Shown: positions 1 through 38,184 of the stretch, piece by piece
Position numbering within the stretch: the first letter of the stretch is position 1
Layout of the letters: each line of letters opens with the position of its first letter
Notes under the pieces: generated by a model
Seen by the model: the letters and a program-made list of their open reading frames with translations, nothing else
The model's database searches: none
Told to the model about the DNA's origin: nothing
Program-made: the position numbers and the translations under genes
DNA from: an uncultured bacterium
GTDB taxonomy: Bacteria; Myxococcota_A; CAZTSL01
Length of the DNA stretch: 38,184 bases
NCBI GenBank assembly: GCA_964616915.1
Contig: CAZTSL010000019.1
Coordinates: 1-38,184 of the forward strand
Direction of reading: 5' to 3'

Positions 1-414
1 CCGGAGCAGTCTGGTCTCACTGCTTGCTTTCCCTGCTGCTTCGCTCCAGGACGCATCAAGATAGCCTTCCTCCGTTCGATTGTCAAGATGCACCCCAGGG
101 CAATCCAGGGCAATCCAGGATCGATCCATGAAAGACACACGACGCCTCTCCCCTCACGCTTCTCTCCCATCCCATTCTCCCTGCCGCGACGGAGAGGAAA
201 AGTTTCTGGTGGGTTTCATGGATCGATCCGACGAGACCGTTGCGCTGCGGTGCTCCTTGTGGTAAAATCATACCCCGTAGGATCATCGGCCCGGCGTCAC
301 GATTCCTCCCGCATGGATGCGCGGTGCCGTCTTGCCTGTGCTATGGATGTCACGACCTCCCACGACTCGGTTCATCCCAGCGAGAGAAACGGATTTCCGT
401 TTCGGAGTAGCTCC

Positions 415-2151
415 ATGGAAAAGAACGAGAGACGTGCGTCGTTGCTCGATTTGCAGCGGCACTTCAAGGAAGGGCTCAACTGCATGGAAGAGGGCCGGTA
501 CCGGGAAGCGCTCGAACATTGGGACGAGATCCTTCGACTCGATCCCGCCGGTGCGTCGAGCTATCCCCAACGGGCAAGGGTGCTTCGCAAGGTGGCCCGC
601 ACGAAGCTCAACTGGACGGAGGGAACGAGCCGAAGCACCACGGAACGCAAGCGCACCGATCCCTCCCGATCGCTCTCGGGAAGATCGGCGGAATCGCAGA
701 GCGCGGGAAGATCACAGAGAGCGGAGAGACCGGCAGGGAAAGCCCGTCTCCTCCTCGTGGAGGATTCGGTGGAGATGCGCCGTTCCCTCCGCCGGATGCT
801 CGTTTCGGCGGGGTATGAAGTCGTCGAGGCGGACAACGGGATCGAGGCCCTCTCCGCGATCGAGAGAGACCCCCCGGACCTGATCGTCACCGACATCCAG
901 ATGCCGGAGATGGATGGCTGGGAGCTGGCCTGGCGGCTCAAACGCTCGAAACGTACCGCGAAGATCCCCTTCATCTTCCTCACCTGCCGCGGGGAAGCCG
1001 ACGACCGGATCCGCGGCCTCGAGTCGGGAGCGGACGACTACATCGCCAAACCCTTCCAGTTCGAGGAACTCGAGATCCGGATCCAGAACATCCTGAAACG
1101 GACGGGAAGCCAGAGGGACCTCCCGGTTCATTTCGCCCCCCCGGAGATCTCCGACCTCCCTGCCGGCACCCTGATCGCGAACCGCTACGAGGTGGAGACG
1201 AAGCTCGGCGAAGGGGGGATGGCGGTCGTCTATCGCGTACGGGACCTCGAACTCTTCGAAGAGACGCTGGCGATCAAGATCCTCCACCTCGATACGCACC
1301 GGGCGCAACGGATGGAAGAAGCCGTCAACCGCTTCAAACGGGAGATCATGCTCGCCCGTCAGATCCTCCACCCCAACGTCATCCGGATCTTCGACTATGG
1401 GAACTTCGAGAATCACCCCTTCATCTCGATGGAGTACATCGAAGGGGAGTCACTTCGGGATCTCTTGGCGCGGGAGGGAACCCTCCCCCTCCAGGCAGCG
1501 CTTCGGATGACGAAAGAGATCTGTGACGCCCTCGGCGCGGTTCATGGCATCGGCGTCATCCACCGCGACGTGAAACCGCAGAACATCCTGATCTCGAAGG
1601 AAGGGGTACCCAAGCTCGTGGACTTCGGGATCTCGAAGCTGGTCGACTCGGCCACGCTCGACATCACGAAGGGGCGGGTGGGCCTGGGCACCCCGAACTA
1701 CATGGCGCCCGAACAGGTCCTCCACCGCCCCATCGATGCGCGAACCGACATCTACGCGCTCGGGGTCACCCTCTTCAAGATGATCACGGGGCGTTACCCC
1801 TTCGAGGAGCAGGAACTCTTCCTCAAGGGGACGCTGATGGGCCCCCCCCTTGCCCCCTCCTTCTACAACCCCGCCTTCGATGCCGACGTCGATCGGCTCG
1901 TGCTCCAGGCCCTGGAACAGCAGAAGGAACGGCGTTATCCCGACGTTTCGGCCTTCAAGGCGGCGATCGAGACGCTGGAACGAAAACTCGATGGACGATG
2001 GCCGCCGCGAACGGCGCCCTCCCGGCCGGCGGAAGCGGTTCACCCCGCTCCCGATCCCACCCAGGACCTCGACCTCCCGCAAGAAGGTTCGGGGCGCCAT
2101 CCCCTCTCCCGGTTCATGGGGCGATTCCTCAACCCCCTCCGGAAGCATTGA
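415..2151 (+). CDS. Hybrid signalling protein: TPR-like N-terminus + CheY-type receiver (REC) domain + Hanks-type Ser/Thr protein kinase domain
   Basis: ORF 88..2151. The first ATG giving a sensible N-terminus is at 415 (MEKNERR...); alternative ATGs at 313 and 343. TPR-like stretch EGRYREALEHWDEILRLDP. REC motifs RLLLVEDS, DLIVTDIQMPEMDGWEL, KIPFIFLT. Kinase motifs GEGGMAVVY (Gly loop), LAIK, HRDVKPQNIL (catalytic loop), DFGISK, APE. Confidence 0.85.
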   Translation: MEKNERRASLLDLQRHFKEGLNCMEEGRYREALEHWDEILRLDPAGASSYPQRARVLRKVARTKLNWTEGTSRSTTERKRTDPSRSLSGRSAESQSAGRSQRAERPAGKARLLLVEDSVEMRRSLRRMLVSAGYEVVEADNGIEALSAIERDPPDLIVTDIQMPEMDGWELAWRLKRSKRTAKIPFIFLTCRGEADDRIRGLESGADDYIAKPFQFEELEIRIQNILKRTGSQRDLPVHFAPPEISDLPAGTLIANRYEVETKLGEGGMAVVYRVRDLELFEETLAIKILHLDTHRAQRMEEAVNRFKREIMLARQILHPNVIRIFDYGNFENHPFISMEYIEGESLRDLLAREGTLPLQAALRMTKEICDALGAVHGIGVIHRDVKPQNILISKEGVPKLVDFGISKLVDSATLDITKGRVGLGTPNYMAPEQVLHRPIDARTDIYALGVTLFKMITGRYPFEEQELFLKGTLMGPPLAPSFYNPAFDADVDRLVLQALEQQKERRYPDVSAFKAAIETLERKLDGRWPPRTAPSRPAEAVHPAPDPTQDLDLPQEGSGRHPLSRFMGRFLNPLRKH

Positions 2152-2240
2152 TCGACGATCCGCTTCCCGCTGAGGCGCGAGGACTTCCGGAACATTTTCT
2201 CACTGAACCAGCATCCGAAACCGAACACCCCACCCACGTG

Positions 2241-2280
2241 ACCACGAAAACGTTACAACGAAAGGTGAACCACGAAAATG
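2241..2280 (+). promoter_or_regulatory. Two copies of ACCACGAAAA 28 nt apart; the second ends at the ATG of the downstream protease gene. The local sequence is AT-richer than its surroundings and contains further ACGAAA cores.
   Basis: Copies read at 2241-2250 and 2269-2278. ACGAAA also occurs at about 2214 and 2258. An SD-like AAAGGTGA lies at 2260-2267. Confidence 0.25.
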
Positions 2281-3111
2281 GGTATCCTCGATCTCTTCTG
2301 GCTCTTTTTCATGATCTCCGCAATCCAGCCGATCCTGAAGCAACGTTTCCTCGAGGCCTCACGTGCCCGGTTGATCGCACGGATCGAACGACAGCGGAAT
2401 TCCCGGGTGATCCTCCTCGTCCATCGGCAGGAGACGATGAGCTTCCTCGGCTTTCCCCTGATGCGTTTCATCAACATCCACGACTCCGAGGAGGTGATCC
2501 GTGCCATCCAGCTCACCGACCCGCAGGTTCCGCTCGACCTCGTGTTGCACACGCCTGGGGGGCTCGTGCTCGCCTCCCTCCAGATCGCCCGAGCGATCAA
2601 GAAGCATCCGGGAAAGGTGACGGTCTTCGTGCCCCACTACGCGATGTCGGGGGGAACGCTGATCGCGCTCGCCGCCGACGAGATCGTGATGAGTCCCCAT
2701 GCCGTGCTCGGACCGGTCGATCCGCAGCTTGGACAATATCCGGCCGCTTCCCTCATCAAGGTCGCCAAGGAGAAACCGATCTCCGAGATCGATGACCAGA
2801 CGCTCATCCTGGCGGATCAGGGGGAGAAGGCGATCCACCAGCTCTGCGAGAGCGTGAAGGAACTCCTTGCCGGGACGGTGCCGGAGGAGAAGGCCAACGA
2901 ACTGGCCGTTCTCCTCTCCGAAGGACGCTGGACCCATGATTTTCCGATCACGTACGAGACGGCCAGATCGTTCGGACTTCCCGTGAAATGCGCGATGCCG
3001 GAGGAATTCATGCATCTCATGAGCCTCTTCCCCCAGCCGGTTCGCCACGCACAGAGCGTGGAGTATCTCCCCGTTCCTCGCCGGGCGGCCCCGAACACTT
3101 CCCACCGTTGA
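2278..3111 (+). CDS. ClpP-class serine protease of the SDH (serine dehydrogenase proteinase, PF01972-like) family
   Basis: 277 aa ORF with an N-terminal hydrophobic segment. Conserved block LVLHTPGGLVLASLQIARAIKKH...VPHYAMSGGTLIALAADEIVMSPHAVLGPVDPQ is typical of SDH_sah / ClpP-fold peptidases. The 3' end overlaps a convergent gene by 95 nt, so the true stop may be correct or the C-terminal tail may be read-through. Confidence 0.6.
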   Translation: MGILDLFWLFFMISAIQPILKQRFLEASRARLIARIERQRNSRVILLVHRQETMSFLGFPLMRFINIHDSEEVIRAIQLTDPQVPLDLVLHTPGGLVLASLQIARAIKKHPGKVTVFVPHYAMSGGTLIALAADEIVMSPHAVLGPVDPQLGQYPAASLIKVAKEKPISEIDDQTLILADQGEKAIHQLCESVKELLAGTVPEEKANELAVLLSEGRWTHDFPITYETARSFGLPVKCAMPEEFMHLMSLFPQPVRHAQSVEYLPVPRRAAPNTSHR

Positions 3112-3931
3112 GGTCGGAAACCGCGTTCGGAGGCCCTTGCATCCCTTCGAGTCGCCAGGGGTTCTCCAGGACCTCACGTACCACTTTGGCCAGGACTCCC
3201 CCCTGGAACCCGTCGATGAAACGATGATCGATCGTGGCGGTGAGCGTCAGACGGGGTTGAACCACGATCTTTCCCTCTACGACCACGGGACGCTCCGTGA
3301 TCGAGCCGATCAGGACATAGACCGGAACGCGGGCAAAGGGGGTGGGGGGGACGAAACCTTCCTCCAGGCCGAACATCCCCACGCTGGTGATGATGCACGA
3401 TCCGAAGGGGAAGCGCTCCACGCCCAACGCCCGGATCTCCAGGCCAAGCCCGGTGGCGAGGAAGCCGATCCCCGAGATCACCCACCGCAGGAGCCAGGTG
3501 GGGAGCCGCCGGATCAACCCCTTCGACTTCTCGAAATCAGCATCCTTCCCCTTCCGGAGGCGCTCGGCCAACTCCCGCAGTTCCCGCGCGATGTCGGCCA
3601 CGCTCTTGCGGTCTGCATCGCAGATCTTCGCCTTGGCGAGGTTCGCGCCCTCCTCGAGGACGACGAGATAGGAGATATCGACGGTGTCGTAGGGGACGTA
3701 GCGCCCCAGAACGATCCGCCCATTGAGGGAAGGTGCCCGTTTCATCGCCTCTGCGACCGCTTTCCCCACCAGATGCGTGATCGTGACCTTCTCCCCGCTC
3801 CTTTCCCGCAGGAAGTCGAGGTAGGCGAGGGCCTGCGTGGCATCGACGGTGAGCTTTCCGTAGATGTTGCCCTCCCGGGGGGGAGACCAGGTCGCGATCG
3901 CCAGTTTCCTGCGTGTCGTCATCCTTCCCAT
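3017..3931 (-). CDS. Stand-alone 2-oxoacid-dehydrogenase E2-type (CAT-fold, CoA-dependent) acyltransferase catalytic-domain protein
   Basis: 304 aa. N-terminus RRKLAIATW...LTVDATQAL resembles the start of an E2 catalytic domain. The active-site motif DHRFIDG lies near the C-terminus. There is no lipoyl or subunit-binding domain. AAGGAG sits 8 nt upstream of the ATG at 3931. Confidence 0.65.
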   Translation of the reverse strand: MGRMTTRRKLAIATWSPPREGNIYGKLTVDATQALAYLDFLRERSGEKVTITHLVGKAVAEAMKRAPSLNGRIVLGRYVPYDTVDISYLVVLEEGANLAKAKICDADRKSVADIARELRELAERLRKGKDADFEKSKGLIRRLPTWLLRWVISGIGFLATGLGLEIRALGVERFPFGSCIITSVGMFGLEEGFVPPTPFARVPVYVLIGSITERPVVVEGKIVVQPRLTLTATIDHRFIDGFQGGVLAKVVREVLENPWRLEGMQGPPNAVSDLNGGKCSGPPGEERGDTPRSVRGEPAGGRGS

Positions 3932-4018
3932 CGTTCATTCTCCTTCTCGGGTTTCGATCGATCTGTCTCTGGATCGTGGGCACTCCGCCGACAAGTATCC
4001 CGGAAAGAGCGGGTGGGA

Positions 4019-6652
4019 TCAAGTCCTGTGACGCGATCCAGCCTCGCTCCTTCCCCACCGGTCGAGGAGGGGGTGACAGACGAGGGCGACCCAGAGGAAG
4101 GCGAGGAGGATCCCCTCGATCATCACCCCCCCCATCCGGAAGAAGGGGCTGAACCCTCCGAGCATCGTGGCGATGCCGAGGAAGATCCCGGTGAGCGCCT
4201 GAAGTGCGATCCCCCCGGCAAGCCCCCCCTGCCGCCAGTGAAACAGGACGACGAAGTCGATGACGACGAGGCACGGAATGACGCTCTTCACCACGAATGC
4301 GCCAGGGTCGAGCCGTCCCCACGGAAGGAGCACGAGATCGAGAAGTGGGGCGAAGAGGAAGAGGAGCCCGAAAGAGAGGCACGCCAGGAGGAGAGCACGG
4401 CCACGTGAAAAACCGTGGGCGAGGGGAAGGGTGCAAAGGAGGGCGACGAGCGGGAAGATCAAGCGGGCGCTGCGCGCGAAAGCCGCAAGTTTCCCTTCGA
4501 TCCGATCGAGAAAGAGCGGAAACCCCGACAACGTCGCCGTCACCGGGAAGGGGATCCCTGCCACTTCCCCCACGGTGGGCCGGTCGAAGAGGACCTCCAG
4601 GTCGTGGCGCCGGTGAAGGAGACGCTCGATCTCCTCGGCGTTCTCCGAAGCGATTCGCTGGAGGGGGGGGGCGCTGGCAAGACGCCGGCGTAGCGCCGTG
4701 GTCTCCAACGCCGCGACCACCCCCCGCAACCCTTCGAGGAGGATCGGTGCGATCTCCGCTCCCTCTTCCACCGGCGCGAGGGCCGCGTGAACGCCGGCTG
4801 CGATCCGATCGGCCGTGAGGGGTTGGGCCACGATGCGCCGGGCCACCCCGCGGGCCTCATCCTCCGCCAGCGGGATGAGCGTCTCCTCGCCGGTGAGGAA
4901 CGCCACGATCCATTCTTCCACGAAGGCCCGCTCCTTCGCCCCGAGGGGCGCCCCCTCGGCCGCCGAGAGGGTTCGGCCCAGATCGGAGGGGGTATCGGGA
5001 AAGATCTCGTGAAGGTCGCGAGCAAGGTCCTCGAGGATCTGACGCCGGATCGCCCCAGCCCCCGCAGCATCGGGGAGGTTGCGATAGGCAAAGAGGGGGC
5101 GCCCGAAGTGCTGGGCGAGATCCTCGGAGATCGATCGTGCCAGGGGGGCGGAATCCGTCAGCGTGGGATCGAGCCGAATCTGGATCACCGTCTCCGTTCG
5201 GTCTGGATCGACGAGGTTGCCGACCGGCTGACCGGCGAGGAAGACCCAGAGGCTTGCAATCCGCTCCCGGCTCCCCGGAAGATGCTTCTCTCCGGTCATC
5301 GCCATCCCCACCTGCCGGAGCGGTTCGACGATCGAGGTGACGCGCCGCACCCCGGGACGCCGGGAGAGGCGAAGAGAAAAGGCCTCGATTCGCCGCAGGA
5401 GACCGGGATGTCTGAGATCCCCCGTGATCCGGACGGTCAGATAGCGGGACCCTCCATAATACTGGTCGAGGTGACGGAAGCCGCGCCCCACTTCCGAGTC
5501 CTCGCCGAAGATCTTCACCGGATCGAGGGTGGGCGTGAGGGGGGGAGGGGCAAAGATGCAGAGCCCCACCGCCATGACGAGGAGAGCGATTGCGCCCCGC
5601 CACGAGGGGGTGGGAAGGGAGGAGATGCGCACCCCACTCCCCCAGCGGGCGAGGATTCCGACGGTCACCATCCCTGCCCCGCAACCGACCAGCACGAATC
5701 CTACGGAGGGGAGTCTTCCCCACACGAGGATCCCCCAGCCAAGGAGGGTGATCCCCCCCGCTGCGACCGGCAGGAGGTATGGCCACCCCTCCCCCCCCTC
5801 CCGCGGGGGAACGAGAGATGCTACCGCACTCCCCAGGAGGAGGAGGAGGAGGGGGAGGAGTTGGACGAGGTTCGATGCGACCGGTGAGGAGAAGCGGGAA
5901 GAGATGCCCACCGTGCCATACCCCCATACGATCCCGCCGGCGATGGAGAGGAGGGCGAAGAGAAACGCGCCCATGCGTGGGCGATACCCGAAAGCGAGGA
6001 TCCCGAGGGGAAGGAGCATCGCCGGCGCGATCCGCCAGAGCGCTCCGGCGAGGTGGCGCGCAACGAACGCCGTTGCCACGGGCTCCCCGATCAGAAAGGG
6101 CTCAAAATCTCCCTTCTCCCCTTCCACGGCCGCGTGGATCCCTTCCACGACGCGATTGCCGGGCGTCTTGCGGTCGAGTTCGCAGATCAGGAGGGTGCTC
6201 TCCCCTCCCTTGGAGACGAGTTCCCCCGCCAGCAACGGATCGGAGAGGACCCGGCCGCGAAGCGCTCGGAGTCCCGCGGCATCGGAAGGGATCTCTCCGA
6301 GGAGCGCCCGTGCCTCGACGCCGAAGCCCATCTCCCCCGCACTCGACATCTCCGTCACCGCAGCCAGCCCCATCACGCGGCGGACGCCGGCGAGGCGTTC
6401 GAGCCGGCGGTGCAACCTCGTGATCGCCGCCAGACGAGGGAGGGTGAAGATGTCGCCCTCGGGCGCATGGAGGGCGACGATGACGATGTTCGTTCCCCCG
6501 AAGACCCGATCGACCCGCTCCATCTCCTGGCGTAGGGGATCGTTCGGGGGCGCCCATGCGAAGATCCGGGCATCCGTGGTGATCCACCCGGCAAAGCATG
6601 CCATCGACGCAGTGAGCCCGAGGAAACACCATGCCAGATGAATTCGTTTCAT
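4019..6652 (-). CDS. RND-superfamily / MMPL-like integral membrane exporter (putative lipid exporter)
   Basis: Roughly 880 aa and very hydrophobic. Topology by eye: one N-terminal TM, a large soluble loop, a cluster of about 5-6 TMs, a second large soluble loop and a second TM cluster, which is the RND/MMPL pattern. The ATG at 6652 gives MKRIHLAWCFLGL...; the ORF track's longer start at 6688 is a TTG. The gene is tightly downstream of the FAAL gene. Confidence 0.55.
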   Translation of the reverse strand: MKRIHLAWCFLGLTASMACFAGWITTDARIFAWAPPNDPLRQEMERVDRVFGGTNIVIVALHAPEGDIFTLPRLAAITRLHRRLERLAGVRRVMGLAAVTEMSSAGEMGFGVEARALLGEIPSDAAGLRALRGRVLSDPLLAGELVSKGGESTLLICELDRKTPGNRVVEGIHAAVEGEKGDFEPFLIGEPVATAFVARHLAGALWRIAPAMLLPLGILAFGYRPRMGAFLFALLSIAGGIVWGYGTVGISSRFSSPVASNLVQLLPLLLLLLGSAVASLVPPREGGEGWPYLLPVAAGGITLLGWGILVWGRLPSVGFVLVGCGAGMVTVGILARWGSGVRISSLPTPSWRGAIALLVMAVGLCIFAPPPLTPTLDPVKIFGEDSEVGRGFRHLDQYYGGSRYLTVRITGDLRHPGLLRRIEAFSLRLSRRPGVRRVTSIVEPLRQVGMAMTGEKHLPGSRERIASLWVFLAGQPVGNLVDPDRTETVIQIRLDPTLTDSAPLARSISEDLAQHFGRPLFAYRNLPDAAGAGAIRRQILEDLARDLHEIFPDTPSDLGRTLSAAEGAPLGAKERAFVEEWIVAFLTGEETLIPLAEDEARGVARRIVAQPLTADRIAAGVHAALAPVEEGAEIAPILLEGLRGVVAALETTALRRRLASAPPLQRIASENAEEIERLLHRRHDLEVLFDRPTVGEVAGIPFPVTATLSGFPLFLDRIEGKLAAFARSARLIFPLVALLCTLPLAHGFSRGRALLLACLSFGLLFLFAPLLDLVLLPWGRLDPGAFVVKSVIPCLVVIDFVVLFHWRQGGLAGGIALQALTGIFLGIATMLGGFSPFFRMGGVMIEGILLAFLWVALVCHPLLDRWGRSEAGSRHRT

Positions 6653-6695
6653 GGACGATACGATAGAGGAGGGAGGGGGCGTTGTCAATCACTCC

Positions 6696-8360
6696 CTATA
6701 CCTCCTCCGCGCCCCCCCTGTCGGAGGTCGTGGAGATGGGGTAGAGGATATCCTTCCCCTCCTCGAGATGGCCGGCGATGAACCGCTGTTTGAGCGTGAC
6801 GTGTTGAATTTTTCCGTTGGGAGTGAGGGGGATCACGCGGGGCCGCACGAGGTAGACCTTGCTCGGGCGAAAACCGACCCGTTCCTTGATCTTGCTCGTG
6901 ATCTCACGGGCTTTTCGGGCCAGTTCCTCGCGGGAGAGCGTCTCGTCACGGACTTCGGCGAAGAGGAAGACGCGCTCCGCGCCCCCGAAGCGCTCGTCAT
7001 GGACGCCGATCGCAGCGGTGTAGCGAAGCCCCTCCACCTGTTCGGCAGCCTCCTCGAGGTCCTTGGGGGCGATGTTCTGGCCGCCCCGGATGATCATGTG
7101 CTTCTTGCGGCCCACGACGAAGAGACGTCCCTCCTCGTCGAGGTAGCCTAGATCTCCGGTACGCAGAAAGCCGTTGGGGAGGAAGAGCTTCTCGTTCTCT
7201 TCGGGGCGGTTCCAGTATCCCCGGGTATTGGAACCGGCAAGCAGCGTGATTTCGCCGACCTTGCGAGGGGGGAGCGCGTTGCCCTCCTCATCCACGATCT
7301 CGATGCGGGTTCCAGCGATCGGAGGTCCTACGCAGATGAAGCCGTTCTCGTCCTCGATGATGTCCCGGTTGATGTACATCGCCGTGGCGCAGACCGAGGT
7401 CTCGGCGAGGCCGTAGGCGGGCACGAAGATGTTGCCCACGTTGAACTTCTGCTGAAAGGCCCGGATCGTGGCCGCGCGGATCGGCTCCGCGCCGGAGTAG
7501 GCCGCACGGACCGAGGAGAGGTCGAGCCCCTCGGTGTCGTCGATGTTCCGGTTGCAGAGCCGGAAGCCGAAATCGGGGGCGGCGATGAAGTTCCCCTTGT
7601 AGCGCGTCACCGCTTCGAGCCAGGTACGGATGTTCCGCAGGTCGGGGGGGAGCAGGATGAGACGCACCGCGCAGTAGAGCGTGCTCATGACGAACCCGAT
7701 CAAACCCATGTCGTGGTAGAGGGGCAGCCAGCTCACCCCGACATCGTCCGGGGAGAGCTGAACACGCTCCACGATCGCCCGAACGTTGGTCAGGAGGTTC
7801 TTGTGCGAGAGCATCACCCCTTTGGAGGCCCCCGTACTGCCGGAGGTGTACTGGAGAAAGGCGAGATGATCGCCGTCGAGTTCCACGTCCCCGAAATCGT
7901 ACCCTTCCGGGATCTCGACCGATTCCATCTCCGCGACATCGATGACCTGGATACCGGGCACGTCCTCGATCGCGGCCTTGATCGTCTCCCCGAACATCCA
8001 TGTCGTCCCGAAGATCGCGGCGGCCCCCGAGTCCTTCACGATCCCTGCGACGCGTGGCGGCGGAGAGTTCGGGAAGATCGGTGCGGGGATCACCCCGATG
8101 CGCTGGGCGCCGAAGAAGGCGAAGAAGAACTCCTTGCACGTCGGCAGCATGATGACCATCCGGTCACCCTTTTTCAGCCCACGTTGCCGGAAATTCCAGG
8201 CATACTGATCCACCTGCCTTCCCAGTTCGGCAAAGGTGACGCTCTTCTCCTCGTGGTAGAGCGTAAAGTAGATCTTGTCTGGGTTGTGACGTCTGCGAAA
8301 CTCGATCACATCGATCAGGGTCTTCGCATCGCTGAGATACGCAGGGCATGAAGATGACAC
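6696..8360 (-). CDS. Fatty acyl-AMP ligase (FAAL) / long-chain fatty-acid adenylating enzyme of the ANL superfamily
   Basis: 554 aa. AMP-binding core LQYTSGSTGASKGVMLSH, and YGLAETS, GDLGY and RGGQNI motifs. FadD32/FAAL-like N-terminus (DKIYFTLYHEEK...FAELGRQVDQYA). GTG start at 8360 with GGGAGGA 6 nt upstream. Confidence 0.85.
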   Translation of the reverse strand: MSSSCPAYLSDAKTLIDVIEFRRRHNPDKIYFTLYHEEKSVTFAELGRQVDQYAWNFRQRGLKKGDRMVIMLPTCKEFFFAFFGAQRIGVIPAPIFPNSPPPRVAGIVKDSGAAAIFGTTWMFGETIKAAIEDVPGIQVIDVAEMESVEIPEGYDFGDVELDGDHLAFLQYTSGSTGASKGVMLSHKNLLTNVRAIVERVQLSPDDVGVSWLPLYHDMGLIGFVMSTLYCAVRLILLPPDLRNIRTWLEAVTRYKGNFIAAPDFGFRLCNRNIDDTEGLDLSSVRAAYSGAEPIRAATIRAFQQKFNVGNIFVPAYGLAETSVCATAMYINRDIIEDENGFICVGPPIAGTRIEIVDEEGNALPPRKVGEITLLAGSNTRGYWNRPEENEKLFLPNGFLRTGDLGYLDEEGRLFVVGRKKHMIIRGGQNIAPKDLEEAAEQVEGLRYTAAIGVHDERFGGAERVFLFAEVRDETLSREELARKAREITSKIKERVGFRPSKVYLVRPRVIPLTPNGKIQHVTLKQRFIAGHLEEGKDILYPISTTSDRGGAEEV

Positions 8361-8506
8361 GTTGTTCCTCCCACTTTCTGGATATGGTCCACCGGATGGA
8401 AGGCTCCGCGAAGACGCGCGCCTCGGGTCCTGTCACGGGGTAAGGGGAATGAATGAAGGAAGGCGGTGCAGCACGGGGCGTATCATAGGGAATCGAGCAT
8501 GGGATG

Positions 8507-10642
8507 TCAAGGTTTTTCGAACTGTTTGGGGTCGATGGGGATATTGACTTCGAGCGATTTCACGATCGTCGTCGAAAAGGGTTTTCCGTCGGCCAGGGTC
8601 TCGATGCGGTGGGGGAAGCGGATTCCGGCGACGGTTCTGTAGTCGCTGTAGCGTTCCTCGACCTTGGCCATCCGCCCCATCACCTTCTCCTGGGCGATCC
8701 GCTTGAGGGGGAGCGCAGTCTCGGGGTCGAGGTAGAGTTTCATGGCGAAGTCTTTGCTTGCGATGTGGACGACATCGTAGCGTTTTCCCTCCTCCTCGAC
8801 GGGGGCGAGGGCCTGGACTTCGTAGTCTTTCTGCTCGAACTCGCGAAGGAGGAAGAAGAGTTTCTTCATCATTGCGTTCTGCATCTCGCGGCGCTGGGCT
8901 TCGGAGAGTTCGGCGACCCCCTGAGGGTTCTTCGACCATCCGCTCTCCCCATTTCGCACGAGGGTGACGGTGCCGAAGGGGAGCTGCATCTCCTGGCGTT
9001 GCAGATCGGGAAAGCGGCCGATGTCGGTGACGGTCATCTGCATCGTCTGTCCCTGCATCGAGACCTCGACCTCTGCGGTCATCCGGTAGGAAGAGATCTT
9101 CTCGGCGGCTTGTCGTCCTCCGATCGCCTCGAGCGCGGCTTCGAGGCGCGCCTTTCCCTGGGCCACGGCGTCCGCGGTGGCTTCGGGGAGTTCCTCCTTG
9201 GGCACGGGGATCGTGATGTCGATCTCCTCGACCGGGCCGATCGTTTCGAGGGGTTCGTCGAAGCGCTCGGGATTCCCCACGGCCAGGATCCGGAGGCTCT
9301 CGGGATGGATGAACTTTCTGGCCGCAGCCAGGACGTCCTCGCGCGTGACCCGCTCGATGTTGGCCTTCGTCTTCTCGAGGAAGTCGAGAGGGTAGCCGTA
9401 GTAGGCGTAGGTCATGAGCCGCTGCACGATCTCCCCCTTCGTATCGAAGTTGAAGACGAAGGCGTTGAGGTAGCTCTCCTTGGCGCGTTCAAGTTCCTCC
9501 TCGGTCACCGGTTCCTGCGTGATCCGTTCGACCTCGGCCTTCATCGCCCGCAGGGCCTTGACCGTCGTCTCCCCCTTCGTCTGACATCCGACGATGAAGA
9601 CGCCGGGGACTTTGTAGTTGGCCAGATAGACACCGAAGACGGAGTAGGCCAGGCCGAGCTTGTCGCGGACGTTGCGGAAGAGGCGGCTGGAGAACCCACC
9701 GCCGAGGATGTCGTTGAGGATCGTGAGCGCATAGAACTCCGGATCCCTGCGCAGCCCCCCGATATGCCCCATGTAGATGTAGGTCTGGTCGATGTCGGTC
9801 TTGCGGACGAGATGGATGGAGGAATCGAAGGTGTAGTGGACCTCGGGGAAGGGGGGCGCCTCGTAGGGGCCATCCCCCTTCCAGTCCCCGAAGACCGCCT
9901 CGAGACGGGCACGCATCTCCTCGATCGTGAAGTCCCCCCACACCCCGATCATCACGTTCTCGGGGTGGAAGAAGCGCTTGTGAAAGGCCACGAGATCGTC
10001 GCGGGTGATGCGGTCGATCGTGGCATACTCGGGGGTCCGGGCATAGGGGGAGTCGGCGCCGTAGATCAACTTGCGGAACTCCCGGGAGGCGATCTCGTTG
10101 GGATCGTCGTTGCGACGGGCGATCGCGCTGCGCTCCTGGATCTTGGCCAGTTCGATCTTGTCCTCCGGAAAGATCGGGTTTCGCAGGATGTCGGCCAGGA
10201 TCGGAAGGGCCTGGTCGATGTCCTCCTTGAGCGCGGAGAGCGTGGCCGAGGCATAGCTCAGTTCGATGCTCGTCTCCACGGAGGCCGCCAGCGATTCGAG
10301 CAGCTCATCGATCTCCTCGCCGCTGTGCGTGGCCGTGCCGCCGGTTCGCATCACCTCTCCCACGATCGAGGCCAGCCCCACCTTCTCCGCGGGTTCATAG
10401 ATCGAGCCCGCCCCGATCCGGGCCGAAAGCTCGATCAAGGGGAGTTCATGATCGGGGAGGAGGAAGAGACGAATGCCATTGGAGAGGGTGACCTCTTCGA
10501 CCTTCGGCACCTCGATGTCGTGCAGTTTCGGGAAGGTGAGATCCTTGTAGAACTTCGCCTCACCGGCAAGGAGGGAGGAGGAGGCCAGGAGGAGAAGGAT
10601 CCCGGTCATCGACGTCGTTCGGATATTCTTTCGGTTCATCAT
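8507..10642 (-). CDS. M16 (pitrilysin/insulinase) family peptidase with a non-catalytic-type first half and a C-terminal extension; signal peptide present
   Basis: 711 aa. N-terminal signal-like MMNRKNIRTTSMTGILLLLASSSLLAGEA. Overall M16 architecture with no HxxEH motif. It is immediately downstream of the catalytic M16 gene, which suggests a heterodimer partner. Confidence 0.75.
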   Translation of the reverse strand: MMNRKNIRTTSMTGILLLLASSSLLAGEAKFYKDLTFPKLHDIEVPKVEEVTLSNGIRLFLLPDHELPLIELSARIGAGSIYEPAEKVGLASIVGEVMRTGGTATHSGEEIDELLESLAASVETSIELSYASATLSALKEDIDQALPILADILRNPIFPEDKIELAKIQERSAIARRNDDPNEIASREFRKLIYGADSPYARTPEYATIDRITRDDLVAFHKRFFHPENVMIGVWGDFTIEEMRARLEAVFGDWKGDGPYEAPPFPEVHYTFDSSIHLVRKTDIDQTYIYMGHIGGLRRDPEFYALTILNDILGGGFSSRLFRNVRDKLGLAYSVFGVYLANYKVPGVFIVGCQTKGETTVKALRAMKAEVERITQEPVTEEELERAKESYLNAFVFNFDTKGEIVQRLMTYAYYGYPLDFLEKTKANIERVTREDVLAAARKFIHPESLRILAVGNPERFDEPLETIGPVEEIDITIPVPKEELPEATADAVAQGKARLEAALEAIGGRQAAEKISSYRMTAEVEVSMQGQTMQMTVTDIGRFPDLQRQEMQLPFGTVTLVRNGESGWSKNPQGVAELSEAQRREMQNAMMKKLFFLLREFEQKDYEVQALAPVEEEGKRYDVVHIASKDFAMKLYLDPETALPLKRIAQEKVMGRMAKVEERYSDYRTVAGIRFPHRIETLADGKPFSTTIVKSLEVNIPIDPKQFEKP

Positions 10643-10676
10643 ACGATCTCCATGAGGGGGAAGACACCTTCGCCGC

Positions 10677-12179
10677 TCAACCGTCCTGGGATGCCGTTTC
10701 GAGGCGGCCGATTGTCCGGTTCGAGGTGACCAGGTACTCCTTGGCCACCCGCATGATATCCTCGGCGCTCACGGCTTCGAGTGCTTCGAGCCGCTGGAAG
10801 AGGTTGCGCCAGTCACCGGTGACGACGTGGTAGAAGGCGAGCTGCCGGGCAAGCCCGAGGTTCGAGTTGAGCGATCGGATCAGATCGGCGCGTTCGCGCC
10901 GTCTGGCCTTCTCGAGTTCCGCCTCGGTGACCGGCTCCCGCTTGAGGCGTTCGAGTTCCGCGTAGATCAGCGCGGCATTCTCGTCGTTCGTATGATCCTT
11001 GGCGGCGATGGCATAGACGTTGAAGAGGCCTGGATACTTCATGCCGGTCAGTCCGGTGAAGGCTCCGGTGTTCACGGCGGTGCGTTCTTCCTTGACGAGT
11101 TTCTTGTAGAGGCGGGAGGTGCGTCCCCGGCCGAGGATGTCGGTGAGGATATCGAAGACGGGGTCATCGGGATCGTTGATGTCGGGACGATGATACCCGA
11201 TGAAGATCGCGGGCTGGGCCTGGGTGACGAGCGTGCATTGCCGCTCTCCCTCCTGTTTCGGTTCGACGGTCTCCACCGGCTCCGGCTTCGGGCGGACCGG
11301 CAGGCGGCCGAAATAGATCCGGGCCAGCCGTTCGATCTCCCTGGGATCGACATCCCCGACGATCGCGATCGTGAGGTTGTTGGCCCCGTAGTGTGTGTCG
11401 AACCAGGTCTGGGCCTCCTGGCGGGTGATCGTCTGAAGGTCGGAGAGATGCCCGATGACCGGTTCCCCATAGGGATGTGCCTTGTAGGCGATGGAGAGGA
11501 AGTCCTCGATCAGCCGGCCGAAGGGGTTGTTTCGCCGGAGCCGCCGTTCCTCCATCACGACGTCCTTCTCCTTGTAGAACTCCCGCAGCACCGGATCGAG
11601 GAAGCGTTCCGACTCGAGGGACATCCAGAGTTCCACCTTGTTGGAGGGGAGGGAGACCATGTATTGCGTGAAGTCGGCGCCGGTCTGGGCGTTGAGCATC
11701 CCGGAGCCCGCCCGCTCGATCGCCGCTTCCCACTCGTCGGACTGAGCGTACTGCTGCGCCTCCTCCTGTGCCGCCTGGAAGGCCTTCTCCAGCTCCTCGA
11801 TCCGTTTCGGGTCGGCCCGGCGTCCCTTCCAGCGTTCCCGCTTGAGGTCCATGAAGATCCGATCGACCTTCTCCATGGCGGCCTTCTCCTTCTCGTAGTC
11901 CTTCGTGCCGATGCGGCTCGTCCCCTTGAAGGCCATGTGTTCGAAAATGTGCGCGATACCGGTGATCCCCTTCACCTCGTTGACGGAGCCGACGTCCGCA
12001 TAGGTCAGGAAGGAGACGACGGGTGCGGTATGCCGCTCCATCACGATGAAGGTCGATCCATTGTCGAGCGAGAAGGTCGTCACCTGCTTCTCGAAGTCCT
12101 CGAGACGCTGAGCCCAAAGGGTTGGCGCCAGGAGGAGGAGCACGAGGCACGATCCCACGAGTCTCTTCAACGTCTGCAT
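10677..12179 (-). CDS. M16 family zinc peptidase, catalytic subunit (inverted zinc motif HxxEH)
   Basis: 500 aa. Signal peptide MQTLKRLVGSCLVLLLLAPTLWAQ. HIFEHMAFKGT matches the HxxEH inverzincin motif. GGGAGA RBS upstream of the ATG at 12179. Confidence 0.85.
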   Translation of the reverse strand: MQTLKRLVGSCLVLLLLAPTLWAQRLEDFEKQVTTFSLDNGSTFIVMERHTAPVVSFLTYADVGSVNEVKGITGIAHIFEHMAFKGTSRIGTKDYEKEKAAMEKVDRIFMDLKRERWKGRRADPKRIEELEKAFQAAQEEAQQYAQSDEWEAAIERAGSGMLNAQTGADFTQYMVSLPSNKVELWMSLESERFLDPVLREFYKEKDVVMEERRLRRNNPFGRLIEDFLSIAYKAHPYGEPVIGHLSDLQTITRQEAQTWFDTHYGANNLTIAIVGDVDPREIERLARIYFGRLPVRPKPEPVETVEPKQEGERQCTLVTQAQPAIFIGYHRPDINDPDDPVFDILTDILGRGRTSRLYKKLVKEERTAVNTGAFTGLTGMKYPGLFNVYAIAAKDHTNDENAALIYAELERLKREPVTEAELEKARRRERADLIRSLNSNLGLARQLAFYHVVTGDWRNLFQRLEALEAVSAEDIMRVAKEYLVTSNRTIGRLETASQDG

Positions 12180-12404
12180 GAAACCATCTCCCGCTTGCGT
12201 AGGGTAAGGGCGAAAACCACCCCGGAACGATCCGTTTGCATGAACCTAAACGAAAGTCGGCGGCGTGTCAACGGCCGGATGCGCCGGGCACTTTCCATAT
12301 CCGATCCTTACGATGATGTGGTAAGATCGCTCCGGCGGCTCCAGCTCTTCATTTGGATCGGAATCGTCGTGGTTTGGAACGATCGGCCGTTCGGAGGATG
12401 GCTC

Positions 12405-13265
12405 ATGGAAAAGAAACGGATCGTCTTCATCCTGGGGATTCCCAGATCGGGAACGACCCTCGTCTATGGAATGCTGGTTCGGAATCAATCGTGCATCGGG
12501 GGGTCTTTCAAGGAGTCGCAATTCTACTCCCATATCCTCCCCAAACCGTGGGCTTTGGAAACGTTCCTCACCGATCCCTATTTTACCGATCTCTTGAGCG
12601 CCGAGGAGATTCGGGAGATCTTTCTTCGTTCCGACTCACATCTCTCCTTCTTCAGGAATGCGATCGATCGTTTTCTCGAGCGTGAGGGGAAGTGCATCTT
12701 CGTGGAGAAGAGTCCACCCCACACCCTTTTCTTCCGGCGCATCATCGAGGATTTTCAGCATCCGACGATCATCCTGGTCGAACGGAATCCGGCCGCCGTC
12801 GTCAATTCCATCGTCCGGACCCGCTGGTCGATCCTCGCCAGCGATCGCTTGCCGGGGAAGCTCAAGGATGTCGTGTGGTTGAAGTATGTGGCTGCGATAT
12901 TGAAGTATTACCGGTATGCCAGGGCTCTGGAGGAGATCCGGAGATATCCCCACACGATCTCTGTGCGCTACGAAGACATCGTGACGGGCGCCATCGATCT
13001 GCGCGCCTTGCTCGAAGAGGAACTGGGCGTTCCCGTCGATCCATTGTATGTCTCCCGTCCCTTTTCCCCCGATGTGCAGGAACGGGACTATGCGCTCGAC
13101 AAGCGACGGATCGAGGGGTATCGTCAGACGATGCCTCCTTCGATGCAACGGCTCGTGGCTCTCCTCTTCTCGCCGAACGGGCGGCTGCAGACGTTTTCCA
13201 GTCGGCTGCTGCGTGTTTTCCTGCTCGAACCGATCTGCCGGTTGAAAGGGGCCATCGGTCCGTGA
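12405..13265 (+). CDS. PAPS-dependent sulfotransferase family protein (cytoplasmic)
   Basis: 287 aa. 5'-PSB-like P-loop ILGIPRSGTTLVYGML at the N-terminus and a later KSPPHTLFF segment typical of sulfotransferases. GGAGGA RBS 7 nt upstream of the ATG at 12405. Transcribed divergently from the M16/FAAL/MMPL block. Confidence 0.7.
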   Translation: MEKKRIVFILGIPRSGTTLVYGMLVRNQSCIGGSFKESQFYSHILPKPWALETFLTDPYFTDLLSAEEIREIFLRSDSHLSFFRNAIDRFLEREGKCIFVEKSPPHTLFFRRIIEDFQHPTIILVERNPAAVVNSIVRTRWSILASDRLPGKLKDVVWLKYVAAILKYYRYARALEEIRRYPHTISVRYEDIVTGAIDLRALLEEELGVPVDPLYVSRPFSPDVQERDYALDKRRIEGYRQTMPPSMQRLVALLFSPNGRLQTFSSRLLRVFLLEPICRLKGAIGP

Positions 13266-13486
13266 CTCGGGGTCACGCTTCCCCGGAGGGTGCCGGTTTC
13301 GCAGCGTGAGACGTAGAGCTACGCGTCCGGGGTGGTTCGTGCTTGTCTTTCCCCCCACCTTTTGCTACCGTAGCGAAGAGCAAAGAAGGGGGGCTCGAAG
13401 GTCTTTGGAACAACGCCGGATTGATCGAAACGCCGGGTCGATCGAATGGATACGAGTCTGATGAAGCCGATGGGATCGGAAGGACG

Positions 13487-15250
13487 ATGAACAAACAACG
13501 GGCAGCGATCGAAACGTTCAAGGAGCAGTTGATCGAGGAGGGGGAGGTCGGGGAGAAGGCCGAGGCCGCGGAGGCGTTCGGAGGCGAAGGGATGGCCGAG
13601 GTCATGCCGGGAGAAGCCCCGCTCGATCTGGAGGCGGCCTCCTTTCAGGCGGCGCCCTCCATCCCGCCCCAGGCCAAACAGGTGCCTTCTCCTCCGAAAC
13701 GACGCAAGCGGGTGCTCCTCTCCGGCGGGGGACAGAAGACCTCCGAAGAACTCCAGCTCGAACGGGAAGCGCTCGAGGTGCGGGAGACGGGCTTCTTCCG
13801 CTGGAAGACCGTGATCGTCCCTCCGAACGCCTACGTCGTCCACACCCGTCTTGGGAAACCGGAACCGATCACGCTCGGCCTGGGGCGCTCCTTCAAGTTC
13901 AACCCCTATACGGACAGTTACCTCGTCGTTCCGGCGGCGATGCAGACGATCGGGATCGTCGCCACCTGCATCAGCAAGGAGAAACAGGGGATCCACGTCC
14001 TGGCCTATGTGCAGTGGCTGATCAGCGATTTCTCCGTGGCCTACCGCCACCTCGATTTCTCCGACCCCCGGGCGCCGATGGGGATCGTCAACGCCCAGCT
14101 CCGGGAGCAGGCCGAGGCCGCGATCAAGGACAAGGTGGCCACGATGAGCGTGGAGGAGGTCCTCACCGACAAGGCTCCGATCATCGCGGAACTCACCGCC
14201 CGCATGAAGGCCGTGGCCGAAGGACGGCGCCAGGAGGGCGAGGCCGGAGAGGGGGAGGGGCTCGGACTGCGCATCGTCACGGTCCAGATCAAGGAAGCCT
14301 TCGTCTCCTCCCAGAGCCTCTGGGAGAACCTCCAGGCTCCCTTCCGCCATCAGCAGGAACAAAAAGCCCGTTTGAGCCGATTGGCCGTCGAAGAGAAGAT
14401 CCGGACCATCGAACGGGAACAGCGTCTGGAGGATGCCGCCCGGGAGGCGGAGACCGCTGCCCGAATCGAACAGATCCAGGCGGAGAGGGAGACCGAAGCC
14501 TTCGATATCGTCGTCCGGGAGAAACACCGGCGTCTCGTACGCAAGAAGGAGGAGGAGCAAAAAGAGATCAAGCTCCTCGAAGAGACCGAACTCCTGCGCC
14601 GTGAATCGAACCGGAGGCTCCGCGAAGACGCCCGGAAGGACGAAGTTGCGGCTCAGATCGCCCAGCTCGAAGGTGAAACCTCGATCGCCCTCGAAAGGAT
14701 GGAACAGGAAACGATCCGGAAAACCGCGCAAGCGGCCGAACGTGCCAAACAGGAGGCCGCGGAACACCAGGCCGCGCTCGATGCGCTCGCCCGTGAAGGG
14801 GAACGCGCCATCGAGCACGCCCAGATCGCAGCCCGCCGGATCGCCGCGGAACGGGAAACCGCCCTGGCCGAGCAGGCCGCACGTCTCGAACGAGAACGGA
14901 TCGAAGGGGAAGCGGAACTCGCCCTGCAAAAGGAACGCCTCACCCTCGAAAACGCCCAGACGGAACGCGAACTCGCCTTTGCCCGGATGCGCCAGGAGAT
15001 CGAAAACAACGTCACCGAGCGGGGACTGACGAAGCGGGCGATCGAGATCCTCCCCGAACTCGTCGAACGGATGCCGAAGATCGATTCCCTCGAATCGATC
15101 CAGGTGACGCCCGTGGGCGCCGATGCCACCGGAACGAGCCAGGTTCACGCCTTCCTCGTCGAACTCTTCGCGCTCCTGCGTTCCTTGCGGGGCCACGCCC
15201 CCTCCCCGGGAGATCGACCCGATGACACGGTGGAGTCCTCCCCGGCATGA
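13487..15250 (+). CDS. SPFH / band-7 flotillin-like protein with a long Glu/Ala/Arg-rich coiled-coil region
   Basis: ORF 13343..15250; the internal ATG at 13487 is preceded by GGAAGGA. SPFH-like core FFRWKTVIVPPNAYVVHTRLGKPEPITLGLGRSFKFNPYTD...IVTVQIKEAF, followed by about 250 aa of EA/ER heptad-like repeats as in flotillin FloT/YuaG. The stop overlaps the next start (ATGA). Confidence 0.7.
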   Translation: MNKQRAAIETFKEQLIEEGEVGEKAEAAEAFGGEGMAEVMPGEAPLDLEAASFQAAPSIPPQAKQVPSPPKRRKRVLLSGGGQKTSEELQLEREALEVRETGFFRWKTVIVPPNAYVVHTRLGKPEPITLGLGRSFKFNPYTDSYLVVPAAMQTIGIVATCISKEKQGIHVLAYVQWLISDFSVAYRHLDFSDPRAPMGIVNAQLREQAEAAIKDKVATMSVEEVLTDKAPIIAELTARMKAVAEGRRQEGEAGEGEGLGLRIVTVQIKEAFVSSQSLWENLQAPFRHQQEQKARLSRLAVEEKIRTIEREQRLEDAAREAETAARIEQIQAERETEAFDIVVREKHRRLVRKKEEEQKEIKLLEETELLRRESNRRLREDARKDEVAAQIAQLEGETSIALERMEQETIRKTAQAAERAKQEAAEHQAALDALAREGERAIEHAQIAARRIAAERETALAEQAARLERERIEGEAELALQKERLTLENAQTERELAFARMRQEIENNVTERGLTKRAIEILPELVERMPKIDSLESIQVTPVGADATGTSQVHAFLVELFALLRSLRGHAPSPGDRPDDTVESSPA

Positions 15251-15849
15251 GCCTGCTACGCATCGAAGGGTTGCGTTATCTCGACCGGGGACCGATCGAT
15301 CTTGCGATCGAGGGGGGGGCGTGCGTCGCTCTCACCGGTCCATCGGGGGTGGGCAAGAGCCTGATGCTGCGTGCGATCGTCGATCTGATTCCCCATGAGG
15401 GGCGGGTGTGGCTCGACGGGGTGGAATCGCAGGAGGTTCCGGCGCCTCTCTGGCGAAGACGTGTCGGGATGCTTCCGGCCGAGAGTCTCTGGTGGTTCGA
15501 ACGGGTGGGGGATCACTTCGCCGCGACCGATCCTGTCCGTCTTGGCCGGCTCGGCTTCGGGCCCGATGTCATGGCGTGGCCGGTGCGGCGCCTCTCCTCG
15601 GGGGAGCGGCAGCGCCTTGGGCTCTTGCGTCTCTTGGCGAACGAACCGGAGGTGCTCCTCCTCGACGAGCCGACGGCGAGCCTCGACGAGGAGAACACGT
15701 TGCGGGTGGAATCGCTGATCGCCGACTACCGCCGGGAGCGGGGGGCCGTGGTGGTGTGGGTGAGCCATTCCCCGGCGCAGATCGCCCGGGTGGGGGAACG
15801 GGCCTTCCGCCTCGTGGCGGGGAGACTCGAGGAGATCGAGGTGCGATGA
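15247..15849 (+). CDS. fetA: ABC transporter ATP-binding protein, FetA/YbbL-like (short ABC ATPase)
   Basis: 200 aa. Walker A GPSGVGKS, ABC signature LSSGERQR, Walker B LLLDEPT, H-loop VSHS. The start overlaps the flotillin stop and the stop overlaps the permease start (ATGA in both cases). Confidence 0.8.
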   Translation: MSLLRIEGLRYLDRGPIDLAIEGGACVALTGPSGVGKSLMLRAIVDLIPHEGRVWLDGVESQEVPAPLWRRRVGMLPAESLWWFERVGDHFAATDPVRLGRLGFGPDVMAWPVRRLSSGERQRLGLLRLLANEPEVLLLDEPTASLDEENTLRVESLIADYRRERGAVVVWVSHSPAQIARVGERAFRLVAGRLEEIEVR

Positions 15850-16727
15850 ACACCGTTTCCCTGACCTCTCTCGATCTGGGGGTCGCCGCGCTCCTCCTGG
15901 TGGGACTGGCCCTGACGAGCTGGCGGTTGGCGCTCGGGCTCGAGGGGCGGATCTTCATCGCGGCGTTTCGGACCGTGCTTCAGCTCCTCCTCATCGGTCT
16001 CGTGCTCAAGGCGCTCTTTGCCCATGTCGATCCCCTCTGGCTCATGCTGATCGCGCTCGTCATGCTGGCTGCGGCGGGGCGGGAGGTCGTGGCGCGGCAG
16101 AAGTACCGTCTGGAGGGGGGGTGGGCCTTCTTCGTGGGGAGTGGGGCGATGTTCGTCTCCTCCTTTTCGGTGGCTCTCCTTGCGCTCACCGTGGTGATCC
16201 GCGCGGATCCGTGGTATGCGCCCCGCTATGCGATTCCCCTGCTCGGCATGCTGCTCGGCAATACGATGAATGGGATCGCGCTTGCGATGAACCATCTCAA
16301 TGGGCAGGTCTGGCAGGGGCGGGAGATGATCGAGCAACGTCTGATGCTCGGTCAGACGCGGGGGGAAGCGATCGCCGACCTCCGGCGGGAGAGCATGCGA
16401 ACCGGCATGATCCCGATCATGAACGCCATGGCCGCGGCGGGAATCGTCAGTCTCCCCGGGATGATGACCGGCCAGATCCTGGCGGGTGCCCCCCCGACCG
16501 AAGCGGTGAGATACCAGATCCTCATCATGTTCCTCATCACGGCAGGGACGGGATTCGGGACGATCACCGCGATCGCGTTCACCACCCGCCATCTCTTCGA
16601 CGCCCGCCACCGCCTCCGGATCGAACGTCTCCAGGCCATCTCCTCCTCTACAGGGCCGTGGAGGAAGGGGAGGGCGGGTTCGGGGATCTGGCGGCCAGGT
16701 AGAGATCGAGGAGTGCGGCCGCGGTGA
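15846..16727 (+). CDS. fetB: FetB/YbbM-like (UPF0014) ABC exporter permease
   Basis: ATG at 15846. N-terminal region LEGRIFIAAFRTVLQLLLIGLVLKALFAHVDP resembles E. coli FetB (RAIIQLIIVGYVLKYIF). Multi-TM. The 3' tail overlaps the convergent aroA-aroC ORF by about 80 nt, so the C-terminal roughly 30 aa are uncertain. Confidence 0.7.
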   Translation: MNTVSLTSLDLGVAALLLVGLALTSWRLALGLEGRIFIAAFRTVLQLLLIGLVLKALFAHVDPLWLMLIALVMLAAAGREVVARQKYRLEGGWAFFVGSGAMFVSSFSVALLALTVVIRADPWYAPRYAIPLLGMLLGNTMNGIALAMNHLNGQVWQGREMIEQRLMLGQTRGEAIADLRRESMRTGMIPIMNAMAAAGIVSLPGMMTGQILAGAPPTEAVRYQILIMFLITAGTGFGTITAIAFTTRHLFDARHRLRIERLQAISSSTGPWRKGRAGSGIWRPGRDRGVRPR

Positions 16728-19053
16728 ACGCCTCGACGATCACGGGAACACGAAGCACCACGGCGGGGTCGTGACGTCCCGTGACCCGGATCGTCGTGTC
16801 GCGCTGTTCCCGGAGATCGACACTCGCCTGGGGGCGGGGAATCGAAGGCGTCGGTTTGATCGCGATCTGGAAGATGAGCGGCGCTCCGGTCGAGATCCCG
16901 CCCAGAACCCCTCCCGAATGGTTCGAGCCGAGTTGTACGCTCCCTGCAGGGGAGAGATGGTAGGGGTCGTTGTTCTCACTCCCCCGCCGGGCCGCCGCCT
17001 CGAAGCCTGCACCGAAGGCGACCCCCTTGACCGCGGGGATCGTGAAGAGGTAATGCGCCAGGACCGCATCGAGCGCATGGAAGATCGGTTCACCGATCCC
17101 GATGGGGAGACCGTGGACCTGGCACTCCACGATTCCACCGAGCGAGTCCCCCTCCCGCCGAGCCGCGAGGACCACCGAGGCCATCTTCTCGGAGAGGATC
17201 GGGTCGGGACAGCGAACCGGGCTCTTCCAGGTGGCCTGGCGCGCCTCCTCGAAGGTCGGGATCCGAGGGAGCCGCAGATCGGCGATCTGGCGGACATAGG
17301 CGGCGATCGTGATCCCGTACCCCTGGAGGATCTGTCGGGCGACCGCGCCGGCGGCGACCATCCCCACGGTCATCCGGCCGGAGAGGAAGCCTCCTCCGCG
17401 GAAATCGAAGGCCCCGCCATACTTCCGCCAGGCCGTGTAGTCCCCGTGACCGGGACGCGGCGTATGGCGGAGTCGGATGTATGGAGCGTCGTGCCCGTCG
17501 AGGTTCGGGATCTCGATCTCGATCCTCCCTCCCGTCGTCCGGAGCCGTTCCCCTTCCCGAACGAACCCCTTGCGTAGCAGGAGGGGATCGGGTTCCCGAC
17601 GCTGCGTGGTCAGGAGACCCGAGGGTCTCCGTTTGTCGAGATCGGCCGTGATGGCGCGGTAGGAGATCGTCACGTTGGGGGGGAGCCCCTCGATCCGGAC
17701 CCCGACGCACCGTTCGTGCGAGCCTCCGTAGAGGGTGACCTGGAAATGGCGTCCGATCGGTGCGGTCTCGCTGAGCACCACGGCACCCGAGCGCCGCAGG
17801 TCGTGGAAGAAATCGGGGTACGATTTGTTCACGCACTCCGGCTGCGCGATATGGGTCTCCCCGCCGGCGATCATTCCGGCGATCGCCGCGGTCATCACGA
17901 TGCGGTGATCCCCGGCGGGATCGATCCGGGCGCCCTGAAGGATGGCAGGACCCGAGACTTCGAGGGCATCGTCTTCGACCTCGATCCGGGCACCCATCCG
18001 GGCGAGCATCGTGCAGATCGCCCGGAGGCGATCACTCTCCTTCCATCTGAGGCGTTTCGTGTGCGTGATCCGGGTCGTTCCCTGGGCCTGAGTGGCGACG
18101 AGGGCAAGGAGGGGGACGAGGTCGGGGATGTCGCGCGCATCGATCGTGGTCCCCCGCAACGGGGTACGCCGGGCGATCAGGCGTTCCTCCTCCCTTTCGA
18201 TCCTCCCCCCCATCGCCTGGAGGAGGGGAACGATCTTACGGTCCCCTTGCGTCGATCGGGGGGTGAGGCCGCAGAGAGAGATCTGGGGCCCGGCGAGCAC
18301 GCCCCCGGCGAGCCAGACGGCCGCCGCGGACCAGTCCCCCGAGATGGAGAGCCGCGGCGGGGCCTCGAAGCGCTGCCCCCCCGGGACCGTGAGCGTGTCG
18401 CCCCGCGGGGCGCGGGTGACCTCTACGCCGCATCTTTCGAGGAATTCGAGCGTCAACGCAAGGTAGGGGCGCGACACGGGAGGTGTGGGAAGGCGCAGGG
18501 TTCCCCCCCGCGGCGTGAGGGGGAGCGCGAAGAGGAGCCCCGAGAGGAACTGCGAAGTGATATCCGCCGGGATCTCGATCTCCCCTCCCACGAAGCCCCC
18601 CTCCACGGTGAGGGGAAGCGATGTCCCATGAATCCGTGCCCCCTTGCTCCGCAAGACTTCGAGCAGGGGGACGATCGGGCGGCGGGCGAGATCGGGACGC
18701 CCGGAGAAGTGAATCCGTCCGCCGCACACCGCCGCGATGGGCAGAAGCATCCGGAGCGTCGAGGCGGAGGAGGCGCAATCGATGTGGGCCAGGGCAGGGA
18801 TCCGCTCCACGATCGAGCCCTCTCCGAAGGTGATCGCCTCCTCCGAGATCTGCCAGGAGGCCCCCATCCGTCCGAGTGCATCGAGGGTCGCCTCCGTGTC
18901 CTCGCACAGAAGGGGATGCTCGACCCGGACCGCGCCTGCGGCCAGGGCCGCGCAGATCAGCGCACGGTGCGTCTCACTCTTCGAGGGGGGAACGACGAGG
19001 GTGAAGTTCGGCTCGAACTTCGAAGAACGGATCAGGATCGACAGGTCACTCAT
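16648..19053 (-). CDS. In-frame fusion of 3-phosphoshikimate 1-carboxyvinyltransferase (EPSP synthase, AroA) and chorismate synthase (AroC)
   Basis: ATG at 19053 (MSDLSILIRSS). AroA motifs LVVPPSKSETHRALICAALAAG, GDWSAAAVWLAGG, DHRIVMTAAIAG; the domain ends at about ...YPDFFHDLRRSGAVV. The same frame continues without a stop into a chorismate synthase N-terminus (...GRHFQVTLYGGSHE), with later SLGGIVEC and FRGGGFLSGRMTV motifs. About 800 aa in total. Confidence 0.8.
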   Translation of the reverse strand: MSDLSILIRSSKFEPNFTLVVPPSKSETHRALICAALAAGAVRVEHPLLCEDTEATLDALGRMGASWQISEEAITFGEGSIVERIPALAHIDCASSASTLRMLLPIAAVCGGRIHFSGRPDLARRPIVPLLEVLRSKGARIHGTSLPLTVEGGFVGGEIEIPADITSQFLSGLLFALPLTPRGGTLRLPTPPVSRPYLALTLEFLERCGVEVTRAPRGDTLTVPGGQRFEAPPRLSISGDWSAAAVWLAGGVLAGPQISLCGLTPRSTQGDRKIVPLLQAMGGRIEREEERLIARRTPLRGTTIDARDIPDLVPLLALVATQAQGTTRITHTKRLRWKESDRLRAICTMLARMGARIEVEDDALEVSGPAILQGARIDPAGDHRIVMTAAIAGMIAGGETHIAQPECVNKSYPDFFHDLRRSGAVVLSETAPIGRHFQVTLYGGSHERCVGVRIEGLPPNVTISYRAITADLDKRRPSGLLTTQRREPDPLLLRKGFVREGERLRTTGGRIEIEIPNLDGHDAPYIRLRHTPRPGHGDYTAWRKYGGAFDFRGGGFLSGRMTVGMVAAGAVARQILQGYGITIAAYVRQIADLRLPRIPTFEEARQATWKSPVRCPDPILSEKMASVVLAARREGDSLGGIVECQVHGLPIGIGEPIFHALDAVLAHYLFTIPAVKGVAFGAGFEAAARRGSENNDPYHLSPAGSVQLGSNHSGGVLGGISTGAPLIFQIAIKPTPSIPRPQASVDLREQRDTTIRVTGRHDPAVVLRVPVIVEAFTAAALLDLYLAARSPNPPSPSSTAL

Positions 19054-19085
19054 TGGCGATCTTCCCCTCGCAACCTCCCGTGGCG

Positions 19086-20390
19086 TCAAAACGTGTCACG
19101 GGCAGCACGCCTCCTCGCCGGTTTGGAGAGCGGCGCGGCACCGTTGCCGATGAGGGAGAGGTAGTAACGGCTGGCCGAATCCGTGGGGTCGATGGTAACC
19201 ACTTCCTGAAAGCGTGCTCGAGCCTGACGGATCCGTCCGGAGAAGTAGGCATCGATCCCCGATTCGAAGATTTCCCGGGTCGTCTCCTTGCGTTCGATCT
19301 CCTCCGGGAGGGCGCCGTCGAAGATCTCGTAGATCGAAACGACCTCCTGCTTCCCCTTGACCTGCACCCGTCCGAGTCTCCGGGCGTGGAAATGCTCCGG
19401 TGCCTGGAGGTGGTGGATCACGTTCCCCGAGACGATGAAGGGAACGCCGTAGCGCTTCGTCAGGCTTTCGAGGCGGGCGCCGAGATTGACGGCATCGGAG
19501 AGGATGTCCCCACCGATGCGCTCCTCCTCTCCGATCACGCCGAGCATCATCTTCCCGAAATGGACGCCGATTCCGATGTCGATCGGACGGTAGTTCACTT
19601 TTCGACGGTGCTCGTTGTAGAGCCGCACGGCGCGCAGCTTCTCGATCCCGGCAACGAGCGCCGCATCGGGGTTCTCGGGAAAGACCGCCATGATCCCGTC
19701 GCCGAGGAATTTGATGACGAAGCCTCCGTTTTGCCGGATGATCGGGCTGAGCCGTTTGAGGAAGTTGTTGATGAGGTCGAAGTTCTCCTGGACCGTGAGC
19801 GTCTCCGAGAGCGTGGTGAAATTCCGGATGTCGGAGAACATGACGGCCATCTCGAGATGGATGTGGTCGCCGAGCGCGACTTCATCGATCGCCTCCTTGC
19901 GCAGGAGGTGGAGGAGATCCTTCGGAACGAAGCGCAAGGAGGCCGTCGTCAGCGCCTCGAGCATCTCCATCTGCCGGTGGAGGTTTCTCAGGAGCCGATG
20001 CCGCTCGATCGCGTAGAAGATGCTGCGCCGAAGGAGGTGGTGATCGAAACTCCCCTTGACGAGGTAGTCCTGCGCTCCCTGTTGCACCGCGCGGATGCCG
20101 AGCGCTTCGTCCTTGAGGCCCGTGAGCAGGATCACCGGCACGTGCGGAAACCGCTCGTGGGTCGTCTCGAAGGTCGCCATCCCCCGGCTGTCGGGGAGCG
20201 TCAGGTCGAGGAGGAGGAGATCGAACGGCCGCTCGGCGAGTTTCCCCATCCCCTCCGCCAGGGTGTCCGCCGTGGAGAGGTCGATCGTCGCCGTCTCGCT
20301 CCCATGAACCGTGTAGAGGAGTTCCTGCAGGAGGAAGACGTCGTCGGGATTGTCCTCGATCAGGAGGATATGGATTCCAGCAGCAGCCAC
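19086..20390 (-). CDS. Response-regulator receiver fused to a class III adenylate/guanylate cyclase
   Basis: Chosen start is the GTG at 20388-20390 (V of LVAAAGIHILLIEDNP), with AAGGAG (20399-20404 on the minus strand) 8 nt upstream. The longer ORF to 20834 has no RBS and adds a Pro/Ser-rich low-complexity N-terminus. REC motifs ILLIEDN, DLLLLDLTLPD, VPVILLTG. Cyclase motifs AVMFSDIRNFTTLSE, VIKFLGDGIMAVF, NLGARLESL. Confidence 0.8.
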   Translation of the reverse strand: MAAAGIHILLIEDNPDDVFLLQELLYTVHGSETATIDLSTADTLAEGMGKLAERPFDLLLLDLTLPDSRGMATFETTHERFPHVPVILLTGLKDEALGIRAVQQGAQDYLVKGSFDHHLLRRSIFYAIERHRLLRNLHRQMEMLEALTTASLRFVPKDLLHLLRKEAIDEVALGDHIHLEMAVMFSDIRNFTTLSETLTVQENFDLINNFLKRLSPIIRQNGGFVIKFLGDGIMAVFPENPDAALVAGIEKLRAVRLYNEHRRKVNYRPIDIGIGVHFGKMMLGVIGEEERIGGDILSDAVNLGARLESLTKRYGVPFIVSGNVIHHLQAPEHFHARRLGRVQVKGKQEVVSIYEIFDGALPEEIERKETTREIFESGIDAYFSGRIRQARARFQEVVTIDPTDSASRYYLSLIGNGAAPLSKPARRRAARDTF

Positions 20391-20398
20391 GAGATCGT

Positions 20399-20404
20399 CT
20401 CCTT
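20399..20404 (-). promoter_or_regulatory. Shine-Dalgarno AAGGAG for the GTG start of the REC-cyclase gene
   Basis: Reverse complement of + strand CTCCTT at 20399-20404, 8 nt upstream of the GTG. Confidence 0.5.
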
Positions 20405-20697
20405 GTCCCCCCGGAAGGTGATGAATGCCTTTTCGGGCTCCCAAGGACGAAAGCGAGAAGCAATTTTCGTTCCTCGAATCTCTTCCGGCGCTCACAGGAG
20501 AGAAAAGGGTGGAATATCCGGGGGAACAGGACGCCGGAGGCATCGAGAGGGATGCGATCCAGTGAGGGAGGAGGGGGGAGAAGGCGTACAAAAAACGCAC
20601 ACCTCGCCCTTCAAAGCGACGCAGATCCCCATCCGGGAGGTCGTTCGCCCCCTTCGGTCCTGGCGTTCTCGAAAGGGGCGTTCGGCGATGGGGGAAA

Positions 20698-22092
20698 CTA
20701 CTTGAGACCGGTGTAGGTTCCCCGCTTGAGGTAACGGCCATGCCCCTTTCGGCCGACGTATTTGCAGTCGCGCACGACGACCCTCCCGCGGGAGATGACG
20801 GTCTCGGGGTAACCGGAGACTTCGAATCCCTCATAGGCGCTGTAATCGACGTTCATGTTGTGGGTCACGGGGTTGTGGACGCTGATCGTCTCTCTGCGCT
20901 GGGGGTCGAAGAGGACGATATCGGCGTCGCTGCCCACGGCGATCGTCCCTTTCCGGGGGAAGAGGCCGAACATCTTCGCTGCGGCGGTGGAGGTGATCTC
21001 CACGAAGCGATTGAGCGAGATGCGGTTCTGCACGACGCCCCCCTGGTAGATCAGGGCCATCCGGTTCTCCACGCCGGGCGCGCCGTTGGGGATCTTCGTG
21101 AAGTCTCCGAGGCCGAGTTCCTTCTGTTCCTTGAAGCAGAAGGGGCAGTGGTCGGTGGAGATCGCCTGGAGATCGCCGAACCGGATGCCGCGCCAGAGTC
21201 TCTCCTGGTTCCACTTCTCCCGCAGCGCAGGGGTCATGACGTATTTGGCCCCCTCGAAGCCCTCCTGCTCGTAGCAGGAGATGTCGAGGAAGAGGTATTG
21301 CGGGCAGGTCTCGGCAAAGGCGGGGACGCCCCGGTCGCGGGCGATCGTGACCTGTTCGAGCGCGTCGGAGGAGGAGAGGTGGACGATATAGACGGGAACC
21401 CCCGCCACCTCCGCGATCGCGATCGCGCGGTGGACCCCTTCGGCCTCCATCCGGGTCGGACGGGTGAGCGCATGCCATTTCGGTTCGGTCTTCCCTTCCC
21501 GCTTCGCGATCTTGATGATCTCGTCGATCACGATGCCGTTCTCGGCGTGCATGCAGATGAGCGTTCCATTCTCCCCGGCCTGCCGGAAGGCGCGGTAGAG
21601 CGTTCCATCATCGACGTAGAGGACGCCGGGGTAGGCCATGAAGAGTTTGTAGGAGGTGACCCCCTCCTCCACGAGCCGGCGCATCTCGGGAAGACGCTCG
21701 TCCTCCATGTCCGTGATGATCATGTGGAAGCCATAGTCGATCGAAGCCTTCCCCTCCGCTTTCCGATGCCAGGTGTCGAGCCCTTCGAGCGTGGAGTGGC
21801 CCTTCGTCTGGATCGCGAAGTCGATGATCGTCGTCGTGCCGCCGTGGGCCGCGGCGCGGGTGCCCGTCTCGAAGTCGTCCGCGGAGATCGTTCCGCCAAA
21901 GGGCATGTCGAAGTGGGTATGGGGGTCGATTCCGCCGGGGATGACGAGTTTGCCCGTGGCATCGATCACCTCGTCTGCCGCGATGTCGAGGTGTTCGCCG
22001 ATCAGCGTGATCCGTTCGTCCTCCACGAAGATATCGGCGTGATAGTCGTCCACCGCGGTGACGATCCTTCCATTCTTGATGAGCAGCGACAT
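20698..22092 (-). CDS. Dihydropyrimidinase / D-hydantoinase (cyclic amidohydrolase superfamily)
   Basis: 464 aa. Metal-binding GGIDPHTHF, later carboxylated-lysine region SYKLFMAY and VHLSS, and TDHCPF. AGGAGG RBS 6 nt upstream of the ATG at 22092. Confidence 0.9.
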   Translation of the reverse strand: MSLLIKNGRIVTAVDDYHADIFVEDERITLIGEHLDIAADEVIDATGKLVIPGGIDPHTHFDMPFGGTISADDFETGTRAAAHGGTTTIIDFAIQTKGHSTLEGLDTWHRKAEGKASIDYGFHMIITDMEDERLPEMRRLVEEGVTSYKLFMAYPGVLYVDDGTLYRAFRQAGENGTLICMHAENGIVIDEIIKIAKREGKTEPKWHALTRPTRMEAEGVHRAIAIAEVAGVPVYIVHLSSSDALEQVTIARDRGVPAFAETCPQYLFLDISCYEQEGFEGAKYVMTPALREKWNQERLWRGIRFGDLQAISTDHCPFCFKEQKELGLGDFTKIPNGAPGVENRMALIYQGGVVQNRISLNRFVEITSTAAAKMFGLFPRKGTIAVGSDADIVLFDPQRRETISVHNPVTHNMNVDYSAYEGFEVSGYPETVISRGRVVVRDCKYVGRKGHGRYLKRGTYTGLK

Positions 22093-22235
22093 GACAGCCT
22101 CCTGGACCCGACCGGGAGATCGGCCGGTGGGTCGTTCGAATCGTGACGTCCTGGAACCTCCTCCCGGCTGCGAGGTGCCCCGCAGGGAGGCGCGGGACTC
22201 CGGTCATGCAGCGCGGTCCCCAAAGACCCGTCGGA

Positions 22236-22688
22236 TCACTTGCCTCCACCCCCCGTGATCTCGGGGGTCTCCACGAGGAACGCCTTCATTCGGGCGATGA
22301 AGTCGCGGTCGAAGAGCTGGATTACCCCCTTGCCATCGACGAGGGCATGGGTGGTGTAGCCCTGTGCGAGGAGTTGCCCGCTCTCGTGATTGCGGATGAG
22401 ATAGGAGACGGTGAGCGTGGCCCGACTGATCTTCGTGAGCATCGACTCGATCTCGAGCAGATCGTTGTACCGCGCCGGGGCCCGGTAACGGCAGAAACAC
22501 TCCGTCACGGGGAGGTGACGGTCCTCCGCGATGTATGCCGTGTAGGGACGGTCGAGGGCCTGCAACAGATCGGTGCGCCCGATCTCGAACCACTTGAGAT
22601 AGTTCGCGTAGTAGGCGATCCCCATCGCATCCGTATCGCCGAAGATCACGCGAACGAGACTCTTCGTGCTCTTGACACCACGGGTCAT
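22236..22688 (-). CDS. YbgC/4HBT-family acyl-CoA thioesterase (hotdog fold)
   Basis: 150 aa. VRVIFGDTDAMGIAYYANYLKWFEIGRTDLL matches the YbgC-type thioesterase core. AAGGAG RBS 7 nt upstream of the ATG at 22688. Confidence 0.8.
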   Translation of the reverse strand: MTRGVKSTKSLVRVIFGDTDAMGIAYYANYLKWFEIGRTDLLQALDRPYTAYIAEDRHLPVTECFCRYRAPARYNDLLEIESMLTKISRATLTVSYLIRNHESGQLLAQGYTTHALVDGKGVIQLFDRDFIARMKAFLVETPEITGGGGK

Positions 22689-22824
22689 CCCCGATCTCCT
22701 TGCACGCTTCGCTTCGTGCGGTTTCTTGGCAGCGCTCCCCTCCGCCTGGGTCGTTCCCCGGGAGGATGGAGCAGCATACCGCGGATCCGACCGGATTGCA
22801 ACGCCCCCCCCGGGAGTGACACGC

Positions 22825-23691
22825 CTACCCTCGTCCTTTCTTCATCCGCGTCGATGCGCAGAGGGGATCGGCACACCGTTTCGAGAGATCCCAGCAGGCG
22901 CGGTGATAGGTCCGGCCGCATTTCCGGCAAATCGCGTACGATTCTCCGGCCGGGATCGGGCCACCGCAGGTGCGGCAGGTCACGCTTCCGGCCGCCCCGG
23001 CAGCCGGGGGGGGCACCGGAGGAGAGATCTCCCCCATAGGACGGGCGGACTGCGCAACGGCGGCTTCTCCATCCAGCAGCGCCAGAAGCAGACGGCGTGT
23101 AGCGCGGATGTAGTCCAGGAGCGCTCCTGTCTCGGAGATGAATCCGAGCTTCGTGACCGTGAGTCGATGATCCTCGAGCTTAAGCGTGAGTTGGCCCTCC
23201 TTCTCGAGGCTCTGGAGGTAAAGGATGAGGGATCGAACCCTCTCCGTGAGGCGATCGAGAATTTCATCGGCCGGATCCCCCTTGACGACGAATTTCTCGT
23301 CGAAGGCCGGATCCCCCGTCTCGATGTCCTGGGCACCGAAGACCTTCGTCAATTGCGAGAAGAAGCCCTGACGCCCGATCTGGAGCCGACAGTCGAGAGG
23401 GACGGGCTCGAAGATCACGTCGGTGAAGTAGGTCTTGTTCTTCCCCCCCGTGGAATGGACCGTCACGGTGGCGCCGATCCCCGGTTTCGGCTCGAAGCGG
23501 ATCTTTGGGAAGGCGAACCACTTCCCCTCCTCGAAGCGGGCGGAGAGGGCATCGGCCACCTCCCGCCAGACCTGCTTGCGTTTCCGGGAAGTCCGGATGC
23601 TCACATAGAGGACGATCGGTCCCACGGTCAAGAAGATGATGATGGGCAAGAACTGAGCGATGACGTCGGGAAGGCCGGTCTGGATGGTCAT
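22825..23691 (-). CDS. Membrane-anchored hypothetical protein with a C-terminal Cys-rich zinc-ribbon / treble-clef module
   Basis: 288 aa. N-terminal TM LPIIIFLTVGPIVLYVSI. C-terminus CRTCGGPIPAGESYAICRKCGRTYHRACWDLSKRCADPLC (CxxC...CxxC...HxxC...C...C). The start overlaps the upstream J-domain gene stop (ATGA). Confidence 0.5.
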   Translation of the reverse strand: MTIQTGLPDVIAQFLPIIIFLTVGPIVLYVSIRTSRKRKQVWREVADALSARFEEGKWFAFPKIRFEPKPGIGATVTVHSTGGKNKTYFTDVIFEPVPLDCRLQIGRQGFFSQLTKVFGAQDIETGDPAFDEKFVVKGDPADEILDRLTERVRSLILYLQSLEKEGQLTLKLEDHRLTVTKLGFISETGALLDYIRATRRLLLALLDGEAAVAQSARPMGEISPPVPPPAAGAAGSVTCRTCGGPIPAGESYAICRKCGRTYHRACWDLSKRCADPLCASTRMKKGRG

Positions 23692-24803
23692 CGTCGTCCC
23701 TCGGATCTTTCCGGTTTCGAAGGCGGACGGGTGCGCTTTGCCTTCAGGTGTTCGTCGTAGCGCTTCCGAAGTTCCGGCGAGGAGAGGACCCGGTGCGCGT
23801 TGATGATCCGCGTGATCACCTCGTCGAGGAGGGGGAGGATCTGGGGCCCGATCCGGCCGTGGTGCCGGTCCGGATGGAAACGCTTGATCGCCCGCGCAAA
23901 GGCCAGCCGGATCTCCACAGGCGAGGCATCGGGATCGATCTCGAGGAGTTCGTAGTAGGTCATCCGCCGGAGCTGGTTGTGCAGATTCACGATCTCGAGT
24001 TCCTCGGCATTCAGCCGGTCGAAGCCGATCCGTTCCCGGTCCACGGCCTCGATGCGAACCTCGATCTGCGCCTTGAGTTCGCGCAAAGCCCGGTCCTGCG
24101 GCTCCTCGGCGAGCGCGTCCTCCACGTACTCGCGGGCGAGATGAATTCGTCCTTCGAGGAGCGCGATCTCGGCCAGATAGCGGTTCGTCAGCTTTTGCGT
24201 TCGGTTGAGCTTCTTGCTGAAGAAGAGGAACTCCTTGGCCTGGCTGAAGTTCTTCTGGGCGCTCTTCTTCTGGACCTGGAAGAGCGCCCAGCCGAGGTAC
24301 ATCGAATAGACCTCGTTGCCCGGATCACACTCCCAGGCCGATCGGAAACACTTGGCAGCCTCCTTCCAGGCATCTTTTTTGATTTCTCCCTGGCCGGCGA
24401 GGAAGTGCTGGGAAGCCTGATAGGCGGCCTCCCGCGTGATCTTTCCGATCGCCTTGCGGATTCTCCGGCGCGCATCGTAGGCGGCCCGGCGCTGGGGGTG
24501 CTGGAGGGTCTCGTAGAGATGAGTGATGTAGTCGAAGAGTTCATCGATCCGCTCCCGGACGGCTGCGGTGACCTTCCGGTAGAAACGGGGATCGCGCAAC
24601 TCGCGGGCAAGCCGATGGTAGGCGATCTTGAGGTCCTGGGGTGTGAAATCGTCGGGGATACCGAGGAATTCGTAGGCATCGAGGTCGATCATCGCCTCGT
24701 GCATCTCGTCGATATGCCGGGAGAAGTCGGCCAGGGCCTCCTGGAATTCGAGCGCACGGGTCCGTCTTGTTGCGGTCGGTCCCTTCGGTTCGTGGTCCAT
24801 CAT
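23688..24803 (-). CDS. J-domain (DnaJ-like) protein: degenerate N-terminal J-like domain, TPR-like middle region and a canonical C-terminal J domain with HPD
   Basis: 371 aa. C-terminal YYELLEIDPDASPVEIRLAFARAIKRFHPDRHHG is a canonical J domain. The N-terminal AYEFLGIPDDFTPQDLKIAYHRLARELRDPRF is J-like but lacks HPD. The start lies 4 nt downstream of the C25 peptidase stop. Confidence 0.7.
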   Translation of the reverse strand: MMDHEPKGPTATRRTRALEFQEALADFSRHIDEMHEAMIDLDAYEFLGIPDDFTPQDLKIAYHRLARELRDPRFYRKVTAAVRERIDELFDYITHLYETLQHPQRRAAYDARRRIRKAIGKITREAAYQASQHFLAGQGEIKKDAWKEAAKCFRSAWECDPGNEVYSMYLGWALFQVQKKSAQKNFSQAKEFLFFSKKLNRTQKLTNRYLAEIALLEGRIHLAREYVEDALAEEPQDRALRELKAQIEVRIEAVDRERIGFDRLNAEELEIVNLHNQLRRMTYYELLEIDPDASPVEIRLAFARAIKRFHPDRHHGRIGPQILPLLDEVITRIINAHRVLSSPELRKRYDEHLKAKRTRPPSKPERSEGRR

Positions 24804-24807
24804 CGTC

Positions 24808-27800
24808 CTATCGTCTTCTCAGCCGGCGCCAGAGGCGGAACTCGAGGAGGAGGAGGAGGAGCGCCGAAGGGAGGAGCCGCCTGGGCGCCACGGGGACGAT
24901 CCCGCAGCATCCCCCCCCCCCTTCCCCGCTCGATGTCTCCCCTGGGGAAGGGGACGCGCTCTCCACTGTGGTACCGGAAATTTCCCCGCTCGTCAACCCA
25001 CCCTCCGTCGGTTCACCGGAGAGGGGCCCCTCCTCGCTCGTCCCCCCCGTCTCGTCGGTGGTCGAGGGATTCTCGATCGGGTCGCAGACATCACCGATCC
25101 CGTCCCCATCGCCATCCTCCTGCCCCGGATCGAAGGTCTCTGGGCAGTCGTCCTCGTCGTCGCCGACTCCGTCGTTGTCCCGGTCGAAGGGGGAGAGGAG
25201 CCGCAACGCGGGATCCCCGAAGAGGAGGAAGATGTCGTAGATCTGCGCAAAAATCCCGTCGGGCGGCAGGAGCGCCTTTCCCAGGGAGAGGAGGTTGCCC
25301 ATCTCCCGGACGTCCTCCTCGAAAAAACCCCGAAAGAGGTTCTCGTCGAAGACGAAGGCCGCAAAGTCCGTGGACAACCCCGAGGGGGAGAAGGCGCCGA
25401 TCACCCCACCGGAGGGCGTCGCCAGGAGGAGTTCGGCGAGCGCGTCGGAGGATGGAGAGGGAATGATGAAGTACCCGTTCAAACAGTTGAGCGTAAGAAG
25501 GAGGGGGAGACGAAGCCCGTTCTGAAGGGCCGGGACGTCGAAGCGCGTGAAGATCTGCTCGTGCGCCCAGACTTCCGTGTTCCCATGCCCCAGATAGTTG
25601 AGGAAGACCCCTCCGCCGTTCCACGCAGAGAGGATCTCGTCGTGCGTCCCTTCCCCCTGCTGGGAGAGATAGATCTTCTCTGTCTCGTGGGAGGGGGGTA
25701 CCCGCTGCGCGAGGGCGTTCGATTCGTTCTCGAAGTCCCCCGCCGCATCCGCGTTGTCGGAAACGAGGATGACCCGCCGCACGAAGGGTTGCAGGTTCCC
25801 GTTCAGCTCATAGAGGAAGATCTTGTCCGTGATCGCCTCGAGTTCCTCGGCCGTGTTGACCGGCAAGCGTCCGATCGCCATGTCGGGGACGAGATCGACA
25901 CCAGACACGGCAACGAGCACGTTGTCGGAAACGGTCTTGAGGAACTGCGTGGGCACGAGATCGGGGGGGATGTAGTTCGGAACGTTCGTGTTCTGGTAGT
26001 TCTTGAAGTCGAAGTGTCCATCCCCGACGAGGAGGACGTAGCTCGGCACCGGCGTGAGCCATTCCTCGAAGGCGTAGCGGAGGAAGGCGGCGATCGCTCG
26101 CGGGGTTTTCCGGCCAAAGGAAAAGGTGTCGTAGATCTCCTCGACGTCGATCACCTTGACGGAAAGTCCGCGTTCCCGGTGAAAGAGGGCGATTCGCTCC
26201 GCCCCCGTCCGGAAGTCCCGGGGCGTGATGATGAGGTAGTCGGCCTGGTTGCTCGGGAGGGTGAGGGTGGAGGGGATCGCCAGGCGAAGACGGGGAGGCC
26301 TTCGCATCCGTTCCCGCGAGAGGGCGAGATAGCTGCGGGACTCCTCCCCCGACGTGGCGAAGGTGAGCGTCTTCTCCCCCCCCTGCGCCGTGATTTCGCT
26401 CCCTTCGACCCGGCGGGGATGGTCCGGATCGCTGATGTCGTAGAGGAAGAGTTCGTTCCCCGTAAAACCGGAGATCGCGATCCGATGCGCTCCCCCTTCC
26501 CCCACGAAACGGAGTTCGTCCCCCTCGGCAACGAAGCGGCGGGAGAGGTCGATCTCGACATGGTTGAGGAAGAAGCGGTCCACCACCGCCTCGTTCTCCC
26601 CCGCGGCCCGGATCCGGAGGAGGTTCTCCCCCTCGACGAGCACCCCGGGATCGAGCGGGAACTCGACCGTGGCCTCGGTGAGCCCGTCGAAGCCGAAGGA
26701 GGTGAAGGAGAATCCGCCGATCTCCCCCGCGATCCGGTGATCCTCGGTCATCGAGTTCTGATCCGTGGTCTCCCCCCGCGCCGTGATCCGCAGGCGTGCA
26801 GGCGCATCTTCGTCGAAGGGGGGGAGTTCGAGACGAAAGGTCGATTCGTTCCCCCCGATCCGACTCCAGAACCAGTTGTCGTCCTTTTCCCCCAGCCCGA
26901 CATTGAAGTGCGCCTCCCGGTTCTCCTCGAAGTGGAGCGTATCGGGAAAGGTCTCGAGGCGCGGTTCGTCGTGCGGGGTGCCATCGACCGTTCCGATCCG
27001 AAGGCCGGGGGCGTCCCCCTCTACGAGACGATAGACCTCGAAGCGGAGGAAGGGGTCTTGCGGCGCTTCCCCGTAGAAGCGGATCGCGGAAGGGGTCTCC
27101 TCGATGGCGACCGGTTCCCCCCCCCGGAAGAGCTGGAGGTGGGAAGGATCGGTGATGGGGAACCCCGCTTCCTCCATGGCGGAAAGGTCGAGTTCATGGA
27201 ACCCCGTCTCCTCCACGAAGATGTCCAGAACCGTCTCTCCTTCGGTTTCGCTCGTCTCCACCCCTTGCGTCTCCACGCGTCCGAGCCAGCGCTCCGAGGG
27301 GTTGACGACCGCAGCGTCGTAGAGGGCGGCGAAGGGACGCGCCGCCTCCTGGGCGGGAATCCGTCGCTCCGTGGGGACCGGATCGGTGAAATCGAGGGAG
27401 AGACGCAGCCGTCGGTAGAAGTGGAGGCGCTCCCCTTCCGGGAGGAAGGGATTCACCCGCACCCGTGCGATCTTGAGATGCCCAAAAAAGACGATATCCC
27501 CGATTTCCCCCAGGCACTTCGGGAGCCCTCCCTTCCCATCGGGAGGGAGGGGGAAAGGAATCGCCGCCTCGAGGGGGGTGATGCGCAGGGAGACCCGGCG
27601 GCCGGGCAGGACCCCGACGTTGAGAAAGAGGCGGGGCAGGGGGGAGCGGCCTTCGTTTCCCTGGAGGATCGTCATCCCCCTGCCGGCCGGCAGATCGAGC
27701 CGTATCCCCCCATCGACATGCCGGGGGAGACCGAGATCGAGATCGATGACGACCCCCTGCTCCGAGGAGGAAACGACCCGAACCCCTTCCCCCCGCGCGT

Positions 27801-27879
27801 TCCGGCCCCCTCCGAAGAGCCAGAGGAGGATGCAGAGCATCCCGATCTTCACGCCGGATCTCGATTTCCTTCGATTCAT
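24808..27879 (-). CDS. Secreted peptidase C25 (gingipain-like cysteine peptidase) family protein with C-terminal thrombospondin type-3 Ca-binding repeats and a Cys + TM + Arg-rich sorting-signal-like tail
   Basis: ATG at 27879 (MNRRKSRSGVKIGMLCILLWLFGGG, signal peptide). C25 catalytic dyad context NYLGHGNTEVW (His) and LLLTLNCLNGYF (Cys). TSP3 repeats DRDNDGVGDDEDDCPETFDPGQEDGDGDGIGDVCDP. C-terminus GGGGCCGIVPVAPRRLLPSALLLLLLEFRLWRRLRRR. Confidence 0.7.
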   Translation of the reverse strand: MNRRKSRSGVKIGMLCILLWLFGGGRNARGEGVRVVSSSEQGVVIDLDLGLPRHVDGGIRLDLPAGRGMTILQGNEGRSPLPRLFLNVGVLPGRRVSLRITPLEAAIPFPLPPDGKGGLPKCLGEIGDIVFFGHLKIARVRVNPFLPEGERLHFYRRLRLSLDFTDPVPTERRIPAQEAARPFAALYDAAVVNPSERWLGRVETQGVETSETEGETVLDIFVEETGFHELDLSAMEEAGFPITDPSHLQLFRGGEPVAIEETPSAIRFYGEAPQDPFLRFEVYRLVEGDAPGLRIGTVDGTPHDEPRLETFPDTLHFEENREAHFNVGLGEKDDNWFWSRIGGNESTFRLELPPFDEDAPARLRITARGETTDQNSMTEDHRIAGEIGGFSFTSFGFDGLTEATVEFPLDPGVLVEGENLLRIRAAGENEAVVDRFFLNHVEIDLSRRFVAEGDELRFVGEGGAHRIAISGFTGNELFLYDISDPDHPRRVEGSEITAQGGEKTLTFATSGEESRSYLALSRERMRRPPRLRLAIPSTLTLPSNQADYLIITPRDFRTGAERIALFHRERGLSVKVIDVEEIYDTFSFGRKTPRAIAAFLRYAFEEWLTPVPSYVLLVGDGHFDFKNYQNTNVPNYIPPDLVPTQFLKTVSDNVLVAVSGVDLVPDMAIGRLPVNTAEELEAITDKIFLYELNGNLQPFVRRVILVSDNADAAGDFENESNALAQRVPPSHETEKIYLSQQGEGTHDEILSAWNGGGVFLNYLGHGNTEVWAHEQIFTRFDVPALQNGLRLPLLLTLNCLNGYFIIPSPSSDALAELLLATPSGGVIGAFSPSGLSTDFAAFVFDENLFRGFFEEDVREMGNLLSLGKALLPPDGIFAQIYDIFLLFGDPALRLLSPFDRDNDGVGDDEDDCPETFDPGQEDGDGDGIGDVCDPIENPSTTDETGGTSEEGPLSGEPTEGGLTSGEISGTTVESASPSPGETSSGEGGGGCCGIVPVAPRRLLPSALLLLLLEFRLWRRLRRR

Positions 27880-28269
27880 CTTCACCTCGTCGTCTCTCCG
27901 GTGCGCGTGCACCCTGCCGGCTCGATCTCTCCATCGTATCACAATTCCCTTCTGCCTGTCATGGGCGTTCCGGATTGATGCCAGGGCCCCGGCAAAGTCC
28001 AGATCCGGCGCCCGGGGATTGGCCGTCGCGCCGAGGGCAGGAGAACCGGCGAGACGGCGGCAGGTGGCGTAGGAGGTAAGATGCTAGGATGAAGCAAGAA
28101 TGAAGAGATTTGGGCGCACCCGTCCCTCTCCACGCCTGGTGAGGGAGAGCGGCGAGGTGGGTGAGGCGTGGCAGAGGCGTCGGGTGGTCAGGCCAGGCCG
28201 ATCAGGCGCAGCGGGCGTCCGGCAGCGCTATGCCCAGGATGCTCTCGATGCTTTGGCGGAGGCCGCGGC

Positions 28270-28470
28270 GATTGCAAGGAGGAGGCGAATCCGGAGCCCG
28301 AGGACCGGGATCCGGACGGTATCGGGGATGCGTGTGACCCTCGTGTCCGCTGTGGTGGTCGTTCGAGCCTCGTGCTTCCGGGAGATTCCCCCTTCCCCAC
28401 CGAATATCTCCTCGTTGGTCTCGTCCTTGCTTTCACCCGCTACCGGATGCGCCGCGCCCGGTCGGGTCGA
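28270..28470 (+). pseudogene. Relic of the 3' end of a paralogous secreted-protein gene (TSP3 repeat + sorting-signal-like tail), in frame upstream of the metalloprotease start
   Basis: Translation in frame +1 gives ...CKEEANPEPEDRDPDGIGDACDPRVRCGG...DSPFPTEYLLVGLVLAFTRYRMRRARSGR, which closely parallels the C25 tail DGDGIGDVCDP... + hydrophobic stretch + RR tail. There is no signal peptide or RBS for a free-standing gene, and no stop before the metalloprotease ATG. Confidence 0.35.
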
Positions 28471-28612
28471 TCTCTCCTTCTCTCCCATTTCGATTCCTTC
28501 CGTGGGGTGCGGTGCGTGGCTGCGTCCCTCGACGCGGCGAACCGCAAACCGGTGCCCTGCCCTGGCAAAGGGGACGCTTCGCGCCTTTGTCCGGTCGGGG
28601 ACCCTTTTCCCA

Positions 28613-28619
28613 AAGGAGG
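28613..28619 (+). promoter_or_regulatory. Shine-Dalgarno AAGGAGG for the metalloprotease gene
   Basis: AAGGAGG lies 7 nt upstream of the ATG at 28627. Confidence 0.55.
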
Positions 28620-28626
28620 AAAGAGG

Positions 28627-31431
28627 ATGGGAGGAAAAACCTTCGTTTCCCTCACATGGATGCTCACCACCCTGTGGTGGATCTCCGTCACCGCGGCGTA
28701 CGGGGGGGGGAGGATGGCAGGGAGTCGGATCGTCGATCCGGGCATCTTCGTCGATCCCACGGCCGATCCCCTCCATAACGGGAAAATCGTGATCGCGCAT
28801 TATGCCGATGCCGCGGGGATCTCCGACCGTGATCTCGTCTCCGAGGTCGTCCGGGTGGGGAAGGGCGCATACCACGTCCGCTTCCATCAGTACTACCGGG
28901 ACGTTCCGGTGGCCTTCGCCTACCTCGGCGTCCACTACGACCGGCAGGGGCGGGTGCAATTGATCGAGGACCGGACGATCGGAGGGCTTCATCTCTCTGT
29001 TGAGCCGGAGATCCCGGCGACCGAGGCCCTTTCGATCGCTCGAGGGGCGATCGGCATCGTGCGTGAGGCGCGAGGACGGCCGAAGATCGCTCTCCGGATC
29101 GATCCGAGGATCGGCAAGGGGCGCCTCGTCTGGGAGATCCGCTGGCCCACGCTCGAACCCCTCGGCGACTGGCACCTCTTCATCGATGCGAAGCGGGGGA
29201 GGGTGATCGATCGGTGGAACGAACTCTTCTTCGACCGGGCCTTCGTCTACGATCCGAATGCGGTGCAGGCGACGAACGATCCGACACTCTCCGACGAAGA
29301 GAATGCCGACACACCGGCGCTCACGGATGCGCGGGTGGAGATTCCGCTCTTTGGCCTTTCCGGAAACCGGCTCGTCGGCCCCTTCGTCGATCTGTGCGCG
29401 ACAGGGATCACGGGGGCATACAAGCCCGCCTGTCAGGCGGCCGATCCCGACGGCACCCCTCCCTACACCTTCGATTTCACCCGTTCCGACGACCGCTTCG
29501 AGGAGGGGATCGTCTACCATGCCATCGATGCTGTGCAACGCTACATCCAGGATACGCTCGGCTTCACCTCGATCAACAACCGATCGATCCCGGCGCATGC
29601 GCACTACTACGACAGTGACAACGCCTTCTACAGTTCGGACGACAAGGGGCTCCACTTCGGAGATGGCGGCGTCGATGACGCGGAGGACGCCGATGTGATC
29701 CTCCACGAGTATGGCCATGCGATCCTCGACGACCAGGTTCCGGGATGGGGGATCGGTTTCCGGACCGAGCAGCGTGCGATCGGTGAAGGGTTCGGGGACT
29801 TCCTCGCCGGGATGTTCAATCTCGACCGGGGAAGCTCCGCGTATCAGGAGACCCAGGATCGGTGGGCCGCGATCGCGGAGTGGGATGCGGTCTCCTACGG
29901 CACGCCGGTACGCGGCACGACGGCCCTTCGTTGGATCGACGGAACGGACGAGACGACCGGCGAGGATATCGGGGCGTATTCGGGGAAACCCAGCGAGGTC
30001 CACGACGATGGCCGCTACTGGTCCGCGATGTTGACCTGTATCTTTCGCGACCTGGGGCGGGAGGCGACCCTCGAGCTGGCCCTGGAGAGCCACTTCTACC
30101 TCCTCCCCGACATGAGTGACCAGGCCTTCGAGAATGCGGTTTCTGCGATGATCCTCGCCGACGAGACGCTCAACGGGGGGGCCAACCGGGAACGGATCGC
30201 GGAGTGTGCGATGGATCGGAACCTGATCGAATGCGTTCCACTGCCCGCTCCGAGCTTCCTCTCCCCGTCGGGAGGGGAGCATCACCAGGCCGGCGAGGAG
30301 GTGACGATCGCCTGGAGTCGGGAAGGAATTCCCGATGAGGCGACCTTTTCGATCGACTTCACCGATCGCTGCGATCCCTTCCTCTTCGACGACATGGAGG
30401 GGGAACGCTCGGGGTGGAGCGTATCGCATGGCGCCGGGCTCAACGACTGGATGCCCGTCTCCACCCGTTTCCACTCCCCTTCCCATGCCTTCTTCGCGGC
30501 CGGCAGCGACCGGGTGAGCGATCAGTATCTCGTGCTCGAGCCCTTCACCGTGCCGGCGGATGCGCACCTGCGCTTCCATCACTTCTACGACCTCGAGGAA
30601 GGATTCGACGGGGGGGTGATCGAGTTCAGCATCGACGGCGGGCCCTTCGAGGACGCGGGGCTCATGATCGAGGAGAATGGCTATCCCGGCACGATCGTGT
30701 CGGGTACGTGGAGTCCGATCGGCGGCCGTGGCGCCTTCACGGGGGAGAGCCACGGTTTCATCGAGACGGTCGTCGATCTCTCCGCCTTTGCCGGTCACCA
30801 GCTCTCCCTCCGTTTCCGGATGGCTTCGGACCGGATCCTCTCTTCGGAGGGATGGTACGTGGACGATGTCGAGGTGACGGATGGAAGCTGGCAAAACGTC
30901 GTGGCCCAGACCGCGCCAGGAACGACGAGCCTCACATGGCGCCTGCCGGAGGTGGAGAGCGATGCCGCATGCTTTCGGATCTCCATGATGGCGGGGGAAT
31001 GCGAGAGCACCCCCGGGGTACGGAGTGCCCCCTTCGTGATCCTTTCCGGTGATCCGCAGGATGCCGACGGGGATGGGGATGGCGTTCCCGATCTCCACGA
31101 CGACTGCCCGGAGGATGCGAACCCCGACCAGGCCGACGCGGACGGGGATGGCGCGGGGGACGTCTGTGACCCCTGTCCCGCCGACAACCCCGATGATCCC
31201 GACGGGGATGGGGTATGCCAGGGGAGCGACAACTGCCCGGAGGATGCGAACCCCGACCAGGCCGACGCGGACGGGGATGGTCTCGGGGATCCCTGTGATC
31301 CCGAGGTCACCTGTGCCCTCTTTCCCGGCTTTTTCCCCGATCGGTATGCGCGTTGCGCGATGATCCTCCTCCTCCTCGTTTCCCCTTTCCTTCTCGGCGT
31401 ATCGAGACGCACGCGGCCGCCTTGCCACTGA
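28627..31431 (+). CDS. Secreted zinc metallopeptidase, M36 fungalysin / M4 thermolysin-like (HExxH + GEGxGDF), with C-terminal TSP3 repeats and a Cys + TM + Arg-rich tail
   Basis: Signal peptide MGGKTFVSLTWMLTTLWWISVTAAYG. Zinc motif ILHEYGHAILD followed by AIGEGFGDFLAG (third-ligand Glu region, closest to the fungalysin GEGWGDF). Propeptide/PepSY-like N-terminal region. C-terminus DDCPEDANPDQADADGDGAGDVCDPCP...CALFPGFFPDRYARCAMILLLLVSPFLLGVSRRTRPPCH. Confidence 0.75.
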   Translation: MGGKTFVSLTWMLTTLWWISVTAAYGGGRMAGSRIVDPGIFVDPTADPLHNGKIVIAHYADAAGISDRDLVSEVVRVGKGAYHVRFHQYYRDVPVAFAYLGVHYDRQGRVQLIEDRTIGGLHLSVEPEIPATEALSIARGAIGIVREARGRPKIALRIDPRIGKGRLVWEIRWPTLEPLGDWHLFIDAKRGRVIDRWNELFFDRAFVYDPNAVQATNDPTLSDEENADTPALTDARVEIPLFGLSGNRLVGPFVDLCATGITGAYKPACQAADPDGTPPYTFDFTRSDDRFEEGIVYHAIDAVQRYIQDTLGFTSINNRSIPAHAHYYDSDNAFYSSDDKGLHFGDGGVDDAEDADVILHEYGHAILDDQVPGWGIGFRTEQRAIGEGFGDFLAGMFNLDRGSSAYQETQDRWAAIAEWDAVSYGTPVRGTTALRWIDGTDETTGEDIGAYSGKPSEVHDDGRYWSAMLTCIFRDLGREATLELALESHFYLLPDMSDQAFENAVSAMILADETLNGGANRERIAECAMDRNLIECVPLPAPSFLSPSGGEHHQAGEEVTIAWSREGIPDEATFSIDFTDRCDPFLFDDMEGERSGWSVSHGAGLNDWMPVSTRFHSPSHAFFAAGSDRVSDQYLVLEPFTVPADAHLRFHHFYDLEEGFDGGVIEFSIDGGPFEDAGLMIEENGYPGTIVSGTWSPIGGRGAFTGESHGFIETVVDLSAFAGHQLSLRFRMASDRILSSEGWYVDDVEVTDGSWQNVVAQTAPGTTSLTWRLPEVESDAACFRISMMAGECESTPGVRSAPFVILSGDPQDADGDGDGVPDLHDDCPEDANPDQADADGDGAGDVCDPCPADNPDDPDGDGVCQGSDNCPEDANPDQADADGDGLGDPCDPEVTCALFPGFFPDRYARCAMILLLLVSPFLLGVSRRTRPPCH
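31103..31280 (+). repeat. 49-bp perfect direct repeat, two copies (31103-31151 and 31232-31280), encoding duplicated TSP3 repeat units CPEDANPDQADADGDG
   Basis: Read directly: ACTGCCCGGAGGATGCGAACCCCGACCAGGCCGACGCGGACGGGGATGG occurs twice, 129 nt apart, inside the metalloprotease gene. Confidence 0.9.
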
Positions 31432-31601
31432 GGGGGCTCCCTCGAATCGGCTGACCTTCCCTCCTCCTCCTGCCGCCCTGCTCCCTCCCTTTACATCCGG
31501 TCAAGAGCGCCCTATCATCGCCGTTACGGGTCGTGATGAGCGGTTTTCCACGGGAAGCGGCGCACCTCGCCGCGGATCGCCTTCGAGACGAAAGGGGTGG
31601 T

Positions 31602-32768
31602 ATGGGCAAGTGGCGCGTTTCTCTCCTCTTCCTTCTGATCGGGCACGTCTTTCTGGTGCGGGACGCCTCTGGCGGGGCGTTCCGGCACCTCACCGCCCGG
31701 GAAGCGGGGATGGGGGGGGCCGGTGTTGCGCTGGCGGAGGGGGGGCTTGCCCCATACTGGAACCCGGCCCGCCTCGCGGAGGGTGGGGAGGTCGATCTTC
31801 ACCTCGAATTGGGAAGCAGCTATGAGAACCGCAACGACTTCCTCGCGCGCACCGATGCCGCGATCGCGGCGGTCAACCAGGCGATCGAAACGGAGGCGTT
31901 CGCGGACATCGCCGTGGCGGTCGCCGCCGTGGAGGCGCTGGGAGGGGATTTCGCCCAGATCGAACCGAATGTTTCCCTGGGCCTGCGGTGGGCGCGCTAC
32001 GCCCTCCACTTCGTCTCCTACGACACGGCTGCGGCAGGGGTGTCGGGGGTGACCTTCCTCCCCGACCTTCCCGGGGAATACAGCGCCAACGTCTCCGGTC
32101 TCCAGATCGGCGAGATCGCGCTGAGCCACGGCCGCCGGATCCGCTCCGGTGGACCTTCCGTGGGGTTGAGCCTCAAGGCGATCGGAGGGGTGGGGATCGA
32201 GGGACATGTTCCCCTTCGGACGATCGACCGGATGGAGAGCTTTCTGCGGGAGGAGGCGGCCGGCATCGCGTTCAACGGCGTCGCCTTCACCTTCGATCTG
32301 GGGCTTTCCTATCCCCTGGCCAACGACCGGGTCGCGATCGCGATCGTTGGGAAGAATCTGACCGCTCCCCGTATCGATGTGGGGGGAGGGGAGACGGAGA
32401 AGTTTCCTCCGATGGTCCGGTTCGGGGTGGGGGGGTGGATCGCCCCGTGGTGGCGGGTCGAGTTCGATCTCGACGCCACACGGAATACCCGCCGTCTCGG
32501 TTTCGACGCCGTGGAGGGGACGGTCGAGGAGGTCACGACACGGGAGGTGAGCTTCGGTTCCGAGTGGCTCCTGACCCACCGGTGGGCCAGCGCCACACTT
32601 CGTTCCGGGATTTCGAACACCCTCCGGGGGGGAGAAGGGCGGATCACCGCAGGATTGGGCCTGCGCTGCTTTTTTCTCGAGATCTCCGCCGCCGCAGGCA
32701 CGAATTTCGACTTCGATATCGAAGCAAGCGGCTTCGGTCAAATCGGTGTGATGATCCGTTTCGAGTGA
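31602..32768 (+). CDS. Putative outer-membrane beta-barrel protein (TraF_2 / FadL-like fold guess) with signal peptide
   Basis: ATG at 31602. Signal peptide MGKWRVSLLFLLIGHVFLV. Alternating amphipathic strands rich in Gly and aromatic residues. N-terminal GMGGAGVALAEGGLAPYWNPARLA motif and C-terminal ...QIGVMIRFE (aromatic near the end) are consistent with an OM barrel. Lies 170 nt downstream of the metalloprotease on the same strand. Confidence 0.45.
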   Translation: MGKWRVSLLFLLIGHVFLVRDASGGAFRHLTAREAGMGGAGVALAEGGLAPYWNPARLAEGGEVDLHLELGSSYENRNDFLARTDAAIAAVNQAIETEAFADIAVAVAAVEALGGDFAQIEPNVSLGLRWARYALHFVSYDTAAAGVSGVTFLPDLPGEYSANVSGLQIGEIALSHGRRIRSGGPSVGLSLKAIGGVGIEGHVPLRTIDRMESFLREEAAGIAFNGVAFTFDLGLSYPLANDRVAIAIVGKNLTAPRIDVGGGETEKFPPMVRFGVGGWIAPWWRVEFDLDATRNTRRLGFDAVEGTVEEVTTREVSFGSEWLLTHRWASATLRSGISNTLRGGEGRITAGLGLRCFFLEISAAAGTNFDFDIEASGFGQIGVMIRFE

Positions 32769-32786
32769 TGGGATGTTCACACCGAA

Positions 32787-33953
32787 TCAGGAGGTTTCAG
32801 CGGGGATGAATCCTCTCGTTTCGAGGAATTCCCGGATCTCCGTGAGGAAGGCGCCCCGCTTGAACTGGGCGAGATGTCCCCCCGGGAACCAGTGGATCCG
32901 GGGAGCGTTCCAATGCTCCCAGAGGGCCTGGGCGTGAGAGGGAAGACAGATCCGATCCCCCTTCCCCGCGACGATGAAGAGGGACTCGCGTTTCAGTTTC
33001 GGCGTCAGCGCAAGGGGCGTGTGCACCGCAAAGGTCGCCTTCATGTCCTCCCGGGTGAAGGAAGACTTCTCGAGCAACCGTTCGAGCGTGCCATATCGAC
33101 CATGCTCCCAGAGAAGATCGGCAAGGGAGGCGAAGGGGACGATCGGAATCGCGAAGGCCAGCGAGGGCTCCACGCTGGCCAGGAGCGCCGTGGTGTAGCC
33201 CCCAAGACTCACCCCGATCGCTCCGATCGGCCCGGAACCCCGCTCCCGCAGGAGCCGCATCAGCGTGCGCAGCTCGAAGATCGACTGCGCGAAACTCTCG
33301 TTCGTGCGCGCCAGGTTCGGACTGAGGAAGAAGCGCCCCGACATCCCGGCGGAAGCCGGTGTGCGGGCCCCATGGAAGGGGAGGATGTAGATGAGGACGT
33401 TGAGACCCAGGCGATAGAGGAAGGGAACGTTGAAGACCCGCTCCTCGAAGGCGGGATAGCCGCATCCCCACCCGTGGATGCAGATCACGGTGGGCCTCCC
33501 CGGCGTGTCGTGCTGCCAGAGCCGGCCGTGGACGGTCTGGTTCTCCTTGTAGGAGTTGTACTTCATCCGGTATTCGGTGAAGACGGGAGAGAAACCGCTC
33601 GGGAAGCGGAAGTCCCAGATCGTTCCCCCCTTCGTTCGTTTCCGATACCGGTAACGCACGTCGGGAAAGGCCTGAGGAGGATGGAAGAAATTGTCGGGAT
33701 CTTCGAGAAAGGGAGCCTGGCTGTAGAAACGTTTGACCTGGTGCGCATGGTGAATCCGGCGCTGTAAGACCTTCAGACGCCGGTTCCTCGGCCCCACGAA
33801 GATCGTCCGCATCCCTTGCAAGACCACGCTGTCGGTCCAGGATCCGATCTGGATCAGAACCCGCTCGAGGGGATCGGGCGCCTGGGGCGTCACCGGCTGG
33901 GGAGCTGCTACGATCGAAGTGTGCGGGACCGGCTCTTCGTTCGAATTCGTCAT
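32787..33953 (-). CDS. Alpha/beta-hydrolase fold protein (GxSxG nucleophile elbow)
   Basis: 388 aa. GAIGVSLGGYTTAL carries the GxSxG motif, and VICIHGWG looks like an oxyanion region. GGGAGGAG RBS 9 nt upstream of the ATG at 33953. The overlapping ORF 32797..33963 in another frame is judged spurious. Confidence 0.7.
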   Translation of the reverse strand: MTNSNEEPVPHTSIVAAPQPVTPQAPDPLERVLIQIGSWTDSVVLQGMRTIFVGPRNRRLKVLQRRIHHAHQVKRFYSQAPFLEDPDNFFHPPQAFPDVRYRYRKRTKGGTIWDFRFPSGFSPVFTEYRMKYNSYKENQTVHGRLWQHDTPGRPTVICIHGWGCGYPAFEERVFNVPFLYRLGLNVLIYILPFHGARTPASAGMSGRFFLSPNLARTNESFAQSIFELRTLMRLLRERGSGPIGAIGVSLGGYTTALLASVEPSLAFAIPIVPFASLADLLWEHGRYGTLERLLEKSSFTREDMKATFAVHTPLALTPKLKRESLFIVAGKGDRICLPSHAQALWEHWNAPRIHWFPGGHLAQFKRGAFLTEIREFLETRGFIPAETS

Positions 33954-34194
33954 CCTGGATCACTCCTCCCTGTCACGATCGACATCTGATCTTCATCCAC
34001 TCATCGGCGTTCCCCCTATCGTGTTCCCCAAAGCATGAGACGCATACGACGATCGGTATCACCGACCACGATCATCATACCAGGAATCCCGCCATGAATC
34101 AATCGTGGCATCCAGAATCGATCCCTGAACCTCTCAGAACCCTTTCCCGCCGATCGAGCCTCTTTCATGGATCGATCCTGTCCCGGGTTCAAGG

Positions 34195-34223
34195 TTGACA
34201 AGGCTTCGGCATGGGGATAAGAT
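34195..34223 (+). promoter_or_regulatory. Candidate sigma70-type promoter (TTGACA-N17-TAAGAT) about 330 nt upstream of metK
   Basis: TTGACA at 34195-34200, a 17-nt spacer, then TAAGAT at 34218-34223. The two hexamers and the spacer are read from the sequence; that they form a functional promoter is inference. Confidence 0.3.
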
Positions 34224-34551
34224 ACCCCTCCATGACAGATCGCCTCGTGTCGATTCGACCGTCGTCGGTGCCTCTTCCCCGTCCGACGATGCCGGGCGAG
34301 GCGTCCGGGCCGGTCTTCACGCATGCACCCCGGGAATGCGCTCCACCTTCTCTGAAATCGTGCCGTTTCCCCGCAGATATTGCGTGTGCCCGGAAAGGTC
34401 TCTGCAACGAATCCTCCATTTCGTGAGGATCGGAGCGAGAGGTTCACGTTTCTGGACGATCCCCTTCATCGTATCGGACGCTTCCGCAAGACGACGGTCG
34501 TTCCGGAACCCGCGGAGGGGGCCAAAATCCATCGCCAGGAGAACTTTCACG

Positions 34552-35712
34552 ATGACAGGATCCAGCTTCCTCTTCACTTCCGAATCGGTCACCGAAGGAC
34601 ATCCGGACAAGATCGCGGATCAGATCTCCGATGTCGTCCTCGACACCTGTCTCGAACAGGATATCAAGAGCCGGGTGGCATGCGAGACGCTCGTGACGAC
34701 CGGTCTCGTCGTAGTCGTGGGGGAGATCACGACTTCCGCCCGCCTCGACGTCCCCGAACTCGTTCGACAGGTCGTACGGAATATCGGCTACGACGACTCC
34801 GCCATGGGCTTCGATTACAAGAGCTGTGCGGTCGTCAGTTCGATCGACCGGCAATCTCCCGATATCGCGATGGGGGTGGACGAGAGTGAAGCGCACGAAC
34901 AGGGGGCCGGCGACCAGGGGATGATGTTCGGCTACGCCTGCCGCGAGACGGAAGAACTCATGCCGATGCCGATCACCTTCGCCCACAAGCTCACCCGCCG
35001 TCTGACCGAGATCCGCAAGAAGAAACTCTTCGCCTTCCTCCGTCCCGATGGCAAGGCCCAGGTGACCGTGCGCTACGAAGGGGGGAAGCCGGTGGCCGTC
35101 GATACCGTCGTCCTCTCCTCCCAGCACACGGAAGACGTCTCGCGCGAGACGCTGTGTGAAGCCCTCATGGAAGAGGTGATCAAGAAGGTGATTCCCGCAG
35201 ACCTGCTGACCCCGCAGACGAAGTACCACATCAATCCCACCGGGCAATTCGTCATCGGCGGCCCCCATGGAGACTCCGGTCTGACCGGCCGAAAGATCAT
35301 CGTCGACACCTACGGCGGGATGGGCCGCCACGGCGGTGGCGCCTTCTCCGGCAAAGACCCGAGCAAGGTCGATCGCTCCGCCTCCTACATGGCCCGTTAC
35401 ATCGCAAAGAACATCGTCGCCGCCGGTCTGGCCGAACGCTGCGAGGTCCAACTCGCCTACGCGATCGGCGTGGCCGAACCCGTCTCCATCTTCGTCGAAA
35501 CCTACGGCACGAGCAAGATTCCCGGTGATCGGCTCGCCGAGATCGTCCGCGAGGTCTTCCAGGTCAAGCCCGCCGGGATCATCGAGTCCCTCGACCTCCT
35601 GCGCCCGATCTACCGGAAGACGGCCACCTACGGCCACTTCGGACGCAGCGAGCCGGAATTCACCTGGGAGAGAACGGATAAAGTCGAAGCACTCCAGACG
35701 ATCGCAAGCTGA
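34552..35712 (+). CDS. metK: S-adenosylmethionine synthetase
   Basis: ATG at 34552 ([27 protein letters not shown]), with the GHPDK signature and the later [19 protein letters not shown] and [10 protein letters not shown] motifs. About 386 aa. Confidence 0.95.
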
Positions 35713-35774
35713 TCTCCTCTCCAAGATCCAGACGATTGCGATCCGATCTTCCCCAAAATCAAGGACCATTACCG

Positions 35775-37012
<1,238 letters not shown>

Positions 37013-37031
<19 letters not shown>

Positions 37032-37705
37032 GCCTTTCTGCGGCGATCCTTTCCCCTCGGCGATTCCTCGCCAGGAGGGGAAGTGCCCTCTTCCTCCTCC
37101 TCGCGATCGCGGGAGCCGCCGGTACGCGGGACGGCAGGGACGATTTCGCCGAACGCCTCGTGGCCGCCGCGCTCGAGCGCACGAAGCACGCCGTCACCTA
37201 CGACGGAAGCTACCGGTGGATCCCTTATCCCGGCGGGGATGTCCCCGACGACATCGGGGTATGCACCGATCTCGTCATTCGGGCCTATCGCGCCCTCGGC
37301 ATTGATCTACAGCGCCTCGTCCATGAGGACATGAAGGCCCACTTCTCCGCGTACCCGAAGCGTTGGGGACTCACCCGCCCCGATCCGAACATCGACCACC
37401 GCCGGGTACTCAATCTCCAGACCTTCTTTCGGCGCCAGGGGGCCGAGCTTCCGGTCACCGGCGATCCCGTGGACTACCGGCCGGGCGATCTCGTCACCTG
37501 GCGTCTTCCCGGCGGGCTGCCCCACATCGGCATCGTCGTGCATCACCGCAGCGCAGACGGACGCCGTCCCCTCGTCGTCCACAACATCGGTGCCGGCCCG
37601 AAGGTCGAAGATCGCCTCTTTGCGTTTCCCATCACCGGCCACTACCGCTACCGGGGTCCCCGGCGCCCCTCTCTCCGAGGGGGAGATCGGACCACCGGTC
37701 CCTGA
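37013..37705 (+). CDS. DUF1287-family secreted protein (YijF-like)
   Basis: The GTG at 37013 overlaps the ahcY end. An alternative GTG at 37028 overlaps the ahcY stop as GTGA and yields a signal-peptide-like N-terminus [30 protein letters not shown]. Conserved block [47 protein letters not shown] is typical of DUF1287. Confidence 0.6.
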
Positions 37706-37812
37706 AGTGCCGATCGGGATCCTGCGCCTCCGGTCGTTCTCCGCTTCCGAATCGTAACGTCCCGAGGATTCCCCATCCCCTGCTCCTCGGGAAGGGAGAG
37801 GGAGTTTCGGTC

Positions 37813-38088
37813 ATGCAGCAACCCGAAGGATGGTACGGACGGGTCGAAGCGGTGCTTCGCCTCTCGATCCCGGCTTCGGCTGCGATGCTCTCCTATACCT
37901 TCACGGGGCTCGTCGATACGATGCTCGTGGGACGCCTGGGGGCCGTATCGCTCGGCGCCGTGGGGTTGGCCTCGATGGTCCTCCTTGCGAGCACCTCCCT
38001 CTGGCTCGGGGTCCTCAACGCGGTTACGCCGCTTGCGGCCCAGAACGAGGGGGCGGGGCGGCGGCATGGCTCTACCTCTTCCGCCTGA
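37813..38088 (+). CDS. MATE efflux family protein, N-terminal 92 aa only (truncated; possible pseudogene, frameshift or assembly boundary)
   Basis: ATG at 37813 preceded by GGGAGAGGGAG. LRLSIPASAAMLSYTFTGLVDTMLVGRLGAVSLGAVGLA...PLAAQNEGAGRR matches the first two TM helices of NorM-type MATE proteins. A stop then follows at 38088, and no other frame continues MATE-like sequence to the window end. Confidence 0.45.
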   Translation: MQQPEGWYGRVEAVLRLSIPASAAMLSYTFTGLVDTMLVGRLGAVSLGAVGLASMVLLASTSLWLGVLNAVTPLAAQNEGAGRRHGSTSSA

Positions 38089-38184
38089 AGAGCCGGTCGT
38101 GGCAACGAAGGCTCATCGGCGGAGAGACGGGGAAGGGAGGGGCAGAAGCGCGGCCATGCCCTTGACAATTCGAATTTCGTGCTT

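Follow-up and report, generated by a model that had tools for sequence, protein, structure and literature searches.

A cluster of three adjacent genes in the genome of an uncultured Myxococcota bacterium probably represents a lineage-specific ligase–transporter pair beside an unrelated, widely conserved acyltransferase, and not a new lipid pathway. We analyzed the cluster within its 38,184-nucleotide stretch of contig CAZTSL010000019.1 (the window). The genes encode an adenylate-forming ligase, a membrane transporter, and an acyltransferase resembling the E2 catalytic domain (E2-like). As originally described, they are consecutive ORFs on the minus strand (Table 1), and all three show codon bias of the coding type (GC3 0.79-0.83, GC2 0.41-0.50). 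The first-pass annotation of this DNA proposed that they specify an undescribed acylated or sulfated envelope lipid. Comparative evidence argues against this pathway: the genes are not co-conserved, and the sulfotransferase is not linked to them.

Organization of the locus

The intergenic gaps are short, as first reported, although a recount gives 43 and 87 nt in place of 44 and 88 nt. The first gap extends from the ligase stop at 6696 to a transporter ATG at 6652 and shrinks to 7 nt if translation begins at the TTG of the longest ORF (6688), which has a ribosome-binding-like GGAGG/GGGAG just ahead of it. This 7-43 nt spacing and the ribosome-binding-like sequence suggest coupled expression of ligase and transporter. 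The second gap separates the transporter stop at 4019 from the E2-like start at 3931. No terminator-like site was found in the ligase–transporter gap or between the transporter and the E2-like gene, and the lack of one before the latter means that read-through could still co-express all three. A sigma-70-like promoter candidate is situated ~120 nt upstream of the ligase start, within the 3′ end of an M16 peptidase gene.

Table 1 Features of the locus and the evidence for each.
Feature	Position	Strand	Evidence
Stand-alone E2 catalytic-domain acyltransferase, 304 aa	3017-3931	-	PF00198, E=4.5e-28
E2-like upstream region, conserved with L002	3932-4027	-	blastn of window against L002, alignment
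Divergent MMPL/HAE3-type RND-superfamily membrane protein, 889 aa	4019-6688	-	NCBIfam, HMMER, hydropathy, Foldseek
Adenylate-forming ligase, 554 aa	6696-8360	-	PF00501, E=7e-78
Sigma-70-like promoter candidate (TTGACA, 17 nt, TATGAT; 11/12)	8482-8510	-	Scan; 2 sites found vs 0.4 expected
M16 peptidase genes (two)	8507-10642, 10677-12179	-	Upstream of ligase, same strand; signal-peptide-like N-termini
Sulfotransfer_3 family protein, 328 aa	12279-13265	+	PF13469, E=5.9e-14; called in L087

A separately assembled Logan contig (L001; 6.7 kb, 99.97% identical) spans the M16, ligase, transporter, and E2-like genes, so the junctions are probably not assembly artefacts. L001 also crosses the E2/transporter junction, which makes an assembly chimera there unlikely, though it could share the window's sample.

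The surroundings largely match the initial description. Two M16 peptidase genes, whose signal-peptide-like N-termini agree with the secretion proposed for them, precede the cluster and are arranged identically in another locus (L087). The sulfotransferase, first placed ~4 kb away, lies 3.9 kb from the ligase start and is transcribed divergently from the M16 pair. It is a real gene without a link to the cluster, being on the other strand with two peptidase genes between. ORFs at 12636-13358 (-) and 12692-13309 (+) were rejected as sulfotransferase candidates after yielding no matches, and a 168-aa ORF (8433-8939) that overlaps an M16 gene, is of low complexity, and belongs to no family is treated as spurious. 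The reported absence of PKS and ACP genes also stands: candidate ORFs scanned across the 38 kb window gave no PKS, NRPS, or ACP match in Pfam, and the sole G-x-DS-type motif (PP-binding) in that window falls in a non-coding shadow frame. No catabolic genes were found near the cluster among the ORFs scanned, and an Rfam scan of the whole window returned no matches.

A FAAL-clade ligase without the FAAL-specific insertion

The ligase retains intact adenylation motifs (YTSGSTGASKG, YGLAET, TGD, and PNGK). Its best PDB matches are fatty acyl-AMP ligases (FAALs; 7r7g, 3kxw, 3pbk, and FadD23), with bit scores of 243-188 compared to 179 for NRPS A-domains, 162 for 4CL, and 149 for FadD13. NCBIfam scores are mixed (302 for PRK07768 ‘CoA ligase’ and 298 for PRK09192 FAAL) and all fall under the cut-offs. 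Sequence comparison thus places the enzyme in the FAAL clade, closer to FAALs than to acyl-CoA synthetases.

FAALs contain a specific insertion of ~20-24 aa between N-terminal subdomains B and C (Ile363-Val386 in FadD32; PMC11837247, PMC4667280). This element is absent from the window ligase: 21 residues are missing after YGLAET in the HMMER alignment to the FAAL 7r7g, and the A5-to-A7 spacing of 85 aa, compared to ~112 in 7R7G, leaves no room for it. The Glu-to-Asp span measures 83 aa; for T. thermophilus LACS, the numbering in PMC6122825 gives 90. The insertion is likewise missing from the ~100 closest homologues, and the A5-to-A7 spacing is 83-94 in 101 of 108 homologues (85-86 in 86 of those 101).

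In EcFAAL, the CoA pocket is blocked by W224, M231, and F279, while W262 and C284 are FAAL group-specific (PMC8460268, PMC6122825). Motif spacing and the 7r7g alignment map W211/M218/W247/F264/C269 of the window ligase onto EcFAAL W224/M231/W262/F279/C284, allowing for a 2-aa deletion. The segment homologous to the FAAL pocket-entrance helix (EcFAAL T252-R258) reads PPDLRNIRTWL and is 2 residues shorter than in 7r7g in the alignment. The original FAAL assignment holds for clade and pocket-blocking residues and fails for the insertion (spacing of 85 against ~112). The annotation had coupled loss of the insertion to grouping with ordinary acyl-CoA synthetases; the insertion is absent, yet the grouping stays with FAALs.

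Two short FAALs of Mycobacterium tuberculosis, FadD10 and MbtM/FadD33, use stand-alone carrier proteins as acceptors. The window ligase resembles FAALs of this kind in that its N-terminal domain is FAAL-type and lacks the ~24-aa insertion, but its similarity to FadD10 (PDB 4ir7) is weak (E=3e-30 versus 5e-71 for a canonical FAAL), no carrier-protein gene lies nearby in the window, and the family to which it belongs, with members of 530-560 aa, is large and uncharacterised. The collections contain no protein more than 54% identical to the window ligase, although they do hold a close relative of the flanking genes. The family retains the CoA-pocket blockers and is devoid of the insertion, and classifiers that depend on the latter (CDD cd05931, AdenylPred-type) may fail to recognize such ligases as FAALs.

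A divergent MMPL/HAE3-type transporter

The transporter comprises 889, 877, or 861 aa, depending on whether it starts at TTG 6688, ATG 6652, or ATG 6604. Hydropathy analysis indicates ~12 TM segments and two large loops (~35-212 and 385-733), the second periplasmic loop bearing a helical insertion at ~540-705. This agrees with the MMPL/RND layout of 12 TM helices, in which large extracytoplasmic loops separate TM1-2 and TM7-8. The protein has no Pfam match even at E<=10, missing the PF03176 gathering threshold, and a PDB sequence search found nothing. NCBIfam reports MMPL at 6e-7 (28 bits, cut-off 875) and HAE3 at 1e-6 (27 bits, cut-off 352). Exhaustive HMMER searches match PF03176 proteins at E down to 1e-34 and collect 1476 relatives at E<=1e-3, the top matches carrying PF03176 at 1e-31 to 1e-45; the MMPL protein of locus L028 is matched by phmmer at 1e-25. 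Foldseek searches with an AF2 model (pLDDT 68.7) retrieve MmpL4/5, HpnN, MmpL3, and PTCH1 (E 3e-15 to 1e-9, probability 1.0), with TM-scores of just 0.45-0.55. Sequence profiles and the predicted fold together identify a very divergent MMPL/HAE3-type protein and no generic AcrB-type pump. The MMPL/RND-like label, first given from topology alone, is thereby borne out, and the generic RND efflux pump named as its alternative is not what was found. The Asp-Tyr proton relay in TM4 of MmpL3-type proteins is absent both from the transporter and from the bona fide MMPL relatives of its subfamily, and is uninformative on activity.

Across collections of ~15 billion proteins, the transporter has no match in the range of 33% to 90% identity, and its relatives reach at most 33%. 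It exemplifies MMPL-fold transporters that are invisible to Pfam. Relatives in loci L028, L088, L089, and L091 adjoin LolA-like (PF17131/DUF1329) and DUF1302 genes, an arrangement like that of the AmeABCD cassette, in which AmeD is the RND protein, AmeA the DUF1302 protein, and AmeB the LolA-like protein (PMC6394551). The HAE3 model match and the structural match to HpnN (hopanoids) likewise point to HAE3 lipid/hydrophobe exporters. The window differs from AmeABCD in that the ORFs scanned included neither a LolA-like nor a DUF1302 gene and identity to any relative is so low, and the helical insertion in the second loop is nearer to MmpL4/5 than to HpnN. In L088, the MMPL-like gene is followed by one for a 307-aa protein, which was compared with the E2-like proteins and proved unrelated.

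A stand-alone E2-type acyltransferase

The E2 catalytic domain begins at the very start of the E2-like protein, with no lipoyl or peripheral subunit-binding domain, confirming the initial description of a 304-aa protein with this domain alone. The DHRFIDG motif occupies residues 235-241, and H236, R237, D240, G241, and T182 are invariant in 24 homologues. The conserved core (~1-262) includes a hydrophobic, two-helix insertion of ~35 aa (residues ~131-165), and the enzyme may be membrane-associated. The tail is non-conserved and overlaps a convergent SDH-protease gene by 95 nt.

An AF2 model of the protein matches the E2 cores 3mae and 1c4t in Foldseek, and it shares with 2-oxoacid dehydrogenase E2 cores the fold, the DHRxxDG His/Asp, and a Ser/Thr. 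In contrast to those enzymes, it lacks lipoyl and E1/E3-binding domains, has no E1 or E3 gene nearby among the window ORFs scanned, contains the two-helix insertion, and is a conserved single-domain Myxococcota protein with variable gene neighbours. All NCBIfam E2 equivalogs score far under cut-off (66 versus 379 bits). Homologues 60-72% identical occur in 226 species genomes, defining a Myxococcota-wide stand-alone His/Asp acyltransferase family of the E2/CAT fold. These stand-alone proteins are routinely mis-named ‘pyruvate dehydrogenase E2’.

The 96-nt region upstream of the E2-like gene holds a promoter-like CTTGATCCCA...GGGATACTTG (TTGATC, 17 nt, GATACT), a candidate whose hexamers show 8/12 matches and fall under the scanner's threshold. 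The distal end of this region coincides with the transporter stop codon and with a breakpoint in synteny.

The three genes are not co-conserved

The first-pass annotation suggested examining whether relatives keep the three genes together; they do not. The closest relative, L002, is 89% identical and its E2-like protein 95% identical, but the orthologous site contains the E2-like gene without ligase or transporter. Homology between the two sequences (blastn) ends at window position 4027, precisely where the transporter stop codon lies, and in L002 the gene upstream of E2 is a different one. Both ligase and transporter are also absent from the sibling MAG's protein set. The L002 contig extends just 1.9 kb upstream of E2, and MAGs lack parts of the genome, so loss in L002 rather than gain in the window may explain the difference.

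Elsewhere the partners differ. Neighbours of the E2-like gene are heterogeneous across 80 loci from other genomes, the commonest neighbour cluster recurring in 7 of 72 loci. An AMP-ligase lies within 10 kb in one of the 80, and it is a generic ligase. An MMPL gene does so in six, all from one clade in which LolA-like and DUF1302 genes separate MMPL from E2. Relatives of the ligase adjoin desaturases or LemA/M48 genes, while those of the transporter occur in MMPL/LolA-like/DUF1302 cassettes and in no FadD/Pks loci. The closest ligase homologue (L005) has as its neighbour a 1017-aa protein with no Pfam match, which was examined as a hidden transporter relative and is unrelated. E2-like genes do adjoin RND-superfamily transporters in three lineages, namely the window itself, an MMPL clade, and an AcrB-type clade. 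This exceeds a rough expectation and might point to a functional connection.

Functional interpretation

We consider it somewhat better than an even chance that two unrelated units lie side by side, a ligase–transporter pair and an independent E2-like gene. The first (4019-8360) would be lineage-specific and is probably co-transcribed. Its ligase would adenylate a fatty or other hydrophobic acid. Since the enzyme retains the CoA-pocket blockers of FAALs, the acyl group would most likely pass to a 4′-phosphopantetheine carrier or another non-CoA acceptor encoded elsewhere. The MMPL/HAE3-type protein would then move the resulting amphiphile, or a lipid derived from it, presumably out of the inner membrane. 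The second unit (3017-3931) would be driven from its own conserved promoter-like region and work independently of the first.

That all three genes form one lineage-specific pathway is unlikely. Here, the ligase would activate a fatty acid, the E2-like enzyme would move the acyl group between thiols or onto an acceptor other than ACP, and the MMPL-like protein would export the acylated lipid, to which the nearby sulfotransferase might add a sulfate. The shared strand, the short gaps free of terminator-like sites, the recurrence of RND-type neighbours of E2-like genes in three lineages, and a gene content that mirrors FadD/MmpL/PapA logic are all consistent with it. The mycobacterial loci (sulfolipid-1: FadD23, MmpL8, PapA1/2, Pks2, and Stf0) likewise place a FAAL-clade ligase, an MMPL-fold protein, and a CAT-fold His/Asp acyltransferase together; FadD23 is among the better PDB matches of the ligase, and MmpL4/5/3 are among the best structural matches of the transporter. 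The window differs in having no PKS or ACP, a ligase without the insertion, an acyltransferase of E2 type (PF00198) instead of PapA type, a transporter under the Pfam MMPL threshold, a sulfotransferase of another family (PF13469) in another transcription unit, and a gene set not conserved in relatives. The original analogy is therefore fair on gene content and does not carry over to an operon or pathway. The pathway is further opposed by the lack of co-conservation at any distance, by the conserved upstream region that the E2-like gene retains for itself, by the confinement of MMPL–E2 synteny to a single clade with LolA-like and DUF1302 genes in between, and by the position of the sulfotransferase on the other strand past two peptidase genes.

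It is quite unlikely that the pair serves uptake or recycling, in which a lysolipid or hydrophobic substrate imported or flipped by the transporter would be trapped through activation by the ligase, a vectorial acylation that would follow the logic of LplT/Aas or FadL/FadD. In L089, a relative of the transporter belongs to a locus for steroid/fatty-acid catabolism, where an AMP-binding gene follows the MMPL, LolA-like, and DUF1302-like genes, and growth of Pseudomonas putida on fatty esters needs RND and DUF1302/DUF1329 genes (bioRxiv 10.1101/2020.07.04.188060). The L089 ligase, however, is an ordinary acyl-CoA synthetase just 24% identical to the window enzyme, which has the FAAL-type CoA-pocket blockers typical of biosynthetic enzymes (PMC8460268); no catabolic genes lie nearby, and characterised HAE3/MMPL proteins export (PMC6394551). 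Chance adjacency of functionally unrelated accessory genes, extending even to ligase and transporter, is highly improbable. Relatives of neither have the other as a partner, but the narrow gap and ribosome-binding-like site before the TTG suggest coupled expression, and the joint absence from the sibling MAG is consistent with joint gain or loss.

Little is at stake in the locus as a pathway, because comparison with relatives gives no support for a conserved lipid-assembly module. The locus does bring to light three protein groups that are little explored and carry misleading labels from annotation pipelines, and biochemistry on any of them would improve the annotation of many genomes. A further scenario, which we regard as quite unlikely, is that the ligase, the orphan transporter, and a membrane-associated E2-like enzyme were recruited for carrier-protein-independent acylation and export of an undescribed envelope lipid. 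If so, a real functional coupling between this uncharacterised acyltransferase family and lipid export would underlie the recurrent proximity of E2-like genes to RND-type transporters in three lineages of Myxococcota.

Three consecutive genes on the minus strand

Three consecutive open reading frames (ORFs) occupy the minus strand at 3017–8360, as the first-pass annotation had read them. Their codon bias is of coding type, with GC3 values of 0.79–0.83. The gaps between them are short, although each is one nucleotide less than the 44 and 88 nt originally proposed: the ligase stop codon is followed after 43 nt by the transporter ATG at 6652, or after 7 nt by a TTG at 6688 that has GGAGG/GGGAG just before it, and 87 nt separate the transporter from the E2-like gene. 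Two presumed secreted M16 peptidases and a nearby sulfotransferase were also correctly identified. As annotated, no ACP or PKS, nor any NRPS, was found in the 38 kb by Pfam analysis of candidate ORFs and a six-frame motif search. A separately assembled 6.7-kb contig (L001), 99.97% identical, covers the M16-ligase-transporter-E2-protease segment, which disfavors a chimeric junction unless L001 derives from the same sample.

Features of the window
Feature	Position	Strand	Description
TPR/receiver/kinase protein	88–2151	+	687 aa; TPR, response-regulator receiver, Ser/Thr kinase
E2-like	3017–3931	−	304 aa; PF00198 E2 catalytic domain, E=4.5e-28
Transporter	4019–6688	−	889 aa, counted from longest-ORF TTG start
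Ligase	6696–8360	−	554 aa; PF00501 AMP-binding, E=7e-78
Two M16 peptidases	upstream of ligase	− (ligase strand)	signal-peptide-like N-termini
Sulfotransfer_3 protein	12279–13265	+	
EPSP/chorismate synthase fusion	16648–19089	−	one 813-aa ORF; EPSP synthase, residues 31–431; chorismate synthase, 449–798
4HBT thioesterase	22236–22688		
RING-finger and TPR-DnaJ genes	22825–24803	−	288 aa (prokaryotic RING finger) and 371 aa
C25 (gingipain-type) peptidase	24808–27942	−	1044 aa
M36/M4-like metallopeptidase	28168–31431	+	1087 aa; MAM-like and thrombospondin type 3 repeats
SAM synthetase	34195–35712	+	N-terminal extension of ~120 aa, or long 5′ leader if start internal

The ligase, transporter, and E2-like protein each represent a diverged form of a known family.

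A putative FAAL-clade ligase without the FAAL-specific insertion

Among solved structures, FAALs match the ligase best: the FAAL domain 7R7E-G of Picosynechococcus (E=5e-71), together with 3KXW from Legionella, 3PBK from E. coli, and FadD23. Lower scores go to NRPS A-domains, 4-coumarate ligases, and FadD13, an acyl-CoA synthetase (E=3e-42). FAAL hallmarks comprise bulky residues that block the CoA pocket (W224, M231, and F279 in EcFAAL), a FAAL-specific helix, and the group-specific W262 and C284 (PMC8460268, PMC6122825). Motif spacing and alignment with 7R7G place W211, M218, W247, F264, and C269 of the ligase at hallmark positions; the segment corresponding to the FAAL-specific helix is two residues shorter. 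The classical discriminator, the FAAL-specific insertion (Ile363–Val386 in FadD32; PMC11837247, PMC4667280), is absent: in the 7R7G alignment, 21 residues are missing straight after YGLAET, the A5-to-A7 spacing is 85 aa versus ~112, and an ordinary FACL aligns to the ligase through this region without large gaps. The missing insertion is a trait of the ligase’s family: among the top 120 homologs, 108 could be scored, all with a W-x-P-x-YHDMG motif, and the spacing is 83–94 in 101 of these (85–86 in 86 of them). All curated NCBIfam models, for FAAL and FACL alike, score the ligase far under their cut-offs. We therefore class it as an insertion-less adenylating enzyme of the FAAL clade. The original FAAL label needs this qualification: it fits the structural matches and pocket blockers but not the insertion. 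Since Patil et al. attribute CoA rejection more to the pocket blockers than to the insertion, we lean towards a non-CoA acceptor.

A highly divergent MMPL/HAE3-type transporter

Pfam yields no match to the transporter even at E≤10, a PDB sequence search yields none, and the NCBIfam MMPL and HAE3 models reach only 27–28 bits. A word-indexed search of 5.8 billion clusters recovered the transporter itself and six distant MMPL proteins, while exhaustive HMMER comparison with 1.84 billion representatives recovered 1476 relatives at E≤1e-3, ten of them at ≤1e-30. None exceeds 33% identity in ~15 billion predicted proteins. Some of the top relatives are bona fide PF03176 members; others, of 855–903 aa, are equally invisible to Pfam. 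Hydropathy predicts ~12 transmembrane helices with loops at 35–212 and 385–733. The AlphaFold model (pLDDT 68.7, pTM 0.65) is confident in the periplasmic domains and less so in the helices, and Foldseek matches it to MmpL4/MmpL5, HpnN, MmpL3, and PTCH1/NPC1 (E 3e-15 to 1e-9) with TM-scores of just 0.45–0.55. Topology and modeled fold support the MMPL assignment. The protein is an MMPL/HAE3-type member of the RND superfamily, which upholds the annotated family, yet it is an extreme outlier, and the original MMPL label also calls for qualification. Codon usage of the gene is normal. It stands as an accessory orphan, although the genes on its flanks have a relative 89–95% identical. The L028-type MMPLs and three other transporter relatives (P0252, P0272, P0356) all lie within MMPL, LolA-like (PF17131), and DUF1302 cassettes, the architecture reported for AmeABCD within HAE3 (PMC6394551) and genetically linked to fatty-ester growth in Pseudomonas. 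No LolA-like or DUF1302 partner was found among the window ORFs scanned.

The E2-like protein and conservation of the gene set

The E2-like protein is a complete catalytic domain. His236, Arg237, Asp240, Gly241, and Thr182 are invariant in 24 homologs, Foldseek matches its model to E2 cores, and lipoyl and subunit-binding domains are absent from it, in keeping with the original description of an acyltransferase with the E2 catalytic domain only. An insertion at ~131–165 is modeled as two helices, the second hydrophobic. The family is strongly conserved (60–72% identity). It has members in at least 226 species-level genomes, almost all of them from Myxococcota, Chondromyces apiculatus and Polyangium jinanense among them; its source name, “pyruvate dehydrogenase E2,” is unsupported by domain content. 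At its 3′ end the E2-like gene shares 95 nt with the 3′ end of a convergent gene for a ClpP-like SDH-type protease (window 3017–3111; 2747–2841 in L002, the closest relative’s contig). The 95%-identical relative keeps both this overlap and the low-complexity tail of E2, whereas the rest of the family does not.

L002 (GCA_003694145.1) carries an E2 95% identical within flanking DNA 89% identical and retains the kinase-SDH protease-E2 order, but with a divergently oriented PLP enzyme upstream of E2. Homology to the window ends at 4027, the stop codon of the transporter. The 96 conserved nucleotides contain CTTGATCCCA...GGGATACTTG, which we read as a putative −35/−10 pair with 17-nt spacing and 8/12 matches. 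The sibling species sharing these flanking genes apparently lacks the ligase and transporter, subject to MAG incompleteness. Across 80 E2 loci of other genomes, a ligase homolog lies within 10 kb of E2 in one (26% identity, generic) and an MMPL in six. Clustering of ~1000 neighboring ORFs gave a most frequent neighbor family present at only 7 of 72 loci, and 20 sampled immediate same-strand neighbors have unrelated functions (among them TetR, aminotransferase, helicase, kinases, amylase, MFS, radical SAM, patatin, and glutamate synthase). The collections hold no protein 33–90% identical to the transporter and, apart from the same organism’s own copy, none >54% identical to the ligase.

No examined ligase relative has a transporter or E2 neighbor. 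Those closest to it (50–54% identical) show translational coupling to a fatty-acid desaturase gene, and a patatin gene as well as KS and PfaC-like genes lie close by; 44%-identical relatives sit in PIG-L/ligase/LemA/M48 arrays. On two contigs (L005 3770–6683 and L006 6263–9155), the nearest homologs (52% identical) follow a 58–83-aa ORF and a translationally coupled desaturase, an arrangement that resembles the JamA/JamB/JamC-type ligase-desaturase-carrier cassette, although these small ORFs have no PP-binding match. A 1017-aa neighbor in L005, considered as a transporter relative, proved unrelated.

In three lineages, of which the window represents one, RND-superfamily genes adjoin the E2-like gene. 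In the second (L016, L023, L028, L032, L034, L043), MMPL-LolA-like-DUF1302 genes lie directly upstream on the same strand; this single Polyangia clade conserves the MMPL (PF03176), LolA-like (PF17131), DUF1302, E2-like array (e.g., L028 4549–10810). In the third, the window’s sister clade (L003, L004/L007, L008, L012), hypothetical, MFP, and AcrB-type genes lie downstream. Each arrangement forms a single clade in a neighbor-joining tree, implying three events rather than thirteen. On a rough estimate, this adjacency is more frequent than RND gene density would lead one to expect; it serves as a lead only.

Alternative interpretations of the locus

On balance we slightly favor a division into two units, the ligase and transporter versus an independent E2-like gene. 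A promoter-like site at 8510–8482 (11/12) would govern expression of the ligase and of the transporter close behind it; the two may be an accessory pair for CoA-free activation of a fatty acid and subsequent export of an amphiphile made from it. Their acceptor would come from a gene outside this locus, possibly that of the housekeeping ACP; several MmpL5 entries among the fold-search matches are annotated as complexes with AcpM, which offer only a precedent. The E2-like gene would have its own promoter and encode a conserved acyltransferase that acts on thiols or hydroxyls and is probably associated with the membrane. The first-pass annotation had instead joined all three genes in a candidate undescribed acylated or sulfated envelope-lipid pathway, to be judged in part by co-conservation in relatives. 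No terminator-like element lies between the genes, so read-through co-expression is possible; the set is, however, not co-conserved in L002, at the 80 E2 loci, or among ligase and transporter relatives. Such a pathway is unsupported by conservation, and we consider it unlikely.

An uptake or re-acylation unit is a somewhat weaker candidate still. On one contig (L089 1–18772), an MMPL/LolA-like/DUF1302-like cassette precedes an acyl-CoA synthetase, and the genes around them belong to steroid/fatty-acid catabolism (KshA-like Rieske oxygenases, acyl-CoA dehydrogenases, CoA transferase, TetR). Such a setting suggests that some members of the transporter’s group serve substrate uptake or tolerance. 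Pure juxtaposition, in which even the ligase and transporter would be functionally unrelated, we hold to be the least probable reading. The two-unit interpretation retains our preference.

Other features of the window

The TPR/receiver/kinase gene adjoins the SDH protease gene in L002 as well. The EPSP/chorismate synthase fusion joins consecutive shikimate-pathway steps in one polypeptide. An Rfam scan of the whole window detected no SAM riboswitch or any other Rfam family. The C25 and M36/M4-like peptidases are divergently encoded, large, and probably secreted. The RING-finger and TPR-DnaJ genes overlap, and the 4HBT thioesterase gene adjoins this pair.

Follow-up and report, generated by a model that had tools for sequence, protein, structure and literature searches.

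The multi-enzyme fusions of shikimate biosynthesis are a classic setting for the question of why pathways fuse (co-expression, channelling or transferability), and chorismate synthase is the enzyme normally left out of them. In AROM (Aro1) of fungi and protists, five domains in the order AroB-A-K-D-E, EPSP synthase among them, lie on one chain. An earlier note on the DNA studied here had remarked that AROM excludes chorismate synthase, which holds for the canonical protein, with one reported exception, a six-domain protein of Amoebophrya ceratii in which chorismate synthase is attached to AROM (PMC6482013). Bacterial EPSP synthase (AroA) fusions to other partner domains are represented by the families AroA/cytidylate kinase (PRK11860) and prephenate dehydrogenase/AroA (PRK14806). 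A survey of archaeal shikimate fusions describes aroD-aroE, aroE-aroK and pheA composites with occasional bacterial members; its text and the supplements consulted mention no aroA-aroC composite (PMC11237513). None of the literature searched describes a prokaryotic AroA-AroC fusion.

The window, by which we mean the whole 38,184-nt stretch of DNA that was analysed, carries such an arrangement as one uninterrupted open reading frame of 801 codons in the program-made list (16648-19053, minus strand; Table 1). The earlier note had reported a single frame with exactly these limits, and this was borne out, as were all the peptides it quoted, each of which is present in the translation; the strand, which it did not state, is the minus strand. 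Taken as a whole, it is probable that this gene is a selectively maintained fusion, encoding one bifunctional polypeptide, that originated in archaea and was then transferred to a bacterial lineage. Judging from its domains, the product is most likely a single polypeptide of about 86 kDa (estimated from 801 residues) predicted to catalyze shikimate steps 6 and 7. It resembles AROM in placing consecutive shikimate enzymes, including EPSP synthase, on one chain, and its AroA half can be aligned with the EPSPS domain in the AROM structures 6hqv and 7u5s, but AROM is a eukaryotic five-domain protein, whereas this protein is prokaryotic and consists of AroA followed by AroC alone. Only PF00275 and PF01264 were found in it by Pfam, with no AroB, AroK, AroD or AroE domain, placing it outside AROM. 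It also falls outside the bacterial AroA fusion families: PRK11860 gives 235 bits where its cutoff is 943, PRK14806 gives 129 bits where its cutoff is 902, and the matches are confined to the AroA part. The archaeal composites of the survey represent the same kind of merging of neighboring pathway genes (PMC11237513).

Table 1. Features of the aroA·aroC locus and its neighbors, in window coordinates.
Feature	Position	Strand	Remarks
aroA·aroC fusion gene	16648..19053	-	801 codons + TAG stop; protein identical to NCBI RME43147.1 (P0001)
EPSP synthase (AroA) domain	17797..18999	-	aa 19-419; PF00275, full profile
Junction LRRSGAVVLSETAPIGRHF	17746..17796	-	aa 420-436; AroA C-terminal tail and AroC N-terminal residues
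Chorismate synthase (AroC) domain	16696..17745	-	aa 437-786; PF01264, full profile
C-terminal tail RSPNPPSPSSTAL	16648..16689	-	13 codons + stop; missing from the sister-MAG orthologue
Shine-Dalgarno-like GAGGGG	19064..19069	-	10 nt 5' of the ATG at 19053; direct sequence reading; putative ribosome-binding site
Response-regulator receiver + adenylate/guanylate cyclase fusion gene	19086..20834	-	PF00072, PF00211
ABC ATPase gene	15247-15849	+	PF00005; convergent, downstream of aroA·aroC; non-aro
UPF0014/FetB-like permease gene	15846-16727	+	PF03649; convergent, downstream of aroA·aroC; non-aro

The frame opens with an ATG at 19053 and closes with a TAG at 16648-16650, giving a product of 801 aa. 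Starting instead from an in-frame TTG (19089) would lengthen the product to 813 aa, but the ATG is the likely start because every homologue begins 'MSD/E..L.I.IRKS'. Besides the putative ribosome-binding site listed in Table 1, a second Shine-Dalgarno-like stretch, GGGAGG, is found upstream at 19074-19079.

Both halves are complete domains of their families. The AroA half covers positions 11-417 of the 417 in the Pfam profile (EPSP_synthase, 315 bits) and passes the NCBIfam aroA equivalog TIGR01356 (373 bits; cutoff 287). In a pairwise alignment with E. coli AroA it retains the residues corresponding to E. coli K22, S23, R27, R100, R124, S170, Q171, D313, E341, R344, H385, R386 and K411, the numbering of the E. 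coli sequence agreeing at 10/10 of the residues compared. An AF2 model of the fusion (pLDDT 84.5, pTM 0.85) shows the two-lobed EPSPS/MurA fold, its AroA half matching closed E. coli EPSPS (1g6s, 3fjx and related structures) with a target-normalised TM of 0.92 and an rmsd of 1.9-2.0 Å. These features suggest an EPSP synthase domain with predicted conversion of shikimate-3-phosphate and PEP to EPSP and Pi. Ala97 stands where E. coli has G96, and Met where it has P101. The E. coli G96A mutant is glyphosate-insensitive (PDB 1mi4), and the Ala in the window enzyme is relevant to the prediction of herbicide sensitivity.

The AroC half spans the entire Pfam profile (Chorismate_synt, 358 bits, positions 1-327 of 327) and passes the cutoffs of the aroC equivalog TIGR00033 (338 bits; cutoff 212) and of NF003793 (348 bits; cutoff 321). 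Invariant in the 18-member fusion alignment are S445-H446, H536 (in RPGHGD), GGGFLSGRMT and GRHDP (R760, H761, D762), and we take these to be the catalytic residues. The window protein reads GGSHE at a site that is GESHG in most of the family. Reduced-FMN-dependent elimination of phosphate from EPSP to yield chorismate is the activity predicted for this domain.

Fusion of these two genes is uncommon, as the earlier note had supposed, with about 7 of 6443 strong matches fused among 1.84 billion representatives, but the idea that this gene is a one-off did not stand. Database searches for AroA-AroC fusions, which the note had proposed, uncovered a conserved, mainly archaeal family, in which at least 16 other full-length fusions (41-49% identity) are likewise open at the junction, as well as independent Clostridia-like fusions. 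Single-ORF fusions were found in genomes of Thermoplasmatales, Thermoplasmata, Micrarchaeota and Aenigmatarchaeota, and fused-clade members with a named organism are all archaeal (Micrarchaeota, Thermoplasmatota, Aenigmatarchaeota) except for two bacterial MAGs, a count that covers named members only, since P0003, P0004, P0007 and others carry no taxonomic label, and that depends on MAG labels, which are fallible. The archaeal fusions MBI5227011.1 and MBI5046468.1 (Micrarchaeota) and MCL4412708.1 and MGC8645217.1 (Thermoplasmatota) share with the window protein its domain order, gapless junction and clade, at 41-49% full-length identity; the window protein differs from them in the Ala at the G96 position and in its 13-aa C-terminal tail. 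Among 80 genome loci with tblastn matches over both halves, 64 had separate adjacent genes, 8 had AroC only and 6 were clean fusions; single stop-to-stop frames spanning both domains were seen at L001-L005, L007 and L081-L083. The Clostridia-like fusions P0125 and P0129 are of independent origin, and AroA-AroC fusion can therefore recur. Two other candidates were dropped: L015 (Clostridiales UBA8921), where only the C-terminal half of AroC is in frame and bases are ambiguous, and P0126, whose junction resembles frameshift junk.

No linker has been added between the domains, which are separated by about 10-17 residues, and the alignment runs without gaps over the junction in 18 full-length fusions. 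The aroA·aroC gene is nucleotide-identical in the Logan assembly of SRR7905022 and in the NCBI MAG GCA_003694725.1. In a sister MAG, GCA_003694145.1, the orthologue is 85% identical, lies among the same neighbors and is likewise open at the junction, within which the two sequences differ by synonymous changes. Between window and sister MAG, dN/dS is 0.25 for the AroA half, 0.16 for the AroC half and 0.10 for the junction; purifying selection acts on both halves and across the junction. The earlier note had named a true fusion or a coupled pair lacking a stop codon, and had proposed a check for a missed stop or indel. Data of this type do produce such artefacts, as the frameshift-like junction of P0126 and the ambiguous bases of L015 attest. 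That two neighboring genes were merged here by a missed stop or indel is nevertheless scarcely credible, given a gene identical in two independent assemblies, a frame that stays open in the orthologue despite synonymous differences, at least 16 diverged fusions with a common gapless junction, and selection on the junction itself. An error of that kind is ruled out on comparative evidence, not read mapping, and the gene is a true in-frame fusion. The note's further suggestion, that a separate AroC might be started internally at the GTG codons of a 'VV' pair, fared less well. Such initiation would make the locus a coupled pair in which AroC is also, or mainly, produced on its own from a fused frame; the in-frame GTG codons at V425 and V426 are there, and unfused ancestors started AroC with GTG or ATG near this point. 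However, no GGAGG-like motif lies 5' of either codon, the V426 codon is CTA in the sister MAG, the corresponding family columns vary (V/T/E/N/Q/D and V/L/I/A) and have not been kept start-capable, and no family member retains the N-terminal Met of AroC, leaving separate production of AroC quite improbable and a single fused product the favored reading.

The host of the window gene is a bacterium. The contig encodes bacterial-type MetK and AhcY, response-regulator kinases and cyclases, and C25 and M16 peptidases, and the GC3 of aroA·aroC (0.83) is similar to that of its neighbors, while archaeal loci have 36-56% GC. A mis-binned archaeal contig was considered and rejected because gene content is bacterial and composition uniform. 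Archaeal fusions reside in compact aro operons beside aroE·aroK or aroD·aroE·aroK fusions and pheA. The window copy, in contrast, is an orphan in a high-GC bacterial setting: no other aro gene was found within the 38 kb window, and the neighbors are instead the receiver-cyclase gene, which ends 32 nt 5' of the aroA·aroC ATG, is unrelated to aro and is also the neighbor in the sister MAG, and a FetAB-like transporter, whose ATPase and permease match the NCBIfam FetA/FetB-like models below cutoff.

When each half was searched alone, fusions came first, taking the top 14 places for AroA and the top 5 for AroC, where the best matches reached 52-55% identity. In neighbor-joining trees of the single halves the fused clade was weakly supported as monophyletic (67/200 and 82/200 bootstraps), and concatenated AroA+AroC data were used for that reason, with neighbor-joining as the only method, 200 bootstraps, and domains taken by best-scoring match. 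In the concatenated tree the archaea and the window formed a clade with 100% support, the fused clade received 93%, and the window pair was sister to a Micrarchaeota group with 79%. The fused clade as a whole was sister to unfused sequences of TACK archaea, Thermococcus and Thorarchaeota; a divergent Micrarchaeia fusion (L007/P0122) fell outside the main fused clade.

An orphan copy on a bacterial contig, nested in an archaeal fused clade, indicates transfer from archaea to the bacterium, and by this phylogeny the bacterium probably acquired its fusion from archaea. Adjacent aroA-aroC genes are common in bacteria, for example in Clostridia and Veillonella, and the Clostridia-like fusions P0125 and P0129 are precedents for a bacterial lineage fusing its own pair de novo, with no inter-domain transfer. 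Such an origin is highly improbable for the window gene, however, as the best matches of each half are archaeal fusions, its junction is homologous to theirs and aligns without gaps, it is nested within their clade at the bootstrap values given above, and there is no other aro gene close by. Transfer in the reverse direction, from a bacterial source into DPANN and Thermoplasmatota archaea, is somewhat easier to entertain but still unlikely: the shikimate kinase (SKI, PF01202) in the operons of the archaeal fusions is indeed of bacterial type and their pheA is bacterial in style, and the archaeal and fused sequences together sit inside a broadly Clostridia-like radiation in the neighbor-joining tree, but the sister group of the fused clade is archaeal and unfused, and that clade holds many archaeal lineages against one shallow bacterial pair.

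Where archaeal relatives keep the two genes separate, the stop codon of aroA overlaps the start of aroC or lies directly against it, in the form ATGA or GTGA. Acquisition from archaea fits a history in which adjacent aroA and aroC genes of an archaeal ancestor would have been translationally coupled through such an overlap, until the stop was lost and the AroA tail ran straight on into the AroC head; on this comparison, loss of the overlapping stop/start in a coupled pair is the most likely origin of the fusion. The fused gene would then have spread among Thermoplasmatota and DPANN archaea within a compact aro operon, and a bacterial lineage, represented by the two 'Deltaproteobacteria' MAGs, would have gained it whole, as one self-contained gene. 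In both MAGs the fusion stands amid unrelated genes and has a host-like base composition.

In the proposed protein, the N-terminal domain would make EPSP from shikimate-3-phosphate and PEP, and the C-terminal domain, with reduced FMN, would release phosphate to form chorismate. On their own, chorismate synthases form homotetramers and EPSP synthases occur as monomers, and by analogy with these oligomeric states the fusion would likely assemble as a chorismate synthase tetramer core bearing four peripheral EPSP synthase domains. Likely benefits would be that the two activities are always expressed 1:1, that two consecutive steps are kept in one place, and that both can be transferred as one gene; substrate channelling is possible. 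A natural, conserved AroA·AroC protein offers a simple two-domain system for tests of EPSP channelling, and if EPSP does pass between the active sites, channelling between EPSP synthase and chorismate synthase would have its first natural example. The gene also marks a probable transfer of a ready-made two-step module from archaea to bacteria. More tentatively, and with doubts that slightly outweigh our confidence, some DPANN and Thermoplasmatota may carry shikimate steps 3-7 on two polypeptides, AroD·E·K (or AroE·K) and AroA·C, a prokaryotic counterpart of AROM that includes chorismate synthase, from which AroA·C would have entered the bacterium as a self-sufficient two-step cassette.

The window protein (RME43147.1) is annotated solely as 3-phosphoshikimate 1-carboxyvinyltransferase, and the source databases label the fusion proteins as monofunctional. 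Because pipelines name these fusions after one activity, aroA or aroC may be wrongly scored as missing in such MAGs, which may affect DPANN archaea, often called biosynthetically poor.

Scans of the window for Rfam families and tRNAs gave no matches, a promoter scan found none, and a terminator scan returned a single terminator-like match, within shuffle expectation. At the 3' end of the gene, the orthologue L083 has a TGA stop aligned to the AGA codon of Arg789 in the window; the window frame continues past Arg789 to its TAG, and therefore shares 80 nt with the convergent fetB-like gene.

The earlier note had described EPSP synthase and chorismate synthase as one uninterrupted reading frame, and this holds for the ATG-to-stop version, which fits the note's 16648-19053 exactly and encodes 801 aa on the minus strand, a strand the note had left unstated. 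The open frame could start at 19089 (TTG) or 19053 (ATG) and ends at 16648; the ATG is the likely start because homologue N-termini agree with it, all reading 'MSD/E..L.I.IRKS' in the alignment, and because 10 nt ahead of it there is a GAGGGG motif. Both Pfam domains are complete, and the protein exceeds the NCBIfam equivalog cutoffs for aroA (373 bits vs 287) and aroC (338 bits vs 212) while scoring far under cutoff for the known bifunctional AroA models (AroA/Cmk, TyrA/AroA). Only about 10-17 residues separate the two folds (…RRSGAVVLSETAPIGRHF…). The AroA half retains the equivalents of E. coli K22, S23, R27, R100, R124, S170, Q171, D313, E341, R344, H385, R386 and K411, and the chorismate synthase motifs G-x-SH, RPGH-x-D, GGGF-x-S-x-RMT and GRHDP are invariant across the alignment of the fusion family. 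An AlphaFold2 model built from the family alignment reached pLDDT 84.5 and pTM 0.85, its N-terminal half matching the closed form of E. coli EPSP synthase with a TM of 0.92; structure searches found no solved structure covering both halves.

Coordinates of the features discussed (window positions unless a locus or residues are named)
Feature	Position	Strand	Length	Detail
aroA·aroC	16648-19053	-	801 aa	
EPSP_synthase domain	aa 19-419			Pfam
Chorismate_synt domain	aa 437-786			Pfam
AroA codons 97-98	18760-18765			
3' overlap of aroA·aroC and convergent FetB-like gene	16648-16727		80 nt	
Receiver-domain gene	88-2151	+		
Receiver-domain gene	19086-20834	-		
ORF	4019-6688	-	889 aa	
ORF	31533-32768	+	411 aa	
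Divergent protease pair	24808-27942 / 28168-31431	- / +		
MetK ORF	34195-35712	+	505 aa	TTG start
AroD·AroE·AroK	L002:3110-5044			Micrarchaeota
AroD·AroE·AroK	L004:4107-6014			Aenigmatarchaeota
AroE·AroK	L001:2305-3615			Thermoplasmata
AroE·AroK	L007:4680-5996			divergent Micrarchaeia

A missed stop or indel could have created such a frame, and internal GTG codons might have allowed separate initiation of AroC. The protein is identical to NCBI RME43147.1 (from a 'Deltaproteobacteria bacterium' MAG), and both an independent Logan assembly of SRR7905022 and GCA_003694725.1 carry exactly the same gene, nucleotide for nucleotide. A second MAG, GCA_003694145.1, encodes an 85%-identical orthologue with an open junction and the same neighbours (a dihydropyrimidinase-like amidohydrolase, a response-regulator cyclase and a convergent UPF0014 gene). 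Comparison of the two orthologues by the Nei-Gojobori method gave a dN/dS of 0.25 in the AroA half, 0.16 in the AroC half and 0.10 across codons 415-445, values that indicate purifying selection on both halves and the junction. Together with the retained catalytic residues and motifs, the identical assemblies, the open orthologue and the dN/dS values rule out a sequence or assembly artefact, and on this evidence we regard the fusion as a real feature. The suggestion of internal initiation found no support: no Shine-Dalgarno motif precedes the in-frame GTGs, one of the two is CTA in the orthologue, and both positions vary across the family. At the 3' end, where the gene overlaps its convergent neighbour, the sister MAG has a TGA stop and the window AGA, so the window protein carries a 13-aa read-through tail; the sister locus (L083) also lacks a 28-nt segment that the window has.

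The database search for AroA-AroC fusions proposed in the earlier note recovered a family. Across 5.8 billion clusters, 18 full-length proteins carried both Pfam domains: the window protein, its orthologue and 16 others of 727-823 aa at 41-49% identity, all aligning across the junction without gaps. Named members come from Candidatus Micrarchaeota, Thermoplasmata and Thermoplasmatota. When one genome from each GTDB species was scanned and the loci were put through a stop-to-stop frame test, single-ORF fusions turned up in Thermoplasmatales (L001), Thermoplasmata (L003), Micrarchaeota (L002, L005), Aenigmatarchaeota (L004) and a divergent Micrarchaeia (L007); at 64 other loci, from Clostridia, Veillonella, Thermoprotei, Thorarchaeota, Thermococcus, Desulfurococcales and Methanosuratincola, aroA and aroC were adjoining yet separate genes. 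When 1.84 billion representatives at 50% identity were searched exhaustively, about 7 of 6443 strong matches had both domains (P0002, P0121, P0122, P0123, P0125, P0126, P0129). The nearest sequences to P0125 and P0129 are unfused Clostridia, and these two look like independent fusions; the P0129 linker spans roughly 70 aa. P0126 resembles a frameshift artefact and was rejected as a genuine fusion. The representatives also included rare AroC-CM-SKI, AroD-AroC and AroC-CM fusions (P0223, P0232, P0268).

The window itself is bacterial, with genes for bacterial-type MetK (TIGR01034), AhcY, receiver plus Ser/Thr kinase and receiver plus cyclase proteins, as well as C25, M16 and M4/M36-like peptidases, a DnaJ-domain protein and a FetAB-like ABC pair; no further aro genes were found within the 38 kb. 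With the AroA half alone as query, the top 14 matches were all fusions, and the AroC half alone retrieved the sister orthologue (89%) and then four Micrarchaeota-group fusions at 52-55%, with single-domain proteins at <=45% identity. In a concatenated AroA+AroC tree (90 taxa, 200 bootstraps; neighbour-joining was the only method, and single-half trees were weak), the window pair grouped with every archaeal sequence in one clade apart from the Clostridia type (100%), the fusions were monophyletic at 93% with L007 left out, and the window pair was sister to a Micrarchaeota group (79%). Most simply read, the data point to a single fusion event in archaea, after which the fused gene would have passed to a bacterium; besides the limits of the tree, this reading has to reckon with several fused relatives that carry no taxonomic label and with the fallibility of MAG labels. 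The window gene resembles its neighbours in composition (GC3 0.83, GC content 0.67-0.70), compared with 36-56% GC at the archaeal loci, so any transfer would be old enough for amelioration, and it would predate the split of the two bacterial MAGs.

The archaeal fusions lie within tight operons: aroB – aroD – aroE·aroK – aroA·aroC – pheA in L001, matched in L003 at the level of ORF layout, and aroD – aroE·aroK – aroA·aroC – pheA with tyrA downstream in L084 and L085. Immediately 5' of the fusion, L002 and L004 have a trifunctional aroD·aroE·aroK, so that shikimate steps 3-7 are predicted to be encoded on two polypeptides. The trifunctional proteins (635-644 aa) combine DHquinase_I, shikimate dehydrogenase and SKI domains; the bifunctional AroE·AroK (~436-455 aa) also lies immediately 5' of the fusion in L007, and in L084 and L085 it is the second of the called genes. 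In both, the kinase is of the bacterial SKI type, not the archaeal GHMP type. As a further caveat to the transfer reading, deeper gene exchanges between Archaea and Bacteria are likely because archaeal operons use this bacterial-type enzyme.

Where archaeal relatives have the two genes unfused, the stop codon of aroA overlaps the start codon of aroC or directly adjoins it, for example as ATGA (Thorarchaeota loci, Thermococcus), GTGA (Desulfurococcales, Methanosuratincola) or TTGATG (Pyrodictiaceae). Loss of the stop in such a translationally coupled pair would join the AroA tail onto the AroC head with no added linker, and the aligned fused junctions match this appearance. The N-terminal domain would produce EPSP, which the FMN-dependent C-terminal domain would turn into chorismate, with assembly probably via the chorismate synthase tetramer interface. 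Fixed stoichiometry, two neighbouring active sites and a two-step module transferable as one gene would be possible advantages, and EPSP channelling is a hypothetical further property.

Shikimate fusions are well known, including AROM, plant AroD-AroE, and AroA-Cmk and TyrA-AroA, for which NCBIfam has models. In a dinoflagellate, an AROM with AroC added was described as unique (PMC6482013); a 2024 survey of fusions in archaea covers aroD-aroE, aroE-aroK and pheA, with aroA-aroC absent (PMC11237513), and EPSPS domain-architecture surveys do not name chorismate synthase among common partner domains. The literature searched yielded no account of an AroA·AroC protein in prokaryotes. The sequences are already public, though under monofunctional names, each annotated either as 'chorismate synthase' or as '3-phosphoshikimate 1-carboxyvinyltransferase' and in no case as both.

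Classic changes that make EPSP synthase insensitive to glyphosate are G96A and substitutions at P101 (PDB 1mi4, 2qfq, 2qfs). The window AroA has Ala97 at the E. coli Gly96 position and Met102 at the Pro101 position, and may therefore be glyphosate-tolerant. This Ala is shared with the homologues P0002 and P0012; most fused relatives have Gly ('ESGSTLR').

Elsewhere in the window, two response-regulator receiver domains have unusual fused outputs, one gene having a Ser/Thr protein kinase domain and the second an adenylate/guanylate cyclase domain; the receiver-cyclase gene, which shares its strand with aroA·aroC, ends 32 nt 5' of it, a neighbourhood kept in the sister MAG. The 889-aa and 411-aa ORFs are long and gene-like in codon composition, with no Pfam family at E<=1e-5. 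The divergent pair of large putative secreted proteases comprises a gingipain-like peptidase C25 protein (1044 aa) and an M4/M36-like metalloprotease (1087 aa) with an FTP propeptide, a MAM-like domain and thrombospondin type 3 repeats. About 125 residues precede the MetK profile in its ORF, probably an over-long start call and no real extension; AhcY follows directly, pairing the methyl-cycle genes.

Follow-up and report, generated by a model that had tools for sequence, protein, structure and literature searches.

Tripartite sorting signals that contain a Cys and lie at the C-terminus constitute a described class, with MYXO-CTERM and JDVT-CTERM, and also Synerg-CTERM and CGP-CTERM, as members, whose detection needs lineage-specific models (Haft 2023, bioRxiv 10.1101/2023.06.07.544157). 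MYXO-CTERM signals are about 34 aa long, with neither Pro nor charged residues in the helix and with a motif divergent enough to call for lineage-specific models (Haft 2023, bioRxiv 10.1101/2023.06.07.544157); they are reported to be universal in Myxococcota (Guo, Haft & Wall 2025, PMC11980579), and the legend of Table S1 of the latter report places TSP_3, FTP and Zn-metalloprotease architectures among the M. xanthus clients. The MYXO-CTERM signature motif has an invariant Cys, often two; hosts belong to Myxococcota or Bradymonadales, and their genomes encode a cognate myxosortase (CPBP core, NF040914) together with several to dozens of clients. JDVT-CTERM comprises a single Cys followed, about 9 residues later, by a nearly invariant DP motif, its clients occurring once per genome beside the CPBP gene MrtJ, while Synerg-CTERM has a Pro inside its Leu-rich helix. 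The YLP-box (NF050076, NF053834) is an ultrashort [YF]LP[LFM]xx[RK] motif located at the very end of the protein, with no helix, Cys or Arg cluster. Among M36 metallopeptidases, the families NF038111 (rhombosortase-dependent), NF038112 (myxosortase-dependent) and NF038113 (T9SS-dependent) follow the principle that one protease family takes the C-terminal sorting tag of the host lineage.

The window, the whole stretch of 38,184 nucleotides that was analysed, contains a C25 cysteine peptidase gene (24808-27879, minus strand) and an M36 metallopeptidase gene, termed M36-b (28627-31431, plus strand), placed back to back as the first-pass annotation had observed. Both products are Sec-exported cell-envelope proteases, and there is about an even chance (probability roughly 0.5) that the tail in which they end is a lineage-specific, divergent member of the known Cys-containing sorting-signal class (MYXO-CTERM and relatives). 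The host, a bacterium not yet in culture, comes from a hot spring (Jinata). The NCBI MAGs of this organism and of a sister organism are both labelled "Deltaproteobacteria bacterium", and their contigs measure 1-7 kb, the assemblies being fragmented. Judged from sequence, the lineage looks Myxococcota-like; in the sister genome, the gene upstream of an M36 paralogue, M36-a, encodes an AgmX/PglI "myxo_SS_tail" domain (69.6 bits against a cut-off of 40). Protein searches, JGI included, revealed no close relatives of the C25 protein, the M36 protein or the neighbouring outer-membrane barrel (OMP) beyond these two MAGs, and a genome-collection scan with the M36 protein returned solely an unrelated Desulfovibrionaceae locus.

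Architecture of the two proteases

The protease genes display the following features:

24808..27879, minus strand: PorU-like C25 cysteine peptidase gene, 1023 aa (Pfam Peptidase_C25, E 6e-78)
25198..26238, minus strand: C25 catalytic domain (His in YLGHGN, 25579-25596; Cys in TLNCLNG, 25474-25494)
25078..25185, minus strand: Ca-binding repeat of TSP3 type in the C25 protein, DRDNDGVGDDEDDCPETFDPGQEDGDGDGIGDVCDP, residues 899-934 (thrombospondin-2 in the PDB, 1.4e-8)
24922..25077, minus strand: low-complexity acidic S/T/G/E/P linker, 52 residues, predicted disordered (sequence; pLDDT <35 over model residues 900-1024)
24811..24921, minus strand: tail T1 of the C25 protein, GGGGCCGIVPVAPRRLLPSALLLLLLEFRLWRRLRRR (no NCBIfam match at E<=10)
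28627..31431, plus strand: M36-b metallopeptidase gene, 934 aa (Pfam; RBS and ATG shared with the sister genome)
31051..31302, plus strand: TSP3 array of M36-b, about 4-5 Ca-binding motifs, residues 809-892 (Pfam TSP_3, 32.7 bits against a cut-off of 25)
31303..31428, plus strand: tail T2 of M36-b, EVTCALFPGFFPDRYARCAMILLLLVSPFLLGVSRRTRPPCH (sequence; sister orthologue P0134)

Signal-peptide-like N-termini are present on both proteins. In the C25 protein, the signal peptide is followed by beta-rich N-terminal domains, the C25 catalytic domain, the TSP3 repeat, the acidic Ser/Thr/Gly/Glu linker and T1. Its gene starts at the ATG at 27879 and not at the GTG at 27942, and the resulting 1023 aa match the length of database entry P0138. 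Neither the catalytic His (YLGHGN) nor the catalytic Cys (TLNCLNG) varies across an alignment of 11 homologues.

M36-b comprises a signal peptide, an FTP/PepSY propeptide, an M36/M4 catalytic domain with HEYGH at 29704-29718 and a downstream GEGFGD, an InhA-like MAM domain (30544-30921), a small Ig-like domain, the TSP3 repeats and T2. Translation starts at the ATG at 28627, located behind an AGGAGG, and not at 28168. The initial description of an M36/M4-like HExxH metallopeptidase on the plus strand agrees with the Pfam assignment (FTP, M36/M4, MAM and TSP_3), with FTP at 33.2 bits, M36 at 28.5 and M4 at 27, each above its cut-off. With its FTP propeptide, HExxH motif and downstream Glu, and Pfam scores above cut-off, M36-b belongs to the FTP-propeptide M36 (fungalysin) peptidases; 1416 homologues were found. 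Thrombospondin-type-3 repeats, proposed for both proteases, were likewise identified in both, in M36-b above the Pfam cut-off and in C25 through the PDB match to thrombospondin-2, the Pfam TSP_3 score of the C25 repeat (16.5 bits) lying below the cut-off.

The best NCBIfam match of M36-b is the rhombosortase-dependent M36 family, reached solely through the MAM domain. Matches to NF038111 (100 bits, cut-off 1700), NF038112 (80 bits, cut-off 1500) and NF038113 (10 bits, cut-off 885) are partial and fall far short of threshold. M36-b has in common with these families the M36 catalytic core, the MAM-like domain and the principle of lineage-dependent tagging, but ends in another tail and presents a much shorter architecture.

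C-terminal tails and their relation to known sorting signals

A third tail, T3, survives in a relic of M36-a located between the two protease genes:

28273..28461, plus strand: relic 3' end of paralogue M36-a, with the last TSP3 half-repeat and tail T3, CDPRVRCGGRSSLVLPGDSPFPTEYLLVGLVLAFTRYRMRRAR (near-identical to the D6812_11080 C-terminus)

T1, T2 and T3 all comprise a Cys-containing motif, a hydrophobic stretch and an Arg cluster at the extreme C-terminus. The modular C-terminus recognised initially on both exported proteases, TSP3 followed by a Cys / hydrophobic / Arg tail, was thus found with the letters as quoted. The predicted helix of 18-20 residues was not, the unbroken hydrophobic stretches being shorter: 13 residues in LLPSALLLLLLEF, about 16 in AMILLLLVSPFLLGVS and about 11 for T3. 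Similarly, the so-called poly-Arg tail is an Arg cluster, which in M36-b amounts merely to RRTR, with no poly-Arg run. T1 and T2 each contain two Cys, adjacent in T1 (GGGGCCG), and the first Cys of T2 and T3 directly follows the TSP3 "CDP" motif. Between the last Cys and the hydrophobic core lie about 9, 0 and 17 residues in the three tails, which therefore cannot be aligned on Cys. In every case the segment from the Cys to the Arg cluster contains Pro and charged residues (P,P,R,R,P,E in T1; P,P,D,R,R,P in T2; R,P,D,P,P,E in T3). Similarity among the tails is one of grammar alone, except between those of the M36 paralogues (T2 and T3). T1 shares no sequence similarity with T2/T3 beyond composition.

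In the available sequence of the organism and its sister, 3 of 36 coding-like ORFs end in Cys, a hydrophobic stretch and Arg, and all three are protease genes. The tail sample thus consists of three sequences, two of them paralogues (two independent), and Cys invariance lies beyond the reach of such a set. A further paralogue, P0082, contains TSP3 repeats and no tail, nor is a frameshifted one hidden beyond its stop codon. In P0134, the sister orthologue of M36-b, identity falls to 83% in T2, compared with 93-95% for the mature domains. Both upstream Cys are retained there, together with the helix and RRTR, and a Cys in the cytoplasmic end is lost; the FFPD of T2 becomes FLTD, so that the Pro before the charged residues is not conserved. 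Such divergence with the features retained fits a signal whose properties, rather than exact sequence, are under constraint.

Curated sorting-signal HMMs (NCBIfam, Pfam) match no tail, alone (E<=10) or within the full proteins, in agreement with the earlier remark that no canonical motif is recognisable. TIGR03901 (MYXO-CTERM) does not match T1, T2 or T3 in either form, and the NCBIfam and Pfam models for PEP-CTERM, GlyGly-CTERM, VPLPA, IPTL and other exosortase/rhombosortase-type signals are equally unmatched. The sole hint is provided by C25 residues 906-1021, which align with the last part of the model for the MYXO-CTERM protein MXAN_5453 (12 bits, E 0.05). To call the tails unclassified or possibly undescribed was nevertheless an overstatement, given the Cys-containing tripartite signals introduced above.

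Within that class, the tails resemble MYXO-CTERM (TIGR03901; myxosortases MrtX/MrtC/MrtP) in their extreme C-terminal position, in the order Cys motif, helix and Arg cluster and in the frequent presence of two Cys, the CC pair of T1 recalling the adjacent CC of M. xanthus TraA. The likeness extends to the disordered linker or TSP3 that precedes the tail, to the TSP3 and FTP/Zn-metalloprotease clients and to a host that looks Myxococcota-like. In contrast with MYXO-CTERM, Pro and charged residues (Pro, Arg, Asp and Glu) separate the Cys of T1-T3 from the helix core, the Cys-helix spacing is variable and longer, and the hydrophobic cores are shorter; the curated HMM is unmatched, no cognate enzyme was seen, and only three instances are known here. 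JDVT-, Synerg- and CGP-CTERM also present a Cys, then a Leu-rich helix, then an Arg cluster. The DP motif of JDVT-CTERM finds a counterpart in the Pro and charged residues located 7-13 residues after the Cys in T1-T3, and the Pro inside the Synerg-CTERM helix one in T2 (VSPFLL). Unlike in JDVT-CTERM, however, no DP lies in register (T2 has PD at +8/+9, with the P lost in the sister genome), no HMM matches, T1 and T2 contain two Cys with no adjacent CPBP gene, and at least three clients are found. The taxa of JDVT-, Synerg- and CGP-CTERM (Pseudomonadota, Synergistota and Thermococcales) also differ from the host.

Several of these observations are consistent with tails that are plain C-terminal inner-membrane anchors facing the periplasm, never processed, in which the Cys would be incidental or disulfide-bonded with the Cys-rich TSP3. 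The unmatched sorting-signal HMMs, the variable Cys-helix spacing and the compositional likeness of T1 to T2/T3 all point in this direction, as do the first Cys of T2 and T3, which abut the TSP3 "CDP" and may belong to the repeat, and the absence of a sorting enzyme from the window, where no CPBP, exosortase, rhomboid or sortase gene was identified within the 38 kb. Against a plain anchor, a long disordered linker in T1's protein leads into a Gly-rich CC motif, as in TraA, and the sister genome keeps both upstream Cys of T2 while losing the Cys of the cytoplasmic end. Secreted M36/FTP proteases, moreover, are normally released or surface-displayed. Bona fide sorting tags also occupy the same junction in homologues of both families. 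In C25 homologues, a YLP-box or T9SS-type C-terminal domains come right after the conserved "GDPA" domain end, and homologue P0003 passes the YLP-box models NF050076/NF053834; in M36 homologues, a YLP-box, IPTL-like TM tails or SLH domains come right after the last Ig-like domain, and homologue P0032 passes the YLP-box model. The homologues closest to C25, and many of those closest to M36, have the YLP-box at this junction, both families being regular sorting clients; the box is absent from the locus described here. Indirectly, such lineage-specific tags at one junction argue well for a sorting tag and against a mere anchor, and unprocessed anchoring appears rather unlikely.

Recognition by another intramembrane enzyme, of the exosortase/PEP-CTERM or rhombosortase/GlyGly-CTERM type, with no special part for the Cys, would make the helix-adjacent FPTE, FPDR, APRR or Gly-Gly (GGGGCC, RCGG) the signature. 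T3 is PEP-CTERM-like in layout (SPFPTE-YLLVGLVLAFT-RYRMRRAR), GG occurs in T1 and T3, and the best NCBIfam match of M36-b is to a rhombosortase-dependent family, though via MAM alone. The corresponding models, PEP-CTERM, GlyGly-CTERM, VPLPA, IPTL and others, remain unmatched, however, T2 has no GG, and its Pro is lost in the sister (FFPD to FLTD), so this type of recognition is improbable.

Gene arrangement, neighbouring genes and the PorU/PorV comparison

The intergenic and flanking features are:

27933..27962, minus strand: sigma-70-like promoter match upstream of C25 (1 found against 0.1 expected)
27967..28271, no strand assigned: rearrangement junction, about 305 bp (matches neither the sister C25 upstream region nor the M36-a gene)
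31602..32768, plus strand: beta-barrel OMP of the PorV/PorQ/TraF_2 superfamily, 388 aa (NF033709, 48 bits, E 1e-12, cut-off 90)
23688..24803, minus strand: protein with two J-domains and TPR repeats (Pfam DnaJ 2e-21 in 2 stretches, plus TPR)
22825..23691, minus strand: protein combining an N-terminal TM helix with a Prok-RING_1 zinc ribbon at the C-terminus (Pfam Prok-RING_1, 31.7 bits)

The gap between the protease genes measures 747 bp, because the starts were corrected to 27879 (C25) and 28627 (M36-b). No Rfam family and no terminator-like site were found in it. The promoter match falls inside 84 bp upstream of C25 that are conserved with the sister genome, and the rearrangement junction also appears in the independent NCBI contig L002. 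The M36-a relic no longer has its stop codon (TAG to TCG), while M36-a is intact in the sister genome as D6812_11080 (P0014), where the sequence upstream of C25 differs. The geometry initially described, a divergent pair with a gap of about 750 bp, is therefore accurate; the dedicated module served by one intergenic region is not, the gap being composite and containing a truncated M36-a. From the sequence comparison, the back-to-back arrangement is a recent accident of rearrangement and not a functional module, since the adjacency follows a recent rearrangement absent from the sister genome.

On the C25 side, the J-domain gene starts 4 bp from the C25 stop, encodes a protein with no signal peptide and is overlapped by 4 bp by the zinc-ribbon gene. 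This geometry is that of an operon, as had been proposed; the accessory role in sorting suggested for both products has no link save operon position. On the other side, 170 bp separate the M36 stop from the start of the OMP gene, which had been noted as an accessory candidate and counts here as a neighbour. An exhaustive search yielded 250 OMP relatives (a word-indexed search returned the OMP itself alone), and NF033709 was matched by 63 of 63 homologues. The superfamily is broad; the three nearest full-length relatives are Pfam TraF_2 barrels with no C25 or M36 neighbour, further top matches are annotated TraF in Planctomycetota and Elusimicrobiota, and no such OMP lies near the closest C25 homologue. 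A single-sequence AlphaFold model of the OMP was unusable (pLDDT 35).

The C25 protein had been described as gingipain-like. The catalytic type was correctly assigned, but PorU is closer than the gingipains by sequence (PDB phmmer, 6e-14 for PorU against 7e-11 for RgpB) and by predicted structure, Foldseek with the C25 model (mean pLDDT only 68) ranking PorU 6za2 first (1e-28 over 571-804 columns, against about 1e-17 over about 372 for gingipains). Beta-rich N-terminal domains, the C25 domain and the His/Cys dyad are common to both proteins. The score against NCBIfam PorU NF033707 is 243 bits, where the cut-off is 420, and the alignment spans model positions 109-735 out of 1095. Unlike PorU, the C25 protein lacks the C-terminal domains and the T9SS CTD, presenting TSP3, linker and TM tail instead; no Pfam or NCBIfam T9SS CTD model matches its C-terminus, no T9SS core genes appeared in the available sequence, and its host lies outside Bacteroidota.

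These data bear on a PorU/PorV-like sorting module outside Bacteroidota, in which C25 would act as a transpeptidase that, with the PorV-superfamily barrel, attaches M36 to the surface, the tail being the signal. Likeness to PorU beyond the catalytic domain and the match of the OMP and its homologues to the PorV/PorQ model are as such a module would have them, and porU and porV are adjacent in Porphyromonas gingivalis. Yet both scores fall under the curated cut-offs (243 against 420; 48 against 90), the PorU C-terminal domains and T9SS CTD are missing, the nearest OMP homologues are TraF_2 barrels away from C25/M36, the closest C25 homologue has no OMP nearby, and the C25/M36 adjacency stems from a recent rearrangement. 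Furthermore, a helix plus Arg tail would be retained in the inner membrane, beyond an outer-membrane sortase, and C25 itself bears the tail, as a client would. The module is accordingly very unlikely. Very unlikely, too, is its extension to a T9SS-independent surface-attachment system composed of the PorU-like C25 and the PorV-superfamily barrel, with TSP3, Cys, helix and Arg marking clients that include M36 and C25 itself; if true, PorU-type sorting would be far older and more widespread than the T9SS of Bacteroidota.

Candidate processing route and its implications

For the reading considered here at about even odds, a divergent Cys-containing sorting signal, the route can be outlined from the example of Myxococcus xanthus TraA. 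Once exported by Sec, the precursor would be kept in the inner membrane by its helix, the Arg cluster lying on the cytoplasmic side. The tail Cys would then be lipid-modified, again as proposed from TraA, and an intramembrane CPBP-type (Rce1-like) "myxosortase", presumably encoded elsewhere in the genome, would remove the helix. The lipid-anchored protease would finally be moved to the cell surface, the TSP3 repeats serving as a stalk.

The locus opens no new kind of system and, on present data, makes no long-standing question testable. If the tail is processed, Cys-type (myxosortase-class) signals would reach into a deep, thermophilic, uncultured lineage, and the class would tolerate a Pro/charged insert between Cys and helix, which would aid lineage-aware models for surface-proteome annotation. 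The two proteases would then provide a clean added case, for both C25 and M36, of the rule that the same protease takes a different anchor.

Two secreted proteases and the relic of a third

Three protease-related features were delineated:
24808-27879, minus strand: C25 cysteine peptidase gene, 1023 aa
28627-31431, plus strand: M36-b metallopeptidase gene, 934 aa
28273-28461: pseudogene relic of the paralogue M36-a, reduced to its final TSP3 half-repeat and the tail T3 of sorting type, recognised by near-identity to D6812_11080

The two proteases with TSP3 repeats and Cys/helix/Arg tails described in the first-pass annotation are present, as judged by sequence and Pfam matches, with start codons corrected to 27879 and 28627. 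The C25 protein comprises a signal peptide, β-rich N-terminal domains, the C25 catalytic domain (Pfam, 6e-78), whose catalytic His and Cys recur in all 11 aligned homologues, one TSP3-type Ca-binding repeat, an acidic, low-complexity linker of 52 residues and the tail T1, GGGGCCGIVPVAPRRLLPSALLLLLLEFRLWRRLRRR. M36-b, whose ATG is preceded by AGGAGG (both kept in the sister genome GCA_003694145.1), displays a signal peptide, an FTP/PepSY propeptide, an M36/M4 catalytic domain (HEYGH), an InhA-like MAM domain, a small Ig-like domain, a TSP3 array and the tail T2, EVTCALFPGFFPDRYARCAMILLLLVSPFLLGVSRRTRPPCH.

The T9SS sortase PorU is the top NCBIfam match of the C25 protein (243 bits vs a cut-off of 420), its top PDB sequence match (6e-14; RgpB, 7e-11) and the first match of its AlphaFold model (pLDDT 68; reliable across residues 215-900) in structure comparison (1e-28, up to 804 columns). 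Gingipains align with the model over the catalytic domain only; the earlier C25 assignment stands, with PorU a closer match than the gingipains. The C-terminal domains of PorU are missing, and the protein is termed PorU-like rather than PorU proper. The sister-genome orthologue (L014, 1193-3522) carries a frameshift near residue 195, resulting in two overlapping ORFs of 245 and 560 aa, reflecting misassembly or else a pseudogene.

The M36-a relic encodes ...CKEEANPEPEDRDPDGIGDACDPRVRCGGRSSLVLPGDSPFPTEYLLVGLVLAFTRYRMRRAR within the long ORF previously taken for the metalloprotease. This sequence differs little from the C-terminal end of D6812_11080 (P0014), a complete M36 paralogue of 683 aa whose gene immediately precedes the M36-b orthologue of the sister genome. 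DNA homology between the window and the sister genome starts abruptly at ~28271, within a TSP3 repeat, and the stop codon of the relic is mutated from TAG to TCG. Upstream of the C25 gene, homology stops 84 bp before the ATG, at 27966, and for the junction piece (27967-28271, ~305 bp) no counterpart was found in the contigs of the sister genome or at any other place in the window. The junction also occurs in an independent NCBI contig and is thus not peculiar to one assembly. The 747-bp gap between C25 and M36-b is therefore composite, with C25-proximal DNA carrying a promoter-like site, the junction piece, the M36-a relic and the former spacer between M36-a and M36-b. Ahead of M36-a, the sister genome has not C25 but a 258-aa gene and an SMC/AAA gene, and the 1.1 kb upstream of its C25 is a different sequence. 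The divergent pairing, absent from the sister genome, is thus a recent rearrangement rather than a conserved unit, and the proposal of a dedicated module served by one intergenic region is not upheld.

Neighbouring genes and source lineage

The β-barrel (OMP) gene downstream of M36-b (31602-32768, plus strand) matches a PorV/PorQ family model at E 1e-12, under the cut-off, and the same model is matched by all 63 of the relatives sampled from a set of 250. With a PorU-like C25 enzyme nearby, a PorU/PorV-like sorting module could be envisaged, which is most improbable: the three nearest full-length OMP relatives belong to the TraF_2 barrels of Pfam and lack a C25 or M36 gene within 8-10 kb of their own loci, further top matches carry the annotation "TraF" in MAGs of Planctomycetota and Elusimicrobiota, and no OMP of this kind lies near the closest C25 homologue. 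The suggested accessory role of the OMP is therefore unsupported. The same applies to the J-domain/TPR and RING genes, which are tightly packed behind C25, but whose products are cytoplasmic or membrane-anchored and have, to our knowledge, no tie to sorting.

The first of these genes (23688-24803, minus) has an unusual double-J architecture, with two J-domains (~residues 40-110 and 282-350) around TPR repeats; in the product of the next (22825-23691), an N-terminal TM helix is joined to a DUF3137-like region and a zinc ribbon of the prokaryotic RING type. Elsewhere in the window, 4022-6688 (minus) encodes an 889-aa protein with ~12 predicted TM segments, a large central loop, no Pfam match and, in NCBIfam, a faint resemblance to RND transporters of the MMPL/HAE3 type (E ~1e-6). 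In a single 815-aa ORF (16648-19095, minus), EPSP synthase (AroA) is joined to chorismate synthase (AroC), the two catalysing consecutive shikimate-pathway steps. Signalling proteins with unusual fusions are encoded at 1-2151 (plus) and 19086-20852 (minus): TPR, response-regulator receiver and Ser/Thr kinase; receiver and adenylate/guanylate cyclase.

The window has a high GC content (~63%) and its sequence is found in the MAG GCA_003694725.1 (locus tags D6795_), labelled "Deltaproteobacteria bacterium" by NCBI. The same OMP gene is present in a Logan contig of run SRR7905022, which derives from the Jinata hot-spring source pool (PMC12501874). The sister genome (D6812_) presents 92-95% DNA identity across shared parts. 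Its 258-aa gene upstream of M36-a (L001, 806-1582) contains the C-terminal domain "myxo_SS_tail" of AgmX/PglI, which scores 69.6 bits against a cut-off of 40, and the protein is similar to the C-termini of GltG/GltJ. The domain points to a putative Myxococcota-like lineage and, together with the GltG/GltJ likeness, may hint at Myxococcota-type gliding machinery.

Tripartite tails as candidate sorting signals

The layout of the tails, a Cys motif, a hydrophobic helix and an Arg cluster, is as first described, while the helix of ~18-20 residues gives way to cores of 13 and ~16 and the poly-Arg tail of M36 to a modest cluster. T2 and T3 have CDPxVxC in common because they belong to paralogues; T1 shares only the layout. 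As anticipated, no canonical motif was matched: NCBIfam and Pfam sorting-signal models recognised none of the three tails, scanned alone or within full proteins. MYXO-CTERM, a short and highly divergent signal, requires lineage-specific models (Haft 2023, bioRxiv 10.1101/2023.06.07.544157), and TSP_3, FTP and Zn-metalloprotease architectures are among its M. xanthus clients (PMC11980579). T1 has an adjacent Cys pair, as in the M. xanthus client TraA. Against membership, the last Cys lies ~9, 0 and 17 residues from the core in the three tails, and all three break the stated rule, with Pro and charged residues between Cys and Leu-rich core. Known Cys-type tripartite signals include MYXO-, JDVT-, Synerg- and CGP-CTERM, and for each of them a CPBP (Rce1-like) intramembrane protease is the proposed processor, as experimentally shown for MYXO-CTERM; no CPBP, exosortase, rhomboid or sortase gene lies within the 38-kb window.

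The likeliest reading, with a probability of about 0.5, is that of two surface-destined proteases whose sorting signal, of the tripartite Cys type, is divergent and lineage-specific and would be processed by an enzyme encoded outside the window. Handling by another known sorting enzyme class is conceivable, if improbable with every model silent. With only the layout shared by T1, the tails could also be plain inner-membrane anchors, a possible but rather doubtful interpretation given the distribution of the tail, its mode of evolution and the swapping of tags among homologues. In all sequence obtained from the two genomes, the tail is found on C25, M36-b and M36-a only (3 of 36 coding-like ORFs). 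The M36 paralogue D6795_13970 of the same MAG (P0082; L012, 4498-6876) has a long TSP3 array ending in ...GDACAP, with no helix/Arg tail and none concealed in another frame, so TSP3 and tail are separable modules. T2 is 83% identical between the two genomes (mature domains, 93-95%), and the sister copy keeps both upstream Cys, the helix and RRTR, having lost one Cys at the cytoplasmic end. The finding is real, less novel than first claimed and unsupported in its module aspects.

An ultrashort C-terminal motif, [YFW]LP[LFM]xx[RK], corresponding to the NCBIfam "YLP-box putative sorting motif" (NF050076/NF053834), occurs on the closest homologues from other lineages, both C25 (P0002, P0003) and M36 (P0017, P0019, P0020, P0022-P0024, P0026-P0028, P0030-P0034, P0038, P0040, P0042), at least one of them from Chloroflexota (Ca. 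Amarolinea). No paper describing the motif was found in the literature. PorU-like C25 proteins with a YLP-box could be clients or part of its machinery.

The two closest C25 homologues end in ...AYLPLIFK and ...LYLPMIRR a few residues past the conserved GDPA, the latter passing the YLP-box models, and more distant ones end in T9SS-type C-terminal domains. Many of the closest M36 homologues carry YLP-box-type tails directly past the same last Ig-like domain (P0032 passes the models), while others present IPTL-like TM tails, SLH domains or Lys/Arg-rich tails at this position. NCBIfam, too, divides M36 proteases into families by dependence on rhombosortase, myxosortase or T9SS. This swapping of tags marks the C25 and M36 families as habitual clients of whichever C-terminal sorting system their host possesses.

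Follow-up and report, generated by a model that had tools for sequence, protein, structure and literature searches.

The window analyzed here, a DNA stretch of 38,184 nucleotides from an uncultured bacterium (contig CAZTSL010000019.1 of assembly GCA_964616915.1, lineage Myxococcota_A), has a G+C content of 64%, and two large protease genes diverge from a spacer of 747 nt. The gene on the minus strand codes for a C25 peptidase and the gene on the plus strand for an M36 metallopeptidase. In the spacer, in frame +1, lies a short segment which contains a thrombospondin type-3 (TSP3) repeat and which is designated remnant in the following. Two related metagenome-assembled genomes (MAGs) are used for comparison: the sister MAG D6812 ("Deltaproteobacteria bacterium", GCA_003694145.1) with contig L002 (RFKX01000715), which carries the intact M36 gene P0003, and D6795 (GCA_003694725.1), a MAG of the same organism as the window, with contigs L003 to L006. 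The features of the locus are:

24808–27879, minus strand: gene of a C25 (PorU-like) peptidase (Peptidase_C25, E 6.6e-78), divergent neighbour with its own TSP3 repeat and Cys/hydrophobic/Arg tail
27880–28264, no strand assigned: spacer between the C25 start and the breakpoint, without similarity to L002 or L004
28265–28273, plus strand: left breakpoint, the end of collinearity with L002
28273–28461, plus strand: putative remnant, the last 63 codons of a lost M36 paralogue (P0003 orthologue), from amino acid, nucleotide and collinear alignments
CKEEANPEPEDRDPDGIGDACD, plus strand: final TSP3 repeat of the remnant, from translation
PRVRCGGRSSLVLPGDSPFPTE, plus strand: Cys-containing linker of the remnant with an aromatic/Pro motif, from translation
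YLLVGLVLAFT, plus strand: hydrophobic stretch of the remnant, about 11 aa, from translation
RYRMRRAR, plus strand: Arg-rich tail of the remnant, from translation
28462–28464, plus strand: place of the lost stop codon, with TAG in L002 and TCG (Ser) in the window
28465–28626, plus strand: putative ancestral spacer between tandem M36 genes, 161 nt in L002, with about 12% mismatches and one 1-nt indel
28627–31431, plus strand: intact M36 metallopeptidase gene, the surviving downstream member of the putative tandem pair, from Pfam and NCBIfam matches

The C25 gene has its true start at ATG 27879 on the minus strand, with a GAGGTG ribosome-binding site and a promoter-like site (27962–27933, minus strand). 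Its product scores 243 bits with the T9SS sortase PorU model NF033707, below the cutoff of 420, and 162 bits with the PorU2 N-terminal model, and may be a sorting peptidase and not a cargo protein. Its homologues in the protein database were a partial sequence from the same population (P0121) and relatives of at most 31% identity; an orthologue from D6812 was not among them.

The M36 gene encodes a signal peptide, an FTP/PepSY propeptide, an M36/M4 catalytic domain, an InhA-like MAM domain, TSP3 repeats and its own Cys/hydrophobic/Arg tail. Its product reaches 79.5 bits with the NCBIfam model NF038112, the cutoff of which is 1500. An exact-protein look-up of the product, from either start, returned no record, and a search against the contigs of species-representative genomes gave only one distant match with 32% identity. 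A 48% identical M36 protein (P0008) is found in an unrelated genomic context and was of no use as an outgroup. The genome of the window's organism, as sampled in D6795, also contains an M36 paralogue of 792 aa (P0071, L005 3001–5379, RFKG01000996 of GCA_003694725.1) which ends directly after a TSP3 repeat (..DGDGIGDACAP*); downstream of it neither a hydrophobic nor an Arg tail is present in any frame, and P0071 may be a second truncated or tail-less TSP3 protease. Just 3′ of the M36 gene an ORF of 411 aa (31533–32768, plus strand) matches the PorV/PorQ family (E 1.6e-12; 47.7 bits, below the cutoff of 90). PorU-like and PorV-like genes flank the M36 gene or genes in a "Deltaproteobacteria" MAG.

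The locus is surrounded by housekeeping genes (DnaJ, AroA-AroC, an amidohydrolase and SAM-cycle genes), and there are no mobile-element genes among them. A single ORF of 813 aa (16648–19089, minus strand) comprises an EPSP synthase domain (residues 31–431) and a chorismate synthase domain (residues 449–798) and looks like a fused AroA-AroC protein. Very long antisense ORFs are seen at many loci, for example one of 1066 aa opposite the M36 gene (28228–31428, minus strand), and are due to the high G+C content; the G+C content of the codon positions separates the real genes (GC3 about 0.8) from these antisense ORFs. At window positions 28228–28488 (minus strand; L003 376–636) the public record of D6795 has a "hypothetical protein" of 86 aa, antisense to the remnant. 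No equivalent gene was called in the sister contig L002, and the 86-aa call is probably spurious, made over pseudogene DNA.

Between 28273 and 28461 the plus strand reads CKEEANPEPEDRDPDGIGDACDPRVRCGGRSSLVLPGDSPFPTEYLLVGLVLAFTRYRMRRAR in frame +1, in the translated context ...GGGRGD-CKEEANPEPEDRDPDGIGDACDPRVRCGGRSSLVLPGDSPFPTEYLLVGLVLAFTRYRMRRAR-SGRSLL.... The translation confirms the order of elements given in the preliminary description, namely one TSP3 repeat, an aromatic/Pro motif (here placed in a Cys-containing linker), a hydrophobic helix and an Arg-rich tail. The sequence DRDPDGIGDACD matches the TSP3 calcium-binding motif DxDxDGxxDxxD and, as can be read directly, is preceded by a flanking Cys (C-KEEANPEPE-DRDPDGIGDACD). 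With Pfam TSP_3 (PF02412) only a weak match to profile positions 1–13 was obtained (E 0.0067; 16.5 bits, below the gathering score of 25), a sub-threshold score that is expected since the remnant holds a single short unit. No N-terminal part, signal peptide or stop codon of its own is present.

The segment had been called almost a copy of the C-terminus of the C25 protein. This did not hold: the alignment with the C25 C-terminus is confined to the generic TSP3 part (55% over 29 aa, E 1e-6), whereas with the C-terminus of the M36 protein in the window both repeat and tail align (41% over 56 aa, E 9e-10). The TSP3 unit alone aligns with the TSP3 units of both the M36 protein (E 3e-7) and the C25 protein (E 1e-6). 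In a HMMER search of 1.84 billion representative proteins the remnant had 623 matches, nearly all of them via the TSP3 motif. Only one covered repeat and tail at high identity and extended to its own C-terminus, and this was P0003 (E 2.1e-27; query positions 1–63 correspond to residues 621–683 of 683). A few other matches have the generic layout of TSP3 repeat, Cys motif, helix and Arg tail with otherwise unrelated sequence.

P0003 (D6812_11080) is a complete M36 metallopeptidase of 683 aa with signal peptide, FTP domain, M36 catalytic domain, four TSP3 repeats and a C-terminal tail which ends in ...CKEEANPDQEDRDSDGIGDACDRRVRCGGRSSLAYSGDSPFPAEYLLVGLVLAFTRYRMRRAR* with a TAG stop codon. When P0003 was compared with the window by tblastn, its residues 620–683 were 86% identical to the remnant over 64 aa, and at the nucleotide level the remnant is 91.5% identical to L002 3593–3781. 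The segment therefore does not represent the end of a third kind of cargo gene but the end of a second M36 metalloprotease gene. A recent duplication of the 3′ end of the M36 gene in the window can be dismissed as its source: with that end the identity is only 41%, whereas with P0003 it is 86% and the flanks are collinear.

The relationship extends beyond the coding sequence. In L002 the gene for P0003 (1733–3784) is followed by a spacer of 161 nt and then, in tandem, by a second M36 gene from position 3946, which from its 93.4% protein identity is the orthologue of the M36 gene in the window. With blastn, window positions 28265–30531 are collinear with L002 3585–5850 at 92.3% nucleotide identity and with a single 1-nt gap. 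What the window shares with the sister genome is thus the end of P0003 (64 residues), the spacer and the M36 orthologue behind it. To the left of this region no match between the window and L002 1–3584 was found except for a paralogous match of 75% inside the intact M36 gene. The window retains only the last 9% of P0003, with the stop codon lost; about 620 of the 683 codons, among them the start and those of the signal peptide and the catalytic domain, are missing together with the upstream signals.

Taken together the alignments suggest, with a probability of about 0.9, that an M36 metallopeptidase gene orthologous to D6812_11080 has left a non-functional 3′ remnant at 28273–28461. Bacterial truncated pseudogenes likewise have homology to the end of a gene only, retained downstream synteny, a missing start, a mutated stop codon and an indel nearby. 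The remnant is an ordinary truncated pseudogene, and its only oddity is that it is open and in frame with the next gene. The extent of 28270–28470 in the preliminary description covers a real segment, which has to be narrowed to a homologous part of 28265/28273–28461, since the residues SGR already fall past the ancestral stop codon. The comparison with related genomes also gave a positive result, as the gene is intact in L002 and there occupies the corresponding place before the M36 gene. In the genome of the window itself an intact copy with the tail of the remnant was not found by protein searches of the D6795 MAG, which like that of D6812 is fragmented; a P0003 orthologue was not among the M36 matches of D6795, the best of which was 62% identical. 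This fragmented genome could nevertheless contain an intact P0003-like copy elsewhere. Scanning the JGI metagenomes for the codon pattern of the tail gave no matches, and a literature search on GCA_003694145.1 and GCA_003694725.1 found nothing.

Remnant (8.5%) and spacer (about 12%) have diverged to a similar degree as the orthologous DNA on either side, so the remnant has changed in step with the two genomes and was not recently transferred. Selection was estimated as dN/dS by the method of Nei and Gojobori. Remnant and P0003 end differ by 16 substitutions only (6.5 synonymous and 9.5 non-synonymous differences), resulting in a ratio of 0.48 compared with 0.15 for the intact M36 pair; the N-terminal part of the M36 gene, however, also has a ratio of about 0.49. 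The value for the remnant is consistent with relaxed constraint on one branch and is not diagnostic. The last 63 nt of the remnant, coding for the helix and the Arg tail, are identical in both genomes. Such a run is not exceptional when compared with the identical runs of 92, 71 and 65 nt inside the M36 gene.

It is conceivable that the stub is not inert, having been kept for the promoter or leader of the M36 gene or acting as a low-level uORF into the M36 start, and more broadly that in this lineage gene ends consisting of TSP3 repeat and tail are preferred breakpoints for the loss or exchange of secreted enzymes between a PorU-like and a PorV-like gene, within a hitherto undescribed sorting system of bacteria other than Bacteroidota. 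We regard this extended proposal as unlikely.

It is likewise unlikely that the locus records a gene replacement. According to this explanation the C25 gene would have taken the place of the M36 paralogue through recombination between TSP3 repeats of different cargo genes, and the sorting module would have served as a portable recombination handle. All three genes at the locus carry a TSP3 repeat and a tail, the upstream neighbours differ between the two genomes, and the breakpoint coincides exactly with the beginning of a TSP3 repeat unit: in blastn the alignment begins at window position 28265 (L002 3585), and homology is certain from TGCAAGGAGG at 28273, the first codon of the last unit (..DNC/KEE.. 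in P0003). However, the left flank of the breakpoint is unique sequence and not TSP3-like in any frame. Upstream of 28265 no similarity to L002 was detected even at a word size of 7, and neither the six-frame translations of 27880–28272 with Pfam nor a search with Rfam gave a match. Since the left flank is without any TSP3-like sequence, Pfam or Rfam feature, recombination between TSP3 repeats is not supported. In addition the C25 gene faces away from the remnant, so that its 5′ end and promoter adjoin the remnant, whereas its own TSP3 repeat and tail are 3 kb away on the other strand. The housekeeping surroundings without mobile-element genes and the finding of one event in one lineage, which does not indicate recurrence, also argue against a replacement. 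Of the earlier proposal of a fossil of recombination or gene replacement, the fossil thus remains, being the 3′ end of a gene that is intact in the sister MAG, whereas replacement through TSP3 recombination is not indicated. The further suggestion that cargo enzymes are swapped in and out at this locus finds no support either; what the data show is the loss of one of two tandem paralogues.

Within the spacer 27880–28264, which also holds the non-homologous 5′ part of a mechanical ORF starting at GTG 28168, a weak same-strand similarity was noted: 27898–27935 resembles 28443–28480 (79% over 39 nt, E about 0.04) around GGCTCGATCTCTCC. One occurrence of the motif comes after the position at which the lost gene had its stop codon, the other a short distance upstream of the C25 start; the repeat could be due to chance or be a second small remnant.

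A chimeric join at about 28270, produced during assembly by the repeated TSP3 DNA, was considered as well. TSP3 repeats are repetitive, and contigs of related MAGs do break at regions shared by paralogues: L002 (5850 nt) and L003 (2679 nt) both end at exactly window position 30531, within the M36 gene and close to where the MAM domain region begins, presumably because the paralogues P0002 and P0026 share this region and collapse the assembly graph. We nevertheless consider a chimera very improbable, since the same junction is present in the separately deposited contig RFKG01000110 (L003, GCA_003694725.1, D6795), which covers window positions 27853–30531 at 99.8% identity (5 mismatches in 2679 nt) and reaches 420 nt to the left of the junction into the start of the C25 gene. 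A second contig of this MAG (L006) equals window positions 25582–27737. Moreover, the left flank is not a repeat, and the loss of the stop codon and the indel are more easily explained by decay of a real remnant.

At the end of the homologous coding sequence the DNA alignment reads ...CGC GCC CGG TAG GCT... in L002 and ...CGC GCC CGG TCG GGT... in the window. Further downstream, near 28580, the window has a 1-nt insertion (GGGGACCC compared with GGGG-CCC in L002). Because of the point mutation from TAG to TCG and the 1-nt indel in the spacer, the remnant is now in frame with ATG 28627. The observation in the preliminary description that no stop codon precedes the ATG of the metalloprotease is correct, as frame +1 is free of stop codons from GTG 28168 to ATG 28627. 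At the given base composition the probability of 55 stop-free spacer codons is about 0.22; the open frame across the spacer is thus unremarkable. The in-frame position is accidental. In L002 the frame of P0003 differs from the frame of the M36 gene, which has a stop codon 20 codons before its ATG.

The least probable explanation, already the less favored one in the preliminary description, is a genuine N-terminal extension with translation of the metalloprotease from GTG 28168 and the TSP3/helix/Arg segment in the mature precursor; it could draw on the open frame and on a GAGGTG about 8 nt before this GTG (contrary to the earlier statement that there is no ribosome-binding site, though of little meaning in a G-rich spacer), but is ruled out for practical purposes by the different frames and intervening stop codons of the sister genome, by the chance expectation for an open frame of this length, by a helix and Arg cluster that would be senseless before the signal peptide of a secreted protease, and by the strong start at ATG 28627. 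At this start the ribosome-binding site AAAGGAGG, the ATG and the signal peptide are conserved in L002, and the N-terminus read from 28627 (MGGKTFVSLTWMLTTLWWISVTAAYGG) is a typical signal peptide. The paralogues P0002 and P0003 as well as the public sequence P0001, which begins with MGGKTF, start at the point equivalent to 28627. Translation of the metalloprotease therefore most probably starts at ATG 28627, and translation of the remnant would not be expected.

Returning to the truncated pseudogene, we propose the following course of events. The ancestor would have had a P0003-like gene and the present M36 gene as a tandem pair, the P0003-like gene coming first and a spacer of about 160 nt separating the two. 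Most of the first gene would then have been lost in a deletion or rearrangement which ended on the right at 28265–28273 and took with it the promoter, the signal peptide, the catalytic domain and every TSP3 repeat except the last. That the final 63 codons and the spacer were spared is probably explained by their position, as they lie next to the expression signals of the M36 gene or contain them. Presumably the spacer 28465–28626 carries the promoter of the surviving M36 gene; a plus-strand scan of this spacer detected neither a sigma-70 consensus promoter nor a terminator, and Rfam gave no match. Later, the change from TAG to TCG and the 1-nt indel would have joined the two reading frames, so that on paper the remnant runs into the M36 gene.

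We infer that the direction of change is loss in the lineage of the window and not gain in the sister genome. In L002 the end of an SMC gene and a TonB-like gene precede P0003; both are missing from the window, which has the C25 gene in this place. The D6795 orthologue of the TonB-like gene (P0135, 74% identity) was found on L004. There the homology to L002 stops at L004 1335, equivalent to L002 1698 and 35 nt before the start of P0003; beyond 1335, L004 continues with a gene of 421 aa and T2SS ATPase genes which are absent from L002 and from the window. The breakpoints of L004 and of the window with respect to L002 imply that the D6795 lineage is without exactly the body of P0003, the two flanks of which are not adjacent within at least 33 kb. 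As the upstream contexts differ between the genomes, at least one further rearrangement must have happened. Either the ancestor had the order TonB-like gene, P0003, M36 gene, all in one direction, and the lineage of the window experienced a larger rearrangement or replacement, or the ancestor had the divergent C25 gene upstream of P0003 and the M36 gene, in which case a simple deletion of about 2 kb occurred here and D6812 was rearranged upstream.

The tail of the remnant and of P0003 resembles a known class of sorting signals. In the tripartite signals of the MYXO-CTERM type a signature motif, in which a Cys is invariant, is followed by a transmembrane segment and a cluster of Arg residues; these signals are processed by myxosortases of the CPBP type (Haft, bioRxiv 10.1101/2023.06.07.544157; PMC11980579). 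The tail likewise has a Cys motif (RVRCGG...), a hydrophobic segment and an Arg cluster, here preceded by TSP3 repeats. In NCBIfam there is a model named myxosortase-dependent M36 family metallopeptidase (the above-mentioned NF038112), and the layout of a secreted M36 protease with a Cys/hydrophobic/Arg tail at its end is common to these proteins and P0003. Many of the library matches of the remnant have a TSP3 repeat followed by GCGC, a helix and an RRRR tail. Unlike in MYXO-CTERM signals, however, the hydrophobic stretch has only about 11 residues, and the aromatic/Pro motif PG..FP..Y is not part of them. When the four tails (the three at the locus and the one of P0003) were compared with NCBIfam by hmmscan at E values up to 10, no sorting-signal model such as TIGR03901 matched, and a sorting enzyme, such as a CPBP-type protease, was not identified among the window genes scanned. 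P0003 has its tail at the extreme C-terminus of a protein with an N-terminal signal peptide, whereas the remnant does not. By analogy the intact parent protein would thus resemble a secreted protease with a sorting signal, and we do not file its tail under MYXO-CTERM.

At the locus three different Cys/helix/Arg tails follow TSP3 repeats (24808–24930, minus strand; 31290–31431, plus strand; 28330–28461, plus strand), and the PG..FP..Y motif is common to the M36 tail and the remnant. As none of them matches a curated NCBIfam sorting-signal model, the tails may be a lineage-specific sorting signal.

The main use of the remnant is for the correct annotation of the M36 start at 28627. An automatic gene caller could extend the metalloprotease by 153 codons to GTG 28168 or call a spurious ORF across the remnant. 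For the biology of these organisms the remnant would testify to a recent event by which two closely related hot-lineage MAGs (about 92% nucleotide identity) came to differ, the loss of one protease from a tandem pair of secreted M36 enzymes. More interesting than the remnant itself is the family of tails together with the flanking PorU-like and PorV-like genes: tails of the TSP3 plus Cys/hydrophobic/Arg type are found on several secreted proteases of this lineage, and none of them fits a curated sorting-signal model.
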